Source of the DNA: an uncultured virus (IMG/VR IMGVR_UViG_3300009034_001352)
Lineage: Duplodnaviria; Heunggongvirae; Uroviricota; Caudoviricetes
Virus record (IMG/VR): IMGVR_UViG_3300009034_001352
Location: 1 to 64,000 of that record
Strand: one strand, 5' to 3'
DNA length: 64,000 nt
Every line of letters begins with the position of its first letter. The first letter of the stretch is position 1. Both the position numbers and the translations under genes were made by a program. Below are positions 1 through 64,000 of the stretch, piece after piece. The notes under the pieces are model-generated. The model worked only from the letters and a program-made list of their open reading frames with translations, searched no databases and was not told the DNA's origin.

Positions 1-362
1 ATAAAATAAAAATGAGAATATGGAATGCTTGGAGAAATGGAGGATTATTTGATTTTTCAACAAGAGCAGGAACAGTAAAAAAAATAAAGATAAAAGAAGA
101 AACATATGGATGTAAACAAAATAGATTAAATTATCTTAATATATTATCTGATGGAAATTTAATCTTATGTTGCCAGGATTGGAAAAAAGAAACAATATTC
201 GGAAATATAAAAGATAATAGATTAATAAATATATTAAAATCTGATAAATATAAAGATTTAATAGAGAAAGTTGAAGGCAGAAAAGAAAGCGATTTATTAT
301 TTATCTGCAAAAGGTGCAGATATTCAAAAATTGAAAAGGAGAATAATTATGATAACAACTAA
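1..362 (+). CDS. Radical SAM/SPASM-domain protein, C-terminal fragment (5' truncated by window)
   Basis: Frame open from window start; SPASM-like C...GNLILCCQDW...FGNI...CKRC. Confidence 0.75.
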   Translation, partial: KIKMRIWNAWRNGGLFDFSTRAGTVKKIKIKEETYGCKQNRLNYLNILSDGNLILCCQDWKKETIFGNIKDNRLINILKSDKYKDLIEKVEGRKESDLLFICKRCRYSKIEKENNYDNN

Positions 363-1023
363 GGAATACAAAAGAGCATGGGAAAGGAGGGTAGGTCCTC
401 GTTCTGCTCATTTGGATACAAATAATTTCACAAAAGAAGATTTAAAAAAATTATTTGATCAATACCAGATGATTGTGGATAATTATAATTTGGATAATAA
501 AACAATTATTGATTTGGGATGTGGAGGAGGTTTGTTTGGATTGTATTTATTTCGTGGAGAAATTAATATTAAAAAATATATAGGAATAGATATAGCAAAA
601 CGAAGTATAATAGAGGCAAAATTAAATAATATTTGTTGGACGGAAGCAAATAAGACAAAATTTATTTTAATAGATCCAATTAAAATGACGGATTTTAATA
701 AATTTAAACCAAAACCTTATTTAATAGTAGCATTAAATATAATTCAATTTTTACCTGATATGCAATATGTAAAATTATTTTTTGAAAAAATTAATAATTC
801 TGAAATTAGAAATATATTTATTCAATTTAGAAGAGGAGATAAGAATATATTTAGAAAAGATCCATATAAAACTACTCATGATATTGGTCAAGCTAATTAT
901 TTAACATTACAAAAAATAACAAATTTAATGCCAAATTATAATTTAAGCGCAACAAAAGATGAAGAAGAAAATTGTTACATCCGTTTTAAAAAAACAAATA
1001 AAAAGAAGGAAAAAAGAAATTGA
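349..1023 (+). CDS. Class I SAM-dependent methyltransferase
   Basis: Motif I IIDLGCGGG and YIGIDI; ATG at 349 follows AAGGAG SD. Confidence 0.8.
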   Translation: MITTKEYKRAWERRVGPRSAHLDTNNFTKEDLKKLFDQYQMIVDNYNLDNKTIIDLGCGGGLFGLYLFRGEINIKKYIGIDIAKRSIIEAKLNNICWTEANKTKFILIDPIKMTDFNKFKPKPYLIVALNIIQFLPDMQYVKLFFEKINNSEIRNIFIQFRRGDKNIFRKDPYKTTHDIGQANYLTLQKITNLMPNYNLSATKDEEENCYIRFKKTNKKKEKRN

Positions 1024-1343
1024 TAAATAATTATATGACAGATGAAATAACAGTTATTAGACGTAAATTTGATATAAATGGAGTCCCAACAGACACTACT
1101 ACAATTGGAGTTCCAGCAAGAATCGAAGATTATAATAAAATGGTTAGAGATATAAATGGACAAGAAGTTATAGGTAATCAACTAATATTTGTAGATGATA
1201 GTAAAGATGTTAATTATGAAGATCTAATTAAAATTACAAAGAAGAATGGAAAGGCATATGAGTTAAGTAATAAAGAATTTGCTATTTTAAAAGTTGAGAA
1301 TGTAGCTGGATTTATGGACAGCCATAAGGAGATTTACATTTAG
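1020..1343 (+). CDS. Putative head closure / head-tail adaptor protein
   Basis: Size, position before neck/tail genes, VPARIE...VRDING pattern. Confidence 0.55.
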   Translation: MINNYMTDEITVIRRKFDINGVPTDTTTIGVPARIEDYNKMVRDINGQEVIGNQLIFVDDSKDVNYEDLIKITKKNGKAYELSNKEFAILKVENVAGFMDSHKEIYI

Positions 1344-1868
1344 ATGGCTAATAAAAAAATGTTGACAATAGATTTTGATACTTCTGATATGGAAAAAGAA
1401 TTAAAAAAATTTTTTAATAAAATAGATCCAAAAGCAAGAGAAAAAGGTTTAATGGCATTAGGATTAAAATTACTTAATTATACTGTGAATGGTTCACCAA
1501 GAGAATCTTCATTACCTCCTATAAGAGATGGTCGATTAAGAGGAAGTGGTAGTGTGTTTGTAGGAAATAAAAAAATAGGGGATACATTATTTGCCGGAAA
1601 AGGAAAAGGAACACCAGTAACTTCTCTTAGAGAAAATAATCCAAATGTTGTTACTATTGGATTTAATACTCCATATGCTGCCAAGATGCATGAAAATTTG
1701 ATTCCTTATGGTGAACAATATGTCCCGGGTGGAAAGGTAAGGGCAAAAAGAACAAAAGAGAATGTAGCTGGAGTTAGAGGTAAATTTTTAGAAAATCATT
1801 TGAAAAACGATAAGAAAGAATTATATGGTTTATATGTAAAAATATATAGAAAGGCAGCTGGAACATGA
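1344..1868 (+). CDS. HK97 gp10-like neck/tail-completion protein
   Basis: PIRDGRLRGS and IGFNTPYAAKMHE motifs. Confidence 0.7.
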   Translation: MANKKMLTIDFDTSDMEKELKKFFNKIDPKAREKGLMALGLKLLNYTVNGSPRESSLPPIRDGRLRGSGSVFVGNKKIGDTLFAGKGKGTPVTSLRENNPNVVTIGFNTPYAAKMHENLIPYGEQYVPGGKVRAKRTKENVAGVRGKFLENHLKNDKKELYGLYVKIYRKAAGT

Positions 1869-2278
1869 TTTTTAATTTGGTTCAATATTTAAGAGTACAA
1901 TTTCCTACTGAAGTGATTTATTCTAATGTTATGAATTTAAGAACTACCCAAACGATTATACCTGATAGAGTAGTGATTGTTAGAGATACTGGAGGAACTG
2001 AACAACCTTGGACAAGATATTCCGAACCAACTATTCAAATATTAACAAGAGATACAAATGCTCCAGCTTCAAGGAAATTATCTTTTGATATATTTAATAA
2101 TATAACAAGCAGATTTGGGTTGATATTACCTTCTATTACGGTAGGTAGTGATACTTACCCAGCAATACAAACAGCTCAAATATCAGCAATACAAAAACCG
2201 TATTTATTGGATACAGATGAAAATGGCAGAATAGAATATGTTACAAATTATAAAATTATTTTTGTGGAGGGAGATTAA
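1865..2278 (+). CDS. Tail terminator-like protein
   Basis: DTGG...PTIQILTR...DENGRIEYVTNY; position before tail tube gene. Confidence 0.65.
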   Translation: MIFNLVQYLRVQFPTEVIYSNVMNLRTTQTIIPDRVVIVRDTGGTEQPWTRYSEPTIQILTRDTNAPASRKLSFDIFNNITSRFGLILPSITVGSDTYPAIQTAQISAIQKPYLLDTDENGRIEYVTNYKIIFVEGD

Positions 2279-2280
2279 TT

Positions 2281-2823
2281 ATGGCTAATGCTCCAATTGG
2301 AAACAATTTTTGGGAAGGACCACTTGGTGTAATTTTGATCGAATATGATAATGTTAATCTTGGGAAAACTATTGATGAAGCTACTATTGAATATGTGGAA
2401 GATATAAAAGATATTCTATATGCTCAAGATGGAACTCAACCATATGACAAAATACCTACTGGTCAAGCTTATCTCATTACTGCTACTTATGGACAAATTA
2501 CAATTGATTTACTTAAAAAATTAATGAGAGGAGTGACTAAAAGTGGTGGAGGAAACAGTGCTAAACTTGGAAGGGATATTTATAGATCAGGAAGAGAAAA
2601 TTTTACAAAAGAATTGATTTCAAGGAGAGTTGATTCTGATGGAAATGCCTCTTCTGATTTACTATATCGTTTGTTGATGTTCAAAGCTATGCCTATTATT
2701 ACTGGAAATGTCGTATACGGCCCGGATTCTCAAAGAGGATTAGAAGTTCAGTTTTATTGTTTTTACGATGAAAGTCAAGAAGCGTTTGGTTATAGTGGAT
2801 ATGCTTCAAGTGTAGGTTTATAA
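2281..2823 (+). CDS. Major tail (tube) protein
   Basis: Synteny, LGKT motif, followed by terminator then chaperone and tape measure. Confidence 0.7.
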   Translation: MANAPIGNNFWEGPLGVILIEYDNVNLGKTIDEATIEYVEDIKDILYAQDGTQPYDKIPTGQAYLITATYGQITIDLLKKLMRGVTKSGGGNSAKLGRDIYRSGRENFTKELISRRVDSDGNASSDLLYRLLMFKAMPIITGNVVYGPDSQRGLEVQFYCFYDESQEAFGYSGYASSVGL

Positions 2824-2829
2824 TTAAGA

Positions 2830-2863
2830 AATATAGCTCCTAATAATTATCAGGAGCTATATT
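2830..2863 (+). terminator. Hairpin, probable terminator after major tail gene
   Basis: aatatagctcct / aggagctatatt perfect 12-bp inverted repeat. Confidence 0.65.
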
Positions 2864-2889
2864 AAATTATTAAGGAGAATGGAAAAATT

Positions 2890-3210
2890 ATGAAAGAGTT
2901 TATTGATGAATATAATAAGATTGAATATAAATTAATTGATACAGAAGGAAAAGAGAAAATAATACAATCAAAACCTTTAACTATTGAAAAACAATTTGAA
3001 ATGAAAAAGATAGTTAAAAATAAAAAATTATCTGTAGCCGAAAAATTGAGTATGCAAATAACTTTAATATTTGGGGGAGATCATAAAGAATATTTTAAAT
3101 ATTCTCTGCAATTTCTTGCTGATATATTGGTTGATTACCAGAAGGAAATAACAAAAGTAAACCCTATCGAGGAAGCGAAGTCAAAGATTTCGCAAAAGAA
3201 ATTAGATTAG
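2890..3210 (+). CDS. Tail assembly chaperone (G-like)
   Basis: Between tail tube and tape measure; overlapped by an open -1 frame. Confidence 0.7.
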   Translation: MKEFIDEYNKIEYKLIDTEGKEKIIQSKPLTIEKQFEMKKIVKNKKLSVAEKLSMQITLIFGGDHKEYFKYSLQFLADILVDYQKEITKVNPIEEAKSKISQKKLD

Positions 3211-3506
3211 GATTAACGATAGATGACATAGCATATTTTGATAATAATGTTGATATTAAATTAAGACGTGAGATAATAAAAGAATTGATAATAATGAAAG
3301 AAGTAGATGAATTAAAAAATTCTATTAATACAGCCGAAGCAGTGAGAATAGGTATGGCAAGTATTCAAACGAGGAAAGGAAATCAAATATATAAAAGATG
3401 GCATAATAGAAAAGTAAGAATGATAAAAAAATTATTAGGATATAGACAAGAAACTCTTTGGGATAAATTAGCACATAAAAAAAGTTTTAAAATTGGGAGT
3501 AAATAA
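3135..3506 (+). CDS. Tail assembly chaperone frameshift extension (T-like)
   Basis: -1 frame open from about 3135 to 3506 without a good start (KPYRGSEVKDFAKEIRLGLTIDD...). Confidence 0.6.
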   Translation, partial: LPEGNNKSKPYRGSEVKDFAKEIRLGLTIDDIAYFDNNVDIKLRREIIKELIIMKEVDELKNSINTAEAVRIGMASIQTRKGNQIYKRWHNRKVRMIKKLLGYRQETLWDKLAHKKSFKIGSK

Positions 3507-3635
3507 TTGTGTTAATAACTAATATAAATATTAGAAAAGATAATAAAAGTTATTATTATGCTAAAGGAAATAGAAAAAATAGAGGAAATAATTGTAAATT
3601 AGATAAATATAGATCAAAATTTAAAGGAAGAAAAA

Positions 3636-6386
3636 ATGTTTGAGGCTGGGGCAGTTGTAGGAAGAGCGATACTTGATTCTAAACAATGGGTGGCTGGAAG
3701 TAAAACAATTCAAGCAACTAACAAAAGTATGGCTACTAATCTTCAGAATCTACAAAAGGGATTTATGAGTATTTCTTTAGCTATTGGTGTTGCGTTTACA
3801 GGTGCTATTGTCAAAACTGATGAATTTAATAAATCCTTTGCTAATGTATCAACTCTTATAGATGATGTAAATGTAGACGTAGATAGTATGAGAAAAGAAT
3901 TACTTGGACTTGATGAAAGGCTAGGATCAGCTAAAGATCTTAGTGAAGGATTATATCAAGCGTTATCTGCAAGTGTTGAACCAACTAAAGCAGTGGGCTT
4001 TGTGGCTGAATCTGCTCAGTTTGCTAGGGCTGCATTAGTTGATACTAATACAGCTGTTGATGTTATAACGACTGGATTAAATGCCTACGGTTTAGAGGCA
4101 GAAAAAGCTGGAGAAATAAGCGATAAACTTTTTACTGTAATTAAAAAAGGAAAAATTACAGGGGATGAGTTGTCAGCTACAATAGGAAATTCTATTCCTA
4201 TTGCTGCTAATATGGGAATAGAGTTTGATGAGTTAGGTGCATCTATTGCCATAATGACAAGACAAGGTATAAATGCGGCGGTAGCTACAACTCAGTTTAA
4301 TGCCATAGTAACAGCGTTCTTGAAACCTTCAAAAGAAATGATTAATAGATTAGAAGAAATGGGTTTTGAGAGTGGAGAAATGGCAATTCAGCAGTTAGGT
4401 CTTAAAGATACTATTGATAAAGTTATTGAATCAACAGATGGATCAAAAGAGGAGATGGCAAAATTATTTACAAATGTTAGAGCATTAAAAGGAGCGATGG
4501 CATTAACAGGAGAAGGAGCATCTGACTTTGATGAAGTTTTAAAGGATATAGAAAATAGCGCTGGAGCTACTACAGAAGCTTTTGAAAAACAGGAATTAAC
4601 TTTTGAGACTGTTAAGAATAGAATAGAAAAAGTCGCTATTAGTATAGGTGATGTATTATTGCCTATAATTTATGATTTAACAAATTTTGTCTCTGGCTTG
4701 TTAGATGGTTGGAATAATCTTGATGATTCTACTAAAACAATTATTATAACAATAGTAGGATTAACAGCAACATTAGCTCCGTTAGCTTTAGGGATTACGA
4801 AAGTAATAAAAACAATTCAATTATTATCAGCAGGTATTGCAGCAAATCCTTTAGGATTAATATTAACATCTGTAGCTACTTTGACTGTGGGTATTGCTAC
4901 TTTAAATGAGATAATAGTATCAAATAATAACAGATGGAAAGAACAATATACGGTAATAGGAGATAATGTTAGTAGAACAAAAGAGTTAGTTGATGAATAT
5001 AAAGATCTTATAATAAAAGCTGAAGATAATGAATTTGCTCAAAATGCGGTAAAAGAAACAACAGGAGAATTGGCAAAAATATTACCTGGAGTTACTAAAA
5101 AAATGGAGGAATATGGAGATGCCATTCCTGCCGAAGAAATGGAGAAATTAGCAAAAGAACAAGCAAAGTTAGATTTATTAAATTTGCAGAAACAGTTGGT
5201 TCCACTTGAAGAAGAATATAAAAAAATAGAAAAAACATTAAGAGAATCAGCTGAAGCTCAAAAGCTGATTGGAAATACATTTGAGTTGACAAGAGAACAA
5301 TATGAAGCATCAACAAAAATAATAGAATTAAGTGAAGAACAATTTTTAAAGAAAAAAGAGAAAAGACTTGGTGAAGAAATAGGATTAATAAAAAAGCAGG
5401 CTAATGCAATAAATAATATATTATTAACATTTACTGAAAAAGAAAATGAAATAAAAGAAAAACAGGAAAAGAAAAGAAAAAAAGAGAATGAAGAAGCGAA
5501 AGATAGAAGAATAGAATTTGAGCAAGAATGGACTGATAAATTATTTTTACAATCAGCTGACAGACTTCAAATACTTGAATTTGAAAGAAAAGAAACAATA
5601 GCAAAAGCACGAGAAATTGGGGCTTCTATTTCTGCTATAAATGAATTTTACAATAAAGAACGTTTACAGATTATTAAAGAAATAAGAGAAAAAACAAAAA
5701 ATGATTTAGAAGAAAGAATAGAAATGTTTATAAACTATTTTAAAAAAATTGGAAAAGTTGAAGAAGAAAGCGCAGAGAAATTTGTTGCTACTGTTACCGG
5801 AGTAAATCAAATTGTATCAGACATGATGAATGTAACTGCTGATGAAATACAAGAAAAATGGATTATAACTTTTGCTGGAATGGAATATAGTGTGGAAGAA
5901 TTTTCTAAATCTGCTATCAAATTGATGATGAATTTTACTAATGCTATGATTGAAGGAGTCATCAAAGGAGAGGATGCCTGGGAAGTATTTAAAAAGGCTG
6001 CTCAAAATGCTATAGCTACTGTTTTAAATGCTTTTGCTGAAGAATTTGTGATAAGATCAGTAGCTTCTGCTCTTATACCAGGAGGATTACCTGCGGCTGC
6101 AAAATGGGCGTCTTTAGCTGTAGCAGCTGGAGCTGCCGCTACTTTGGTGAAAAATCTTGAAGCCGGAGGAATGGTTACTCCAGGATTAGCAGTTGTAGGA
6201 GAAGCAGGGCCAGAACTCATGAATATAGGCAGAACATCCACAGTAATTCCAGCAAGTGAAACCAGAAATATGTTAGGCGGAAAGGTAATAATGAATAATA
6301 CTTTCATAGTTAAAAATGATGCAGATGCAGAAATGGTAACAAGAAAATTAGGAAGAAGATTTCAAAATGTACAAAGGACAATATAA
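3636..6386 (+). CDS. Tail tape measure protein
   Basis: 916 aa, TP901-type N-terminal core, helical/coiled-coil, C-terminal VGEAGPEL motif. Confidence 0.92.
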   Translation: MFEAGAVVGRAILDSKQWVAGSKTIQATNKSMATNLQNLQKGFMSISLAIGVAFTGAIVKTDEFNKSFANVSTLIDDVNVDVDSMRKELLGLDERLGSAKDLSEGLYQALSASVEPTKAVGFVAESAQFARAALVDTNTAVDVITTGLNAYGLEAEKAGEISDKLFTVIKKGKITGDELSATIGNSIPIAANMGIEFDELGASIAIMTRQGINAAVATTQFNAIVTAFLKPSKEMINRLEEMGFESGEMAIQQLGLKDTIDKVIESTDGSKEEMAKLFTNVRALKGAMALTGEGASDFDEVLKDIENSAGATTEAFEKQELTFETVKNRIEKVAISIGDVLLPIIYDLTNFVSGLLDGWNNLDDSTKTIIITIVGLTATLAPLALGITKVIKTIQLLSAGIAANPLGLILTSVATLTVGIATLNEIIVSNNNRWKEQYTVIGDNVSRTKELVDEYKDLIIKAEDNEFAQNAVKETTGELAKILPGVTKKMEEYGDAIPAEEMEKLAKEQAKLDLLNLQKQLVPLEEEYKKIEKTLRESAEAQKLIGNTFELTREQYEASTKIIELSEEQFLKKKEKRLGEEIGLIKKQANAINNILLTFTEKENEIKEKQEKKRKKENEEAKDRRIEFEQEWTDKLFLQSADRLQILEFERKETIAKAREIGASISAINEFYNKERLQIIKEIREKTKNDLEERIEMFINYFKKIGKVEEESAEKFVATVTGVNQIVSDMMNVTADEIQEKWIITFAGMEYSVEEFSKSAIKLMMNFTNAMIEGVIKGEDAWEVFKKAAQNAIATVLNAFAEEFVIRSVASALIPGGLPAAAKWASLAVAAGAAATLVKNLEAGGMVTPGLAVVGEAGPELMNIGRTSTVIPASETRNMLGGKVIMNNTFIVKNDADAEMVTRKLGRRFQNVQRTI

Positions 6387-7150
6387 TGGCAGTGCCTAAT
6401 TTAAAATTAACAGATGTAGATAATAATGTTTATAATTTTCCACCCGACTTTTGGATATCTGATGACCCGTTTGATACAAATTCAAATATTTCAAATAAAT
6501 TTTATGCTGCTGGTGGAAGAAATATTGCGGATGGTTATCTTCAAGCAAGAACAATTTCAATAGGTGGTCAAATAAGAGGAGATACTATAACTCAATACGA
6601 ATCAAGATATAGAGATTTTATGCAAGCAGTTCTTAAAGGAGGGCAACTTGAAAAAACTGTTGATGCTGTTAGTCGATATATAGAGGTTTATTTTCCAAGT
6701 GTATCAACAGGACAGGAAGAAAATCAAAGATTTAAAGAAGTGACTGTTGATTTTATAGCAGAAGATCCTTTTTGGAAAGATTCTACACAGACTATAGACA
6801 CCCAGGTATTAGCTGGAAATGGAACATTTTATGTTGATAATACTGGAAGCGATTTTTTAGTTTCTCCTATTATTGAAGTTGAAGCAAATCAAGCAGCTAA
6901 TTTACCAAGTGTAAAAATGATAAATAAATCAGATGGAGGAATGGAGTTTCAATTCAATTATCCAAATTTTCAGATTGGAGATGTTCTTGTTATAAATTGT
7001 GAAGAAGGAACAGTTAAAGTTAATAACGGAAATAGAATAGAATATTTTGATCCAGGAAGATTTTTCAGATTACAGCCCTGGAATAATGAAATAGAGTATG
7101 AAGGAAATGCATGTACTATAAATTTTAAATTTAGGAAAATATACTTATGA
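6386..7150 (+). CDS. Distal tail protein (Dit-like)
   Basis: Directly after tape measure; RTISIGG, FIAEDPFW, NTGS, L.PW.N.I.Y motifs. Confidence 0.75.
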   Translation: MAVPNLKLTDVDNNVYNFPPDFWISDDPFDTNSNISNKFYAAGGRNIADGYLQARTISIGGQIRGDTITQYESRYRDFMQAVLKGGQLEKTVDAVSRYIEVYFPSVSTGQEENQRFKEVTVDFIAEDPFWKDSTQTIDTQVLAGNGTFYVDNTGSDFLVSPIIEVEANQAANLPSVKMINKSDGGMEFQFNYPNFQIGDVLVINCEEGTVKVNNGNRIEYFDPGRFFRLQPWNNEIEYEGNACTINFKFRKIYL

Positions 7151-8376
7151 GTTATTCTTTTGGAACTCCGGAATATGGAGATAGACCATATGGTGGAAAA
7201 GTTAATCCATACAATATATCAGCAATCCCCATTATAATAGAATGGTATGATAATAGTTTAGCATATAAAGGTGTTTATCAATCTGGAGTTGGTGATTTTT
7301 TAGGATGTGAATTTTCTTTAGATGAATCTGGTTGTAGAGATTTCATATTATATTTTGCTCAATCTGTTAGTATTGAAAAAAAGGATATTATAAAAATTAA
7401 AATATTCAATAGCGACGATTATTTTTTTACCGGTGTAATTAGAGAAATACCAATAAATGGTAGTACAGAAGCAAGTTATAATTATAGTGGATTTGGATTA
7501 AATGATTATTTGGTTAGAATAAATGCCGAATCTCAAAGTTACGCTAATGATACAATACAAGATATTCTTGATGATTTACTTGATAGTATTATAGTTTTAA
7601 AAACCCCTATTGTAAAAAATGCAACCAAAATAATCCCACCTAATATAACAATAACAAGTTTTGAAATAAATTATAGTCAAATGAATAGTGTTTTAGATTC
7701 ACTTAAAAAAATAGCAGCTTCTGATGGTAATGAATATATAACTGGGATTGATCAAGAAGGAGAATTCTTTTTTAGACCAAGAAATACGGAAACAAAAATA
7801 ACTTTGGTTGTTGGTAAAAAAGGAAAATATGGAATTGATCAATATGAACCTGATGATGAATATCAAGCCAGAACAAAATATTATGTATTAGATAAAGATG
7901 GAACTTATGTAACTACTGTTTCGAGTACTGAAGATAATGATATATATGAAGAAAAAATAACAGCGCCTGATATTGATAATACTTCTATTGAAAAATGGGC
8001 AGAAGGATTATTAAGAGAAAATGAAATCAATACCAGGAGAGCATCAATACAGTGGAAAATAGAAGAACAATTACCTTTGTTGCTAATTGCAGATGGCAGA
8101 ATAAGAATATTATCAAATATTCCTCCAACAACTTCAACTGCTCCAAATCCAATTCCTTATGGAAGCGATCATTATGGAGATAATTTGTATGGAGGTGGAC
8201 AATACACTGGAAAAGATTTAGATGATCTTTTGACTGTAAGAGAAGTGAGGTATATTTTAACAGGAAGTAGTTCAGTTAGAGAAATTCAATTAGGAGCATT
8301 ACCTGTTAGATTAGATGATAAAATATTAAATGTGCGCAAAGATTTATTAGATCTTCGTATATCATTAGGAAGGTGA
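7147..8376 (+). CDS. Baseplate hub / Tal-like protein
   Basis: Synteny after Dit; GIDQEGEFFFRPR pattern. Confidence 0.6.
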   Translation: MSYSFGTPEYGDRPYGGKVNPYNISAIPIIIEWYDNSLAYKGVYQSGVGDFLGCEFSLDESGCRDFILYFAQSVSIEKKDIIKIKIFNSDDYFFTGVIREIPINGSTEASYNYSGFGLNDYLVRINAESQSYANDTIQDILDDLLDSIIVLKTPIVKNATKIIPPNITITSFEINYSQMNSVLDSLKKIAASDGNEYITGIDQEGEFFFRPRNTETKITLVVGKKGKYGIDQYEPDDEYQARTKYYVLDKDGTYVTTVSSTEDNDIYEEKITAPDIDNTSIEKWAEGLLRENEINTRRASIQWKIEEQLPLLLIADGRIRILSNIPPTTSTAPNPIPYGSDHYGDNLYGGGQYTGKDLDDLLTVREVRYILTGSSSVREIQLGALPVRLDDKILNVRKDLLDLRISLGR

Positions 8377-8377
8377 T

Positions 8378-9091
8378 ATGGGCTGTGTTTATGTATTAGA
8401 AAATAAAATAAATAACAAACTTTATATAGGACAGACGACAAGATCATTTGAAAAAAGATTTAGACGATATTTAGAAGAAATAAAAAATGAAAATTGTAGA
8501 ATGGTAATTACAAGAGCTTTGAAAAAACATGGAAAAGATAATTTTAAAAAACATATATTTTATTTACCCAATAAATTATTGGATTATTTTGAAGTTGAAA
8601 TGATTAAAAAATTAAATACAATAATTCCTAATGGATATAATGTCTGTAGTGGAGGCAATAAAAACAGAGTTGTACATGAAGTAACAAAAAGAAAGATGTC
8701 AAAAGCAAAGAAAGGAAAAAAATTATCTAAAGAACGTATTTTGGAAATGAAGAAATTATGGAAAGATCCAGAATATAAAAAGAAGATGAGTCAAATACAT
8801 AAAGGACAGAAAGCCTGGAATAAAGGAAGATACACGGCCAGAATTAGTAAAAGATGTTTACAATGTGGAATAAAATTTGAATCATTGAAAAAAGCAAATA
8901 GAAAATTCTGTTCAAGAAAATGTTACGGAAAATATTATATAGGAAATAATAATGTTTCTAAAAGAAAAAAAGTAAGAGAAAAAATAAGCAATAAACTTTC
9001 TGGAATAATACGTACAAAAGAAACAAAGAATAAAATAAGTAAAATATTAAAAAAACGATGGCAAAAAAAGAAGGAGGAAATATATGGCTAA
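8378..9091 (+). CDS. GIY-YIG homing endonuclease with NUMOD3-like repeats
   Basis: CVYVLENKINNKLYIGQT, PNGYN, ETKRKMS-type repeats, WNKG. Confidence 0.88.
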   Translation: MGCVYVLENKINNKLYIGQTTRSFEKRFRRYLEEIKNENCRMVITRALKKHGKDNFKKHIFYLPNKLLDYFEVEMIKKLNTIIPNGYNVCSGGNKNRVVHEVTKRKMSKAKKGKKLSKERILEMKKLWKDPEYKKKMSQIHKGQKAWNKGRYTARISKRCLQCGIKFESLKKANRKFCSRKCYGKYYIGNNNVSKRKKVREKISNKLSGIIRTKETKNKISKILKKRWQKKKEEIYG

Positions 9092-10001
9092 TTATTTTTG
9101 GAGGAAACCTCGCATTGGTCAAGATGAAAATCAATGGGGACAATATAACGATGCTCATATTAATGTGGGATTAGGTATTTGTACTTGTAAGTTATATGAT
9201 GATGCTGGCACACTAAAAATATCAAAAGGAAAAATAGGAATAGATGATAATACTATTACTGGGGTATCTCTAATTGATACAATTACTACTATTTCTATGG
9301 CATTAGTTAGTAATGGAAATTGGGCAAAAATAGAAATGAGTGTTAGTGGAACAGCTGTTACTTTTGCAGCCGCTGATATAGTAGGAGCTACAGATGAAAG
9401 TTCTTTACCAGCTGGTTTTACAGGATCTTATGATGGAGATAAAACAGGATATTATATTACAGGTACTAAAAGATGTATAGGATTGGCTTGGAAAAATAGC
9501 GGAGGTACTTTAGAAGGGGTTGTTAATGTTATTAGTAATTTGGAAGCATATGAAGGGTATAGTTTGAGTGATGATGCTAATGATAATTGGTATTATTTTG
9601 ATATAAATAAAGTAGAAGATGAAGAGAGAGTAAGTATTGATAGAGCAATGTATCTTGATGATGCTGGAGCTAAAAGTATTGTAAAATTAAAAACAAAAGT
9701 AATTGAAATAGGTGATTGGGATATGAATACAGTTCCTCTCGTTGCCGTTGCTCATGGATTACCTGATGCACAGAAAATCAGATCTATAAGTGTATTCATT
9801 AGACCTGATACTGGTACTACACTTTATCCTCTTAATTCTTTTCAAGATGGAGCGGATCCTCTTTTAGTAGCTGGAGGAGTTGATGGTGTAACTAGTACAA
9901 ATATAAATCTCAGGAGAAGAAGTGGAGGTAGATTTAACGATGCTGCTTTTGATGCTACTTCTTATAATAGAGGATGGGTGACAATTGTATATGAAGAATA
10001 A
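9084..10001 (+). CDS. Putative tail fibre / receptor-binding protein 1
   Basis: Position after hub; N-terminal part paralogous to 10025..10984. Confidence 0.55.
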   Translation: MANYFWRKPRIGQDENQWGQYNDAHINVGLGICTCKLYDDAGTLKISKGKIGIDDNTITGVSLIDTITTISMALVSNGNWAKIEMSVSGTAVTFAAADIVGATDESSLPAGFTGSYDGDKTGYYITGTKRCIGLAWKNSGGTLEGVVNVISNLEAYEGYSLSDDANDNWYYFDINKVEDEERVSIDRAMYLDDAGAKSIVKLKTKVIEIGDWDMNTVPLVAVAHGLPDAQKIRSISVFIRPDTGTTLYPLNSFQDGADPLLVAGGVDGVTSTNINLRRRSGGRFNDAAFDATSYNRGWVTIVYEE

Positions 10002-10024
10002 AATAATTTTTAAAGGATTTACAA

Positions 10025-10984
10025 ATGGCTAATTATTTTCAAAGAGAACCAATTGATGGTGGAGATACTGGAGTATGGGGTATTCCTGAATTAAGACAAA
10101 ATAGAGCTGGAACAATTGGTCAATTAACAGCTCAAATATATAATGATTCAGGAACATTAAAAGTAAGTAAAGGTTTAATTGGATTAGATAACGATAGTAA
10201 TAAAGGTATAATTATAATTGATACTATAACTACTATTAGTATTGCTGGATTAACTGCAAGTAGATGGGCATTAGTTGAAGTTAGTGTAAGTGGAACTACC
10301 CCCTCTTTTACAGTAACTTCTTTAGCAGCTGAAAATGATCCTGGATCAATCCCAACAACTGAATTTACAGATGTATATGATCCTGAAAAACAAGGATTTT
10401 ATTATGTGTCTAATGAAAGAGTTATTGGTCTTGTATGGATCAATTCTGGAGGTGCTTTGGAAGGAGTTGTAAATTGTCTTCCTTATGTAGATGGATACCA
10501 GGGATACAGTACAACTGATGATGCCTTGGATCAAATATATCAATGGGAGAAAGATGTTGAAAATACGGTTGATGGTAATTATGTGGGAAGATTACATTTG
10601 ATTCCAGAAGATGAGAGACCAGCTTCATATGTGCTTAATAATGGATCGGATACTTCTTGGACTGATGTTGATTTTTCAGCTTATGTCCCAAAGGGAGTCC
10701 GAGCTTTGTTATTATTTGCTTTATTAAGATTAGATGGAAATGGAGTAGCTGATGGTTATTATTTACAAATAAGATCAAATGGAAGTACAGAAACTGCTAC
10801 TGCTAAAATATCTGTAGCAAGAATAGGTTATACTAATTTGGCAGCTGGGGTTGATTTAGATAGTGGTATTATGATTACTGTTTTGTGTGATGAAAATGGT
10901 ATTATAGAATACCAAAATACAGATGCACAAGGAATATCTTTTTTAAATATACAAGGATATTATTTACCGGAAAATGTGGCGTAA
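10025..10984 (+). CDS. Putative tail fibre / receptor-binding protein 2
   Basis: Paralogue of the preceding gene; WTDVDFSAYVPKG fibre-tip-like segment. Confidence 0.55.
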   Translation: MANYFQREPIDGGDTGVWGIPELRQNRAGTIGQLTAQIYNDSGTLKVSKGLIGLDNDSNKGIIIIDTITTISIAGLTASRWALVEVSVSGTTPSFTVTSLAAENDPGSIPTTEFTDVYDPEKQGFYYVSNERVIGLVWINSGGALEGVVNCLPYVDGYQGYSTTDDALDQIYQWEKDVENTVDGNYVGRLHLIPEDERPASYVLNNGSDTSWTDVDFSAYVPKGVRALLLFALLRLDGNGVADGYYLQIRSNGSTETATAKISVARIGYTNLAAGVDLDSGIMITVLCDENGIIEYQNTDAQGISFLNIQGYYLPENVA

Positions 10985-11015
10985 AAATAAATTTAATAAA
11001 AGGAGAAAAAAATAT

Positions 11016-11375
11016 ATGTCATTATTAAAAGATTTTGAAGTAATAGAATATTTTTTAAATGATAACAACAATATAACTGAATTACGAATACAGCCAAAAA
11101 TAAAAAGACCGGATCTTATAAACAATCCAGAACCATTAGAAGAGATGTGTATTCCTGGATGGGTTAAGGATCAATATGGAAATTATAAATATAAATTAAA
11201 AAACAATAAAATTATATTGAATAATCCAATACCATCACAAGATCAATTAGACGATGAAAAAGCAAGAAAAGCTATGAGATTATGGTATAAAGTAATTAAA
11301 GGAATTTATAAAGGAACTATAAATTCATTTGCAGATATAAAGCAAATGATTATAAATATTATTGAAGGAGATTAA
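11016..11375 (+). CDS. Hypothetical protein, possible fibre chaperone
   Basis: ATG 11016 after AAGGAG; DQYGNYKYKL pattern; follows fibre genes. Confidence 0.4.
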   Translation: MSLLKDFEVIEYFLNDNNNITELRIQPKIKRPDLINNPEPLEEMCIPGWVKDQYGNYKYKLKNNKIILNNPIPSQDQLDDEKARKAMRLWYKVIKGIYKGTINSFADIKQMIINIIEGD

Positions 11376-11376
11376 A

Positions 11377-11622
11377 ATGGCTGTAGGTTATAAACAAAGA
11401 GGGAATGTTGTTAATTATTATGAAAATTCGGGAAGTCTAACTTTAAATAAATCTTCAAGAGATTGGATTTCATTAATGATTACTAATGATGATGGTACTA
11501 ATAATCTAACAATAACTGTAAATGGATTAGCTATGATTGTTAAACCAGGAGAAACTATAGATGAAGATTTTGAAGATTTTAATTCTGTAATTATTTCTGC
11601 AAATGGTAATTATAGAATATGA
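11377..11622 (+). CDS. Hypothetical small beta-rich virion-type protein
   Basis: ORF with AAGGAG SD in the structural module. Confidence 0.4.
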   Translation: MAVGYKQRGNVVNYYENSGSLTLNKSSRDWISLMITNDDGTNNLTITVNGLAMIVKPGETIDEDFEDFNSVIISANGNYRI

Positions 11623-11638
11623 TTAAGGGAGTAAAATT

Positions 11639-12166
11639 ATGAGTTTATGGAAATCTAATAAACGAGAAATTGATCAAATACTTGAAGAATCTGTTGAAAT
11701 AGAAACTCATATACATTCATATGAAAGATGGTTTGAAAAAGCTTCTTCACCAAACGGAGAAATTCATGTTGCGGATGAAGTAGGAAGCGGCGCAGGACCT
11801 TTTCAAATTGATGCGGGAAATGATACATGGGGATCATGGGTTCAAATATTAGGATCAAACGATACTCCTGTACAGACTGGAAAAGTTGCTTTTGATCTAC
11901 ACAGGATTGAAGTTGAAAATACCGAAAGAAATGAAACATATTTTATACAATTTGGAATAGGGGATAGTGGGGCAGCTGCTTTAATTAATGACACTTATTC
12001 GGATATTGTTTTCACCCCGCTATCCAATCAATTAGATGGTGGTCCAAATGAGCTACAAATGCCTAAGGTTGCAGCAGGGAATAAAGTGTGGGCACGATGT
12101 AAATGTGCAGGACAAGTCACAGCAACAATAGATTTTTATGTAGGATTACATGAATATGATGAATAA
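11639..12166 (+). CDS. Hypothetical protein (probably structural)
   Basis: ORF with SD; composition like structural genes. Confidence 0.45.
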   Translation: MSLWKSNKREIDQILEESVEIETHIHSYERWFEKASSPNGEIHVADEVGSGAGPFQIDAGNDTWGSWVQILGSNDTPVQTGKVAFDLHRIEVENTERNETYFIQFGIGDSGAAALINDTYSDIVFTPLSNQLDGGPNELQMPKVAAGNKVWARCKCAGQVTATIDFYVGLHEYDE

Positions 12167-12176
12167 GGAATAAAAA

Positions 12177-13025
12177 GTGAAATATAATCTATTTATTGGT
12201 AGGTGGTCACCATTTCATGAAGGACACAAATATATAATTGATTCATTTGTTAATAATAAAAAACCTGTTTGTATTGCAATTAGAGAAACTCCATTATCTT
12301 TATCAGATCCATTTCCAATAGAATTAAGAGAAAGAAAAATTAAAGAAATATATCAAAAAAACGAACTTGTAAAAGTTATTAGAATACCAGATATTGATAC
12401 TGTGTGTGTTGGTAGAGGAGTTGGATATTCTATAATGGAAGTACCACAAAACATAACCAAAATATCAGGTACTGAAAAAAGAAAAATGAAATGTGATACC
12501 TGGAATAATGGTAAAGGAAAAATATTATGGTTCACCGGATTACCTTGTTCTGGAAAAACCACTATTGCAAATCAATTATTATTAGAAATACAGAAAGATA
12601 AAGTTTTGTTAGATGGAGATATTTTCCGAAAAGAAGTTACTCCTCATTTAGGATTTTCAAAAGAAGATCGAATTGAAAATATAATGACAGCTTTTAATAT
12701 AGCTAAAATATTATGTAATCATGGATTGATAGTTTTATGTTGTTTTGTTTCTCCTATTGCTTATATTAGAAAACAATTTAAAGAACAAATAGGAAATAAA
12801 TTTAAGGAAATATATGTTAAATGTAGAAAGGAGGTATGTAGTAGTAGAGATGTTAAGGGAATGTGGGCCAAGGCTATAAGAGGAGAAATAAAAAATTTTA
12901 CTGGATATAATGATTCTTATGAAATTCCTAATAATCCTGATTTAGTTTTAAATACTGAAAAATATTCCGTTAATGAATGTATAAAAAAAGTAAAAAAAAA
13001 TTTAATGCATAAAGAGGAAGAGTAA
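12177..13025 (+). CDS. cysC: HxGH nucleotidyltransferase-like domain fused to adenylyl-sulfate (APS) kinase
   Basis: N-terminal GRWSPFHEGH; C-terminal WFTGLPCSGKTT, LDGD, LGFSKEDR, RDVKG, FTG...YE.P. Confidence 0.9.
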   Translation: MKYNLFIGRWSPFHEGHKYIIDSFVNNKKPVCIAIRETPLSLSDPFPIELRERKIKEIYQKNELVKVIRIPDIDTVCVGRGVGYSIMEVPQNITKISGTEKRKMKCDTWNNGKGKILWFTGLPCSGKTTIANQLLLEIQKDKVLLDGDIFRKEVTPHLGFSKEDRIENIMTAFNIAKILCNHGLIVLCCFVSPIAYIRKQFKEQIGNKFKEIYVKCRKEVCSSRDVKGMWAKAIRGEIKNFTGYNDSYEIPNNPDLVLNTEKYSVNECIKKVKKNLMHKEEE

Positions 13026-13026
13026 A

Positions 13027-13365
13027 ATGAATGAAAAACTAATAACTGAAATATTTACAGATATTAAAAGTTTGATAAAGGAATCTGGGGATATAAAAAC
13101 AGATATTGGGATAATAAAAACTGAAGGAAAACAGATTCAAGATGAAATAAAAAAAATAAATGGAAAATTACATAATTTACCAAAAAATTGTGAAAATGAT
13201 CCAATATTAAAACAACATTTACAAGAGCATAAAGAGAATAAAAAACAATGCTTACAAGAACTTAAAAAAAATGAAGAATTTAAATTTAAAACTTATCACG
13301 CAATTATTGTTGGTATAGGATTGATTACATCTATATCAATTGGTATTGTAAATTTTTTTGTATAA
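13027..13365 (+). CDS. Coiled-coil protein with C-terminal TM helix (lysis module)
   Basis: Hydrophobic C-terminus; position. Confidence 0.45.
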   Translation: MNEKLITEIFTDIKSLIKESGDIKTDIGIIKTEGKQIQDEIKKINGKLHNLPKNCENDPILKQHLQEHKENKKQCLQELKKNEEFKFKTYHAIIVGIGLITSISIGIVNFFV

Positions 13366-13380
13366 ATATAGGAGGAAAAT

Positions 13381-13590
13381 ATGTTTAATTTTTTTAAAAA
13401 TTTTGTGAAAAGAATTGGTGATTTGTTAATTAAACTAATCAGTGTCAAAGGATTGGTTTTCTTTATTGCCACATCTTTAATGTTTTTAGAAATTCTTGAA
13501 GGATGGATATGGTTCGCAACAGCCATACTAATAGTCAGTACTCGAATGTTTGAAAAACTAATCAGAAGCATACTCCCACCAAAGGGTTAA
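13381..13590 (+). CDS. Putative holin
   Basis: 69 aa, two hydrophobic segments, AGGAGG SD. Confidence 0.5.
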   Translation: MFNFFKNFVKRIGDLLIKLISVKGLVFFIATSLMFLEILEGWIWFATAILIVSTRMFEKLIRSILPPKG

Positions 13591-13593
13591 ATA

Positions 13594-13875
13594 ATGAATT
13601 GGATTGCTATATTATCTACTCTTTCAGGATGTGTTATTGCCATGATAATTATGTCTTTGTTAGGAAATAAAAAGAATAATGTCTCAATCACAAAAAAAAG
13701 AAAGGAGATTAAAAATGAATTGGAAAAGAAAACTCCTGATGAGCTTATTGATGATCTTGATAATACCAATGATGTACGGACAATTATTGACAGAGGAAGA
13801 AATAGATTCTCTAATAGAATTAGAAAAGTATTATCAAGGTTTAGAAATAAAGGAATTGATAAACCAAATAATTAA
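13594..13875 (+). CDS. Membrane-anchored protein, possible spanin component
   Basis: N-terminal TM; overlaps next ORF in another frame. Confidence 0.4.
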   Translation: MNWIAILSTLSGCVIAMIIMSLLGNKKNNVSITKKRKEIKNELEKKTPDELIDDLDNTNDVRTIIDRGRNRFSNRIRKVLSRFRNKGIDKPNN

Positions 13876-14080
13876 AATTGTAGATGAAGAGATAATTAAA
13901 ACAAGTGAGGAAGCTGTAAAAGAAGCAACTATTCCTATTTTAATTGACAATGAAATATTAAAATTGCAATTAGAAGAAATTACAAATAAATATAATATAA
14001 ATAAATTGATTGTAATTGGTGGGGTATTGTTAGGAGTGATAGGTGGGTTTTTGATAGGTTATTTTGTAGGTTCTATATAA
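13679..14080 (+). CDS. Signal/TM-coiled coil-TM protein, possible spanin component (start uncertain)
   Basis: Signal-like KRKLLMSLLMILIIP, C-terminal TM; overlapped arrangement. Confidence 0.4.
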   Translation: MSQSQKKERRLKMNWKRKLLMSLLMILIIPMMYGQLLTEEEIDSLIELEKYYQGLEIKELINQIIKIVDEEIIKTSEEAVKEATIPILIDNEILKLQLEEITNKYNINKLIVIGGVLLGVIGGFLIGYFVGSI

Positions 14081-14092
14081 GGAGATTGAGAA

Positions 14093-14947
14093 ATGAATAG
14101 AAAAGAATTAAATGAAATTTTAAAATCACATAAAATGTGGTTAAACAATTCTGTAAACGGAAAAAAAGCTGATTTATCAAATGCTAATTTATATAAAGCT
14201 AATCTAACAGATGTTAATCTATCACATGCTAATTTATTAAAAACTAATTTATCCTATGCAAATCTAATAGACACTAATTTATCAGGGGCTAATTTATCAA
14301 ATGCTAATTTATATAAAACTGATCTATTAAGAACTAATTTATATATACCTAATTTATATGAAGCTAATTTAACAGATGCTAATTTATATAAAGCTAATTT
14401 ATATAAAGCTAATTTATCAGGGGCTAATTTATATAAAGCTGATCTATCCTATACTAATCTAACAGATGCTAATTTATCAAGAGCCAATCTAACAGATGCT
14501 AATTTATCAAGAGCCAATCTAACAGATGCTAATTTATCTGGATGTAAAGGATTATTAAATCCAAAAGATTGGATGAACAATAATTTTAAAAAAACAGAAA
14601 AAGGATATATCGTATATAAAGCAATTGGAGAAACATATTATAAAACCCCTAAATATTGGGAAATAAAAGAAGATTCATATATAGAAGAAATATGTAATCA
14701 AAATAGAACTAATCCTGACGGATGTGGTATTAATTTTGCAACTAAGGATCGAGTACAAAATGAATTTAAAAATAAAAAATATGATTTATGGGAATGTTTA
14801 TTAGAATGGGAAGATTTAATCAATGTTTGTGTTCCCTATAATACTGATGGGGTAATAAGATGCAGAAGATTAAAACTTTTAAAAATAATAAATAAAGAAA
14901 ATGAAATTGTCATGGAAGATAAGGAGAGAAAATGTTACAACAAATAA
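14093..14947 (+). CDS. Pentapeptide-repeat protein
   Basis: Tandem A(N/D)Lxx repeats; C-terminal CGINF...VPYNTDG.IRC domain. Confidence 0.9.
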   Translation: MNRKELNEILKSHKMWLNNSVNGKKADLSNANLYKANLTDVNLSHANLLKTNLSYANLIDTNLSGANLSNANLYKTDLLRTNLYIPNLYEANLTDANLYKANLYKANLSGANLYKADLSYTNLTDANLSRANLTDANLSRANLTDANLSGCKGLLNPKDWMNNNFKKTEKGYIVYKAIGETYYKTPKYWEIKEDSYIEEICNQNRTNPDGCGINFATKDRVQNEFKNKKYDLWECLLEWEDLINVCVPYNTDGVIRCRRLKLLKIINKENEIVMEDKERKCYNK

Positions 14948-15582
14948 TTAAAATTATTTTAAAATGGTTAAAATTGATAACTAATAATAAAATAAAAATT
15001 CTTTATATTGATAAAGAAAAAGCAGCTAGAAAATTATATAGAGTAGCCAAAGAAGTAGTTAAATTAAAACAATATAAAAGAGGTTATCCTAATAATCGAT
15101 GTTATAAAGGAACTAATAAACCTGTCACTTATTGTAATATTTTTGCACGTGATTTTCTTGATAGTAAAATGAAAAAAATATGGATAATGGGTTACTTGAT
15201 TTCAGAATATAATTATGATATTAGTTTTTTACGTCCAGATAAAAGTATATCTGATATAATATTAAGTACAAGTATTGAAATAGCTTATGATAATTTAAAA
15301 TATAAATATAGTAATGTAAAAGAACATACCAGAGAATCTGCCCAAAAAAGAGCTAATGAAGGAATACCAATTTTTTGTATTTCTAAAAAACATAGACATG
15401 AAGTAATTGTTATATCTGATTTAGATAACGATTATGATGAAACTAAAGGCCCTTTAGTTGCTCAAGCTGGATGGTTTAATGGGATCTACTATTCAAGTGA
15501 CAAAAGATGTTGGGGAGTAGATTACAAAGATCCTGAAATAAAATACTATGAGTTTCCAGTAGTAAAAAGTAATTTAGAGTAG
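14932..15582 (+). CDS. Putative Cys/His peptidoglycan hydrolase (endolysin)
   Basis: TYCN, AQKRANEG, H-E-V-I-V, AQAG..N pattern; at end of lysis module. Confidence 0.55.
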   Translation: MLQQIIKIILKWLKLITNNKIKILYIDKEKAARKLYRVAKEVVKLKQYKRGYPNNRCYKGTNKPVTYCNIFARDFLDSKMKKIWIMGYLISEYNYDISFLRPDKSISDIILSTSIEIAYDNLKYKYSNVKEHTRESAQKRANEGIPIFCISKKHRHEVIVISDLDNDYDETKGPLVAQAGWFNGIYYSSDKRCWGVDYKDPEIKYYEFPVVKSNLE

Positions 15583-15624
15583 TTTAAAGTAGTTTTTGGA
15601 CTACTTTTCATTAGATACCTCCTT

Positions 15625-15655
15625 AAAAAAAGGCAACCTGATGAGGGTTGCCTTT
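15625..15655 (-). terminator. Intrinsic terminator between convergent operons
   Basis: aaaggcaacc / ggttgccttt stem, T-run on the minus strand. Confidence 0.7.
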
Positions 15656-15865
15656 GTAAGAAGTATAAGAAGATATTATTAAGAAATACTAACAGTATCT
15701 CTTTTGTGATATCTTATATTATCTATATTATGTGACATTTTGCTAAAACAAATATCACACAATATAGATGTTCCATGTCTATTTTCTATTTCAATTAAAT
15801 CCCGATGTTTTATTTCTTTATTGCAAAAATCACAATAATATTTATTTTCTTTCATAATTTTTCTC

Positions 15866-16893
15866 CTATACAACAATTTCATTCCATTCTTTGTCAGATA
15901 AAATAAGAATATCATTTCCAATTTTTTCAACTTCATATTGTTTGTCTTGGTTATCAATTTCATGAGCAAGAGCAGTAATGGAATTTATCAAACCCCATCG
16001 AGTAGATTTTTCACTCATCATGTTGTTAATAACTTTTTTTCCATCTTCTTTTGTTAATGGAAATCTTTTTGTAACATTTTCAACAGTATCTTGGATCATA
16101 TTAATAGTTTGATTGGCCGCTTTTTTCATTTTTATAATTTCATTATCAAAGTTGGATTGAGTTATAGTTTTTTCAAGCAAACATCTTATTCTTTCCTGAA
16201 AACTTTTTAGTTCAGCCATTATAGCTTTATTATCATAAATATTGTAATCTTCAAGATCGTTTCCAATCCTTCTGCCAACATGATATTTTCTTATCACATT
16301 TTCACCTATCATTCCATTAGTACAAACTAATCTCCAAACAAGTTGTTTTATATTTATAGATCCACATCCGACCTCTGAATTAGAAAATGTAATTCCAAAT
16401 TGAACAATATCTCCTTTTTGAACTTCTCCTTGTATTTCTGGAAAAACAACTTGAATATACATTTTTTTTCAGTAATGCTACTTGACTTCACTCTCAAATT
16501 CATTTCTTTAATAATCGGTAGAAAAGCATGAAGTAGAAAAATGTTATCAATCGGTTTAAATCTATCAGACAAAAAAGCTCTTACTTTTCCATCTAATAAT
16601 CTAACAAGATGCTTTTCTTGATTATTATTAAGCCAGGCATTAACATTTTGCTGTCTTAATCCTGGAACAACAGATCCCATTCGATTATAATATTCTTTTG
16701 GGATTTTTAATTTTTCTGCAACTTGACTGTGAGCTAAGCCATTAAGTTGATAATTAGATTTTCCTTCAATATGGAAAAAATCATCTTTAATCATTCTTAA
16801 CTTGTGATTTGGTACAGTCAGATCTTCTTTATTTCGATCCATCCTGTCAACCTCTTCTGCCAAATCTAACAGATTCTTGTAATTTCCTTTCAT
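15866..16893 (-). CDS. DUF932-like protein split by a frameshift at an A8 run (16462-16469)
   Basis: VRAFLSDRF.PIDN in the first ORF; SNSEVG.GS...RLVCTNGMI...HVG in the second. Confidence 0.7.
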
Positions 16894-16919
16894 AATATCC
16901 TCCTAAAAATATTTTATAG

Positions 16920-16987
16920 TTTCCTACGAACCTGAAATTAATCAGGTTTTCGGCTGGTTACCATTCAGCTCTCATTCAGATAGGAAA
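16920..16987 (-). ncRNA. Hammerhead-like ribozyme (type I topology, variant core)
   Basis: Minus strand: uuccuau-CUGAAUGA-gagcug..cagcc-GAAA-accuga..ucaggu-UC-guaggaa. Confidence 0.55.
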
Positions 16988-17011
16988 AATTTATTTTTTT
17001 ATAATCAATAT

Positions 17012-18389
17012 TTATCTATCAAATTCACATTTTTCAATATGACAAAAATCATCAACTCTGCAACCATAACATATAGTTAAATTGGGACAATATTTTTGAA
17101 CAATTCCATAAAAATCATTCCCAAATTTATTATATGTTTCATTTAAAATTTTAGTAAACATTCTACTATTTGGATGATATATTATAGGGCAATTATTACA
17201 ATCTTCATCACATAATTTTTTTCTGTTCATTTATTATTCTCCTTTTATTATATTAAAATTTAGCTTTTATAGTTTGATAAATAGCATAAAAAAATCCAAA
17301 TATTAAAATTATTGAAAATGAAGTACTAATAAATACATCTAATCCATATAATATTAAATTGATCATAATGTTCTCCTCTTTATTTTATTATTTTTCCAAT
17401 TTTTATATGGAGTGTAGTCAGGATCTAAAAAGGTAGGTTTACTTATTTCTTTATTAACAAAATCATGTATAAACCATCTTATTTGTTTGCCTTCAAAATT
17501 AGAAGGCATATTACGTATTTCACATAGCATTTGATCTGTAAGTTCATGAAATATATCTATAATATAAGTTGATCTTTCTTTTAATGTCATATTATCTCTC
17601 CTGTATAATTATTTTATTTTCAATAAGATAATTATAAATTTGTTTGATTTTATTATAAACTTTTATTTTTGTAACTTTTGCAATAATATGAAAAAAAGTT
17701 TTTTCTTGACTAAAACCAATATCTTTTATTTGTTGCATCATAATTTTACCTTTTTTTGAATTTAAATAATGTTGTACTTTTTGAGCATGATTTTTTAATT
17801 CATTATCTTTCATCTTCTTACCTCCTAAAAAATAATTTTTACTTTTTTAAATGACTTTTTTTAGAACCAATTGGACCAACCAAATTCATCAAAAATTCGC
17901 ATAGTAAAATCATTTTCATTAAACTGAAGCGTTATTTTACAATCTATATAATCAGTTACAATTTCAGGCATATTTATTATTCCTTTTTTATCTTTTTCTT
18001 GTAATATATCAATTTCTTTTTCTGTGAATGCTTTCATTCTTCTTCTTTCTTTTTCTTTAATACTCATTACATTCCCCTCTTTATCATATAATGATTTGTT
18101 TTATGTTCAAAAATGTTCAAAATAACACTATCTTTTTTCTTCATATTAGTTATTTCTTTAAACATTTCTTTTACATTATTTACATAGATTTCATATACTT
18201 TTCTTGATCTTTTTGTTTTGTTATAATATATAGTATATCCCTTCATTTATCTTCCTCCTTGTTTATAAAAGAAATTAAATCTTTTTCTGCTTCTATTAAA
18301 GTGTCAATTAATTTTCTATTTTTATCAATTAAATTTGTGATGATATCATCAAAATCTATAATAGTATTATCAGAAGTAGATTGTTCCAT
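17012..18389 (-). other. Cluster of small leftward hypothetical ORFs (17012-17230, 17363-17590, 17592-17813, 17861-18067 and shorter ones)
   Basis: Most are preceded by AGGAG/AGGAGG-type SD on the minus strand. Confidence 0.55.
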
Positions 18390-18668
18390 GTTAATCCTCC
18401 TAAAAAATGTTTTTTACTTTTTTAAATGATTTTTATTATTTAAAGATTCTTTTTTTATTATTATTGAATATACTTATAATAAAATAACTTTATTTTTCAT
18501 ATTTTCAATTTTCATGTTTAATAATTTTCTATTCTTTGCAAAAGTTATATAAAGAATTTTCATATTATTTTTGAATGATAAAAAATAGTAAATTCATTTT
18601 CTTGAATATCTAATGTAAAACTTCCAGGAATAGAAGAAATATTCTTTTTAATCAATTGAATTAAAAAA

Positions 18669-19076
18669 TTATTTTCCAGTACAAACTTTCTTGATTTTAT
18701 TTGCTACTATACATAGTGCAGATAATGTGATTAACTTTTCTGTCAGTTTATCATTTTCCATTAATAATTCTTGAATATTCTTTTTCTTTTTTCTTAAAGA
18801 TAACCATTCATCTTTTTCCTTCCTGCATTTTTCTAATGATTCATCTAACCATGAAAATAATACCCCATTTTCTGTTCTGTATTCATAGAAACATTCTTCT
18901 TTTTTTGTGAAAGGATTCAGAAATTTTTCATATATTTCTTTTCCTGATTTACATTTTGATCTTCCTGATTTATCCCAGAAATTGGATTTTGTGTAATATC
19001 CATTTACTTTATTTAATGTTATTTCATCGATTGGTAAGCTCGTTTTTGGATACGTAATCCCAAATTTTCTTTCCAT
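18669..19076 (-). CDS. Hypothetical protein (DUF3873-like GKEIYEKF...YEYRTENG.LFS segment)
   Basis: ATG at 19076 after GAGGAGG; the upstream extension in the ORF track is ribozyme sequence. Confidence 0.6.
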   Translation of the reverse strand: MERKFGITYPKTSLPIDEITLNKVNGYYTKSNFWDKSGRSKCKSGKEIYEKFLNPFTKKEECFYEYRTENGVLFSWLDESLEKCRKEKDEWLSLRKKKKNIQELLMENDKLTEKLITLSALCIVANKIKKVCTGK

Positions 19077-19084
19077 AATACCCT

Positions 19085-19173
19085 CCTCAAGGTTGTTTCG
19101 GCAATGCTTTGCCTTCATCAGTACCTCAGCATCAGAGGTAGACAGACCCCGGTTTCCCAGGGTCACCTTAAGG
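19085..19173 (-). ncRNA. Hammerhead ribozyme (type III topology)
   Basis: Minus strand: uGUC-uaccuc(ugaugcu)gaggua-CUGAUGA-a-ggcaa(agca)uugcc-GAAAC-a; closed by ccuuaaggu/accuugagg. Confidence 0.85.
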
Positions 19174-19208
19174 AATAGGTCAGCTGTGCCTATCCCTCTA
19201 TATTTCTA

Positions 19209-19652
19209 TTAATATAGTTGATTATATTCTTTTTCATTATTCCTCCTTTCTTCAATCTCTTCCTCCTCTTCAATTTCTTCTTTCAAAAGATTTTCCCATT
19301 CATCGTATAAATCTAAAAAATCGCCATCTTCAATACATTCTATAATTGCTTCTTCTTCCGTCAATTTTCTCTCATCGTCTGTAGTGAATATTTCTGCCTC
19401 TTGATCCCAAGAACCCCAGCTCTCAAGATAATAAGATACATCAATATTTCCTAATCCCCACGCTTGGAGTATCAGAATAGGTTGCTCATTTTCTGGATTT
19501 GGATATGTTCCAGAAGTTTGTGTACTAATTTTCCCATCTTCATAGATCCAGATTCTGGACCCAGAATTATTGAAAACCATTTCTTTGTGAACTTCCATCC
19601 AATTGATGGAAGCAAGTGTTTTTTGAAATCTCTTTGTATTTTGTTCGTTCAT
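19209..19652 (-). CDS. Hypothetical acidic protein
   Basis: ATG at 19652 after GAGGAGG; shares leader accttgaggagggtattatg with the 19076 gene. Confidence 0.65.
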   Translation of the reverse strand: MNEQNTKRFQKTLASINWMEVHKEMVFNNSGSRIWIYEDGKISTQTSGTYPNPENEQPILILQAWGLGNIDVSYYLESWGSWDQEAEIFTTDDERKLTEEEAIIECIEDGDFLDLYDEWENLLKEEIEEEEEIEERRNNEKEYNQLY

Positions 19653-19786
19653 AATACCCTCCTCAAGGTCGGGGGCTTTTCTTGCCCCTCTAATTATAAT
19701 ATACAACAGAAAAATTAACTTCTGCTCCAGTCAATATTAATTGATTTATAACTTTTCTTATTACGTTTTTATTCCATATAAAATAA

Positions 19787-19864
19787 AATCGACTTGAGAA
19801 TCGAACCCAAGATAATCAACCATGTCGATTAGATGCAGAATCGAACTGCAATTAAAACCCATCT
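19787..19864 (-). ncRNA. Two tandem T-loop (tRNA-elbow-like) hairpin elements
   Basis: ugcaGUUCGAUUCugca and cuuggGUUCGAUUCucaag, each preceded by GGUU and closed by an outer stem. Confidence 0.5.
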
Positions 19865-20042
19865 TGTTTTTGTGCTCCTTGATTACTCCTCATTTTCAAT
19901 CATCCCAGTTTCTCTCAACTAATTTCATCTTGGATAATGGATACTGGACTTTCTTGATCTTAAGATCTCCGTGCCCCTGGTCTCCATCCAAGATAGGTTT
20001 TCTCCCCCATCTTGGACAAGGTTTTTATTACCTTATATTAAT

Positions 20043-20071
20043 AATATACTATATATGTAAGCAAAAGTAAA
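20043..20071 (-). promoter_or_regulatory. Leftward sigma70-like promoter
   Basis: TTTACT-N17-TATATT on the minus strand. Confidence 0.6.
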
Positions 20072-20300
20072 GTACTTTTTGTAAAATAATAAAAAAAATA
20101 CATCTTTTTTTAAATAAAATCGTATACTTTCTCATACCTCTTTTACATGAAATATTTAGACGCTTATATCTTCAAAATAATGAACTTGTTTTATAAAAAT
20201 GTACTGTACTTTACAGTTTTTTATAAATAACATAATTTCTAATTCTTTATAACATAAGGAGATAGAAGTCTGTCTTTTAAGCTAATATTTCTCATATTTT

Positions 20301-20345
20301 ATAAATCATATAATTACTTATAATATAAGTAATTATATGATTTAT
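20301..20345. repeat. Perfect 22-bp inverted repeat with 1-nt centre
   Basis: ataaatcatataattacttata-a-tataagtaattatatgatttat. Confidence 0.9.
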
Positions 20346-20576
20346 TTATATTTATACTATATAAAAAAGTGGTATATAAGTATCACTTTTGAAATAAAAC
20401 CTTACTACGCCAATCTATGAGCGTCTAATATTCTTATAGTATTGAAAAAGTAAGAGGGGTCCATTACAAAATGTATTGAATCCCTCTTTTTCGAAGTATA
20501 TATGAAATAAACAAAAATAAAAAAAGTGTTCATATATATTATAATAAAAAATAATCAAAATTTATATATTTTTCTA

Positions 20577-20605
20577 TTTACTTTTTTGAAAATATTTTGT
20601 ACTAT
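20577..20605 (+). promoter_or_regulatory. Rightward sigma70-like promoter
   Basis: TTTACT-N17-TACTAT. Confidence 0.6.
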
Positions 20606-20612
20606 TATATTA

Positions 20613-20748
20613 GGATGGTTGAGTATAGCATATATTATATAAGAAAATTTACAGCCCTTATTAAGGGGCGTCTTTTTTGGGTTTACTCAACCATCCAAAA
20701 TGCCCAAAATACCAGAAATGGTAAGACGCTCTTTAATAAGGGTTTTTT
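20613..20748 (+). promoter_or_regulatory. Leader with interleaved inverted repeats (A-B-A'-B'-polyU)
   Basis: A 20613-25 / A' 20684-96; B 20653-74 / B' 20723-44. Confidence 0.6.
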
Positions 20749-21104
20749 ATTGGAGAAAATAAATGAATGCATCTGGACAATTGATGGAATTATTGAAACA
20801 AAATATAGATATCAATTCTAAAATTACATGTGGTAGATGTAATAGGAAACATAAAATATCAAGAATGTTTAGATGTTATGAGGGTTTGATTTGGTTTTGT
20901 AATGAATGCGCAAGTATTCATTTTAATATGAAAAGACCTAATATATTTGAAAGAAGAGATAAATGAATAGAAATGAAGGAATATGGATACATCATAAAAG
21001 TGTATTTGAATTTCCGATTACTATAAAAGAATTTGTTAAGAATGATGAATTAGATTATAATCCAACATATAGTTTTATTTTTAATAAAGATAAAGGAGGA
21101 ATAA

Positions 21105-21281
21105 ATGATAATAAAAGAAGGTGATTGTTTTTATAAACGATACGATAAAAGGAAATATCATATAATCAAAATAATAGAAGACAATAATAAAAAATTAGTC
21201 ATTTATAAATTTTATGGTATTCACAAATAGTGGTGGCAATTATACAATAGAAAGTTTGAAGATGATGGAAGATTGGTTTAA
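21105..21281 (+). pseudogene. Small phage ORF with internal TAG (FYGIHK*WWQ)
   Basis: Strong SD and ATG; in-frame TAG at 21228; frame continues to TAA at 21279. Confidence 0.45.
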
Positions 21282-21322
21282 ACATAATTTATATATATTT
21301 AAAAGAAATAAAGGAAAATTAA

Positions 21323-22642
21323 ATGAATAATTTACTTAAAAAAACATTATCTAATAATGGATGGATTCAGTGTAATAAATATTTAGCAAAAACAATAGGT
21401 ATTTATGAATCAATACTTATCAGTGAACTTATATCAAAATATAATTATTTAGAAGAAAATAATAAAATAAATAATGAATGGTTTTTTTATTTAAAAAAAG
21501 ATATAGAAGACAATACAGGATTATCAAATCATAAAGCATGGAAAACTATGAGCCATCTTCAAGAAATAAAATTTATAGATATAAAAAGAAAAGGAATTCC
21601 ATCTAAACATTTTTTTAAAATATTAGATGATAATATTATTAAATTTATTGAAAATCCTTTACAATATATAGAAAAATATATAGATCCCAGTGATTTGAAA
21701 ATTAAATGGCTTAGTGATTTAAAAATCAAATCACTTGCGATTTTAAAATTAAATGTATATTCTACTAATAATAAGAATATTAATAAAAAGAATAAAAAAG
21801 AAGATAAGTGTTTTCCTATAGAAAACACAAAAACTTCTATTAAAAAATTAAATTCTTCTATAGAGAAAATTATAAAAGAAATTCTTCCTATAGGAAATTT
21901 TACTAATAAAATCTATAAAAAAGATAAAAGTATACACAAAACAATCTTTTCTATAGAAAAATTTATATTATCTATGAAAGAAGGTAGATTAAGTCAACAT
22001 TATAAATTTGATCCTAATTGGATAGATAAATATAATATTATTATTCCTAATGGGAAATTTGATAATAATGAAATCATCCTAAAGAATTTTAAAAAAGCTA
22101 TCAAAAGATATAATAAAATGAAAATTGAAGGGTATTGGCCTCCTGATAAATCCGGATTAACCACTAATTTTATGAATTTTTTATACAACCCAAGATCACA
22201 TAAATCAAGATTTTTATATTGTTTATCTAATAGACCAATAAAAATAAGAGAAGCAGAAGTAGATAAATTAGTGGATAAACTTGATCCTAATATCAGACAA
22301 ATAGCTATAAAATATAAACAGAAAGATTGGGATGAAGTTATTTATTGGGAGAAAATATATAAATTATATAAATGGTATGATGAAAGTGAAGATGGATTAT
22401 CAGAATTAAATATGCCGAGATGGGAGGGAGTTTGTGGGTCATTTAGTATGTTTCTCGAAAAAATAAAAGAATTTTCAGAAACTTGGTCTAATTGGAATAT
22501 AGGTAATTTTGGTTATAATAATTCTACCTGGAAAATATTTGCCAGATGGCTTAAAGAAAAATATGAAATTAATATAAATTTTTCAAAAAAAGCAATAAAA
22601 AAGGCAATTGAAAATTATAATAATAATATAGGTATAGGATAA
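21323..22642 (+). CDS. Putative replication initiator-like protein (N-terminal wHTH)
   Basis: LAKTIG..E.ILISEL...WF...IEDNTGLS...I.IKRKGIP pattern. Confidence 0.6.
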   Translation: MNNLLKKTLSNNGWIQCNKYLAKTIGIYESILISELISKYNYLEENNKINNEWFFYLKKDIEDNTGLSNHKAWKTMSHLQEIKFIDIKRKGIPSKHFFKILDDNIIKFIENPLQYIEKYIDPSDLKIKWLSDLKIKSLAILKLNVYSTNNKNINKKNKKEDKCFPIENTKTSIKKLNSSIEKIIKEILPIGNFTNKIYKKDKSIHKTIFSIEKFILSMKEGRLSQHYKFDPNWIDKYNIIIPNGKFDNNEIILKNFKKAIKRYNKMKIEGYWPPDKSGLTTNFMNFLYNPRSHKSRFLYCLSNRPIKIREAEVDKLVDKLDPNIRQIAIKYKQKDWDEVIYWEKIYKLYKWYDESEDGLSELNMPRWEGVCGSFSMFLEKIKEFSETWSNWNIGNFGYNNSTWKIFARWLKEKYEININFSKKAIKKAIENYNNNIGIG

Positions 22643-22744
22643 AAGAAAAGAGTAAATAGATTTATATTTAGCCTGTGCGGTATAAATCGAAAATATAATT
22701 ATTTATAGGATAAGGCCCCTATTGAAAAATAGGGGAACTTTTAC

Positions 22745-22873
22745 TTGACTTAATTTTTGCAATAGGATAATATAATGAATATGCTGTCGGAAAAAATAAA
22801 TAATAAATATTTATCCCCCAGGTGGTTTTTAAACAAATCTTTAAATTCCGACAGCATCCTGGGGGATTTTTTA
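22745..22873 (+). promoter_or_regulatory. Promoter followed by a second A-B-A'-B'-polyU leader
   Basis: TTGACT-N17-TAATAT; atgctgtcggaa/ttccgacagcat and atcccccagg/cctgggggat. Confidence 0.6.
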
Positions 22874-22886
22874 TATAGGAACAAAA

Positions 22887-23333
22887 ATGAAAAGGAATGG
22901 GTATTTTGGAATAGGGATTGAGCAGGGAAAAACAAAGTTTAATTATTGGACTTTGTTCAGAACAGCTCAAATATTTAATGCAGATTTTTTGTTTACTATT
23001 GGTAAAAGATTTGAAAAAGGACATCCAGATACTATGAAATCATTTAGACATATTCCAACATATAGTTATATTGATTTTGATGATTTTAATAATCATAGAC
23101 CGTATGGATGCATTTTAGTTGGAATTGAATTGATTGATTCTGCTGTTAATTTAAAAAACTTTGTACATCCAAAACGAGTATGTTATTTGTTAGGGGCAGA
23201 AGATAATGGATTAACAAAGAATGCAATTAAAAAATGTCAATATTTAGTCAAACTTCCTGGGGAGAAAAGTTTGAATGTGGCTGTAGCTGGATCTATTGTC
23301 TTATATGATAGAATTCAAAAAGGGATTGTTTAG
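22887..23333 (+). CDS. SpoU/TrmH-family (SPOUT) RNA methyltransferase
   Basis: N..TL.RTA, LLGAEDNGL, SLNVAVAGSIVLYDR. Confidence 0.9.
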   Translation: MKRNGYFGIGIEQGKTKFNYWTLFRTAQIFNADFLFTIGKRFEKGHPDTMKSFRHIPTYSYIDFDDFNNHRPYGCILVGIELIDSAVNLKNFVHPKRVCYLLGAEDNGLTKNAIKKCQYLVKLPGEKSLNVAVAGSIVLYDRIQKGIV

Positions 23334-23337
23334 CAAA

Positions 23338-24354
23338 ATGGAAAACAAGAATCTAATTGATAGAGTAAAAGAACATATTATTTTATATTATAAAAAAAAT
23401 GATAAAAGAATTCCTAAAATATCCAATATTGAAAGACATTTTAATATAACAAAAAAGAAAGCTACTAAAATATACAGAGCATTAGTTGATCAAGGATTTT
23501 TGAAAAGAAATTATAGCCAATATAAAAAAGTTGAAAAACAATCTATTTTGAAAAAAAATAAAAATGATATAATTGTCTTTATTATTAAAATTATCATGGC
23601 TATAGTAGGAATTGGGGCTGTGTGTTTGAGCGTTTATTATACTGGAATATGGTTGGATGAATTTTTACCTGTATTTTTGGCCTATCTATTATCAAGTATA
23701 ATGATTGCTTTTTCTGTAATTGCTTTTGAGACTATTATAATTTTATGGGAAAATAAACAATTTCCTATTGTTAGTTTATTTATTGTTTTATGGATTATAG
23801 TTTTAGTTTTTTCTATGATATCAACGATAGCTGGTCAATATAATCAAAGAATAAAAAATGTAATAACAGAAACTATAGTAAATGTTGAAATAACTCATAA
23901 TAAGTTAACTTATGATATCTATAATCAAGAAGAAAAAGATGTTCAAGAAAGTATAAAAAGAAAAGAAAAAGAACTTGATCCTTTTTTGAATATATTATCA
24001 GACTTTGAAGAAGTAGATGATATTGATGAAAGTAAAAGAACGCAATATGTCCACTGGGATACTTATGAGAAAATAAAAAGTATAAATAAAGAAATAGAAA
24101 AATTGAGAGATGAGTTGAAAAAAGTTAGAGAAAAAAAGAAAATTCATCTTGAAGAAAAAGAAGTTATTGGAGCTGTGGAAGATACTGATGTTGAATATGC
24201 TTCATTTTATGTATGGTTATCGAATATTTTTAATGTTGAAGTAATGTATATTGAATTTTGGTTGAGTATCTTCCCAGCTATTTTTATCGATTTAATCGCG
24301 CCTTTAGCAATTGCTATTAGTATGTTTTTGAGGAGAAAGAAAAATGAAATGTAA
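23338..24354 (+). CDS. Membrane protein: HTH-like N-terminus, three TM helices, coiled coil, C-terminal TM
   Basis: Hydrophobicity pattern. Confidence 0.55.
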   Translation: MENKNLIDRVKEHIILYYKKNDKRIPKISNIERHFNITKKKATKIYRALVDQGFLKRNYSQYKKVEKQSILKKNKNDIIVFIIKIIMAIVGIGAVCLSVYYTGIWLDEFLPVFLAYLLSSIMIAFSVIAFETIIILWENKQFPIVSLFIVLWIIVLVFSMISTIAGQYNQRIKNVITETIVNVEITHNKLTYDIYNQEEKDVQESIKRKEKELDPFLNILSDFEEVDDIDESKRTQYVHWDTYEKIKSINKEIEKLRDELKKVREKKKIHLEEKEVIGAVEDTDVEYASFYVWLSNIFNVEVMYIEFWLSIFPAIFIDLIAPLAIAISMFLRRKKNEM

Positions 24355-26065
24355 AATGTGTAATAAAGAATATCATTATTGTGGTACTTGCGAATATGAT
24401 TTTTCTATGTACCCATTATCTGAAGGTTATTGCTATATGGATTGTTTTATAAAATCAGATGTATATAATCAACATATAAATCTTTTAATAAAATTTGAGG
24501 AATCATTATTAGATGATCAAAAAGTGTTATTAAAAGAAATATTAGGATATGATGATTTTTATATCGATGAATTATTAAATTTATTGGAGTATGTTAATGA
24601 AAAATAATAAAAATAAAATAAAACAATTTATGAAATTAAAGAATAAAGTTATTGATAATTTGCAAATAAAAGATGGTATTTATTATAATGATAAAGATGA
24701 AAAAATTATAAATAACTGGAAAGAAGAAGATTGTGAAGAAATATGGAAATTTATAAAAGAAAAAATAAAAGAAGGATATAAAGGATTAGGCAATGAAACA
24801 TGTCCTTTTTGTGTGAAAAAAATAATTGAAAATCTATATACAAAGTTTTTTGATAGAAGTTTATGTGGTAAAAAGAATATATGTGAATATAGTAAAAATC
24901 ATGGTAATTGTTATATGTATAATAGTGATTATAAAAAATATAGTGATTTTGTTTATCACTTTTTTATAAATGATTTCTATAAAAATATGATAAAGGAAAT
25001 AGAAAATGATTGAAGGAATACTAATTAAAATAAATGACAATTGTTTTAAGAAATCTTTTTTTAAGAAAATACTATCTATATTTTTCAAAAAATATAGAAT
25101 TAAAAAATATATAATTAAAGATAATTAGATATTACAAATGAAAAATGGATCAATTATTATGAATTCAAATACTTTTAAAAAAATGAAAGATTATTTTAAC
25201 AAGGAGGAAATAAATGAGATTAGCACCTGATGGTAAAGTATATGATGTTGATAATATTTGTAAAGAACCAAATGAAAATGAAATAGAAGCAATTCAATAT
25301 TTAAGGCCAGATGGAAAGCGGAGATGTATGATGGCTGTTATTAAGAATAAAAAGATAGTTAAATATTCAAGAAAGATGATATTATCGATGGAAGAATTAA
25401 GAACTGGAGAAGTTGCATTTTATGCAAGATTCAAGGATGAAAAAGAGGAAGAAGAGAATATTATATTATTAAATAATGGCCCTGGTATTATAGAGAAATG
25501 TTGTAATCTTATAGAACAGAAATGGAATCAAAGATATGGAGAAAAAAAATGAAAGAAATTGAATGTGATGATTATGAATTTGTAAATATTCATTCAGATG
25601 CTGGTAGTTCTGGAGTACAATTTAATTGTCCCGCATGTTCTGATACAATTACTATTGCTGAATATGATTGGTGGTCAAAAGTATGTAGTTGTGGTTATGA
25701 ATGGGAATTAGAAATTATTATAAAAGGATATAAAGATGATTAAAAATAGAGATAATAATAGAGATAATAAAATTATAAAAATAGATACATGGAATATGTG
25801 TTGTTATTTTGTGAAATCCATTAAACATCATTTGAAGAAAATTCATGAGATAAAAAGGATTGATTTAATTATTTTTTCTGATTTATATTATGAGAAAAAT
25901 GATGTCTGTGAAGTTTATAAACATATGGATGAAGTAAATATAATAATAAATAAAAAAGAAATTATTTTGGAAAGGAAAGTTGATTCTATTTTTAATAGTA
26001 TTAATTTTGATTCAAATGTTTTTAATCGAGGATATGTATTTTTGGGATTAAAATATAAAATATAA
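24344..26065 (+). other. Cluster of small hypothetical ORFs, several Cys-rich
   Basis: Tightly packed or overlapping ORFs with SDs. Confidence 0.55.
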
Positions 26066-26185
26066 GGAAATATAAATGATTAAAAAAATATGTGAATGTG
26101 GCTGTGGTGATTTTGTTAAAAAAGAAAAAAATAAATTTATAAATGGACATCAAAATAAAGGAATGGTGGAAAAGGAGAAAAGAAG

Positions 26186-27235
26186 TTGATACGATGTATA
26201 AAAATATTTAATTTCCAATCACATGAAAATACAAAATTAGAATTACATGAAAATGTAAATGCTATAATAGGTAATACTAATCAAGGTAAAACAGCTGTTA
26301 TAAGATCCTTGCTTTGGCCTCTAACTAATAAACCAAGAGGAATTTCATTTATATCACACTGGGCAGATGAAAAGATGGATACATCTGTGGAAGTTGAAAC
26401 TGATAAAGGAATAGTGATAAGAAAAAGAACAGAAAAATTTAATGGTTATATTATTAAAAGTAAAAAAGGAGAACAAACATTTGAAGCGATAAGAGCGGAT
26501 GTTCCAGATGAAGTAAAAAAAATAATAAATATAGATGAAGTTAATATTCAAAAACAACTTGATGCTCCTTTTTTATTATCTGAATCATCTGGAGAAGTTG
26601 CAAGATTTTTTAACAGAACTATTAAATTAGATTTGATTGATAAAATGTTGAGTTTGGTGGAACAGAAAAAAAGAAAAGAAAAAAATAATTTAAAAACAAT
26701 TCAAAATAATTTAATAGAAATCGAAAAACAACTTGAAAATTTAACTTGGATTGATAAAGCTAAAGAATTAATAGACAGAGTAAAAAATATTGAAAATAAA
26801 ATAGATACTATAAAAGATAATTTTGAGAGTATATCTTTATTTATAAACAAATACAAAGAAAATAAAAAAATAGAGATTGCTATAAATATTGAATCTATTG
26901 AAAAATTAATAGAAAAATATGAGTTAATTGAAAAAAGGTATAATGATAAAGAAAAGGAAAATGATGATTTTTCTAATCAATTACGTAGGTATAAAATAAA
27001 TAAAAATATTTTGGATAAGATAGGGGATTTGAGAAATGTTAAAGAATTATTTAAGAAGATAAATGAAATTGAAAAAAAGATTAAAATAATTGAGGATGAA
27101 TATTCGAATGTACAATTAGAAATACAAAAATATGAAATGAATGAAAATAGAATAAGAAAAATGGAAAATGAAATAAGAAAAATGGAAAATAAATTACCGA
27201 ATAATTGTCCATTATGTGGTCAAAAGATAGAATGA
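26186..27235 (+). CDS. sbcC: SbcC/Rad50-like ATPase, N-terminal half
   Basis: NFQSH, Walker A GNTNQGKT, coiled coil, ends at zinc hook CPLCG. Confidence 0.85.
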   Translation: MIRCIKIFNFQSHENTKLELHENVNAIIGNTNQGKTAVIRSLLWPLTNKPRGISFISHWADEKMDTSVEVETDKGIVIRKRTEKFNGYIIKSKKGEQTFEAIRADVPDEVKKIINIDEVNIQKQLDAPFLLSESSGEVARFFNRTIKLDLIDKMLSLVEQKKRKEKNNLKTIQNNLIEIEKQLENLTWIDKAKELIDRVKNIENKIDTIKDNFESISLFINKYKENKKIEIAINIESIEKLIEKYELIEKRYNDKEKENDDFSNQLRRYKINKNILDKIGDLRNVKELFKKINEIEKKIKIIEDEYSNVQLEIQKYEMNENRIRKMENEIRKMENKLPNNCPLCGQKIE

Positions 27236-27244
27236 GGAAAGAAA

Positions 27245-27989
27245 ATGATTGATAATAGAGACGAAAAGTATATAGGTTTAATTTATGCATATTTTTATAA
27301 GATGACAGGAAAAGAAATTGCAAATATTTTGGATAAAAAACATGTATATAAAGAAGAGGATTTACCTCGTTATTCTTTTAATGATAGAAAAGAAATTGTT
27401 CGTTCTGATTGTTGGTTCCAATTTGTAGAGCCAGATAAAAAAACATATATACTTTTTGATATTGTCACATGTGATTACACCTTTCAGGATAATTTATTTG
27501 ATTATTTTGATGATTATTTTATAAGTGAGAAAAATAAAATTGATCAAGATAATATAATAATAAATGAATGGAATACAAGAAAAATACCATATCCTACATA
27601 TTTTAAAATTACATTAAGATGGAATTATGATTATTGGGGAGAATACGATGATAGTATTGAGATAGTTTTATGGAAAGGATTGGAAAATGAATAAGATTAA
27701 AAATTATTTTGAAAAATTAAGATTTGATAAAACAAGTCATTTAGGATTGGGTGATATACGATTAACTATGGGGCAACAAGAAGATATTTTATCAATTATA
27801 AAAGATGAAAATAAAGTTAATTTTTTGAAAGAATTAAAATTATTATTAGATAAATATAATGTAAGAATCTGTGTGTATGATAAATATGATGGAGAAGAAA
27901 GAATGTGTGGAAATGAAATATGTTTTGTTAGTAGTGATTATACTATTGATATTGATGAACGGCATATGTTTGATGGAATAAAGGATTAA
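27245..27989 (+). other. Two hypothetical ORFs (27245-27694, 27687-27989)
   Basis: ORF track, overlapping stop/start. Confidence 0.55.
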
Positions 27990-27992
27990 ATA

Positions 27993-28412
27993 ATGAATAA
28001 TAAATTTATTGTTACAAGTGATTGGCACTTACGGTATGATAAACCAAGATGCCGATTGGATGAAGATTGGATTGAAACACAAAGAAAAACTATTCAATTT
28101 GTATATGATGAAGCTATTAAAAGAAGCGCAGATATAATTATTTGTGGGGATCTTTTTCATGAACCTAAACCTAGAAATCCACAAGAATTAGAAATAATGA
28201 TTATTAAAGCTGCAAAAGAATTTTATGAAAAAACTAATAAATACACATATATAATAATAGGTAATCATTCTTTATTATATCATAATATTAAAAACAAAGA
28301 TAAAGGAAGTATAGGTGTTATTTTAGCATCTGGTTATTTTAAGTTATTATCACAAAACGGTATTAAAATAAATGATGTAAAAATAAAAGGATATAGTTAT
28401 GGAGAATGTTAA
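27993..28412 (+). CDS. sbcD: SbcD/Mre11 metallophosphoesterase, N-terminal part
   Basis: SDWH, GDLFH, GNH motifs. Confidence 0.85.
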   Translation: MNNKFIVTSDWHLRYDKPRCRLDEDWIETQRKTIQFVYDEAIKRSADIIICGDLFHEPKPRNPQELEIMIIKAAKEFYEKTNKYTYIIIGNHSLLYHNIKNKDKGSIGVILASGYFKLLSQNGIKINDVKIKGYSYGEC

Positions 28413-28923
28413 AGAGATATGGAAAGATATTCCAGGATATAAAGGAATATATCAAGTATCTAATTTTGGAAGAGTAAAAAGTTTAAAAAGAAAATTATGG
28501 AATGGATCCGGTTATTTTTATTGTAAAGAAAGAATATTAAAGAGTAGTGAAACAAAAAAAGGATATGTTTATTATTATTTAAGAAATAAGAGGAAAAAAA
28601 GAAAAAGTGAATTCAGTCATAGATTAGTTATGTATGCTTTTGTAGGAAAAAATACAAGTAAAAAAATTGTAGTAAATCATATTGATGGAAACAAAAGGAA
28701 TAATTGTATAGATAATTTAGAATATATTACATATAAACAAAATAATAGACATGCTTGGGATATAGGATTATATAATGATGAAACAAGAAAGAAATTATCT
28801 GAAATAAGTAAAAATAAAAAAGTATCTAAAGAAACGAAAAAGAAAATGTCTGAATCAGGTAAAATTGCTTGGATAAAAAGAAAGGAAAGAATGTTAAATG
28901 AAAGAAACAGTTGTATTGCATAA
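28399..28923 (+). CDS. NUMOD4-HNH homing endonuclease
   Basis: EIWKDIPGY.G.YQVSNFGRVKS; HRLV; VNHIDGNKRNN...NLE. Confidence 0.92.
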   Translation: MENVKEIWKDIPGYKGIYQVSNFGRVKSLKRKLWNGSGYFYCKERILKSSETKKGYVYYYLRNKRKKRKSEFSHRLVMYAFVGKNTSKKIVVNHIDGNKRNNCIDNLEYITYKQNNRHAWDIGLYNDETRKKLSEISKNKKVSKETKKKMSESGKIAWIKRKERMLNERNSCIA

Positions 28924-29383
28924 AATGATTTTTAAAAATGAAGTTCCTCCTTTTATAGATGGTTTTACAGCAAAAGAAATGTTAGAACGATTTCCAATAG
29001 CAAAATATATTTGTACTGGAGATAATCATCATGGGTTTATTTATGAGGATAATTATAGATATGTGATAAATCCAGGATGTTTGATTAGACAAACTGCTGA
29101 TTTAAAAGATTATCAACCTTTTATTGTTTATTTGGATATGGAAAAAGAAATTGTAAAAAAAATATTTGTTCCTGATGATTGTGATATAGTAGATGATGAA
29201 TATTTGAAAGATGAAGAAAAAAGAAATGATAGAATTGAGGCTTTTGTTGATTCGATTAAGAAAGGTAAAAATGTTAGTTTGTCTTTTGAAGATAATTTGA
29301 GAAAAGCGGTGCTGAAAAATAAAAAAGAGATAGGAAAAGGAGTAATTGATATAATTCAAGAGATTATGGAGGAAGTGAGATAA
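28898..29383 (+). CDS. sbcD: SbcD/Mre11 metallophosphoesterase, C-terminal part
   Basis: VLH, TGDNH, NPGCL.R motifs completing the fold. Confidence 0.82.
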   Translation: MKETVVLHKMIFKNEVPPFIDGFTAKEMLERFPIAKYICTGDNHHGFIYEDNYRYVINPGCLIRQTADLKDYQPFIVYLDMEKEIVKKIFVPDDCDIVDDEYLKDEEKRNDRIEAFVDSIKKGKNVSLSFEDNLRKAVLKNKKEIGKGVIDIIQEIMEEVR

Positions 29384-30358
29384 TGAAAAAAGATTGTGAT
29401 ACTTGTATGCATAAATGTACTAATATATATCCTTGTCCTAAATGTGATAGTAATAATATAGAAATTTATTTTGAAAAAAATAATATTGTTATTATTAAAT
29501 GTAAACACTGTAATATTCAATATAGACAGCAATATAAATATATAACTAAAGAAAAGCTTTTAGAGAAAATGATAAATAAATGGAATAATAGAATAAATAA
29601 TAAATATAAGGTTATGTGGGAAATAATGAAAGATAAAATGACAAAAAGTTATTATGTTTCTCATTTTGAAATTATAAAAGTAATACAAGATATAGAGAGA
29701 GAATATAATAAAAATTATGATAAAGAGGAAATAAAATGACAAATCAACAAAAAGAAATTGTTAGAAATTATATAACAGATATGATAAATAATTTTAGTTA
29801 TTGTGATATTGATTGTATGATTGAAGATAATGGAGATATATTTACACCTCCGGACGCTGATTTGGTAGTGGAATATTTGACTAAATTAAAAGTTGTGGAG
29901 AAATAAAATGAGGAGAATAACAGCAAGAAAAATAAGAAAATTAGCGAATAAAATTAAATTGAAAGATAATAAAAATGAAATTCTTTATAAAGTATTAAAG
30001 AAGGGATATTATTCTATGAATAGAATAGAAAGAACAAAATATTTGAAAGGAGTAAAATTATATGACAACAACAGAGTTTGAAGATTTGAAAGATAAAATT
30101 GAAGATTTGAAAGAAAAGAAAGCAAAAGCAAAAGGAGTGATGGAGGAAATAGAAAAAAATTGGAATGAAAAATATGGATTTTTTGATTTAGAATCAGCCG
30201 AAAAAAAAGAGCAGGAATTAAAAAATGAATTAAATAAACTTGAAAAAAAGAGAGATAATATAATGAAAAGGATTGAAGATATAATGAAAGAAAAAGAATC
30301 TGATAAAGAATCTTCCAAAATGCATAAATGGGGTTTATTTGATTATAAAAAAACATAA
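29383..30358 (+). other. Small hypothetical ORFs (Zn-ribbon 29383-29739; coiled coil 30062-30358; others)
   Basis: ORF track. Confidence 0.5.
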
Positions 30359-30571
30359 AATATATAAAAATCTATAATTATGGTAAAAATTGGATTGATC
30401 CTGAATTTATTGAAAATATGAAAATGACTATGCAAAAGGAAACAGAAAAAGAAACAGAAAAAGAAACAGAAAAAGGTAATATTTTAAGACATTTATTGTT
30501 TAAATCAAGAATTTTATTAAATATTGATTTTCCTGATAATAATTTTATACACGGAGTAATAGGAGGTTATT

Positions 30572-31186
30572 TTGTTGAAAACAATAAATAAATATTCAGA
30601 CTTATTAAATAAACAAATAGGAAAAAGAGAATTATTACAAAAAGAAAAAAATAGTTATGATAATAAAATCAAACTATTAGAAAGTAGAATAATTTCTATA
30701 GAAAAAGCTCAAATATTTATCCAAAAAGTAGCAAAAGAAACTCAGGAAAAATTAAGATATCACATTGAAGATATTGTTCAAATGGCGTTAGATGCTTGTA
30801 ATCTTGAAGAGTATGAATTTCGAGTTAAATTTGAAATTAAAAGAGGAAAGACAGAAGCTGATTTAATTTATTTAAAGGATGATCAGCCGGTTAATCCTAT
30901 AGATGCTACTGGTGGAGGTGTAGTTGATATTACTGCTTTTGCTTTGAGAATTGCTGCATGGTCATTGAGTAAAACAGATAATTTAATTATTTTTGATGAA
31001 CCATTTAAACATATTTCAAAGAACTTAAGAAATCAAGCAGGAGAAATTTTAAATAAATTGAGTAAAAAATTGAATTTACAAATGATAATTGTAACACATG
31101 ATGAAGAAATTATGAATAATTCAGATAAGATTTTTAGAGTGAAATTGGAGAAAGAAAATGGATATCTTAAAAGTAAAACATCTTAA
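30572..31186 (+). CDS. sbcC: SbcC/Rad50-like ATPase, C-terminal half
   Basis: Coiled coil, signature-like TGGG, Walker B IIFDEP, H-loop IVTH. Confidence 0.85.
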   Translation: MLKTINKYSDLLNKQIGKRELLQKEKNSYDNKIKLLESRIISIEKAQIFIQKVAKETQEKLRYHIEDIVQMALDACNLEEYEFRVKFEIKRGKTEADLIYLKDDQPVNPIDATGGGVVDITAFALRIAAWSLSKTDNLIIFDEPFKHISKNLRNQAGEILNKLSKKLNLQMIIVTHDEEIMNNSDKIFRVKLEKENGYLKSKTS

Positions 31187-31193
31187 AAAATAC

Positions 31194-31222
31194 TTTACTT
31201 TTTTTGATATATAAAATATAAT
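31194..31222 (+). promoter_or_regulatory. Sigma70-like promoter
   Basis: TTTACT-N17-TATAAT followed by AAGGAGG. Confidence 0.7.
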
Positions 31223-31240
31223 AAATTAAGGAGGAAAAAT

Positions 31241-31537
31241 ATGAAAAATAAATTTTTTAAATTAAGTATTATTATTTTGGTATTAATGGGAATAATAATT
31301 ATAGGTTGTAGTGAAATGGAACAAGAAATGCGAGAAAAAGACAGAATAGCAAGAATTGAAGGACTTTTAAGAAAAGTTGAAATTTTTGATAAAGGAATTC
31401 TTGTAAAAGAATATCAGGGAAAAATGAATATTGAAACAGGAGCAGCGGATAACTTGTGTAGAATTATTATAAATACAGGAGATAGGTTTAAAAAAATTAT
31501 GGTAAAAGCTGATTGTATTATTATTGAGGAATTATAA
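31241..31537 (+). CDS. Putative lipoprotein
   Basis: Signal peptide with IIIGC lipobox. Confidence 0.6.
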   Translation: MKNKFFKLSIIILVLMGIIIIGCSEMEQEMREKDRIARIEGLLRKVEIFDKGILVKEYQGKMNIETGAADNLCRIIINTGDRFKKIMVKADCIIIEEL

Positions 31538-31559
31538 ATAAATTTTCAAGGAGTATATT

Positions 31560-32174
31560 TTGAAATATAATAAATCAAGAATATTTAAAAGAGCATGGAA
31601 ATATAAAAAGTCAAAAAATGTGGGTATGAATTATGCTCTTAAAAGATCCTGGAGAATAGAAAAAAATACAAGAAAGGGAACAGATTTAAAAGATTATAAA
31701 AATATGATAAGAAAAGTATCTTTTTATTTTTCGAATAAATATAAAGTAGAATATGAAGATGTTGAAGCTCAAGCATATTTGATTTTTTGTGAAACATTAG
31801 AAAAATATGATAATACTAAATCATCATTTTCTACTTATTTATATACAAGATTGAATGGTTATTTAAATTTATATTTAAAAAAGAATATAAATAATGATTA
31901 TGAATATATAGATGAAGGGAAAGATAAAATATTTGATAAATTTTGTAAGATTTTAGAGTTTTATGATCAAATAAATACAGAGTTATCAGAAGATGTAAAA
32001 AAGGTATTAGATTATATTTTAAATAACCAAAGAAGAAAAAAAGCAAGTAAATATTCAACAATAAATTATTTTACAGAAAAATATAATTGGACTCAATCAA
32101 GAGTAATAAGAGCATGGGAAAAGATAAAAATATGGTGGTCTGAAAATAGGAAAGAATATTGTTATGATTTTTAA
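31560..32174 (+). CDS. Sigma-70 region 2-like phage sigma factor/regulator
   Basis: EYEDVEAQAYLIF...KYD..KSSFSTYLY. Confidence 0.65.
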   Translation: MKYNKSRIFKRAWKYKKSKNVGMNYALKRSWRIEKNTRKGTDLKDYKNMIRKVSFYFSNKYKVEYEDVEAQAYLIFCETLEKYDNTKSSFSTYLYTRLNGYLNLYLKKNINNDYEYIDEGKDKIFDKFCKILEFYDQINTELSEDVKKVLDYILNNQRRKKASKYSTINYFTEKYNWTQSRVIRAWEKIKIWWSENRKEYCYDF

Positions 32175-33051
32175 TGTAGCTGAATTTTTAACAGATTATG
32201 GAATTCAATATTGGACGGAAGGAAATAATGTACAGAGAGGATGGATTAATATTAGATGTCCGAGTTGTGGAGATGATAGTAATCATGGCGGGTTTAATTT
32301 AGCTAAAGGATATTATAATTGTTGGATGTGCGGTCATAAAGAATTGGAGAGTATAGTATGCTTATTAGCGGGTGTTTCTTATATAGAGGCCCAAGATATT
32401 ATTAGAGAATATTCTGGAAGAAATAGTTTACTAAAATTATTAAATAAAAAAGAAAATAAAAAACAAGTTGATAAAATCGAATTGCCTGGTGATGAATTAC
32501 AAGAAATACATAAAAAATATTTAAGAAAGAGAAATTTTAATCCAAATCATTTAATAAATAAATACAAAATAAAAGGAACTGGAATTATTGGTTATTGGAA
32601 ATATAGAATTATTATTCCTATAATATATAAAAATAAAATTGTTTCGTTTCAGGGAAGAGATATAACAGATAAGCAAAAAAATAGATATATTACATTATCT
32701 AAAGATGAAAGTATAATAAATCCTAAAACTATATTATATAATCTTGATAATTGTAAACGTGATATTATTGGTGTAGTTGAAGGTGTGTTTGATGTATGGC
32801 GTTTTGGAAGTAATTTTGCAGCGACACTTGGAACAATTATTAAAAAAGAACAATTAAGGTTGTTAAAAAATTATAAGAAGGTGTTTTTTTTATTTGATCC
32901 AGAATCAGAAGCTTTGAAGAAAGCAGAGAAAGCAGCTATTTGGTTAAATCAGTATAAAGTTGAAGTTGAGATAATTGAATTAGACAATTGTGATCCTGGA
33001 GATTTTAGTTTTAATGAAGCAAAAGAAATGAAAAAAGAGATTGGAATATGA
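32164..33051 (+). CDS. DNA primase (Zn finger + TOPRIM)
   Basis: CPSC...H...CWMC; FQGR; VEGVFD; FDPE; DPGD. Confidence 0.88.
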   Translation: MIFNVAEFLTDYGIQYWTEGNNVQRGWINIRCPSCGDDSNHGGFNLAKGYYNCWMCGHKELESIVCLLAGVSYIEAQDIIREYSGRNSLLKLLNKKENKKQVDKIELPGDELQEIHKKYLRKRNFNPNHLINKYKIKGTGIIGYWKYRIIIPIIYKNKIVSFQGRDITDKQKNRYITLSKDESIINPKTILYNLDNCKRDIIGVVEGVFDVWRFGSNFAATLGTIIKKEQLRLLKNYKKVFFLFDPESEALKKAEKAAIWLNQYKVEVEIIELDNCDPGDFSFNEAKEMKKEIGI

Positions 33052-33278
33052 AAGAGGTAAAATAATGTTAATTATAATTTTATTGTTGATAATAGTTTGT
33101 GTATTAATTGGATTATCAATATATATGAAATATATAGGGAGTAATATTTGGGGAATACCTGTTATTTATGCTGTGTTATTTTTTGCATTGGTAATGTTCT
33201 TTTATAATAGATCTTATCATCTATCGAAATATTCAGATAAAACAACAGAGGAAATATTTTATACATCAGGAATAAAGA

Positions 33279-34895
33279 ATGAATAAAATAGTTAAATATG
33301 AGAATAAAGAATTGAAAATAAAATTTAATTCTGAAGATAAAACAGAATTTTATAATATTCTTAATAATGTAAAAACATTATATGGCAGACAATTTCATTC
33401 TAATTCAAGAACATGGATAGCTCCTCCTACAAAAGAAAATATAGAATCACTTGCAAAATTTGGTTTTGATATGGATGAATCTGTATTTATACTTTTTGAA
33501 AAGAAAAAAGAAAAAGATTTTTCTAAAATAAAATTGAAAAAAAAATTATCAAAAGAATTTTATCCTTTTCAAATAGATGGCATAAAGTTTTTGGAAAGTA
33601 GAAAAGGTAATGGATTGATAGCTGATGCTATGGGTTTGGGAAAAACAATACAGGTATTAGGTTATTTTATAATCCATCCAGAATTAAAACCCGTTTTAAT
33701 AGTTTGTCCTGCTTCTGTAAAATTGAATTGGAAAAGAGAGATTGAAAAATGGACAGATTATAAAGATGAAGATGTAAATATTTTATCAGGGAAAACTCCT
33801 TATAATACTACATTATCTTGTTTTTATATTATTAATTATGATATTTTAGACAGTTGGAAAGAAGTTTTAATTGAGAAAAAGTTTGCTATAATACTGTCTG
33901 ATGAATGTCAATATATTTCTAATGGTCGATCTTTGAGGACAGAAGCATTTAAAAAAATAGCAAGGAAAGTGGATAAAAGAATATTTCTGTCAGGTACACC
34001 AATAAGAAATAGTCCAAGAGAATTCTTTACAGTTCTGAATCTTTTAAATAAAAAATGTTTTCCTAATGAGTATAAATATCTATATAGATTTTGCAATCCT
34101 AAATATAATGGTTTTGGCTGGCAGTTTAAAGGGGTAACAAATTGGAAAGAATTACATAATATTATTCAACCTCTTATGATTAGAAGAGAGAAAAAAGAAG
34201 TACTAAAGGATTTACCAGAAAAACGAAAAATAGTTGTACCACTTGAATGTTCAAAATTAGAATATGAAAAATATTTGGATGCTATTGAGAATATAAAGGA
34301 ATGGGCAGGTGAGGATGAAAAGAAAAGTATAGTTGAAATAAAAAATAGAATGGAATTTATTTCTGGTCTTGCTTATGGAGCAAAAAGGAATTCAGTTATA
34401 AGTTGGATTAAAGATTATATTTCTACTGGAGAAAAATTAGTTGTATTTGGATATCACATTAAAGTATTAGATGATATTGAAGCCGCTTTTTCAAAAGTGA
34501 AGACTGTTAGAATAGATGGTAGTGTAAAATCTGATGATAGACAAGGATTAGTTGATCAATTTCAAAATGATTCAGAAACAAAATTATTCATAGGACAGAT
34601 AAAAGCAGCTGGAATTGGTATAACTTTGACAGCTGCTTCTGCTACTTGTTTTTTGGAATTTTCATGGACACCAGCAGATCATGAGCAAGCTGAGGATAGA
34701 GTTCATAGAATTGGGCAAAAGGCAGATTCGGTATCTGCTTATTATTTGATTGGGGAAGGGACTCTGGAAAAAGATATTGTAAAATTATTGCAAAGTAAAC
34801 ATGATACAATTAGTAAAGTGATAGATGGAAAGGAGAATGAAAATTTTTTTAAAAAGGATATTTTAATTGAAATATTTAATGGTTTGAAATTATAA
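33279..34895 (+). CDS. SNF2/HARP-like SF2 helicase
   Basis: DAMGLGKT, DECQ, LSGTP, QAEDRVHRIGQ. Confidence 0.92.
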   Translation: MNKIVKYENKELKIKFNSEDKTEFYNILNNVKTLYGRQFHSNSRTWIAPPTKENIESLAKFGFDMDESVFILFEKKKEKDFSKIKLKKKLSKEFYPFQIDGIKFLESRKGNGLIADAMGLGKTIQVLGYFIIHPELKPVLIVCPASVKLNWKREIEKWTDYKDEDVNILSGKTPYNTTLSCFYIINYDILDSWKEVLIEKKFAIILSDECQYISNGRSLRTEAFKKIARKVDKRIFLSGTPIRNSPREFFTVLNLLNKKCFPNEYKYLYRFCNPKYNGFGWQFKGVTNWKELHNIIQPLMIRREKKEVLKDLPEKRKIVVPLECSKLEYEKYLDAIENIKEWAGEDEKKSIVEIKNRMEFISGLAYGAKRNSVISWIKDYISTGEKLVVFGYHIKVLDDIEAAFSKVKTVRIDGSVKSDDRQGLVDQFQNDSETKLFIGQIKAAGIGITLTAASATCFLEFSWTPADHEQAEDRVHRIGQKADSVSAYYLIGEGTLEKDIVKLLQSKHDTISKVIDGKENENFFKKDILIEIFNGLKL

Positions 34896-34918
34896 TGTAA
34901 ATAAGAATCTGATGAGTA

Positions 34919-35017
34919 GAGTAAACCAAAGATAAAGAATGAGTTATATAGTGAAAGTAAACCAATAAAAGAGAGCGAGCCAGGCCGAGTGAGTAAACCA
35001 GCGCATGAGAGCGTATT
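34919..35017 (+). repeat. TIGR-like array 1 (about 2.5 units of 36 nt)
   Basis: gagtaaacc-type repeats at 34919, 34955, 34991; gagcgagcc-type at 34937, 34973, 35009; 9-nt variable segments. Confidence 0.8.
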
Positions 35018-35068
35018 TTTGTAAATGATCATTATATAATGATTAAATAATTTTATAGGGGATATCCG

Positions 35069-35758
35069 ATGGATACTACAAAAAAATTAAAAGTTGGGGA
35101 ATTGATCCTTGACTGGAATTTATGGCCACGTTATAAGGTGGAATTTTTAGATTCTACGAATATAACAAGAATGAAACAAGCTATAAAAGCTGGGTTGAAA
35201 CTTCCGTCTATTATAGTTAATAAAGCTGATTATAGAATAATAGATGGTTTTCACAGAGTAAAAGTTTATAGAGATTTATTTGGTGAAGAGCATGATATCA
35301 CTGTTAAATTGAGAGAATTTAAAAATGATGCAGAAATGTTTATGGAATCTGCCAGACTAAATTCTGTTCATGGATTACCTTTAAGCCCACAAGATAAAGC
35401 TCATGTGATTTTAAGAGCAAGACGATTTAAATATCCTTTTCCAGTTATTGCACAAATAATAGGAATGGATGAAGATACTTTAAAAAAGTTTTATAAATCA
35501 AGAATAGCAAAAACTAAAAAAGGAGAAACTTTAGTTTTGGCGAATGGTGCTTCTGATTTAAGTGATTTGGATAGACCATTAACAAATAATGAAGAAATAC
35601 ATGCAAGATCGGCTAATGGATGTAAAGCTTCTGTTAATATAGCTTTATTGTTATATGCTTTAAAAGCTGATAATGTTAAACTAACAGAAAAAACAGTGTC
35701 AAATCTTATACAACTGAAAGAAGAAATAATAAGGATTTTAAAAAAGGCAGGTGTATAA
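35069..35758 (+). CDS. ParB/Srx-domain protein
   Basis: LPSIIV...IIDGFHR; N..HGLPLS..DK; following HTH. Confidence 0.85.
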   Translation: MDTTKKLKVGELILDWNLWPRYKVEFLDSTNITRMKQAIKAGLKLPSIIVNKADYRIIDGFHRVKVYRDLFGEEHDITVKLREFKNDAEMFMESARLNSVHGLPLSPQDKAHVILRARRFKYPFPVIAQIIGMDEDTLKKFYKSRIAKTKKGETLVLANGASDLSDLDRPLTNNEEIHARSANGCKASVNIALLLYALKADNVKLTEKTVSNLIQLKEEIIRILKKAGV

Positions 35759-36552
35759 TGTTAAAAGATAAAAAAGTTGAGAATTCACTGAAAATATTGA
35801 TAAGACAATATTATGATTATAGTAATGAAAGAATAGCTATGGATGGAAGATTAGGAATTAAGAAAGATGGGGAATTAAAGAAGAAAACTCCTGATAGAGA
35901 TGAAATAATGTTGGCTTATTTATACACAAGAAGAAAAGAAATAATAACTGTGGAGAAAGAAATTGAAAAAGAAATCAGAAAAGAAGTGAACATACATACT
36001 CTGTGGAAAGGATTTTTCGAAGATGTTATAGGAGTGGGCCCAATAATGGCAGCGGTAATTATCACTGAATTTGATATTAAAAAAGCTAATACAGTTTCAA
36101 AATTATGGGCTTTTGCAGGGATAAATCCTGGTATAGTATTTGGGAAAACTGGAAAACTTGGTAATATAAAAACCTCTAATATTTTGATAAGACAAGATAA
36201 AAAAACAAAAGGATTTTTATGTCCATATAATCAGTTTTTAAAGTGTAGATTGTTAGGTGTTTTGGCAGGAAGTTTTTTAAAAGCATCATCCCCATATAGT
36301 AAGTTTTACTATGATTATCGTTTTAGATTGGTGTCCTTAACAGATGAGGAAAAAGAAAAAAGAGGATTATGTAAGTCAAAAAATCCAACCGATAAAAATA
36401 AACCATATGCTAGTCATATAAATAACAGAGCTAAAAGATATATGATAAAGATGTTTTTGAAAGATTTATATGTTGCGTGGAGGACGTTAGAAGGATTACC
36501 AGTTAGAGATCCATATGCTGATGAATATTTGAATAGAAAACATGCTGGATAA
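35758..36552 (+). CDS. tasA: Nop-domain (IS110 C-terminal-like) protein without nuclease domain, TasA-like
   Basis: GVGPIMAAVII...VSKLWAFAG, YNQFLK, H..NRAKRYMIKMFL.DLY..WR; no DEDD/RuvC; flanked by 36-nt arrays. Confidence 0.8.
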   Translation: MLKDKKVENSLKILIRQYYDYSNERIAMDGRLGIKKDGELKKKTPDRDEIMLAYLYTRRKEIITVEKEIEKEIRKEVNIHTLWKGFFEDVIGVGPIMAAVIITEFDIKKANTVSKLWAFAGINPGIVFGKTGKLGNIKTSNILIRQDKKTKGFLCPYNQFLKCRLLGVLAGSFLKASSPYSKFYYDYRFRLVSLTDEEKEKRGLCKSKNPTDKNKPYASHINNRAKRYMIKMFLKDLYVAWRTLEGLPVRDPYADEYLNRKHAG

Positions 36553-36554
36553 TT

Positions 36555-36671
36555 GAGCGAGCTACAAATAAGGAGTAAACCATTGTTCTTGAGCGAGCCA
36601 GGAGATTTGAGTAAACCAAGAAAATAGAGCGAGTCAAGGGAAGAGAGAAAACCATCTCTATAGAACGTATT
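36555..36671 (+). repeat. TIGR-like array 2 (3 units of 36 nt)
   Basis: gagcgagc-type repeats at 36555, 36591, 36627, 36663; gagtaaacc-type at 36573, 36609, 36645. Confidence 0.85.
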
Positions 36672-36717
36672 AAAAAGGCAGGATAAAAAAACCATGCCTA
36701 ATTTGAAAGTTTTTTTC

Positions 36718-36757
36718 AAATTTTGTGTTTAAATTATTATAATATAAGTATAGGGGA
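36718..36757 (+). promoter_or_regulatory. Conserved promoter/leader element, copy 1
   Basis: aaattttgtgtttaaattattataatataagtatagggga, near-identical to 50763-50802. Confidence 0.7.
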
Positions 36758-36762
36758 ATAAA

Positions 36763-38607
36763 ATGTATGAAATAATGAAATTATTTAAATCAGTATTAGT
36801 AAAACAGAAAAATGTTACAGGATCTCCTTATATTAGAAAAGGAATATTATATACTCCTGATGTTGGAAATGAATATAAGGATATTGATTCTATAATAAAT
36901 ATGGCAGAAAAGATATTTTTACTTTCTGCAAAACAAATAAATAGTTCTTTTCATAAATCATGGCAGAAAATCAGAGATGTAAATATAGAACAGCTTGTAT
37001 TAGAGCAAATTATCCATTATATAACTACATATGGTTTTGAATCTCTAAATATTTATAATAGCGAATCTGTATATATTCCAAGAGAGAAATTAGAATTACC
37101 AGAAATAGATATAGATAAAATTGAGTTGATTGTTATAAAAGGAATTACTAAAGAAGAATTAAAGGAAAAATTAATGAAAATGATGTGTTCTGGAATTGCT
37201 CTTGATGAAAATACTATTAAAGATATTGTAAATATTATTACTGATAATGATATTGGATTTGATAATGAAGATGTTAGAAATATAAAAAATAAAGAAATAA
37301 AATCAATTATAATGGATAAATTAAGTTTAGTACCAGATGATCCAGTTGAATATTTGAGATATATTATTTATAAAATGACAGGTGAAACTTTGTTGATTAA
37401 AAATAAAGAGTTAATAGAAAAGATAAAAGAAAATCAGAAAATATTTTCTCTGTTAAAAATTGATGAACATAGTCAAAGAAAATTAGCCAGTATATTTTAT
37501 CGATTCAAACCTTTATTTTTAGCAATGAAAGGAACCCCAACAACAAATAAAATAATAAATAGAATAAGAAAATTAGCAAAGAAATATCATAGACCGATGA
37601 AACAAGATTATCTAAATAATATAACAAATCAAAAGTATATAGATATACTTTTTTTCAAGAAAGAACTTAATAAGGTTAATATTTTCAGAAAAATAAGATT
37701 AGCAAATGCTATAAAATATAGAATGTTAAATAGTGGTTCAATTGTATACAGAATAAGAAATGGAAAAAGTTATTCTACAGAAAATAAAAAGAGAGATAAA
37801 GATTATTATGATAATATATATGAAATAATAGAAAAGAGTATAAAGGATGATATAAAAGAGATCATAGGAAATAAGAAAATATATATACCAGATTATATAA
37901 AGTATACTTTACCATCTTCTGAAAAACAATTTTCTGATAATGTTCCATTAGGTACAAATATAACTGTGAAAGAGAATATGGTTTTTGGGGTGTACTGGAA
38001 GAATGTTGATAAAAATAGAATTGATTTGGATTTGTCTTTATTATCTGTTGATAGTAAATTTGGATGGGATGCAAGATATAGAAATGAAGAAAGAAGTATA
38101 TTGTTTTCTGGGGATATGACAGATGCTTGTGATGGAGCTTCTGAATTATATTACATAGAAAAAAATAAACCCGGTATTTATTTAGTGATGTTAAATTATT
38201 ATAATTATAATAAATACGAAGAAAAAGATATTCCAGTTCCTTTTAGAATATTTATTGCAGATGAAAAAATAAATTTGATTGAAAAGAATTATATGGTTAA
38301 TCCTGAAAATATATTGATAAATATAAATACTGAAATAAAAAGAAAACAGAAATTATTAGGATTAGTAAAAATAGATGAAAATAAAAGTATATTTTATTTT
38401 TGTGAAACAAACATAGGAATGTCAATAACATCAAGTGATAATGAATATATGAAACATTGCAGAAATTATTTAAAAGATTTTTATAGTAATTTAATGAATT
38501 TAAATGATATGATAGGAGATGTAACTAAGAAAAATGAATGTGATATTGATTTATCACCTAAAAATCTAACAAAAGATAAATTATTGGATATTATAATAAA
38601 GACATAA
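36763..38607 (+). CDS. Large helical protein with C-terminal TerD-like domain
   Basis: FGVYW...RIDLDLS...GW...FSGDMTDA..GASE motifs. Confidence 0.6.
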   Translation: MYEIMKLFKSVLVKQKNVTGSPYIRKGILYTPDVGNEYKDIDSIINMAEKIFLLSAKQINSSFHKSWQKIRDVNIEQLVLEQIIHYITTYGFESLNIYNSESVYIPREKLELPEIDIDKIELIVIKGITKEELKEKLMKMMCSGIALDENTIKDIVNIITDNDIGFDNEDVRNIKNKEIKSIIMDKLSLVPDDPVEYLRYIIYKMTGETLLIKNKELIEKIKENQKIFSLLKIDEHSQRKLASIFYRFKPLFLAMKGTPTTNKIINRIRKLAKKYHRPMKQDYLNNITNQKYIDILFFKKELNKVNIFRKIRLANAIKYRMLNSGSIVYRIRNGKSYSTENKKRDKDYYDNIYEIIEKSIKDDIKEIIGNKKIYIPDYIKYTLPSSEKQFSDNVPLGTNITVKENMVFGVYWKNVDKNRIDLDLSLLSVDSKFGWDARYRNEERSILFSGDMTDACDGASELYYIEKNKPGIYLVMLNYYNYNKYEEKDIPVPFRIFIADEKINLIEKNYMVNPENILININTEIKRKQKLLGLVKIDENKSIFYFCETNIGMSITSSDNEYMKHCRNYLKDFYSNLMNLNDMIGDVTKKNECDIDLSPKNLTKDKLLDIIIKT

Positions 38608-38862
38608 AAAGTTCCTATGAATAGATTATGGAGGAGAGATCCTCTATTAAATTACTTTTTGTCTTTAAAATAAAAGCATAGAAAGTTCCTATAAATAAAA
38701 AACTTGAAATTTTTTACTTTCTGTTTTTAATGATAAGTCAAAGAAAGTTCCTATAAATAAAAACTATGGGTGTTTACTTACTTTCCGACTTTTTTAGAAA
38801 TTATTGGGATCAAAGGAAGTTCCTAAAAATTAAGACTGCAAATCTATTACTTCCCGATTCTT
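38598..38862 (+). ncRNA. Array of four covarying hairpin RNA units
   Basis: AAGTTCCTA at 38609, 38683, 38745, 38817, each closed by TTACTT with compensatory stem changes. Confidence 0.7.
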
Positions 38863-38886
38863 ATTTAATAGTATAGGAGAAAGAAT

Positions 38887-39051
38887 ATGACAATTAAACA
38901 AGTGACATTAAGAAGAGTTTTTAATTTAGGTAATTATGAAACTCTTCATATAGAATTACAAGCGGATATAGATAAAAATGAAGATGTAAAAGAAGTATTG
39001 GACGATTTACATCAAGAAGCTAAAAAATATAAAAGATATACGAAATCTTAA
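38887..39051 (+). CDS. Small phage protein (NLGNYE motif)
   Basis: AGGAG SD; MTIKQVTLRRVFNLGNYETLHIEL. Confidence 0.6.
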   Translation: MTIKQVTLRRVFNLGNYETLHIELQADIDKNEDVKEVLDDLHQEAKKYKRYTKS

Positions 39052-39059
39052 TAATATTT

Positions 39060-40475
39060 ATGAAAAGGAAGAAGATTGATTTGTTTCAGGAGAGACAAAT
39101 TATAATTAATATGATTGTATCAACCAGATTTTTAAAAGAAATATCAAATATAGTTCAACCAAAATATTTTAAATCACAATATGGAAAATTAATAAGTAGA
39201 TGGATTTTAGAATATTGGAATGAATTTAAAATTGCTCCTGGAAAACAAATCCAAAATATTTTTTATCAAAAAGGAACATTTATTCAAGACGAAGATGATC
39301 GTGAAGATGTTTCAGATTTTTTATCTTTTCTATCTAAAGAATGGGAGGAGATAGAAAAAGAACAAAATATTGATTTTTTAATTAAGAATGCTATTCATTA
39401 TTTGAAAATAAGATCATTAGAAATATTAAAAGATAAATTGGAATCCTCTATTATTGAAGGAAATCCGCTTAAGGGGGAACAAAATATTATAGAATATAAT
39501 AGAGTTGAAAAAATAAGTGGAATTGGAGTATCTTTGTTAAAAGATAGTTCTGCTATTATATCTGCCTTTCTTGAAGAGAATGAGATAATGTTTAAATTTC
39601 CTGGAGTGTTTGGGGAAGTATGTGGATTATTTCTTCGAGGAGATTTAGTGTCATTTTTAGCTGCCGCAAAAAAGGGAAAAACTTGGCTTCAACTTTATAT
39701 AGGAGAAACAGCAGCGGCTTATGGTTATAAGACGATAATATTTACATTAGAGATGACACAAAATCAAATATTAAGAAGGGGATGGCAATTACTTGTTGGA
39801 ATGCCAAGAATATCTGGATCAATTTTAATTCCACGATTTGAAAAAACAAATACTGATAAAAAGAAAAGATGGAAAGTGATAATGAGTAAGAAAAAGAAAA
39901 AGGGAGTAAATGTTTCAAATATAGAGAAGGAACAGAAAAAGTTAAAAACTATTTTTAGATCAGGTGATTTGAAAATAGTAACTCTACCAGCTTATTCAGC
40001 AACGATAGAAGATTTGGAAGCATATTTAGATAATTTTTATTATTTTGAGAATTATGTTCCTGATGTTATAATTGTGGATTATGCTGATATTGTGGCCCCA
40101 TCAAAATATTCAAGATCAGATTATCGTCAACAAATAGATGTTATATGGAAAAAATTGAGAAGAATGGCACAAGAAAGAAATGCTCTTGTAATCACAGCAA
40201 GTCAAGCAGGTAGAGCAGCTTTTCATAAGGATGCCAAAGAGGAAAACATAGCAGAGGATATACGAAAAATTGCACATGTTTCTAAAATGATAGCTATTAA
40301 CAAAAGTAAAGCAGATGAAAAGATAAAAGCTGTTAGAATAGAACAATTAGCTGAGAGAGATGGTAGAAGAAATTATAAACAAGCTTTAGTTTTACAGTGT
40401 TTAGAAATAGGTCGTCCTTATTTAGATAGTAAATATGTAGATGAGGTTTTGTTGGAGAAAGAAGATGAAAAATAA
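39060..40475 (+). CDS. dnaB: Replicative DnaB-like helicase
   Basis: Walker A AAAKKGKT, TLEM, IIVDYADI, TASQ. Confidence 0.85.
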   Translation: MKRKKIDLFQERQIIINMIVSTRFLKEISNIVQPKYFKSQYGKLISRWILEYWNEFKIAPGKQIQNIFYQKGTFIQDEDDREDVSDFLSFLSKEWEEIEKEQNIDFLIKNAIHYLKIRSLEILKDKLESSIIEGNPLKGEQNIIEYNRVEKISGIGVSLLKDSSAIISAFLEENEIMFKFPGVFGEVCGLFLRGDLVSFLAAAKKGKTWLQLYIGETAAAYGYKTIIFTLEMTQNQILRRGWQLLVGMPRISGSILIPRFEKTNTDKKKRWKVIMSKKKKKGVNVSNIEKEQKKLKTIFRSGDLKIVTLPAYSATIEDLEAYLDNFYYFENYVPDVIIVDYADIVAPSKYSRSDYRQQIDVIWKKLRRMAQERNALVITASQAGRAAFHKDAKEENIAEDIRKIAHVSKMIAINKSKADEKIKAVRIEQLAERDGRRNYKQALVLQCLEIGRPYLDSKYVDEVLLEKEDEK

Positions 40476-41058
40476 AGGAAAATGTTTTAGCAAAATAAAT
40501 CAAGGAAAAAGATTGAAAGGAGATACATATCAAACTCCTTATTTAATGACTCAATCTTTATTTGATAATGAAGTTTTTGATGATAAAACATCTATGCTTG
40601 AACCGGCTTGTGGAGAAAAGGCAATTGTTAAAATAATTAAAAAGAACTATTTTGGTAAATTAAAATATTATGATATTAAAGAAGGAAGGGATTTTTTAGA
40701 AGAGAAAGAAAAATATACTTATATTATAACCAATCCCCCTTTCAATAAAGCTAATCAATTTATTTTAAAAGCAAAAGAGATTACTACAATTAAATTTTGT
40801 TTTTTAATGCCTTTAGGATATTTGCAAGGACAATGGAGATTTGAAAATATTTTTAATGTGATTAGTTTATTTCAGTTAACTAAAATTTATGTTTTTACAA
40901 GAATGCCTATGCTTTCAAATAATATAAGAGAAGATGGAAAATATGAGACTGGGATGCAATCATATGGGTGGTTTATTTGGGAAAGATCGTCTATTGAAAG
41001 AATTAATCATCCGATAATTTATTGGATAGATTCTAAAAATCATATAGTAAGAAAATGA
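40465..41058 (+). CDS. Amino (N6A/N4C) DNA methyltransferase
   Basis: DTYQTP, LEPACG, ITNPPF. Confidence 0.85.
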   Translation: MKNKGKCFSKINQGKRLKGDTYQTPYLMTQSLFDNEVFDDKTSMLEPACGEKAIVKIIKKNYFGKLKYYDIKEGRDFLEEKEKYTYIITNPPFNKANQFILKAKEITTIKFCFLMPLGYLQGQWRFENIFNVISLFQLTKIYVFTRMPMLSNNIREDGKYETGMQSYGWFIWERSSIERINHPIIYWIDSKNHIVRK

Positions 41059-41861
41059 AAGATAAAGAAATAAAAAAATATGATATAGAAAGTATAATAA
41101 TATCTATAGAAGAGAAGAAAATAAAAATGGTGAATAATTGTAATAAAATAATGCAATTACATGAAGAAACAAAAGAAATTATTAATACTATAGATGGATT
41201 TAATCCTATTCAATTTAAATATAATCAATATAAATATGGGGATGATTATAAAAAATATATAAATAGAAAATGTTGGTATTATCTTGTAAATATATTTGAT
41301 TTAAAAAAATATATGTTATGTACTTCATATGATAAATTATTAAAAGATATTGAAGAGAATAATATTCCAGATTTTACAGTTAAAAATGCTTTAGGATGGG
41401 TTCGACAATTGAAAGAATTAATATATGAAAATATTAGAGTGTTAGTTGAAACTGTTTTTGATAAGATAATGAATGATTATTATTTTACTGGAGGGTCTTC
41501 TTATTATAATCAGAAAAAGAAAAAAAGAAATAATTCAGGTATAAATAAATTTTTTATTCTCACAACTTATGATTATGCTTATATTTTTTCTTATAGATCT
41601 GGCGTAACTATAACTGATGATTTAGAGAAATGTTTATATATTTTAGATAATGAAAGAGTGCCTGAAGAGCCTATTAAAGATTATATGAGAAAAAATAAAT
41701 TAAATGAATATGAAAATAAGTATATGAAAATAAAAGTATGTAAAAATGGAAATACCCATTATTGGATTAAAGATGAAAACATATTAAATCTTTTGAATAA
41801 GATTGGTGCAGGAAATAACAATATAATTGGTGAAAAAATAAGAATTAAAATATTAAATTAA
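41055..41861 (+). CDS. DUF4942-like protein
   Basis: IPDFT..N, DDLEK, KVCKNGNTH. Confidence 0.55.
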   Translation: MKDKEIKKYDIESIIISIEEKKIKMVNNCNKIMQLHEETKEIINTIDGFNPIQFKYNQYKYGDDYKKYINRKCWYYLVNIFDLKKYMLCTSYDKLLKDIEENNIPDFTVKNALGWVRQLKELIYENIRVLVETVFDKIMNDYYFTGGSSYYNQKKKKRNNSGINKFFILTTYDYAYIFSYRSGVTITDDLEKCLYILDNERVPEEPIKDYMRKNKLNEYENKYMKIKVCKNGNTHYWIKDENILNLLNKIGAGNNNIIGEKIRIKILN

Positions 41862-41871
41862 GGAGAATAAT

Positions 41872-42978
41872 ATGAAATTTAAATGTGAGAAAATTAAATT
41901 ATTAGAAGCTGTTGAAGTGGCTTCTAATATAGTTATGAAAACAAGTTCTTTATTAATTTTATCTTCTATTTATTTGGAGATAAAAAATAATGAAATAATT
42001 GTTAAATTTACTAATTTAAAAAGTAGTGGAATTATGAATTTTTTAGTAGATGAAGGAACAGATGGAAAAGTTTTAGTAAAAACAGATAAATTATTATCTA
42101 TTTTAAGAAAAATGGATAATGGATATATAGAATGTGGATTAAAGAAAAATTATTTTTATATTAGAAATGAGGAAAATACTGTCAAATTTAAGATGGATAT
42201 ATTTGAAACTGATATAAATAGTTTTCCTTCTTTACCAAAAGTTGAAAAAAAATATAAAATAAATGTAAAACAAAATTATTTTTTAAAAATGATTAATAAT
42301 GTTTTATTTGCGGTTTCTAAAGATGATTCTAATCAAATATTAACAGGTGTTTATTTAGAAAAAACTAAAAGTAAATTGATTATGACTGCTACTAGCGGAA
42401 AAAGATTATCTAATATATTTTTAGATATTGAAAATAAAAAAGAGGAAAAAAATATAATTATTCCTTATGAAATTTTAAATATTATTAAAAATTATTTGAA
42501 GAAAGATGATCTGTCTTTGTTTATTGATGATCGATTTATATATATTGAATTTGATAATTATAAATTTTATTCATCTCTTATTAATGGGGAATATGTTTCA
42601 TATGATAAAATAATTTCTGTAGATTTGGAAAATAAAATAATAATAAATAGAAAGAAATTAAAAAAGGCTATAGATAGGGTTTCTTTGATGATAGATGATA
42701 ATAAAACTTTATATTTGGAATTTGAAAAGAATAAATTAAATATAAAATCTAAAGGATTATTAGGAGAAGGAAATGAAATAATTGATTGTGAATATAATGG
42801 AGAGAAGGGGCAAATAGTTTTTAATTATAATTTTATATATGATCCTATAAGTATTATTGAAGAAGATTTTATTTGTATAAAATTTAATAGTGTTAATGAG
42901 GCAGTAATATTAAAAGGTAATAAAAACAATAATTCTGTACATGTAATAGAGCCAATGATTAAAGATAAAAATGAATAG
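41872..42978 (+). CDS. dnaN: Sliding clamp (DNA polymerase III beta-like)
   Basis: 368 aa; FAVSKDD...LTGV, ATSGKRL, LING.Y..Y. Confidence 0.9.
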   Translation: MKFKCEKIKLLEAVEVASNIVMKTSSLLILSSIYLEIKNNEIIVKFTNLKSSGIMNFLVDEGTDGKVLVKTDKLLSILRKMDNGYIECGLKKNYFYIRNEENTVKFKMDIFETDINSFPSLPKVEKKYKINVKQNYFLKMINNVLFAVSKDDSNQILTGVYLEKTKSKLIMTATSGKRLSNIFLDIENKKEEKNIIIPYEILNIIKNYLKKDDLSLFIDDRFIYIEFDNYKFYSSLINGEYVSYDKIISVDLENKIIINRKKLKKAIDRVSLMIDDNKTLYLEFEKNKLNIKSKGLLGEGNEIIDCEYNGEKGQIVFNYNFIYDPISIIEEDFICIKFNSVNEAVILKGNKNNNSVHVIEPMIKDKNE

Positions 42979-43097
42979 TTACAATAGATTTTTAGAAAAT
43001 AAAAAGCAATTGGATAAAAATTATTATAAACAAGCCATCAAAAATCTTTTATTTGTAAATAATAAAAGAGATGAAAATACTTTATTTGAAATGTAAT

Positions 43098-45674
43098 ATG
43101 AAACAAGGATTTTTTAAAGGATTTGAATTATCAGAAAAAGAGATTAAACAGAAAAATAAAAAACAAAAAAAATATACTTGTGAAGATTGTGGATTATATA
43201 AAAATTGTCTTTCTCCAAAAATGAAATCTACTGGAAAAGGAAAAAAGAAAATACTTATTGTGGCAGAAGCTAACGGAAAAAAAGAAGATGAAAAAAATAT
43301 CCAATTGATAGGAAAATCAGGCCAATTATTAAGAGATTATTTAGAAGATGTAAATCTAGATTTAGATGAGGATTTTTGGAAAACAAATGCAATTTGTTGT
43401 CATCCTGAAAACAATAGAACTCCAAATAATAAAGAAATAAAATGTTGTAGAAAAAATCTTTTTGAAACTATAGAAAAATATAAACCAAAAGTAATTATTC
43501 CTATGGGAAAGATAGCTTTGGAAAGTTTGTTAGGTGAAAGAATTTCTGGTAGAATTAAAAATGTTAATTATTCGGATTGGGTTGGTGAGATTATACCAGA
43601 TCAAGAGTTAAAAGTTTGGATTTGTCCTGTTTATCATCCTTCTTACATTTTAAGAAATGAATGGGATATTGTTTTAAAAAAAATATGGAAAAAATCTATT
43701 GATAAAGCAATACAAATAGTTGAAAAACCATTTTATATTCATAATTATGAAAAAGATGTAATTACATATAAAGATAAAAAAGATGCCATTGAATGTATGA
43801 GAAATATTAAAGCAAATGGAAATATAGTAGTTTTTGATTATGAAACTACTGGATTAAAACCTCATAGAGAGGGACATAAAATTATTTGTTGTTCTATTTC
43901 TGATGGAATATTAAGTTTTGCTTTTCCATTTTTTGAAAATAAAGATTTTAAAAAAGAATGGAGAAAATTAATTGGATCAAAAAAAACTTTTTGTATAGCT
44001 CATAATGCAAGATTTGAAGGATTATGGACTAAAAAGATTTTAGGATTTTCAGTTAAAAATTGGTATTGGGATACTATGATAGCTCAATCTATTATAGATA
44101 ATAGAAAAACAACAAAATTGAAATTCTGGACATATGTAAAATTTGGAGTATTAGGTTATGATAATGAAATTGATAAATATATTAGAGGAAAGAAAAAAGG
44201 AGAAGATATAAAATCAGCTAATGCTTTTAATTTAATTGAGAATGTTCCTATTAAGGAATTATTAAAATACAATGCTTTGGATTCTTTATTTACTTATAAA
44301 TTATATGAAAATCAATTATATAAAATTAAAGGAATATTAAAAGATGGATTTAATTTATTTATGAAAGGATTTCAATCTTTATTACAAGCACAATTAAATG
44401 GAGTTAGAATTAATTTAGATTTAATGAAAAAACAGAAAGTTAAATTAAAGACTAAATTAGAAATTATAAAGAAAAAAATAATGGATAGTGAAGAATTAAA
44501 AAAATGGGATAGAGAGAAAGAATTTGAGTTTACAAGTCCGAAACAATTATCTTATTTGTTATATGATTGTCTTGAATTAGATGTTATGAAAAAAACAATT
44601 AAAGGAAATTCATCTGTTGATCAGGAGGTTCTTGAAAAAATTGATTTACCAATTGTTAAAAATATATTGAGATATAGAAAATGGGAAAAAATATCAAGCA
44701 CTTATTTTGCTCAATATGAAAGAGAGCAAGTTAATGATTTTTTACATCCATTTTTTAATTTGGGGACGAGTGGAAAAGGTAGGGGAGTAAAAACTTATAG
44801 ATCCTCTTGTAATTCACCTAACTTACAGAATGTTTTTAAAAGAAATAAAAGAGCGAAAAAAATGATTCGCGGTCTTATTATTCCAAGAGAAGGAAATAAG
44901 TTGATTGAATATGATTTTAAAGGCATGGAAGTTTCCACAGCTGCATGCTATAACAAAGATCCAAATCTAATAAAATATCTTAAAGATGATTCTACGGATA
45001 TGCATAGAGATTGTGCAGCAGAATTATTTATGTGTTCTAAAGAAAAAGTTAATAGTTATGAAAGATATACAGCAAAAAATAAATTTGTATTTCCGGAGTT
45101 TTATGGTAGTTATTATGAGGATGTGACTCCTAATTTATGGGAGAATATTGAGAAAGATACTAAAGATAGATTAAAAAAAAATGGAATTAAAAATTATGAT
45201 CAATTTGAAGATCATGTTATGGAAGTTGAGAGAATATTTTGGGAAGATAAATTTCCTGTATATGCTGAATGGAAAAAGAAAACTATAAAAGAATATGAAA
45301 AAAAAGAATATGTGGAATTATTTACAGGTTTTCGATGTAAAGGGCCTATGAAAAGAAATGAAATTATAAATTATAGAATTCAGGGATCTGCTTTTCATAT
45401 CCTTTTATGGACATTTAATCAAGTAATGAAAGAAAGTAGAAAATTTAATAAAAGTTTTTTGATTGGACAAATACACGATTCCATGTTAGCTGATATTTAT
45501 CCAGATGATGAAGAAGAGTTTGATTATTTAGTTTGGTATTATGGAACACAAAAAATACCAGAATGTTGGGATTGGATTATTGTTCCATTAAAAATAGAAA
45601 AAGAAAGATCAGCTATAAATGGAAATTGGGCTGAAATGGAAGATCAAGGATATTTAAAAGGAGAAAAAGAATGA
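43098..45674 (+). CDS. polA: Family A DNA polymerase with N-terminal family-4 UDG-like domain and 3'-5' exonuclease
   Basis: C..C.L, AEA.G..ED, NAICC.P..NR.P, YHPSY; DYETTG, HNARFE; PNLQN, YDFKGMEV, K.KFVFPEFYG, QIHDS. Confidence 0.92.
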   Translation: MKQGFFKGFELSEKEIKQKNKKQKKYTCEDCGLYKNCLSPKMKSTGKGKKKILIVAEANGKKEDEKNIQLIGKSGQLLRDYLEDVNLDLDEDFWKTNAICCHPENNRTPNNKEIKCCRKNLFETIEKYKPKVIIPMGKIALESLLGERISGRIKNVNYSDWVGEIIPDQELKVWICPVYHPSYILRNEWDIVLKKIWKKSIDKAIQIVEKPFYIHNYEKDVITYKDKKDAIECMRNIKANGNIVVFDYETTGLKPHREGHKIICCSISDGILSFAFPFFENKDFKKEWRKLIGSKKTFCIAHNARFEGLWTKKILGFSVKNWYWDTMIAQSIIDNRKTTKLKFWTYVKFGVLGYDNEIDKYIRGKKKGEDIKSANAFNLIENVPIKELLKYNALDSLFTYKLYENQLYKIKGILKDGFNLFMKGFQSLLQAQLNGVRINLDLMKKQKVKLKTKLEIIKKKIMDSEELKKWDREKEFEFTSPKQLSYLLYDCLELDVMKKTIKGNSSVDQEVLEKIDLPIVKNILRYRKWEKISSTYFAQYEREQVNDFLHPFFNLGTSGKGRGVKTYRSSCNSPNLQNVFKRNKRAKKMIRGLIIPREGNKLIEYDFKGMEVSTAACYNKDPNLIKYLKDDSTDMHRDCAAELFMCSKEKVNSYERYTAKNKFVFPEFYGSYYEDVTPNLWENIEKDTKDRLKKNGIKNYDQFEDHVMEVERIFWEDKFPVYAEWKKKTIKEYEKKEYVELFTGFRCKGPMKRNEIINYRIQGSAFHILLWTFNQVMKESRKFNKSFLIGQIHDSMLADIYPDDEEEFDYLVWYYGTQKIPECWDWIIVPLKIEKERSAINGNWAEMEDQGYLKGEKE

Positions 45675-46411
45675 AAGCAAGTAAATTGTATATTAATGAT
45701 TTTGGTAAAGAAAAGTGCGTATTCTGTAATTCTGATTGTTCTAAAAAGATTTTGGTTTCTTCTTTTATTAAAAAAACATTTACTAATTATGATTTATTAC
45801 AAAATCCAGATGGGTTATATATGTGTAAAGGATGTTATTTTAGTATGACAGATAAAAGTATAGAGGAATTGATAATGCCTGATGGAGAAATTAAAACTAA
45901 TCAATCAGCTCGTACCTATTCTTGGGTTCTTACTAAGAAGAAAAAAAGAGCTTTTTCAAAAAGACATATTAAAGAGATAAAAGAAATAGTTTTAAATCCT
46001 CCTAAACCTCCTTTTGCTATTGTTATTTCTGATAAAGGAAAAAAACATTTAATATTCAGGTCATTAGTATCTTATTCAAGAGATGATTATGTATTACAAT
46101 TTGAAGAAGAATCAGTATTTGTTAATGTAAAAAAATTAAAAGATAGAATAGAATTATGTGAGAGAATAATAGCTTTTTGTGGAAAAATTAACATTTTGAA
46201 ATATTCAAAATTCAAAATTTCTAAACATAGTTTACCAAATGTTTCGGAATCTTTATTAAATCAATTTTTTTCTATTAAAGAAGAAAAGCTAATGGAGTTA
46301 GCTATATTTTTATCAAAAAATAAAAAGGAGTGTTATAATGAGTATTATTTTATTGAAAAGTCAAAAAGAATTCAGACAGAAAATAGCGGGTTTATTTTGT
46401 TTGATGAATGA
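45671..46411 (+). CDS. csf1: Type IV CRISPR-associated Csf1 (Cas8-like)
   Basis: CVFC...FTNYDLL...CKGC Zn motif; LNPPKPPF; KKHL. Confidence 0.75.
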   Translation: MKASKLYINDFGKEKCVFCNSDCSKKILVSSFIKKTFTNYDLLQNPDGLYMCKGCYFSMTDKSIEELIMPDGEIKTNQSARTYSWVLTKKKKRAFSKRHIKEIKEIVLNPPKPPFAIVISDKGKKHLIFRSLVSYSRDDYVLQFEEESVFVNVKKLKDRIELCERIIAFCGKINILKYSKFKISKHSLPNVSESLLNQFFSIKEEKLMELAIFLSKNKKECYNEYYFIEKSKRIQTENSGFILFDE

Positions 46412-46793
46412 AGAAAATGAAGAAGTAGAGGAAAAAATTAAAAATGAATGTATTAAATTTATTTCATTATTACCTGTTTTTTTCTCCGATTCCTTAGATA
46501 GGAAAACATTATGGGATCGTATATCCCATGGAATTTATTCTGCTTCCACAAAGTGTGATAATGATTTTGAATCTTTTCTTAATTTTGTATTAGAGTATAT
46601 TAAAGCAGAAGGAAATAAAGTCGCTAGTAATTCTGAATTTAGTTCTTTTTTATCTTTTGTAATTGAAAAATCAGATGGGTGGAAAATAAAATTTATTACT
46701 TTATGTCAAAATAAATATTATATTTTAGTTGCATATGCTAGACAAAAATGGGAGGAGAGAAAAAAAGAAAAAAAGAAAGGAGAATTAAAATGA
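46338..46793 (+). CDS. cas11: Type IV-B small subunit (Cas11-like)
   Basis: Small helical protein between csf1 and csf2. Confidence 0.6.
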   Translation: MSIILLKSQKEFRQKIAGLFCLMNEENEEVEEKIKNECIKFISLLPVFFSDSLDRKTLWDRISHGIYSASTKCDNDFESFLNFVLEYIKAEGNKVASNSEFSSFLSFVIEKSDGWKIKFITLCQNKYYILVAYARQKWEERKKEKKKGELK

Positions 46794-47719
46794 TAAAAAC
46801 ATATAAAATATACTGTTTAATGGAATTGTTAAGTCCTCTTACTCATATGATGGAAACATCAGGTAATGAGTCTTTAATTAATAGAGAACCTATTTTTTAT
46901 GATAAAAGAATTATTCATATCCCTGTTATATCTGGTAATAGTATTAGGCACAGAATTTTAAGACATCCCGGATCTTTATATTTAATTGAACAGATGGAAA
47001 TAGAAGGAAAAATGGGATTTGATCAATTGAATTTTATGATGTATGGTGGAACTCTTTGTGAAACGAAAACAACTACTAATTTGAAGAAAATTGCACTTAT
47101 GGAAGAGTTGTTTCCATTATATAGATTATTAGGAGGTTGTCTTAAAAATCAGATAATTTCTGGTAGTTTAGATGTATGGAGAGGTTTACTTATATGTGAA
47201 GAAAATAGGGAAACAATTAATAAGTATTTACCGGAAGAATATTATATTAATAAAAAATTATTTCCTGCTGATATGTTTGTTGGTAAATATCAATATACTC
47301 GTGGTGATATGAAAAATATAAAAAGTGTTGGTAAATTGATTAAAAATTTTAATGTAATAGAAAATAGAGAAAAATCTAATCTTATGATATATAATGGACA
47401 ACAAGTTAATCGTAATAGTTTCTTTTTTCATGGTTTTGCTACAAAATATGTATCTGAAATTGAAATAGGATGTATTTTTCATTGTTTACAATTATGGTCT
47501 GAAAATTACAGTACATTGGGGGGTATGATTGCTAAAGGACATGGAAAAGTAAATTTATCCTGTTTTTTAGAAAATAAGGAAATTGATATATCTAATTGTG
47601 TTCAAATGTATATTGATCATGTTCAAAAATATAAAAATGAAATGATAAATTGGTTGGATGAAATATTTCCAAAAAAAGAAAATAAAAATAATATGACAGG
47701 AAGTTTATTTAGTGAGTGA
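46790..47719 (+). CDS. csf2: Type IV Cas7-like backbone Csf2
   Basis: LLSPLTH, PVISGNSIRH, FP...LLGG, G-loop LGGMIAKGHG. Confidence 0.85.
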   Translation: MIKTYKIYCLMELLSPLTHMMETSGNESLINREPIFYDKRIIHIPVISGNSIRHRILRHPGSLYLIEQMEIEGKMGFDQLNFMMYGGTLCETKTTTNLKKIALMEELFPLYRLLGGCLKNQIISGSLDVWRGLLICEENRETINKYLPEEYYINKKLFPADMFVGKYQYTRGDMKNIKSVGKLIKNFNVIENREKSNLMIYNGQQVNRNSFFFHGFATKYVSEIEIGCIFHCLQLWSENYSTLGGMIAKGHGKVNLSCFLENKEIDISNCVQMYIDHVQKYKNEMINWLDEIFPKKENKNNMTGSLFSE

Positions 47720-48389
47720 TAATTTTAAAGTAATATGTGAATTATGTTCTCCTTTATGTGAGGATGCTCCTCAATTAGATGCTTTACTTTGCAATGAACT
47801 TATATTTAAACAAAGATTATGTATATTTGGTAAGAAATTGAGTAGAGGAGATCCAATAAGTGAATTCAAAGAACCTAGAATACCATTGCGAAGTATTAGA
47901 TATAATAATATGCCCATTTATTTTTCATCAAATCCTATTTATATATGTAATTATGAATTTAGGGAAGATTTTTGTTATCATTTTGAATCAGAATTATTTT
48001 TTTTATTATTAAATATGGAAAGAAAATCTATTTCAGCAACATCTGGAATATATAAAGATAGACGTATTCCAATTAGATTAAAGTTAGTAAAAAAGATTGT
48101 ATGGTTTTGTTGTGGAACAAAAAATAGTGTATTAGAAATATTACAAAATATATCATCAATAGGGACAAAGCGAAAACAGGGATTTGGAATTGTGTTAAAA
48201 TGGGAAGTGGAAGATGTAGAAAAGGATTATTCTTTTTTTATTAAAAAAGATAATAAACGGATATTGATGAGAAATATGCCAAAAGATTTAATTGAAGACG
48301 ATGTTATAGGTTATACAATTAAATATGGAGCGGTATCTCCTCCTTATTGGCATCCAGGACGTTTTATGAATATAGCTTTTCCATTATAA
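47712..48389 (+). CDS. csf3: Type IV Cas5-like Csf3
   Basis: L.SPL...LDALL, WFCCG, IGTKRKQGFG, PPYW. Confidence 0.8.
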   Translation: MSDNFKVICELCSPLCEDAPQLDALLCNELIFKQRLCIFGKKLSRGDPISEFKEPRIPLRSIRYNNMPIYFSSNPIYICNYEFREDFCYHFESELFFLLLNMERKSISATSGIYKDRRIPIRLKLVKKIVWFCCGTKNSVLEILQNISSIGTKRKQGFGIVLKWEVEDVEKDYSFFIKKDNKRILMRNMPKDLIEDDVIGYTIKYGAVSPPYWHPGRFMNIAFPL

Positions 48390-48391
48390 TT

Positions 48392-48769
48392 ATGTTGATT
48401 TATTTATATCGAGTAAATAGAGGATTGAACAGATGCATACGTACTGCCTATAGTTTTGGATTTGAAAATATTTTTTTAGTTGATTGTGGTAAATATGATA
48501 ATAGATTATTTTCTGCAAAAAGAATAAGAATTAATCGTACTTTAAATTTTTCATTTGGAAAAGGTTTATTATTAGAGAAAAATAAAGGTAAGGAAATTAG
48601 ATCAGTTAATCTAAAAGAATATGATTTTATTATATTAGGAGGAGAATCAATAATTCTTACAAAAAAAATATATGATGGTAATTTTTGTTATATACAAACA
48701 AAAAATGATTTTTGTTTGACATCTCCTGTAGCTTTATCTATTTTTTGTTGGGAATATCAAAAATGTTAA
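48392..48769 (+). CDS. Minimal SPOUT/SpoU-like methyltransferase
   Basis: NRCIRTAYSFG, ILGGE, CLTSPVALSIFCWE resemble SPOUT motifs 1-3. Confidence 0.55.
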   Translation: MLIYLYRVNRGLNRCIRTAYSFGFENIFLVDCGKYDNRLFSAKRIRINRTLNFSFGKGLLLEKNKGKEIRSVNLKEYDFIILGGESIILTKKIYDGNFCYIQTKNDFCLTSPVALSIFCWEYQKC

Positions 48770-49488
48770 TAGAATGTGATAGACATACAGAAAAAGATTT
48801 GAAATTATATGATGAATTAAATGGAATGGATTTATGTAATTTTAATTTAAGAAAGATAGATAAAAAAGAAAAAAAAGCTATTGATACAATTAAAAATTTT
48901 GTTGTTAGAAATAAATATTATTGTGCTGTATCTTGGGGAAAAGATAGTGTTGTAGTTATTAATTTATGTTTAAAATTATGTTTAAATATTCCGATTGTGT
49001 GGATTAAAGTACATCCTATTTATAATCCTTATTGTGAAAAAGTACGGGATATTTTTTTAAAAAAATACCCAGAAATTAATTATCATGAATATTATATTAA
49101 TTGTAAAGTTGATGACAATGGAATAATACATGCTAAAGGAACTTTAGAAAAGGGATTTGAATACGCTGTTCGGGATTTTGGTGAAAATTATATTACAGGG
49201 ATTAGATCTGAAGAATCTGCTATTAGAACATTAAGAAGTAAAATGTACGGTGTGATGTCTAAAAAAACATGTGCCCCAATAAATTATTGGAAATATGAAG
49301 ACGTATTTGCTTATCTTGCTTATTATGATTTACCAATTCATCCAAATTATGCCATGTTAGGGGGAGGTAGATATAAAAGAAAATATTTACGAGTGGCTTC
49401 ATTAGGAGGAAAAAGAGGAAGGGAAAGAGGTCGTTATGCATGGGAACAAGAATATTATTCGGATTATATAAGAAAATTTGAAAAATAA
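48763..49488 (+). CDS. cysH: CysH/PAPS-reductase-like PP-loop protein
   Basis: SWGKDS PP-loop, GIRSEES..R, PINYW..EDV..Y, LPIHPNY. Confidence 0.88.
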   Translation: MLIECDRHTEKDLKLYDELNGMDLCNFNLRKIDKKEKKAIDTIKNFVVRNKYYCAVSWGKDSVVVINLCLKLCLNIPIVWIKVHPIYNPYCEKVRDIFLKKYPEINYHEYYINCKVDDNGIIHAKGTLEKGFEYAVRDFGENYITGIRSEESAIRTLRSKMYGVMSKKTCAPINYWKYEDVFAYLAYYDLPIHPNYAMLGGGRYKRKYLRVASLGGKRGRERGRYAWEQEYYSDYIRKFEK

Positions 49489-49501
49489 TAGGAGAAGTAG
49501 A

Positions 49502-50419
49502 ATGAATTTATATTTGAAACATCGCCCTAAATCATTTCAAGAAATGATAGGAAATAAAGAAATTATTGAGAGTTTAGAAAAAATGATTAATAAGAAAGAC
49601 AAACCGCATAGTTATCTTTTTACTGGCCCAAGTGGATGTGGAAAGACCACAGCTGCAAGAATTTGTTCTGATTTAATAGGAGCTAAAGATTTATCTGTTA
49701 TGGAAATAAATTCTTCTAATAATCGAGGGATAGATACAGCAAGAAATATTATAGAACAAATGAGAATGAATCCTATTGATGGGAATATTTGGTCTTTTAT
49801 TATGGATGAAGTTCATCTTATGACAACAGTTGCTCAAAATGCTATGTTGAAACCATTAGAAGATTATTCTGATATTGCTTATTTCTTTTTATGTACTACA
49901 GATCCACAGAAATTAATAAAACCACTAAAAAATAGATGCACTGAATTTAATTTTTCTTCTTTATCCTATAAATATATTTGTAAATTATTAAGAATAATGA
50001 ATAGAAAAGAAAAGATAGAAATAGATAAAGAAATTATTGAAGAGATAGCAGAATATTCGGGAGGAAGTCCAAGAAGGGCTTTAGTATTATTTGAAAAAAT
50101 AATAGGAATGGAAAAAAAGAAAGCAATTAAATTAATTTCTCAAGGAATAGATGAAAATGAAAGTCAAGTGATAGATTTATGTAGAGCCTTATTAAAAGAT
50201 AGTTGGGGGGATATTTCAGATATATTAAAAAATATGGAGATAACTGATCCTGAAAAAATAAGAAGAGTTGTTTTAGGGTATATGAATTCAGTGCTTTTAA
50301 ATGGATTGAATTATAAAGCTGGATTAGCTTTGGAATATTTTTCGGAACCGTTTTATAATTCTGGAATGCCTGGAATTACTTTGGCATGTTATCAAGTTAT
50401 ATCTTCAGGAGGAGAATAA
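49502..50419 (+). CDS. dnaX: Clamp loader AAA+ subunit (DnaX gamma/tau-like)
   Basis: LYLKHRP, GPSGCGKTT, DEVH, NAMLKPLE, NRC. Confidence 0.9.
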   Translation: MNLYLKHRPKSFQEMIGNKEIIESLEKMINKKDKPHSYLFTGPSGCGKTTAARICSDLIGAKDLSVMEINSSNNRGIDTARNIIEQMRMNPIDGNIWSFIMDEVHLMTTVAQNAMLKPLEDYSDIAYFFLCTTDPQKLIKPLKNRCTEFNFSSLSYKYICKLLRIMNRKEKIEIDKEIIEEIAEYSGGSPRRALVLFEKIIGMEKKKAIKLISQGIDENESQVIDLCRALLKDSWGDISDILKNMEITDPEKIRRVVLGYMNSVLLNGLNYKAGLALEYFSEPFYNSGMPGITLACYQVISSGGE

Positions 50420-50762
50420 TGAAAAAAGGTTTTCTTTTGATAATTATTTTTATTTTTTTAATTTTAAATATAATAGTTACTATTTTAGATAGACAAATAT
50501 ATAGAGGTATAATGGATTTTATATTATTAAATATTTCATTTACTTGTTTATTACGTATTGAAAGAAAGGAGAAATAATATGTGTAATGATTGCGAATGGC
50601 TTGATTATATTGATTTGGCAGATGATATGTTACTTGATGAAGAATATGATTTTGCTTCTGATACGATTGAAGGAATAAAAGATTGGATTAAGGAAAATGA
50701 ACATGTTACAGACAATCAAAAAAATGCTCTACAAAATATTTATAAAAGTGCAGAATAATTAT

Positions 50763-50802
50763 AAATTTTGGGTTTAAATTATTATAATATAAGTATAGGA
50801 GA
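50763..50802 (+). promoter_or_regulatory. Conserved promoter/leader element, copy 2
   Basis: aaattttgggtttaaattattataatataagtataggaga. Confidence 0.7.
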
Positions 50803-50809
50803 AAATAAA

Positions 50810-51277
50810 ATGGAAGAGAGAGATTTATCAAATGATTTAAAAATAAATAAATTTAAATTAGAAGATGCTTGTGAAATTCAGCCTTCTTTATATATGTATT
50901 ATGCAGAAGAATTAGCTACAACTAAAGTACAAAAAGATATTATTGATGATAAGTTAGATTTTGTTATGTCTGAAGTAGAATTAGCTATAAGAGAAAAACC
51001 ACCAGAAGGAATAAAGATTACTGAATCAACGATAAAATCTTTGCTGGTAAAAAATTCAGGAATACAAAGATATAAGGAAAAATTGAGAAAAGCAAAAGAA
51101 AAGGTATACTACCTTGAAGCTGCTGTAAAAGCATTAGAACATCGTAAACATGAACTAAATAATTTAGTGACTTTATATGTTGCCGGATATTATTCTAAAC
51201 CTGTTGGGAAAAGAGAAAATCCAAGGGATCAAGCAAGAAAAAAACTTAAAAGAAATTTAAATAAGAAAGGAGATTAA
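50810..51277 (+). CDS. UvsY-like recombination mediator (putative)
   Basis: Helical, KITESTIK...ALEHRK pattern; upstream of SSB and RecA. Confidence 0.55.
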   Translation: MEERDLSNDLKINKFKLEDACEIQPSLYMYYAEELATTKVQKDIIDDKLDFVMSEVELAIREKPPEGIKITESTIKSLLVKNSGIQRYKEKLRKAKEKVYYLEAAVKALEHRKHELNNLVTLYVAGYYSKPVGKRENPRDQARKKLKRNLNKKGD

Positions 51278-51280
51278 ATA

Positions 51281-52297
51281 ATGAAGAGAAAAAAGAAATC
51301 TTTATCAAGTCTTAATAGACGAATGGTACATAGTCATAAAACGAGAGGAGGTTCAACTACTGTTTTCTCATTATCAGGTGATGTTAAATGGTATAAACCA
51401 AAAGAAGGTAGAAATAAAATTGTAATTTTACCATTTGAAATTAAATCAGAAAAACATCCTCTTGTAGCGACTAATCAACAAGGATGGGAAATAGGAGAAC
51501 AGGATTATGTGATGGATATTTATATCCATAGAAGAATTGGGCCAATGGATAAAGATATAGTTTGTCCATTAAAGAGTTATAATAAAAAATGTCCTATTTG
51601 TGAATTAGAAGAAGAATACAAAGAACAAGGAAAAGATAAAGAAGCTGGTTTATTAAGATCATCAAGAAGAGCTTTTTATAATGTAATAAATGTGAATAAA
51701 CCAGAGGCAGGAGTGTTAATATTTGGTGTGAGTCATAAACTTTTTGAAATTGAACTTATTGATGAATCCAGAGCATCTGCTGAAGATGACAGTTATATTA
51801 ATTTTTCTGATTTGAATAATGGATGTGTTATTGAGTTTAGAGGAAAAACTGAATATTTTGGTAAAAATGAATATTTAGAGTTCCGATCGTTTAAATTTCG
51901 TGAAAGAAGTGAAGAGATAGATGAAGCTATAGAGGATTGTAAAGAAGATGTAGTTAGTTTTGATGAATGTCTTAATCTTTTGAATTATGAAGAGATTCGA
52001 GATATACTTTATGGAGCTGATGAAAATGAAGAAGAAGAAAAATCGAAAAAAAGAAAAAGTAAGAAAAAGGAAAATGAAATTGATGACGAAGAAGTTTATG
52101 AAAATGATGAAGAAAATAATGACGAAGAGATTTCTAAAAAAAATAAAAAGAAAGATAAGAAGAAATCAACAAAAGAAAAAATGAAAAAGAAAAAAAGTAG
52201 ATGTCCTCATGGTTATGAGTTTGGAATAGATGTAGATCAATATAAGGATTGTGATGATTGTGATGAATGGGAAGATTGTTCAGAGGAAGAGGAATGA
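51281..52297 (+). CDS. gp32-like single-stranded DNA-binding protein
   Basis: H...CP..Y.K.CPICE Zn motif, acidic tail. Confidence 0.7.
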   Translation: MKRKKKSLSSLNRRMVHSHKTRGGSTTVFSLSGDVKWYKPKEGRNKIVILPFEIKSEKHPLVATNQQGWEIGEQDYVMDIYIHRRIGPMDKDIVCPLKSYNKKCPICELEEEYKEQGKDKEAGLLRSSRRAFYNVINVNKPEAGVLIFGVSHKLFEIELIDESRASAEDDSYINFSDLNNGCVIEFRGKTEYFGKNEYLEFRSFKFRERSEEIDEAIEDCKEDVVSFDECLNLLNYEEIRDILYGADENEEEEKSKKRKSKKKENEIDDEEVYENDEENNDEEISKKNKKKDKKKSTKEKMKKKKSRCPHGYEFGIDVDQYKDCDDCDEWEDCSEEEE

Positions 52298-52701
52298 AAA
52301 ATTGGCTTACTACCACAGAGGCTTTGAAATATTGTAAGAGTAGAGATCGGTCTTTAACAAAGACCGGTCTTAAATATCTTGGTCTTTTGCATAGATTTGT
52401 AAGAAAAAAAGAGAATGGACATCATCTTGAATATAATATTAGTGGATTGGATAGAATTACAAGATTATCTGAACCACCAGAAGGATACATTTCAGCAAAA
52501 CATATTTCAAATAAATTAGATATTAAATTAGAAAATATTTATAGAATTTTAAAAAAATATAAAATAAAAACTTATAAATATGGATTTAGAAATATTTATT
52601 ATTTTTTAGAGGAGGAATTTGTTGATGCCTACAATGAAAACGAAGAACAAAGAGATAAAGAATGTAATAATGAAAAGGAATCAAAAATCAGAAAAGATTG
52701 A
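52294..52701 (+). CDS. HTH DNA-binding protein
   Basis: WLTTTEAL; YISAKHIS.KLDI...IYR. Confidence 0.5.
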   Translation: MKNWLTTTEALKYCKSRDRSLTKTGLKYLGLLHRFVRKKENGHHLEYNISGLDRITRLSEPPEGYISAKHISNKLDIKLENIYRILKKYKIKTYKYGFRNIYYFLEEEFVDAYNENEEQRDKECNNEKESKIRKD

Positions 52702-53878
52702 AAAAAGATTTTTAACTGGAAGTGATCTTCTTGATATTGTTATTGGAGGAGGAATTGGAAAAGGATATCCTGCTGGACGCATAATTAATATTGTAGGGGA
52801 TAAGTCAAGTGGCAAAACATTTCTTGCATGTGAATTGATAGCTAATGCATATTATAAATATGGAAAAAAGTTTAAATGGATTTACGATGATTGTGAAAGT
52901 GGTTTTACTTTTGATACATTAAAATTATATGGAATAGAGATTATACCAAAATCTGATGATAAAAAAATAAAAAGTAACACGGTTGAAGAATTGTATTGTA
53001 ATTATAGAAGGTTTTTGGAAAGTATTAAAAAAGATGAAGTAGGTATTTATGTGATTGATTCTCTTGATGGATTGAGTAGTAATGAAATATTAAATAGAAG
53101 TAATGAAAGATATAAAAAATGGGAGGATGATAAAGAATTTAAGAAAGGATCTTATCAGATGGGAGCAGCTAAATTTTTTAGTCAAGAATTTTTTAGAGGT
53201 TTAGCTGGAAGTTCACATGACAAGAATGTTTTGCTTTGTATTATAAGTCAGGTTAGATGTAATATTGATCCTATGAATTTTAAAAAGTTCACAAGATCAG
53301 GTGGAAAAGCATTAGATCATTATTGTAATACTGTTTTGTGGTTAGCTAATATGAAAAAAATAAAAAGAAGAGATAGAATAATTGGTATAATAATAAAAGC
53401 AAAATTAGATAAAAGTAAAACACCAAGACCATATAGAGAATGTGTTTTTCCTGTTTTGTTTGATTATGGAATAGATAATATAGGAGCAAATATTGATTAT
53501 CTTTTTGATTTGAGAACTAAAACAGGAGAACTGTCAACTGATGCAAATAAGATAGTTTGGAAAGGTGAAAAAATAACAGCTTCAATTTTAAAAGATTTTA
53601 TTAAAGAAAAAAATATTGGGGAAGAATGGAAAGAATATAAAAAAGAAAATGGAACTGGGAAAAAAGAGGATATGATTAATTTTTTGAAAACACATAAAAA
53701 ATGTAATAAAGACTTTGTGAAAAGATTTGGTGAATCTAAAACAAAAGAAGAACTTATAAATTGGATTGAATCAGAGAAAATGGAAAATGAACTTAAAAAA
53801 AGAGTGAGGATAAAATGGGAAGCAATAGAAGAAGATATAAAAATAAAAAGATTAAGAAAGTACAACAAAGTCTATTGA
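52625..53878 (+). CDS. recA: RecA/UvsX-like recombinase
   Basis: TGS..LD, G.P.GRI..I.GDKSSGKT, VIDSL, ISQVR, SGGKAL. Confidence 0.9.
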   Translation: MPTMKTKNKEIKNVIMKRNQKSEKIEKRFLTGSDLLDIVIGGGIGKGYPAGRIINIVGDKSSGKTFLACELIANAYYKYGKKFKWIYDDCESGFTFDTLKLYGIEIIPKSDDKKIKSNTVEELYCNYRRFLESIKKDEVGIYVIDSLDGLSSNEILNRSNERYKKWEDDKEFKKGSYQMGAAKFFSQEFFRGLAGSSHDKNVLLCIISQVRCNIDPMNFKKFTRSGGKALDHYCNTVLWLANMKKIKRRDRIIGIIIKAKLDKSKTPRPYRECVFPVLFDYGIDNIGANIDYLFDLRTKTGELSTDANKIVWKGEKITASILKDFIKEKNIGEEWKEYKKENGTGKKEDMINFLKTHKKCNKDFVKRFGESKTKEELINWIESEKMENELKKRVRIKWEAIEEDIKIKRLRKYNKVY

Positions 53879-54466
53879 AAGATTTTGATTTAACCAAAAA
53901 AGATTTATTCAGTGTTTGGTTGGCTTATATTCATAATATAGCAAAAGGAAAAAGTCAAAAAGAAACATTACAAAAGTTAAAAGTTTGTGAAGATATAATA
54001 GAAAATGAATTGGATTATTTTACAGCTTTTGGTTTAACTATGATTACACAAATATTAAGTGAGGAAATATAATGAAAAAAGTTAAAATATTTGAAAGTTA
54101 TAATAAACATGAATTAGAAATAGAAATGAATAATTGGATGAAAAAGAATGAATGTGAAATAGATATATTTTTTGTGAGACAATCAGTAAGTTCGGATTCT
54201 AAAGATTCTACATATTTGATCATTTCTATTTGGTATGAGGAAATATAATGGAATATATTGAAATAGCTGCTAAAATGTTAGATTGTAAAGTTGAAGATAT
54301 GGAAAAAGATTGTATAGGTTTAGTTAGATTATTAAATGATATGAATAAATTTTGTGAAAGTGTGGAAGGAAAATTAAAATCAAGACAAGAGATTGCTTTA
54401 ATTATTTATTCTTATTATCAAGATGATAAAATATTAAAAGCATCTTTTGGATTTTAGGAGATTGAA

Positions 54467-54994
54467 ATGAATTATATAAATTTTACAAGAGAAGAAATAG
54501 AATATTTGATAAATTATTTTGAAAGTGAATGTAATGGGATGATTAAAAATTCTATGTTTTTTGAAGCAAAATTATATAAAAAATTAAAAAGATCTTTAAT
54601 TCCAATAAAGATATCAAGTAGAAAGGAAAAGGGAAAAAATCTTCAAAAATGGATTTGTAATAAAATAGCTAATCTATTGGGAATTAAATATAATCAACAA
54701 GATGATCAATGTGAAATTCATTCAAGAGAGATGGGGCAATCAGGAGTGGATATAATATTGAGAGGAAAAGCTTTGAAGAGATTTCCATTTTCAATCGAAT
54801 GTAAAAGTTCAGAACAATTCAATTTTAAGAATACTATAGAACAGATAAGAAATAATTCAACAGATGATACAGATTGGTTAATTGTTTATAAAAAGAAAGT
54901 TTTTAGAAATCCAGTAGTAATTATGGGATGGTATGCTTTTGAAAGACTTTTTGAAAAAGGAGTAAAAAATGGCAAAGGGAATATTGTGGACTGA
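54467..54994 (+). CDS. PD-(D/E)xK Holliday junction resolvase-like nuclease
   Basis: K.KG..LQ, MGQSGVDI, FPFSIECK. Confidence 0.75.
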   Translation: MNYINFTREEIEYLINYFESECNGMIKNSMFFEAKLYKKLKRSLIPIKISSRKEKGKNLQKWICNKIANLLGIKYNQQDDQCEIHSREMGQSGVDIILRGKALKRFPFSIECKSSEQFNFKNTIEQIRNNSTDDTDWLIVYKKKVFRNPVVIMGWYAFERLFEKGVKNGKGNIVD

Positions 54995-55162
54995 TTATGA
55001 AAAAAATTATCTTATAAAGAATTATGGAAAGATTTCAGTTGTAAAAATAGCAAAACATTTGAAAAAAACAGAAAAACAAATATATGATTATGCTTCACTT
55101 TTAAGAACAAAAGGCGAATATCTTAAATATTTAAAAAGATGATATTAAAAAGGAGATAAATT

Positions 55163-55570
55163 ATGAGATTGAAATATGGGGCTAAAAGAGCGAGATTGTT
55201 TGGTGTAAAAATGGTAGTGTTTCTGTCATTTACTTTTGTTGCAATAATAAGTGTTCTTTATCTTGTTAATATTACTATGATTGATGAAAATGATATTCTA
55301 CGATTGACTCGTCATCAAGTGATTTATTTAGCTTGTATGTTAATATTTATAGGGTCATCTGCCGGTTCTCTTTCTGTGATGTTTTTTCGGCGTGAAACTT
55401 TTTCTTCTTATTTGTTTGATAAATCAATAGAGGAGTTGAGTGTGGCAGCTGCTCAAATAGAAAAAATAAAGAAAGCGAGAATAGAGGATAAAGAAAAAAC
55501 ATTAGAACTTGAACTTTTAAGAGAGAAAAAGAAGGAAGAAAAATTTAATAGAAAAAAGGAAAATAAATGA
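55163..55570 (+). CDS. Membrane protein (two TM helices)
   Basis: Hydrophobic segments, AGGAG SD. Confidence 0.55.
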   Translation: MRLKYGAKRARLFGVKMVVFLSFTFVAIISVLYLVNITMIDENDILRLTRHQVIYLACMLIFIGSSAGSLSVMFFRRETFSSYLFDKSIEELSVAAAQIEKIKKARIEDKEKTLELELLREKKKEEKFNRKKENK

Positions 55571-56014
55571 TAATTGGACTTATCTTATTGTATTTTTTTG
55601 CTATGGCAGCAGGGAAATGTATGGATGATGATGGTGATGATAATGTATCTTTAGGTTTAACTATTATTTGTTGGATAATAATTATAATTATGTTATCTGT
55701 AGAAGGAATTTAATAATGATACATATAATGAAATTGATATTACAAATGTTAATTTTATTAGTTATTAGTGTTTTTATGTTTGGAATTATTATTGTTATAG
55801 TAATGGTGATATTTATTCTTGTAGATGAGTTTAATAATGGATATTAAAGAAATTGAATCACTTGATAAATTGAAATCAGGAGATATAATAATTCATAAAT
55901 GGTCTCATAAACCTTATATAATAATAGGACTTAATCCTTTAATAGGAGTGAGATGTTATCGGATAACAAATGTTGTAGAATGGAAAAAAATTATTTTAAA
56001 TAAGGGGAAATAAT

Positions 56015-56602
56015 ATGAATATTGATTTTTTATCTGTATATGGGTTTTCTTATGCAATAAAAGGTATGCGAAAATCATTTAATTCAGAAGAAAAATCAGA
56101 TACTAATTTTTTGGTAGACGATAATTTAAATCCAGATATAGGAGAAAAAGATTTGTCTCTTCTTTTGAAACTTGTTAAATCTGGAGATGCTCACGCAAAA
56201 TGTATGCGATTTGTAATTGCTTATTTGGAAATAAATGCTCCCAGATATTGGTGGCAGCAATTTGATACTTACAAAATAGGAGTGGAACAATTAAGTCAAT
56301 CAACTATGCATACTATGATGGAGATGCCATTAGAAATAAGTGATTTTGAAATTGATAAACATGATGAAGAAATGAAAGATCTTATAAAGATATTAAATTT
56401 TTATATAAGACATAAAATGTTTAAAAAAGTTAAAATATTTCTTCCTGAATCATTTTTACAGACTCGTATGATATGTTGTAATTATCAATCGTTAAGGCAT
56501 ATATATTTACAAAGAAAAAATCATAGATTGGAAGAATGGCATTATTTTTGTGATTGGATTGATAACAATATGCCTCATAGTGAATTTATAACAGAGGAAT
56601 AA
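56015..56602 (+). CDS. thyX: ThyX-like flavin-dependent thymidylate synthase (divergent)
   Basis: H.KCMR, APRYWWQQFDTY, SQSTMH, LPESF, NY..LR.IY.QR..HRL.EW. Confidence 0.6.
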   Translation: MNIDFLSVYGFSYAIKGMRKSFNSEEKSDTNFLVDDNLNPDIGEKDLSLLLKLVKSGDAHAKCMRFVIAYLEINAPRYWWQQFDTYKIGVEQLSQSTMHTMMEMPLEISDFEIDKHDEEMKDLIKILNFYIRHKMFKKVKIFLPESFLQTRMICCNYQSLRHIYLQRKNHRLEEWHYFCDWIDNNMPHSEFITEE

Positions 56603-56651
56603 TGTTGTGGAATGGGAAAAAGTTATTTTAAAGAATGAAGAAGGATAATAA

Positions 56652-58239
56652 ATGTTTTATATGAGACATTATATTGATAAGCCAGAAAAATTAAAAATAT
56701 TATTAACTTGTCCTATGTGTTTGAAAGATATGTATAATAATATTAAAAAATTACCTGATAAGAATATGAATTTAGTTGAAAGTAAAGAAATTATTGTGAA
56801 AGAGGAAATAAAAAGAAGTAAAGAATATGAGATTACTTGTCCACACTGCAAAAGATTTTCTATAACTTATATAAATCAATTAGAAAATGAAGAAAGAAAC
56901 ATAAATGAAACGGAAGCAAAACGGATAATAGATGAAAATATAGTTCATCCTATTGAATGGGATATGTCAGATGAAAATTTATTGGAGGAAAATGATAAAT
57001 TATAATGGGTGTGAAGGGAATATGTAGGATTGGCTATTTTTTAGTAATAATAATTACGGAAATTATGGAGGTGGACAAGGTATTGTATACCATAGTTTGA
57101 TTGATTTTTTTGAGAAAGATAGATTGAAATTAAAGATTACAATAAAAAGAATAATAAAATATTTATTAAAAAAATAATAAATCAACAAAAGATTCTGTAA
57201 GAAATGGAGATTGGAGAGGATCAAGATGAAAAGGAGAAATAAATGAATAAATTAATGCAATTACCAAAATCTTTTAAATATTTAAAAGATGATTCTTTGA
57301 TAAAACGTTTAGTTTATGTTCGAGACACAATAAACAGAGTTCCTATAGGTGTTGTTCTTATTACTGTTGATGGATATGTTGGTTGGAGTATGTTGAATGT
57401 AAATTCAGAAGATAAATGGGATAGAATTTTTGGAATAAGAAAGGCTTTATTCAGAGCACGTTCTAAAAAAAGTATTAAGAAAATTAGATCTTATATTTAT
57501 GAGAGAATAGATAATCAACCCGTTTCTAATAGGAAAAATAGATCACTTATAGTAAGATTTGGTTGGTTATATGCCATTTTAGGACAAATAGTAATAGGAA
57601 ATAATGGAGGTGAAAAACAAAATGATAGATAATTATGAAGAATTAGCGGATATGGATTGTAAAAAATGTTATGGTAGAGGATATATTGGAATGAATCCTA
57701 AAACAAAAAAGATTGGTAATTATTGTAAATGTGTAATAAGGAATTATAGAAAGAAAAAGAGAGAAAAAAATAATGAAAAATTGTAATTATTGTAAAAGAT
57801 ATAATGAATGTTTATATCGAAAAAAATTAAAAGAAATTATTAGTTCATTTTTTTCAGTTCATAAATATATCCTCGAAGAAAAAAACAATAATACAAATAA
57901 GGCTATATCTATTTCTAATCATTTAGCAGAATATTGTTTTTTTATGAAAATATCTGGAGAAATAAAATAAAATGAGATTGTAGTAAGGATGGGAAAAAAT
58001 AATTATAGGAAAAAATGATGGACTATAGTAAGTTAATTGATAAAAGAGAATCTTATGAGAATTTGGTTTGGAAAGTATTGTTGCAAGCAATTAAAGATTT
58101 GGGTGATAAATGGAAAAATAATAGAAAAAGCGCTATTTATTTTTTTGAATCAGGTGACTATAAATATTGGTGTAAATTAATAAATTTAGATGCTAAAAGT
58201 TTTTATGATTATTATAAAAAAAATAATAGGAGAAAATAA
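56652..58239 (+). other. Cluster of small hypothetical ORFs, several with Zn-finger motifs
   Basis: ORF track. Confidence 0.5.
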
Positions 58240-58424
58240 TGAGTTTAAAAAAAATAAACTTACAGATAAATAAATTGAAGAAAAAGATAAAAAATATAGA
58301 AGGGACAGAATGTGAAGTTTATAGTAGAATTGTTGGTTATTATAGATCTGTAAAGAATTGGAATCCTGGTAGAAAAGCAGAATATAAAAAACGTAAAGGA
58401 TTTCAAATTAAAGAAGAAAAATGA
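58239..58424 (+). CDS. Stand-alone NrdD C-terminal-like peptide
   Basis: CEVYSRIVGYYRSVKNWNPGRKAEY..R. Confidence 0.75.
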   Translation: MSLKKINLQINKLKKKIKNIEGTECEVYSRIVGYYRSVKNWNPGRKAEYKKRKGFQIKEEK

Positions 58425-58667
58425 AAATGATAATAAAATTATTTAACAATATTAAATGGAAATATAAAAAAATAAAAGAAAATTATAGATATTGGAAAAA
58501 AACAAAAATCATTAACTTTAGATAGATACAGAATTATATATGAGAGAAAGAAGATGAATAATGATTATTGGCAAGCACAAGAGGACAGATTTCAAAAGCA
58601 TATACAGCAACAGGAATTATTTACAAAACAAGAATTACAAAATATTATTTATAAAGAGGAAAAATAA

Positions 58668-58991
58668 ATGAAAATATACATATCAGGACAAATAACAGGA
58701 GATCCAAATTATAAAGAAAAATTTCTTTTTTATAATGAAATATTGAGAAAAAAATTTCCATCTGTTGAAATATTTAATCCTGCTATTGAAATTGAAAAAG
58801 AAAAATATTGGAATCAATGGATTTGGGAAACATATATTGTATGGGGAATTTTTATGTTAGATGGCTGTGATATGATATATATGATTCCAGATTGGAACCA
58901 ATCACAAGGGGCTATCATAGAAAGAGAATATGCAAAAATAAAAGGAATAGCAATCGAGTATTTTAAAACTTTATATAGAAAGGAGAAGTAG
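58668..58991 (+). CDS. DUF4406 / nucleoside deoxyribosyltransferase-like protein
   Basis: KIYISGQITG, FNPA, CD.IY...W..S.GA..E. Confidence 0.8.
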   Translation: MKIYISGQITGDPNYKEKFLFYNEILRKKFPSVEIFNPAIEIEKEKYWNQWIWETYIVWGIFMLDGCDMIYMIPDWNQSQGAIIEREYAKIKGIAIEYFKTLYRKEK

Positions 58992-59091
58992 ATGAGAAAG
59001 CCTAAAAATAAATTTGAAAGAAAAGGATTAATAATTTTGATAATTTTGATAATATCATTCAATATCTTTATTTATAAAGGAGGAAAAATAA

Positions 59092-60789
59092 ATGATAACA
59101 AAATTAACAAATGAACAAAAGTTAAAATTAAAAGAATATAAAGATAGATACATTAAAATTGGATTAAATACAGATCGAATTAATAAAAAAGAATGTAGAA
59201 AAGATGTAAATAATTTATATAAACATATTTTAAAAAAGAAAATACCTAAAAAAATTATTATTTGCGACAGTCCATATCAATTATGGCATAATCTTTGTTT
59301 TTATATAATTATTACGAAATCAATAAATAATAATGTAGTTTGGAATGAAGTTAGGAAGGAAGTTTGGAATGTAGTTAATGATAAAATTAGTGATAAAGTT
59401 TGGAATGAAGTTAGTGATAAAGTTAGGAATGAAGTTAGTAATGAAGTTTGGAATGAAGTTTGGAATGAAGTTAATGATAAAGTTTGGAATGAAGTTAGTG
59501 ATAAAGTTTGGAATGAAGTTAGGAAGGAAGTTTGGAATGTAGTTAATGATAAAATTAGTGATAAAGTTAGGAAGGCAGTTAATGATAAAATTAGTGATAA
59601 AGTTTGGAATGAAGTTAGGAATGAAGTTAGTAATGTAGTTAGTAATGTAGTTAGGAATGTAGTTTGGAATGAAGTTAGGAATGAAGTTAGTGATAAAGTT
59701 TGGAATGTAGTTTGGAATGTAGTTAGTAATGTAGTTAGTAATGAAGTTAGTAATGAAGTTAGTAATGAAGTTAGTAATGAAGTTAGTGATAAAGTTAGTA
59801 ATGAAGTTAGTAATGAAGTTAGTGATAAAGTTAGGAATGTAGTTTGGAATGAAGTTAGTGATAAAGTTAGTAATGAAGTTAGTAATGAAGTTAGGAATAA
59901 AGTTAGTGATAAAGTTAGTAATGAAGTTTGGAATGCAGTTAGGAATGAAGTTAGTGATAAAGTTTGGAATGAAGTTAGTAATGAAGTTAGTAATGAAGTT
60001 AGTAATGAAGTTAGTAATGAAGTTAGGAATGAAGTTTGGAATGTAGTTAGTGATAAAGTTTGGAATGTAGTTAGTGATAAAGTTTGGAATGTAGTTAGTA
60101 ATGAGAAAAAATATTTAATTAATTTTATATATCCTTTTTTAGATGGCAATTTCAATTCATATTATTTTAGTTTTTATTCATTTTTTATTAATGAATGCAA
60201 AATTCAGATAACAAATAAATATTTTATATATGAAAAATTGTGTGATTATAGTCTTATCTATCCATTTAATAAAATTTGTTTTATTTCTGAAAAACCAAAT
60301 GAAATAAATTTAATCAATAATAAATTACATGCTGATTTAAAGCCAGCATTAAAATATTCTGATGGTTTTAGTATATATTCTTTAAACGGCACAATTATGC
60401 CCAAATGGATTGTTATGACAAAAAAAGAAGATATGAAAATAGAAGATATATTTAAATTAAAAAATATAGAACAGAGATTGGAAGCAATAAAAAAAATGGG
60501 CGATTTATTTTTTGAGAAAATGAAATCTATGATTTATGATAAAAAAGAAATATATTTAGATGGCAATCAAAAAGTATATTTAAAAAATATAGGAAATTTA
60601 AAAAAAGTAAATTATGAATTGTTAGGAATTAATATAAAAGATGTTGATAAAGAAATGAAAGTATTAAAAATGGAAAATCCATCAACAAATGAAATTCATT
60701 ATGAAATGGTAAATCCAGAATGTAAACAGATTTTAGATGCTTTTGAATTTAGAACAGGAATACGTAGTTTTCCTGCATATTTAAGTTAA
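59092..60789 (+). CDS. DUF6745-like protein with long internal tetrapeptide repeat
   Basis: (W/S/R)N(E/V)V and SDKV repeats; LH....PA..YSDG..IY.LNG. Confidence 0.7.
   Translation: MITKLTNEQKLKLKEYKDRYIKIGLNTDRINKKECRKDVNNLYKHILKKKIPKKIIICDSPYQLWHNLCFYIIITKSINNNVVWNEVRKEVWNVVNDKISDKVWNEVSDKVRNEVSNEVWNEVWNEVNDKVWNEVSDKVWNEVRKEVWNVVNDKISDKVRKAVNDKISDKVWNEVRNEVSNVVSNVVRNVVWNEVRNEVSDKVWNVVWNVVSNVVSNEVSNEVSNEVSNEVSDKVSNEVSNEVSDKVRNVVWNEVSDKVSNEVSNEVRNKVSDKVSNEVWNAVRNEVSDKVWNEVSNEVSNEVSNEVSNEVRNEVWNVVSDKVWNVVSDKVWNVVSNEKKYLINFIYPFLDGNFNSYYFSFYSFFINECKIQITNKYFIYEKLCDYSLIYPFNKICFISEKPNEINLINNKLHADLKPALKYSDGFSIYSLNGTIMPKWIVMTKKEDMKIEDIFKLKNIEQRLEAIKKMGDLFFEKMKSMIYDKKEIYLDGNQKVYLKNIGNLKKVNYELLGINIKDVDKEMKVLKMENPSTNEIHYEMVNPECKQILDAFEFRTGIRSFPAYLS
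59332..60103 (+). repeat. 12-nt tandem repeat tract
   Basis: Units such as agtaatgaagtt, tggaatgaagtt, agtgataaagtt. Confidence 0.95.
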
Positions 60790-60809
60790 ATAATTTAGGA
60801 GGAACAAAT

Positions 60810-61136
60810 ATGAAAAGAAAAGAATATGTTCATCATGGGGATATTTTATTAGTACCTATTGATGAAATTCCAAAAGGAATAAAAAGAATAAAAGAAGAAA
60901 AATTAATTCTTGCAGAAGGAGAAATAACAGGACATATGCATGAGATTGTTAATAATAAAAAAGCTGAATTATATTTTGATGTTAAGAAAAATAAAATGTA
61001 TTTAAATGTACTTGAGCCAACTTTTTTGAAACATCAACAACACTATAAAATACAAATAGAAACCGGTTATTATTATGTTAATAGAGTTAATGAATATGAT
61101 TATTTTGAAAAACAAAAAAGAAAAGTACAGGATTGA
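60810..61136 (+). CDS. Conserved His-rich small protein
   Basis: HGD...LAEGEITGHMH...H.QH; typical neighbour of the preceding family. Confidence 0.65.
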   Translation: MKRKEYVHHGDILLVPIDEIPKGIKRIKEEKLILAEGEITGHMHEIVNNKKAELYFDVKKNKMYLNVLEPTFLKHQQHYKIQIETGYYYVNRVNEYDYFEKQKRKVQD

Positions 61137-61177
61137 AAATAAGGATATTGAAACAATAATAATTAAGGAGGAATAAA

Positions 61178-61528
61178 ATGAAAAAAATTATTATTTTAAT
61201 GGTTATTATTTTAGGGATTGTAGGATGTAATTTACAAGAAAAACAGCAATTATATGATTTTACTGGATTTTGGAAAGTTACAAAATCAACTGATTCAGAG
61301 ATAAATTATTATGAAGTTGATAGAAATAATCGTTTTTATCAATATAATTTATCTTTACTGCCAATAAATAGAGGAGTGATTTTTTGCCATGATGATATTA
61401 TTGTATTTGGATATGTTTCAAATTCTCATGTGAGATATGCAATACACAAAATAAATCAGATAGATGAAGATGGATTAGTTTTGTACAATAGAAATAATAA
61501 TGAGAAATTATATTTTACAAAAATGTAA
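61178..61528 (+). CDS. Putative lipoprotein
   Basis: MKK signal with IVGC lipobox. Confidence 0.6.
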   Translation: MKKIIILMVIILGIVGCNLQEKQQLYDFTGFWKVTKSTDSEINYYEVDRNNRFYQYNLSLLPINRGVIFCHDDIIVFGYVSNSHVRYAIHKINQIDEDGLVLYNRNNNEKLYFTKM

Positions 61529-62250
61529 ATAATTTTTAACAATTTAAAAAAGTAAATCAAAAAGTATTAAAATTAAATAATAATAGGAGAAATAAATGAA
61601 AAGATGTGATTATTCAGGAATAGAATGTGAATATATTGATAAAGCAAATAGATATATAAAAATGTGGAGAATGTTAGAAACAAAAATAGATGATATATTA
61701 TTCTTTGCAGAAAATAAGATAGAATGGGAAATTTATAATAATGTAGATATTGAAATGAAAAGAATAGAAAAAAAGGCTTTAAAAGATGAATAGAAAAATA
61801 AAATTAAGGCGTATGAAAGATTGGTCAAAAAAAGAAAAAATGGAATTAAAAGAATATTTTAATAAAGAAATATATAAAGCGCATCTTGATGATACTTGGT
61901 GGAGCGATAAAATATTAGAAATGGAGGAAAAATATCAAAATGAAAAATAAATTATTTGATATAATAAGTGGAATTGTTTCAGGATTTTTTCATATAATAG
62001 GGATAATTATAATTACGAGTGTATTTACTATCCTACTTATAATTGCAAAAACAATAGAGCAATATATAGTAATTGCTATAATAACACCTATTTTTATATT
62101 GATTATTTTTATAATTATAATAAATTTATTTGAAATATTTAAAAAAATTTAAAAATTCATACTATACAGAATTATTTTCATACTATAAGACAATTTTTTT
62201 ATAAAAACTATTTACTTTTTCATATAGTATAGTATTATATATAATATACT

Positions 62251-62775
62251 ATGGAAAAAAGTAGTAAGAAAAGAAAAAATAAAAGTACTTTAAAAGATAA
62301 AAAGAAAAAAATAGGAAGACCTTCAAGATACAATCCAATTTATCATCCAAAAATAGTAGAATTACTTACTCGAATAGGAAAAACAGATAAAGAAGTATCC
62401 AAAGAAATAGGAATAAGTGAAGTTACATTAAATGATTGGAAGAAAAAACATCCAGAGTTTCTTAAGTCGCTAAAAAAAGGTAAGAAATATCCAGATGATA
62501 AAGTAGTCGCATCATTATTTCAAAGAGCAACCGGATATTCTCATCCAGAAGATAAGATTTTTTGCAATGCTCAAGGAAAAGTAACAATAGTAAAAACTAT
62601 AAAACATTATCCTCCAGACACAGGAGCTATTTGTTTTTGGTTAAAAAATAGAAGACCTAAGGAATGGAAAGAAAGACAGGAGCTCGAAGTTAAAGGAGAA
62701 GTAGTTAATATAATTAAAGGTGTTTTTTCTAAAAAAGATAAAAAGATTAAAGGAGAAGATAAAGATAAAGAATGA
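62251..62775 (+). CDS. terS: Terminase small subunit
   Basis: GRPSRY, HTH, W...HPEF, SLFQRATG, PPDT.A..FWLKNR....W. Confidence 0.88.
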   Translation: MEKSSKKRKNKSTLKDKKKKIGRPSRYNPIYHPKIVELLTRIGKTDKEVSKEIGISEVTLNDWKKKHPEFLKSLKKGKKYPDDKVVASLFQRATGYSHPEDKIFCNAQGKVTIVKTIKHYPPDTGAICFWLKNRRPKEWKERQELEVKGEVVNIIKGVFSKKDKKIKGEDKDKE

Positions 62776-63795
62776 TAACAGAACTATAGCAAATACAACA
62801 AAATAAATTTCCAATACTTATTTATAATAAACGAAATGATGAGGAAATTTTTATAGTTTTTTAAAGGGAAGTGATTTGTATAAATTGCAAAAAAACGTAT
62901 ATTGATTTATGGCAATTATAGTTGGCATATGAATAAAATGTGTAAAAAAGAGATAAAAAAATGAAAAGATTATTAGGAATTATTTGTATTGCAAAAACTT
63001 TTTATCATCTTTTTAAAACTCCTTTAGGTTTTGATTCAGAATTGGGGTTATTATATAAGGATGGGCATGATTATGAATTACAAAAAAATAATATTTTAAA
63101 ATGCGTGTTATGCGGAAAAATAAGTAAATGATAAATATGAAGAAAGAAGATTTGAATCCAATTTTTTTTGGAACTTGTAAAAATAAATAAGAGGAAAGAA
63201 ATGAATAGATATGAAGAGTTAATAGAAGCGTTATGTGAATTGGTTCATAATATTTGGGCAAAATGGATGAAAGTTAATTTATTAGCAGAATGTGAGATTT
63301 GGGAAGATGGGAAAAGTTTTGAGCTTATTCATGAAATACCAGAAGAATGTTATGAGAAATGGCAAGAACAAATAATTATGAAATGTAAAGATTTACCTGA
63401 AAGAGAACAGGAAATAATAAGAGAGAATGTTTTTGAGATATTAGAAAAGGTAACAGAAAAATATTATTTACAGGAAAAATAATAAATGGCTGAATTAAAT
63501 GAGTTAAAATTTAAATTTGATACCTCTGAAATTGATAGAATAGTAAGGATAACTTGTCTCAATAAAGAATGTAAACATCATGTAGTAAATGAACAGTATG
63601 GAGTATGTAATTTGAAAGTTGTTAAAATAAATGAGAATGGAACTTATATGGGAGATGATAAGTGATAAATAAACTATTAGGAAGAATAAAAATATTTTTA
63701 AATGAAGAAGAAGTAAAGGATTTCAGATCTGTTAATAAAAAATTAAATATATTTTATAGAAATATTAAATACAAAATATAGGATGCATAGTTCTC

Positions 63796-64000
63796 ATGTC
63801 CAAGAAAAAGAAATCTAAAGGTATAGTACTAACAGATAAACAGGAATTAGGTAGAAGGATATTGATGGAAGATAATAAGTATACTGATATTCTTTTTGAT
63901 GGTGGTTCCAGATCTGGAAAAACACTTATTATTATTATTGTTATTATTATTCTTTGTCAGTTGTTTGTTGGTCTCCGAGCATTAGTGGCAAGAATGAAAT
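63796..64000 (+). CDS. terL: Terminase large subunit, N-terminus (3' truncated; absent from ORF track)
   Basis: MSKKKK...LTDKQ...ILFDGGSRSGKT (Q motif and Walker A). Confidence 0.8.
   Translation, partial: MSKKKKSKGIVLTDKQELGRRILMEDNKYTDILFDGGSRSGKTLIIIIVIIILCQLFVGLRALVARMK

Follow-up and report, generated by a model that had tools for sequence, protein, structure and literature searches.

The locus analysed here raises the question of whether the short hairpins that adjoin a phage gene for a TerD-like protein belong to a real RNA family, and what their tRNA-like parts might serve for. The source record is a tailed-phage genome of 65,213 bases with 26% G+C, of which a window of 64,000 nucleotides was analysed. 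The gene is a 614-aa open reading frame (ORF) on the plus strand (36763–38607), and it is located in the replication region, ahead of a 54-aa ORF and a DnaB-like helicase. A previous sequence-only reading proposed that this gene and four hairpin RNAs beginning at its stop codon form a ribonucleoprotein reminiscent of Ro60 and Y RNA, in which the inner loops are interchangeable mimics of tRNA anticodon loops. The tRNA search of the 64-kb window found no tRNA gene and no cloverleaf, and a search for tRNA genes in an 84-kb record of this phage, rated 74% complete, was likewise negative. A promoter scan returned 17 sites, which is fewer than the 23.6 obtained in shuffled sequences, and no terminator was detected.

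The array spans positions 38598–38861, and its four units are marked by AGTTCCT cores starting at 38610, 38684, 38746, and 38818, which confirms the previously reported spacings of 74, 62, and 72 nt. Each unit consists of an outer helix, an A-N-A/C internal loop in which a bulge of 3 nt faces one base, a 6-bp inner helix terminating in G-C and U-A pairs, an unpaired UCCUA sequence, and a variable insert; the outer and the inner helix are together called the handle. The bulged outer stem and the unpaired UCCUA had both been described before, and the bulge was seen to have three nucleotides on the 5′ side and one on the 3′ side. The stems aaaagt/actttt, gaaagt/actttc, and ggaagt/acttcc were also found as described, with gaaagt/actttc present twice. 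The first unit (38598–38666, plus strand) overlaps the TAA stop codon of the 614-aa gene (38605–38607), so that the array indeed begins at the stop codon, while 25 nt separate the end of the fourth unit from the ORF that follows at 38887.

The inserts of the four units, all of which are on the plus strand, were compared with the 7-nt loops of 348 tRNAs called by ARAGORN in the fetched related loci. Unit 2 (38672–38728) carries the loop CUUGAAA (38703–38709), which is identical in six tRNA-Ser calls and recurs in six distinct viral units. Hence, its likeness to Ser-UGA was upheld, although the closing stem contains five or six A-U pairs rather than the seven pairs proposed earlier, because the seventh would use an A of the handle helix. 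Unit 4 (38806–38861) carries the loop CUGCAAA (38836–38842), which is identical in six tRNA-Cys calls, in agreement with the proposed Cys-GCA likeness, is closed by three pairs only, and recurs in one unit of phage Phass-1. With a mimic defined as a real 7-nt anticodon loop closed by at least three pairs, units 2 and 4 qualify, while units 1 and 3 do not. The CUAUGGG and UUAUGGA sequences, which had been regarded as His-like loops with A34, are both missing from the loops of the 348 tRNA calls. Unit 3 (38734–38792) is better read as AAAC-[UAUGGGU]-GUUU, one base off the earlier register, with the loop at 38765–38771, and in unit 1 the UUAUGGA sequence (38626–38632) is not a hairpin loop but a bulge between the AAUAGA/UCUAUU helix and a hairpin with a GAGA loop. 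The reading as His with A34 was therefore dropped for these two units, both of which belong to a class with UGG loops.

A covariance model trained on 79 family members, including units 2 and 4 of the window, was run on the 64 kb. It detected exactly these four units, with scores of 39.7, 50.7, 51, and 47.1 bits for units 1 to 4 and E values from 1e-12 to 3e-9, while the next matches were partial and scored at most 15 bits. The fold energies expressed as z values against shuffled sequences were −3.3, −0.95, −0.90, and −0.89 for units 1 to 4, and −0.86 for the whole array, and the weak anticodon stems of the window were absent from the predicted minimum-energy folds. Since the folding evidence from the window by itself is weak, the support for the units comes from homologous loci. 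A search of the window against Rfam gave no match at the gathering score, and around the locus only one chance match with an E value of 2.8 was seen, so that no known RNA family was matched. The tRNA-like D/T module, which is present in some related loci, is absent from the array of this window.

The relatives of the partner protein were used to obtain such loci. Among 7999 candidates scored there were 2181 relatives, and 1713 relatives were found among 50%-identity cluster representatives (E ≤ 0.001). An alignment of the best 120 relatives was used to fetch 79 viral loci, corresponding to the best 80 among 125 confirmed stretches. Another 52 loci came from prokaryote assemblies, and some of these resemble binned phage. 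The strict scan for two stems on the strand of the gene detected units in 74 of the 79 viral and 36 of the 52 prokaryote loci, and in the 79 viral loci 196 units were on the strand of the gene while none was on the opposite strand. When near-identical genes were merged and a native-order form of the RNA was added, 71 viral and 50 prokaryote loci remained as distinct, and a unit accompanied the gene in 67 and 39 of them, respectively. In most of the loci that were scored blank the upstream DNA is short or missing, and the covariance model rescued five of the seven blanks that were retested. The A-N-A bulge, R-GUUCCU, and UAC are conserved in the handles across the family. The units are located solely upstream of the gene in 95 of 116 loci, with the last unit usually ending 7–30 nt before the start codon, which makes the downstream array of this window unusual. 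In some other loci the units are 1.3–2.5 kb from the gene, some of them amid tRNA genes, or at another site of the contig.

The link between the RNA and the gene was also approached from the side of the RNA. A search with the consensus pattern returned at least 123 viral loci, a set which overlaps that derived from the protein and from which the pattern itself was derived; among the 80 with full flanks the gene was within 4 kb in 66. For the remaining 14, ten records were searched whole, and the gene was present elsewhere in four of them; it was found in three of three near-complete records, while the six records without it are 2–21% complete. In a Bacteroidota sample the gene was present in 4 of 301 genomes. 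The RNA model applied to 80 Bacteroidota genomes, with at most 70 candidates per genome scored, found the RNA in all four gene holders, always beside the gene, whereas the 76 others gave no match, although at least one of the four positives supplied a training sequence. Two cultured Synechococcus phages, S-CRM01 and S-CBWM1, carry the gene with three and two model hits nearby, respectively, and the gut phage record Phass-1 carries it with five; none of these hits is annotated as RNA. Hence, it is very probable that the RNA family is functionally tied to the partner protein.

The pairing within the handle was analysed in homologous units. Among 79 units that are close in length, 94.1% of cells were paired, as compared to 35–54% in slid controls, and 266 two-sided changes were counted versus 90 in shuffled sets. 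Because these 79 units had been picked by a scan that requires pairing, a set of 265 units selected by the anchor sequence only provides a less circular test. In this set outer pair 4 held in 255 of the 265 units where 131 were expected, and inner pair 3 held in 257 where 121 were expected. The covarying pairs used A-U, G-C, U-A, and C-G, and G-U pairs were also seen among the compensatory changes. These counts bear out the claim that the hairpins covary. The notion that they are chance hairpins in AT-rich DNA, or repeats maintained at the DNA level, could draw on the low G+C content and on the fact that units 2–4 fold no better than shuffles. It is incompatible with the strand bias of 196 units to none, with compensatory changes that include G-U pairs, and with the presence of tRNA modules inside the same handle; covariation and strand bias rule out the chance reading, to which we give a negligible weight. 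The array is real and the family is widespread.

To compare the inserts with anticodon loops across the family, 364 distinct units were collected, 28 with loops longer than 60 nt were dropped, and the inserts of 281 viral and 55 prokaryote units were tested. The reference was the 7-nt loops of the 348 ARAGORN tRNA calls from the same loci, and only exact identity with at least three closing pairs was counted. The data showed that 40 of the 281 viral inserts contained an exact tRNA anticodon loop, compared to 3.8 (maximum 10) in 300 dinucleotide shuffles, while 4 of the 55 prokaryote inserts did so, compared to 0.4. Only four exact loops were found on the reverse strand of the viral inserts. 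In controls that keep the hairpins, 36 matches were obtained in the sense orientation versus 2 in the reverse complement, 5 in the reversed, and 4 in the complement sequences, and when the letters of the loops were permuted, 35 of 156 loops were observed to match versus 2.3. The removal of tRNA calls that share 15-mers with the units left 39–40 matches versus 4. The excess in the family is roughly ten-fold, and the controls agree on it. The commonest mimic loops were those of Asn-GUU, Ser-UGA, Lys-UUU, and Leu-UAA, followed by Cys-GCA, Tyr-GUA, and Ile-GAU, and 18 anticodon triplets were counted in total, a few of which are probably due to chance.

The composition of these loops was also informative. 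Adenosine was rare at the wobble position, with 5 of 44 CU-NNN-A loops compared to a background of 37% (p 1e-4), and the same test on 22 distinct loops gave a p value of 0.048. Among the distinct CU-NNN-AA loops, 10 of 13 were identical to real tRNA loops (p 0.064). The weaker p values for distinct loops, together with the sharing of inserts by related phages, indicate that shared descent inflates the counts, but it cannot account for the many different loops. Hence, anticodon-loop mimicry occurs in the family far above chance and is a statistically supported class of inserts. Exact anticodon loops make up only about 14% of the short viral inserts, and several other tRNA parts are displayed, so that the notion of interchangeable anticodon mimics holds for that share of units but not as a general description. 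The difference between viruses (40 of 281) and cell genomes (4 of 55) was not significant (p 0.19), which counts against a pure anti-defence decoy, as this would be expected to be biased toward phages.

A larger class of inserts is defined by the UGG sequence, which was present in 96 of the 281 inserts versus 39 expected. In 62 of 83 short inserts UGG was located in a loop closed by Watson–Crick pairs (35.5 expected, maximum 47), and 41 of these 62 loops start with A, as do the commonest D loops of phage tRNAs in these loci, AAUGGUA and AAUUGGUA. The folding software paired the GG of UGG with the CC of the handle in 38 of 85 cases, so that the class has readings besides that of a putative D-loop mimic, although the latter fits best. 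T-box RNAs pair with the NCCA end of tRNA. Such pairing was not favoured for the UGG inserts, in which the following base was A in 38, U in 20, C in 14, and G in 13 of 85 cases, near the background composition.

Other units contain larger tRNA-like parts. The T-loop motif was found in 26 of the 364 units, in some of them as a lone T arm. About a dozen units contain a permuted module in the order known from YrlA, with a T arm, a closed acceptor stem, and a D arm, and six contain a whole tRNA-like body within the handle. In 30 further distinct segments the tRNA-like parts keep their native order, and a loop-closed handle replaces the anticodon loop. Thus, tRNA bodies occur in three topologies across the family, one of which is YrlA-like. 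In 68 distinct viral arrays an anticodon unit was present in 21, a UGG unit in 38, and a T-loop unit in 8, while 105 of the 180 units of these arrays fell in no class. Taken together, the sequence comparisons establish a family of RNAs with a covarying handle, which is tied to one protein family and carries tRNA-like parts.

The partner protein was analysed by structure prediction. The AlphaFold model of the 614-aa protein had a pLDDT of 88.5 and a pTM of 0.88. Residues from about 401 to 570 adopt a TerD fold, matching 2qz7 with a Z score of 9.9 (rmsd 3.1, 146 residues aligned) and 2kxt with a Z score of 8.4 (rmsd 3.6, 147 aligned), and TerD was also detected by Foldseek (E 4e-5). The description of a helical plus TerD-like protein thus proved correct, with TerD at the C terminus. 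The N-terminal part (about 1–385) is helical and basic, and when folded alone it had a pLDDT of 80.7. It has no clear solved relative, the best match having a Z score of 7.7 over 70 residues of an unrelated helical chain. Long Foldseek alignments to large multidomain chains were rejected as noise, with low probability, TM of about 0.1, and rmsd above 20. Residues D421, D423, D451, and E461 are invariant in the relatives, and conserved basic residues include K65, K213, R247, R309, R320, and R332; the conserved lysines and arginines of residues 1–385 would be in keeping with RNA binding. The 614-aa protein matched no family above the cut-off in Pfam, PHROGs, NCBIfam, and PADLOC, including Pfam TerD (PF02342), and gave no match in a sequence search against solved structures. 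No effector, toxin, or nuclease domain was detected in it, and no longer fused forms were found, an observation that carries little weight.

The comparison with Ro60 showed a likeness of layout. As at Ro60 loci, two or more small RNAs lie within a few kilobases of a gene for a large helical protein on the same strand, and the paired 5′ and 3′ ends of each RNA form a bulged stem with a conserved motif in the 5′ strand; such end-paired bulged stems within 4 kb of the gene on its strand were found here. The GUUCCUA sequence of the family has five of seven letters in common with GGUCCGA of vertebrate Y RNA, some family RNAs resemble YrlA in the order of the permuted T arm, acceptor stem, and D arm, and RtcB is a recurrent neighbour, as at Ro60 loci. 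Bacterial Ro60 (Rsr, TROVE plus vWA) binds the Y RNAs YrlA, YrlB, Yrn1, and Yrn2, and the 5′ motif of YrlA and YrlB is GNCGAAN0-1G (PMC4201824). The four units of the window carry AGUUCCUA in place of the GNCGAA motif, and YrlA was not matched by Rfam in the window or in 16 related loci, which were mostly picked for tRNA-like units and gave tRNA matches only. Three native-order units are scored as tRNA by Rfam. The family also differs from YrlA in that its short units carry exact anticodon loops, which YrlA lacks, and it goes beyond the YrlA topology in having native tRNAs whose anticodon loop is replaced by the handle, and others that are enclosed whole within it; its arrays of up to seven units are unlike Ro60 loci.

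The C-terminal vWA domain of Ro60 closes its ring. The 614-aa protein has instead a beta-rich TerD fold at its C terminus, and it had no match to TROVE (PF05731) in Pfam at E values up to 1. A profile of residues 1–385 compared with one TROVE protein, as a single-sequence template, gave a probability of 0.3%, and Ro60 was not among the listed fold-search matches of either the whole model or the N-terminal model. Hence, the reminiscence of Ro60 and Y RNA is borne out for the layout and for the YrlA-like modules, while homology to Ro60 was not detected.

Closer relatives of the protein were found elsewhere. The predicted structure aligns over 572 residues with the MXAN_6230/SCO0854 RING proteins (NF041916; Prok-RING_4), with a TM score of 0.73 by query, and there is a weak sequence match in the TerD region, although the 614-aa protein lacks the RING finger; it and five relatives scored 12–30 bits with NF041916, compared to a cut-off of 600 bits. 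In Pfam this family is described as combining ROT/TROVE-like repeats with TerD, and it may act in RNA processing. No RNA partner of it was found in print, and literature on the ROT/TROVE-RING architecture outside the search may describe the protein family. Phage proteins of about 700 aa, named 'cytoplasmic protein' or 'tellurium resistant like' and uncharacterised, are full-length structural relatives (BFVD E 1e-17 to 1e-16, TM about 0.5). The TerD family of tellurite resistance and Ter systems has the same fold as the C-terminal domain with its invariant acidic residues, but here the domain is fused behind a 385-aa helical region.

Tandem RNA units that adjoin a protein gene are also known from ToxIN type III arrays and from TIGR and CRISPR arrays. 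Unlike these, the family consists of end-paired hairpins with tRNA-like inserts rather than near-identical pseudoknots or spacer guides, with no Rfam match and no detected toxin or nuclease domain. No publication on the RNA family and its link to the protein was found in a search that included few subscription papers, and neither is described in the available parts of PMC7824862, PMC7159879, PMC11482910, PMC11208441, PMC13728456, PMC12045711, and PMC4201824.

The neighbouring genes did not include a constant partner. Gene names come from scans that covered 36 cluster representatives and, among the prokaryote neighbours, 150 of 191. In 152 distinct loci the raw counts were 8 for RtcB, 7 for RlaP, 6 for a CCA-adding-type enzyme, and 5 for Band-7, so that RNA-repair neighbours are present at a minority of loci. 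RtcB was present in 6 of 50 prokaryote loci, three of them from Chryseobacterium, and is thus mostly found in cell genomes. Of the 102 viral loci, 19 had at least three tRNA calls. The 60 ORFs of the window that were scanned gave no match to RtcB, RlaP, or a CCA-adding enzyme, and ter genes were absent from the recurrent neighbours scanned. TROVE was present in one of the five genomes sampled that carry the RNA-protein system, a number too small to indicate whether the one system excludes the other.

These observations could be explained if the gene and the array were one RNA-protein module, in which each unit is a 55–70-nt RNA closed by its handle. The array would be transcribed together with the gene and then cut into single RNAs, the basic helical region would grip the handle, much as Ro60 holds the stem of Y RNA, and the insert would be presented outward to enzymes that recognise tRNA. 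Units 2 and 4 could then act as stable bait for host nucleases that cut the anticodon loops of Ser-UGA and Cys-GCA tRNAs, other units as bait for, or docking sites of, enzymes that repair tRNA or recognise its elbow, and the TerD domain as a regulatory part that binds a ligand or a metal. Phage countermeasures against tRNA-cutting defences are documented, such as T5 tRNA-Lys against PARIS and tRNA-Tyr against Septu and retron Eco7 (PMC13728456). The family resembles these in that phage RNA would answer host anticodon nucleases. The anti-defence tRNAs are working molecules that resist or outnumber the nuclease, while the handle units cannot decode and have canonical loops, so that they would be bait and not replacement tRNAs. 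Judged from sequence and predicted structure, direct binding of RNA and protein in a particle is likely, and the view that inserts are kept because tRNA-acting enzymes recognise them is modestly favoured. A particle like that of Ro60 and Y RNA but built of other parts, which displays tRNA pieces to tRNA-acting enzymes with its anticodon units as nuclease bait, has about an even chance of being the right description, while a decoy of defence nucleases in particular is possible but doubtful.

An alternative to this display of tRNA pieces is a general tether or gate of the Ro60/Y type, in which the RNAs bind the protein and link it to a decay or repair enzyme such as a PNPase-like enzyme or RtcB. 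Anticodon identity would then be irrelevant, and the tRNA-like inserts would be relics of descent from a tRNA gene or mere stabilisers of the RNA. The YrlA-like topology of handle, T arm, closed acceptor stem, and D arm at several loci, the presence of at least two RNAs per locus, mostly simple hairpins as Y RNAs are (PMC4201824), the RtcB and RlaP neighbours, with RtcB mainly in cell genomes, and the unclassified majority of inserts are all consistent with it. We consider it rather unlikely, given that exact 7-nt loops of many tRNAs are found on unrelated stems, which the decay of one ancestral tRNA would not yield, and that no Ro60 fold was detected. In addition, the full tRNA-like units are mostly devoid of an anticodon loop, so that they cannot simply have been shortened to give the anticodon units.

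It is improbable that the module is a sensor, in which the RNA would hold the protein inactive until a tRNA nuclease cuts an anticodon or UGG insert, whereupon the freed or switched protein would start a response, for instance the repair of tRNA. A handle that carries various cleavable loops would suit the surveillance of several nucleases, and TerD domains are described as ligand-binding sensors in Ter systems (PMC7824862), but the protein has no evident effector domain, the loci have no constant partner gene, and the failure to find longer fused forms adds a little to this. A still smaller probability is given to a cis-regulatory leader, with the units as repeated mRNA binding sites that control the same or the next gene. 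The upstream-only position in 95 of 116 loci, with the last unit close to the start codon, suggests such a role, as does the 25-nt distance of the last unit of the window from the ORF at 38887. This would be difficult to reconcile with units that in the window are all downstream of the partner gene, and in other loci are 1.3–2.5 kb away, in part amid tRNA genes, or at another site of the contig; moreover, the ribosome-binding site is usually outside the hairpin, and autoregulation needs neither whole tRNA bodies nor anticodon loops.

The display of tRNA pieces on a protein-bound handle, if correct, would add to Ro60 and Y RNA a second system of this type that is widespread but differs in both its protein and its RNA handle. 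A further reading, possible but doubtful, is that phages and some bacteria have a modular ribonucleoprotein that is independent of Ro60 and of a new class, in which interchangeable tRNA parts on the handle are reprogrammable baits against tRNA-cutting defences. If so, the 7-nt loops of an array would read out the anticodon nucleases of the host, here those acting on Ser-UGA and Cys-GCA, and seven changed bases would retarget a unit; the anticodon units would then represent a route of phage counter-defence that was not found in the literature searched. Since Rfam scans score native-order units as tRNA, genome annotations may mislabel them. As the short units isolate single tRNA parts, the purpose of tRNA-mimicking Y-type RNAs becomes testable by seven-base swaps, and the presence of the system in the cultured phages S-CRM01 and S-CBWM1 makes it accessible to experiment.

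The partner gene, which encodes the 614-aa protein with a C-terminal TerD fold, is immediately preceded on its 5′ side by a TIGR-Tas system located at positions 35069–36670 (+) of the window. This system consists of a ParB-like ORF (35069–35758, +), a TasA-type ORF scoring above the NCBIfam cut-off for NF052498 (35758–36552, +), and a dual-repeat array with a 36-nt period (~36555–36665). The tasParB-tasA operon is described in PMC12045711. Because the ParB-like/TasA-type pair was found close to the partner gene at just one further distinct locus (L039/L040), TIGR-Tas has no steady link to this gene. At another related locus, a gene similar to Tad3, an inhibitor of type I Thoeris, is located close to the partner gene (L206, local positions 8337–9254).

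Several other regions of the window were also noted. A type IV CRISPR-like operon at 45671–49485 (+) contains csf1, csf2 and csf3 matches, each below its family cut-off, together with a CysH-like gene, a composition which we take to resemble type IV-B. The SbcD-like metallophosphoesterase gene at 27993–29383 is apparently interrupted by a NUMOD4/HNH endonuclease ORF (28399–28923), which is possibly an intron or an insertion; Rfam returned nothing at gathering score. In the stretch of about 5.7 kb from 15580 to 21320 the + strand has no ORF of at least 110 aa and the − strand has four; a search for repeat arrays, CRISPR included, which covered 15500–21400, detected no clear short-range repeat array. 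A SpoU-family RNA methyltransferase gene is present at 22887–23330, in a phage where a tRNA gene search found none, and its substrate could be host tRNA.

Related hairpin units were also noted at other loci. In phage Phass-1 (OQ749652.1; locus L257, local positions 7167–7640) a six-unit array, which includes Cys-GCA and Lys-UUU loops, is located 1.3 kb 3′ of the partner gene and is partly overlain by an annotated hypothetical CDS; the sequence just after it resembles a tmRNA start. In S-CRM01 (HQ615693.1; locus L255, local positions 3750–3960) the units lie 5′ of g174 and are overlain by the short reverse-strand hypothetical CDS g173c, which is probably a false gene call. At three further loci (L222 3791–3903, L010 2768–2883 and L247 3635–3748) the RNAs score in Rfam as tRNA, with 50–60 bits. 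These are tRNA-like RNAs in which the handle, the conserved two-helix stem of each unit, replaces the anticodon loop, and they may be annotated in databases as tRNAs or pseudo-tRNAs.
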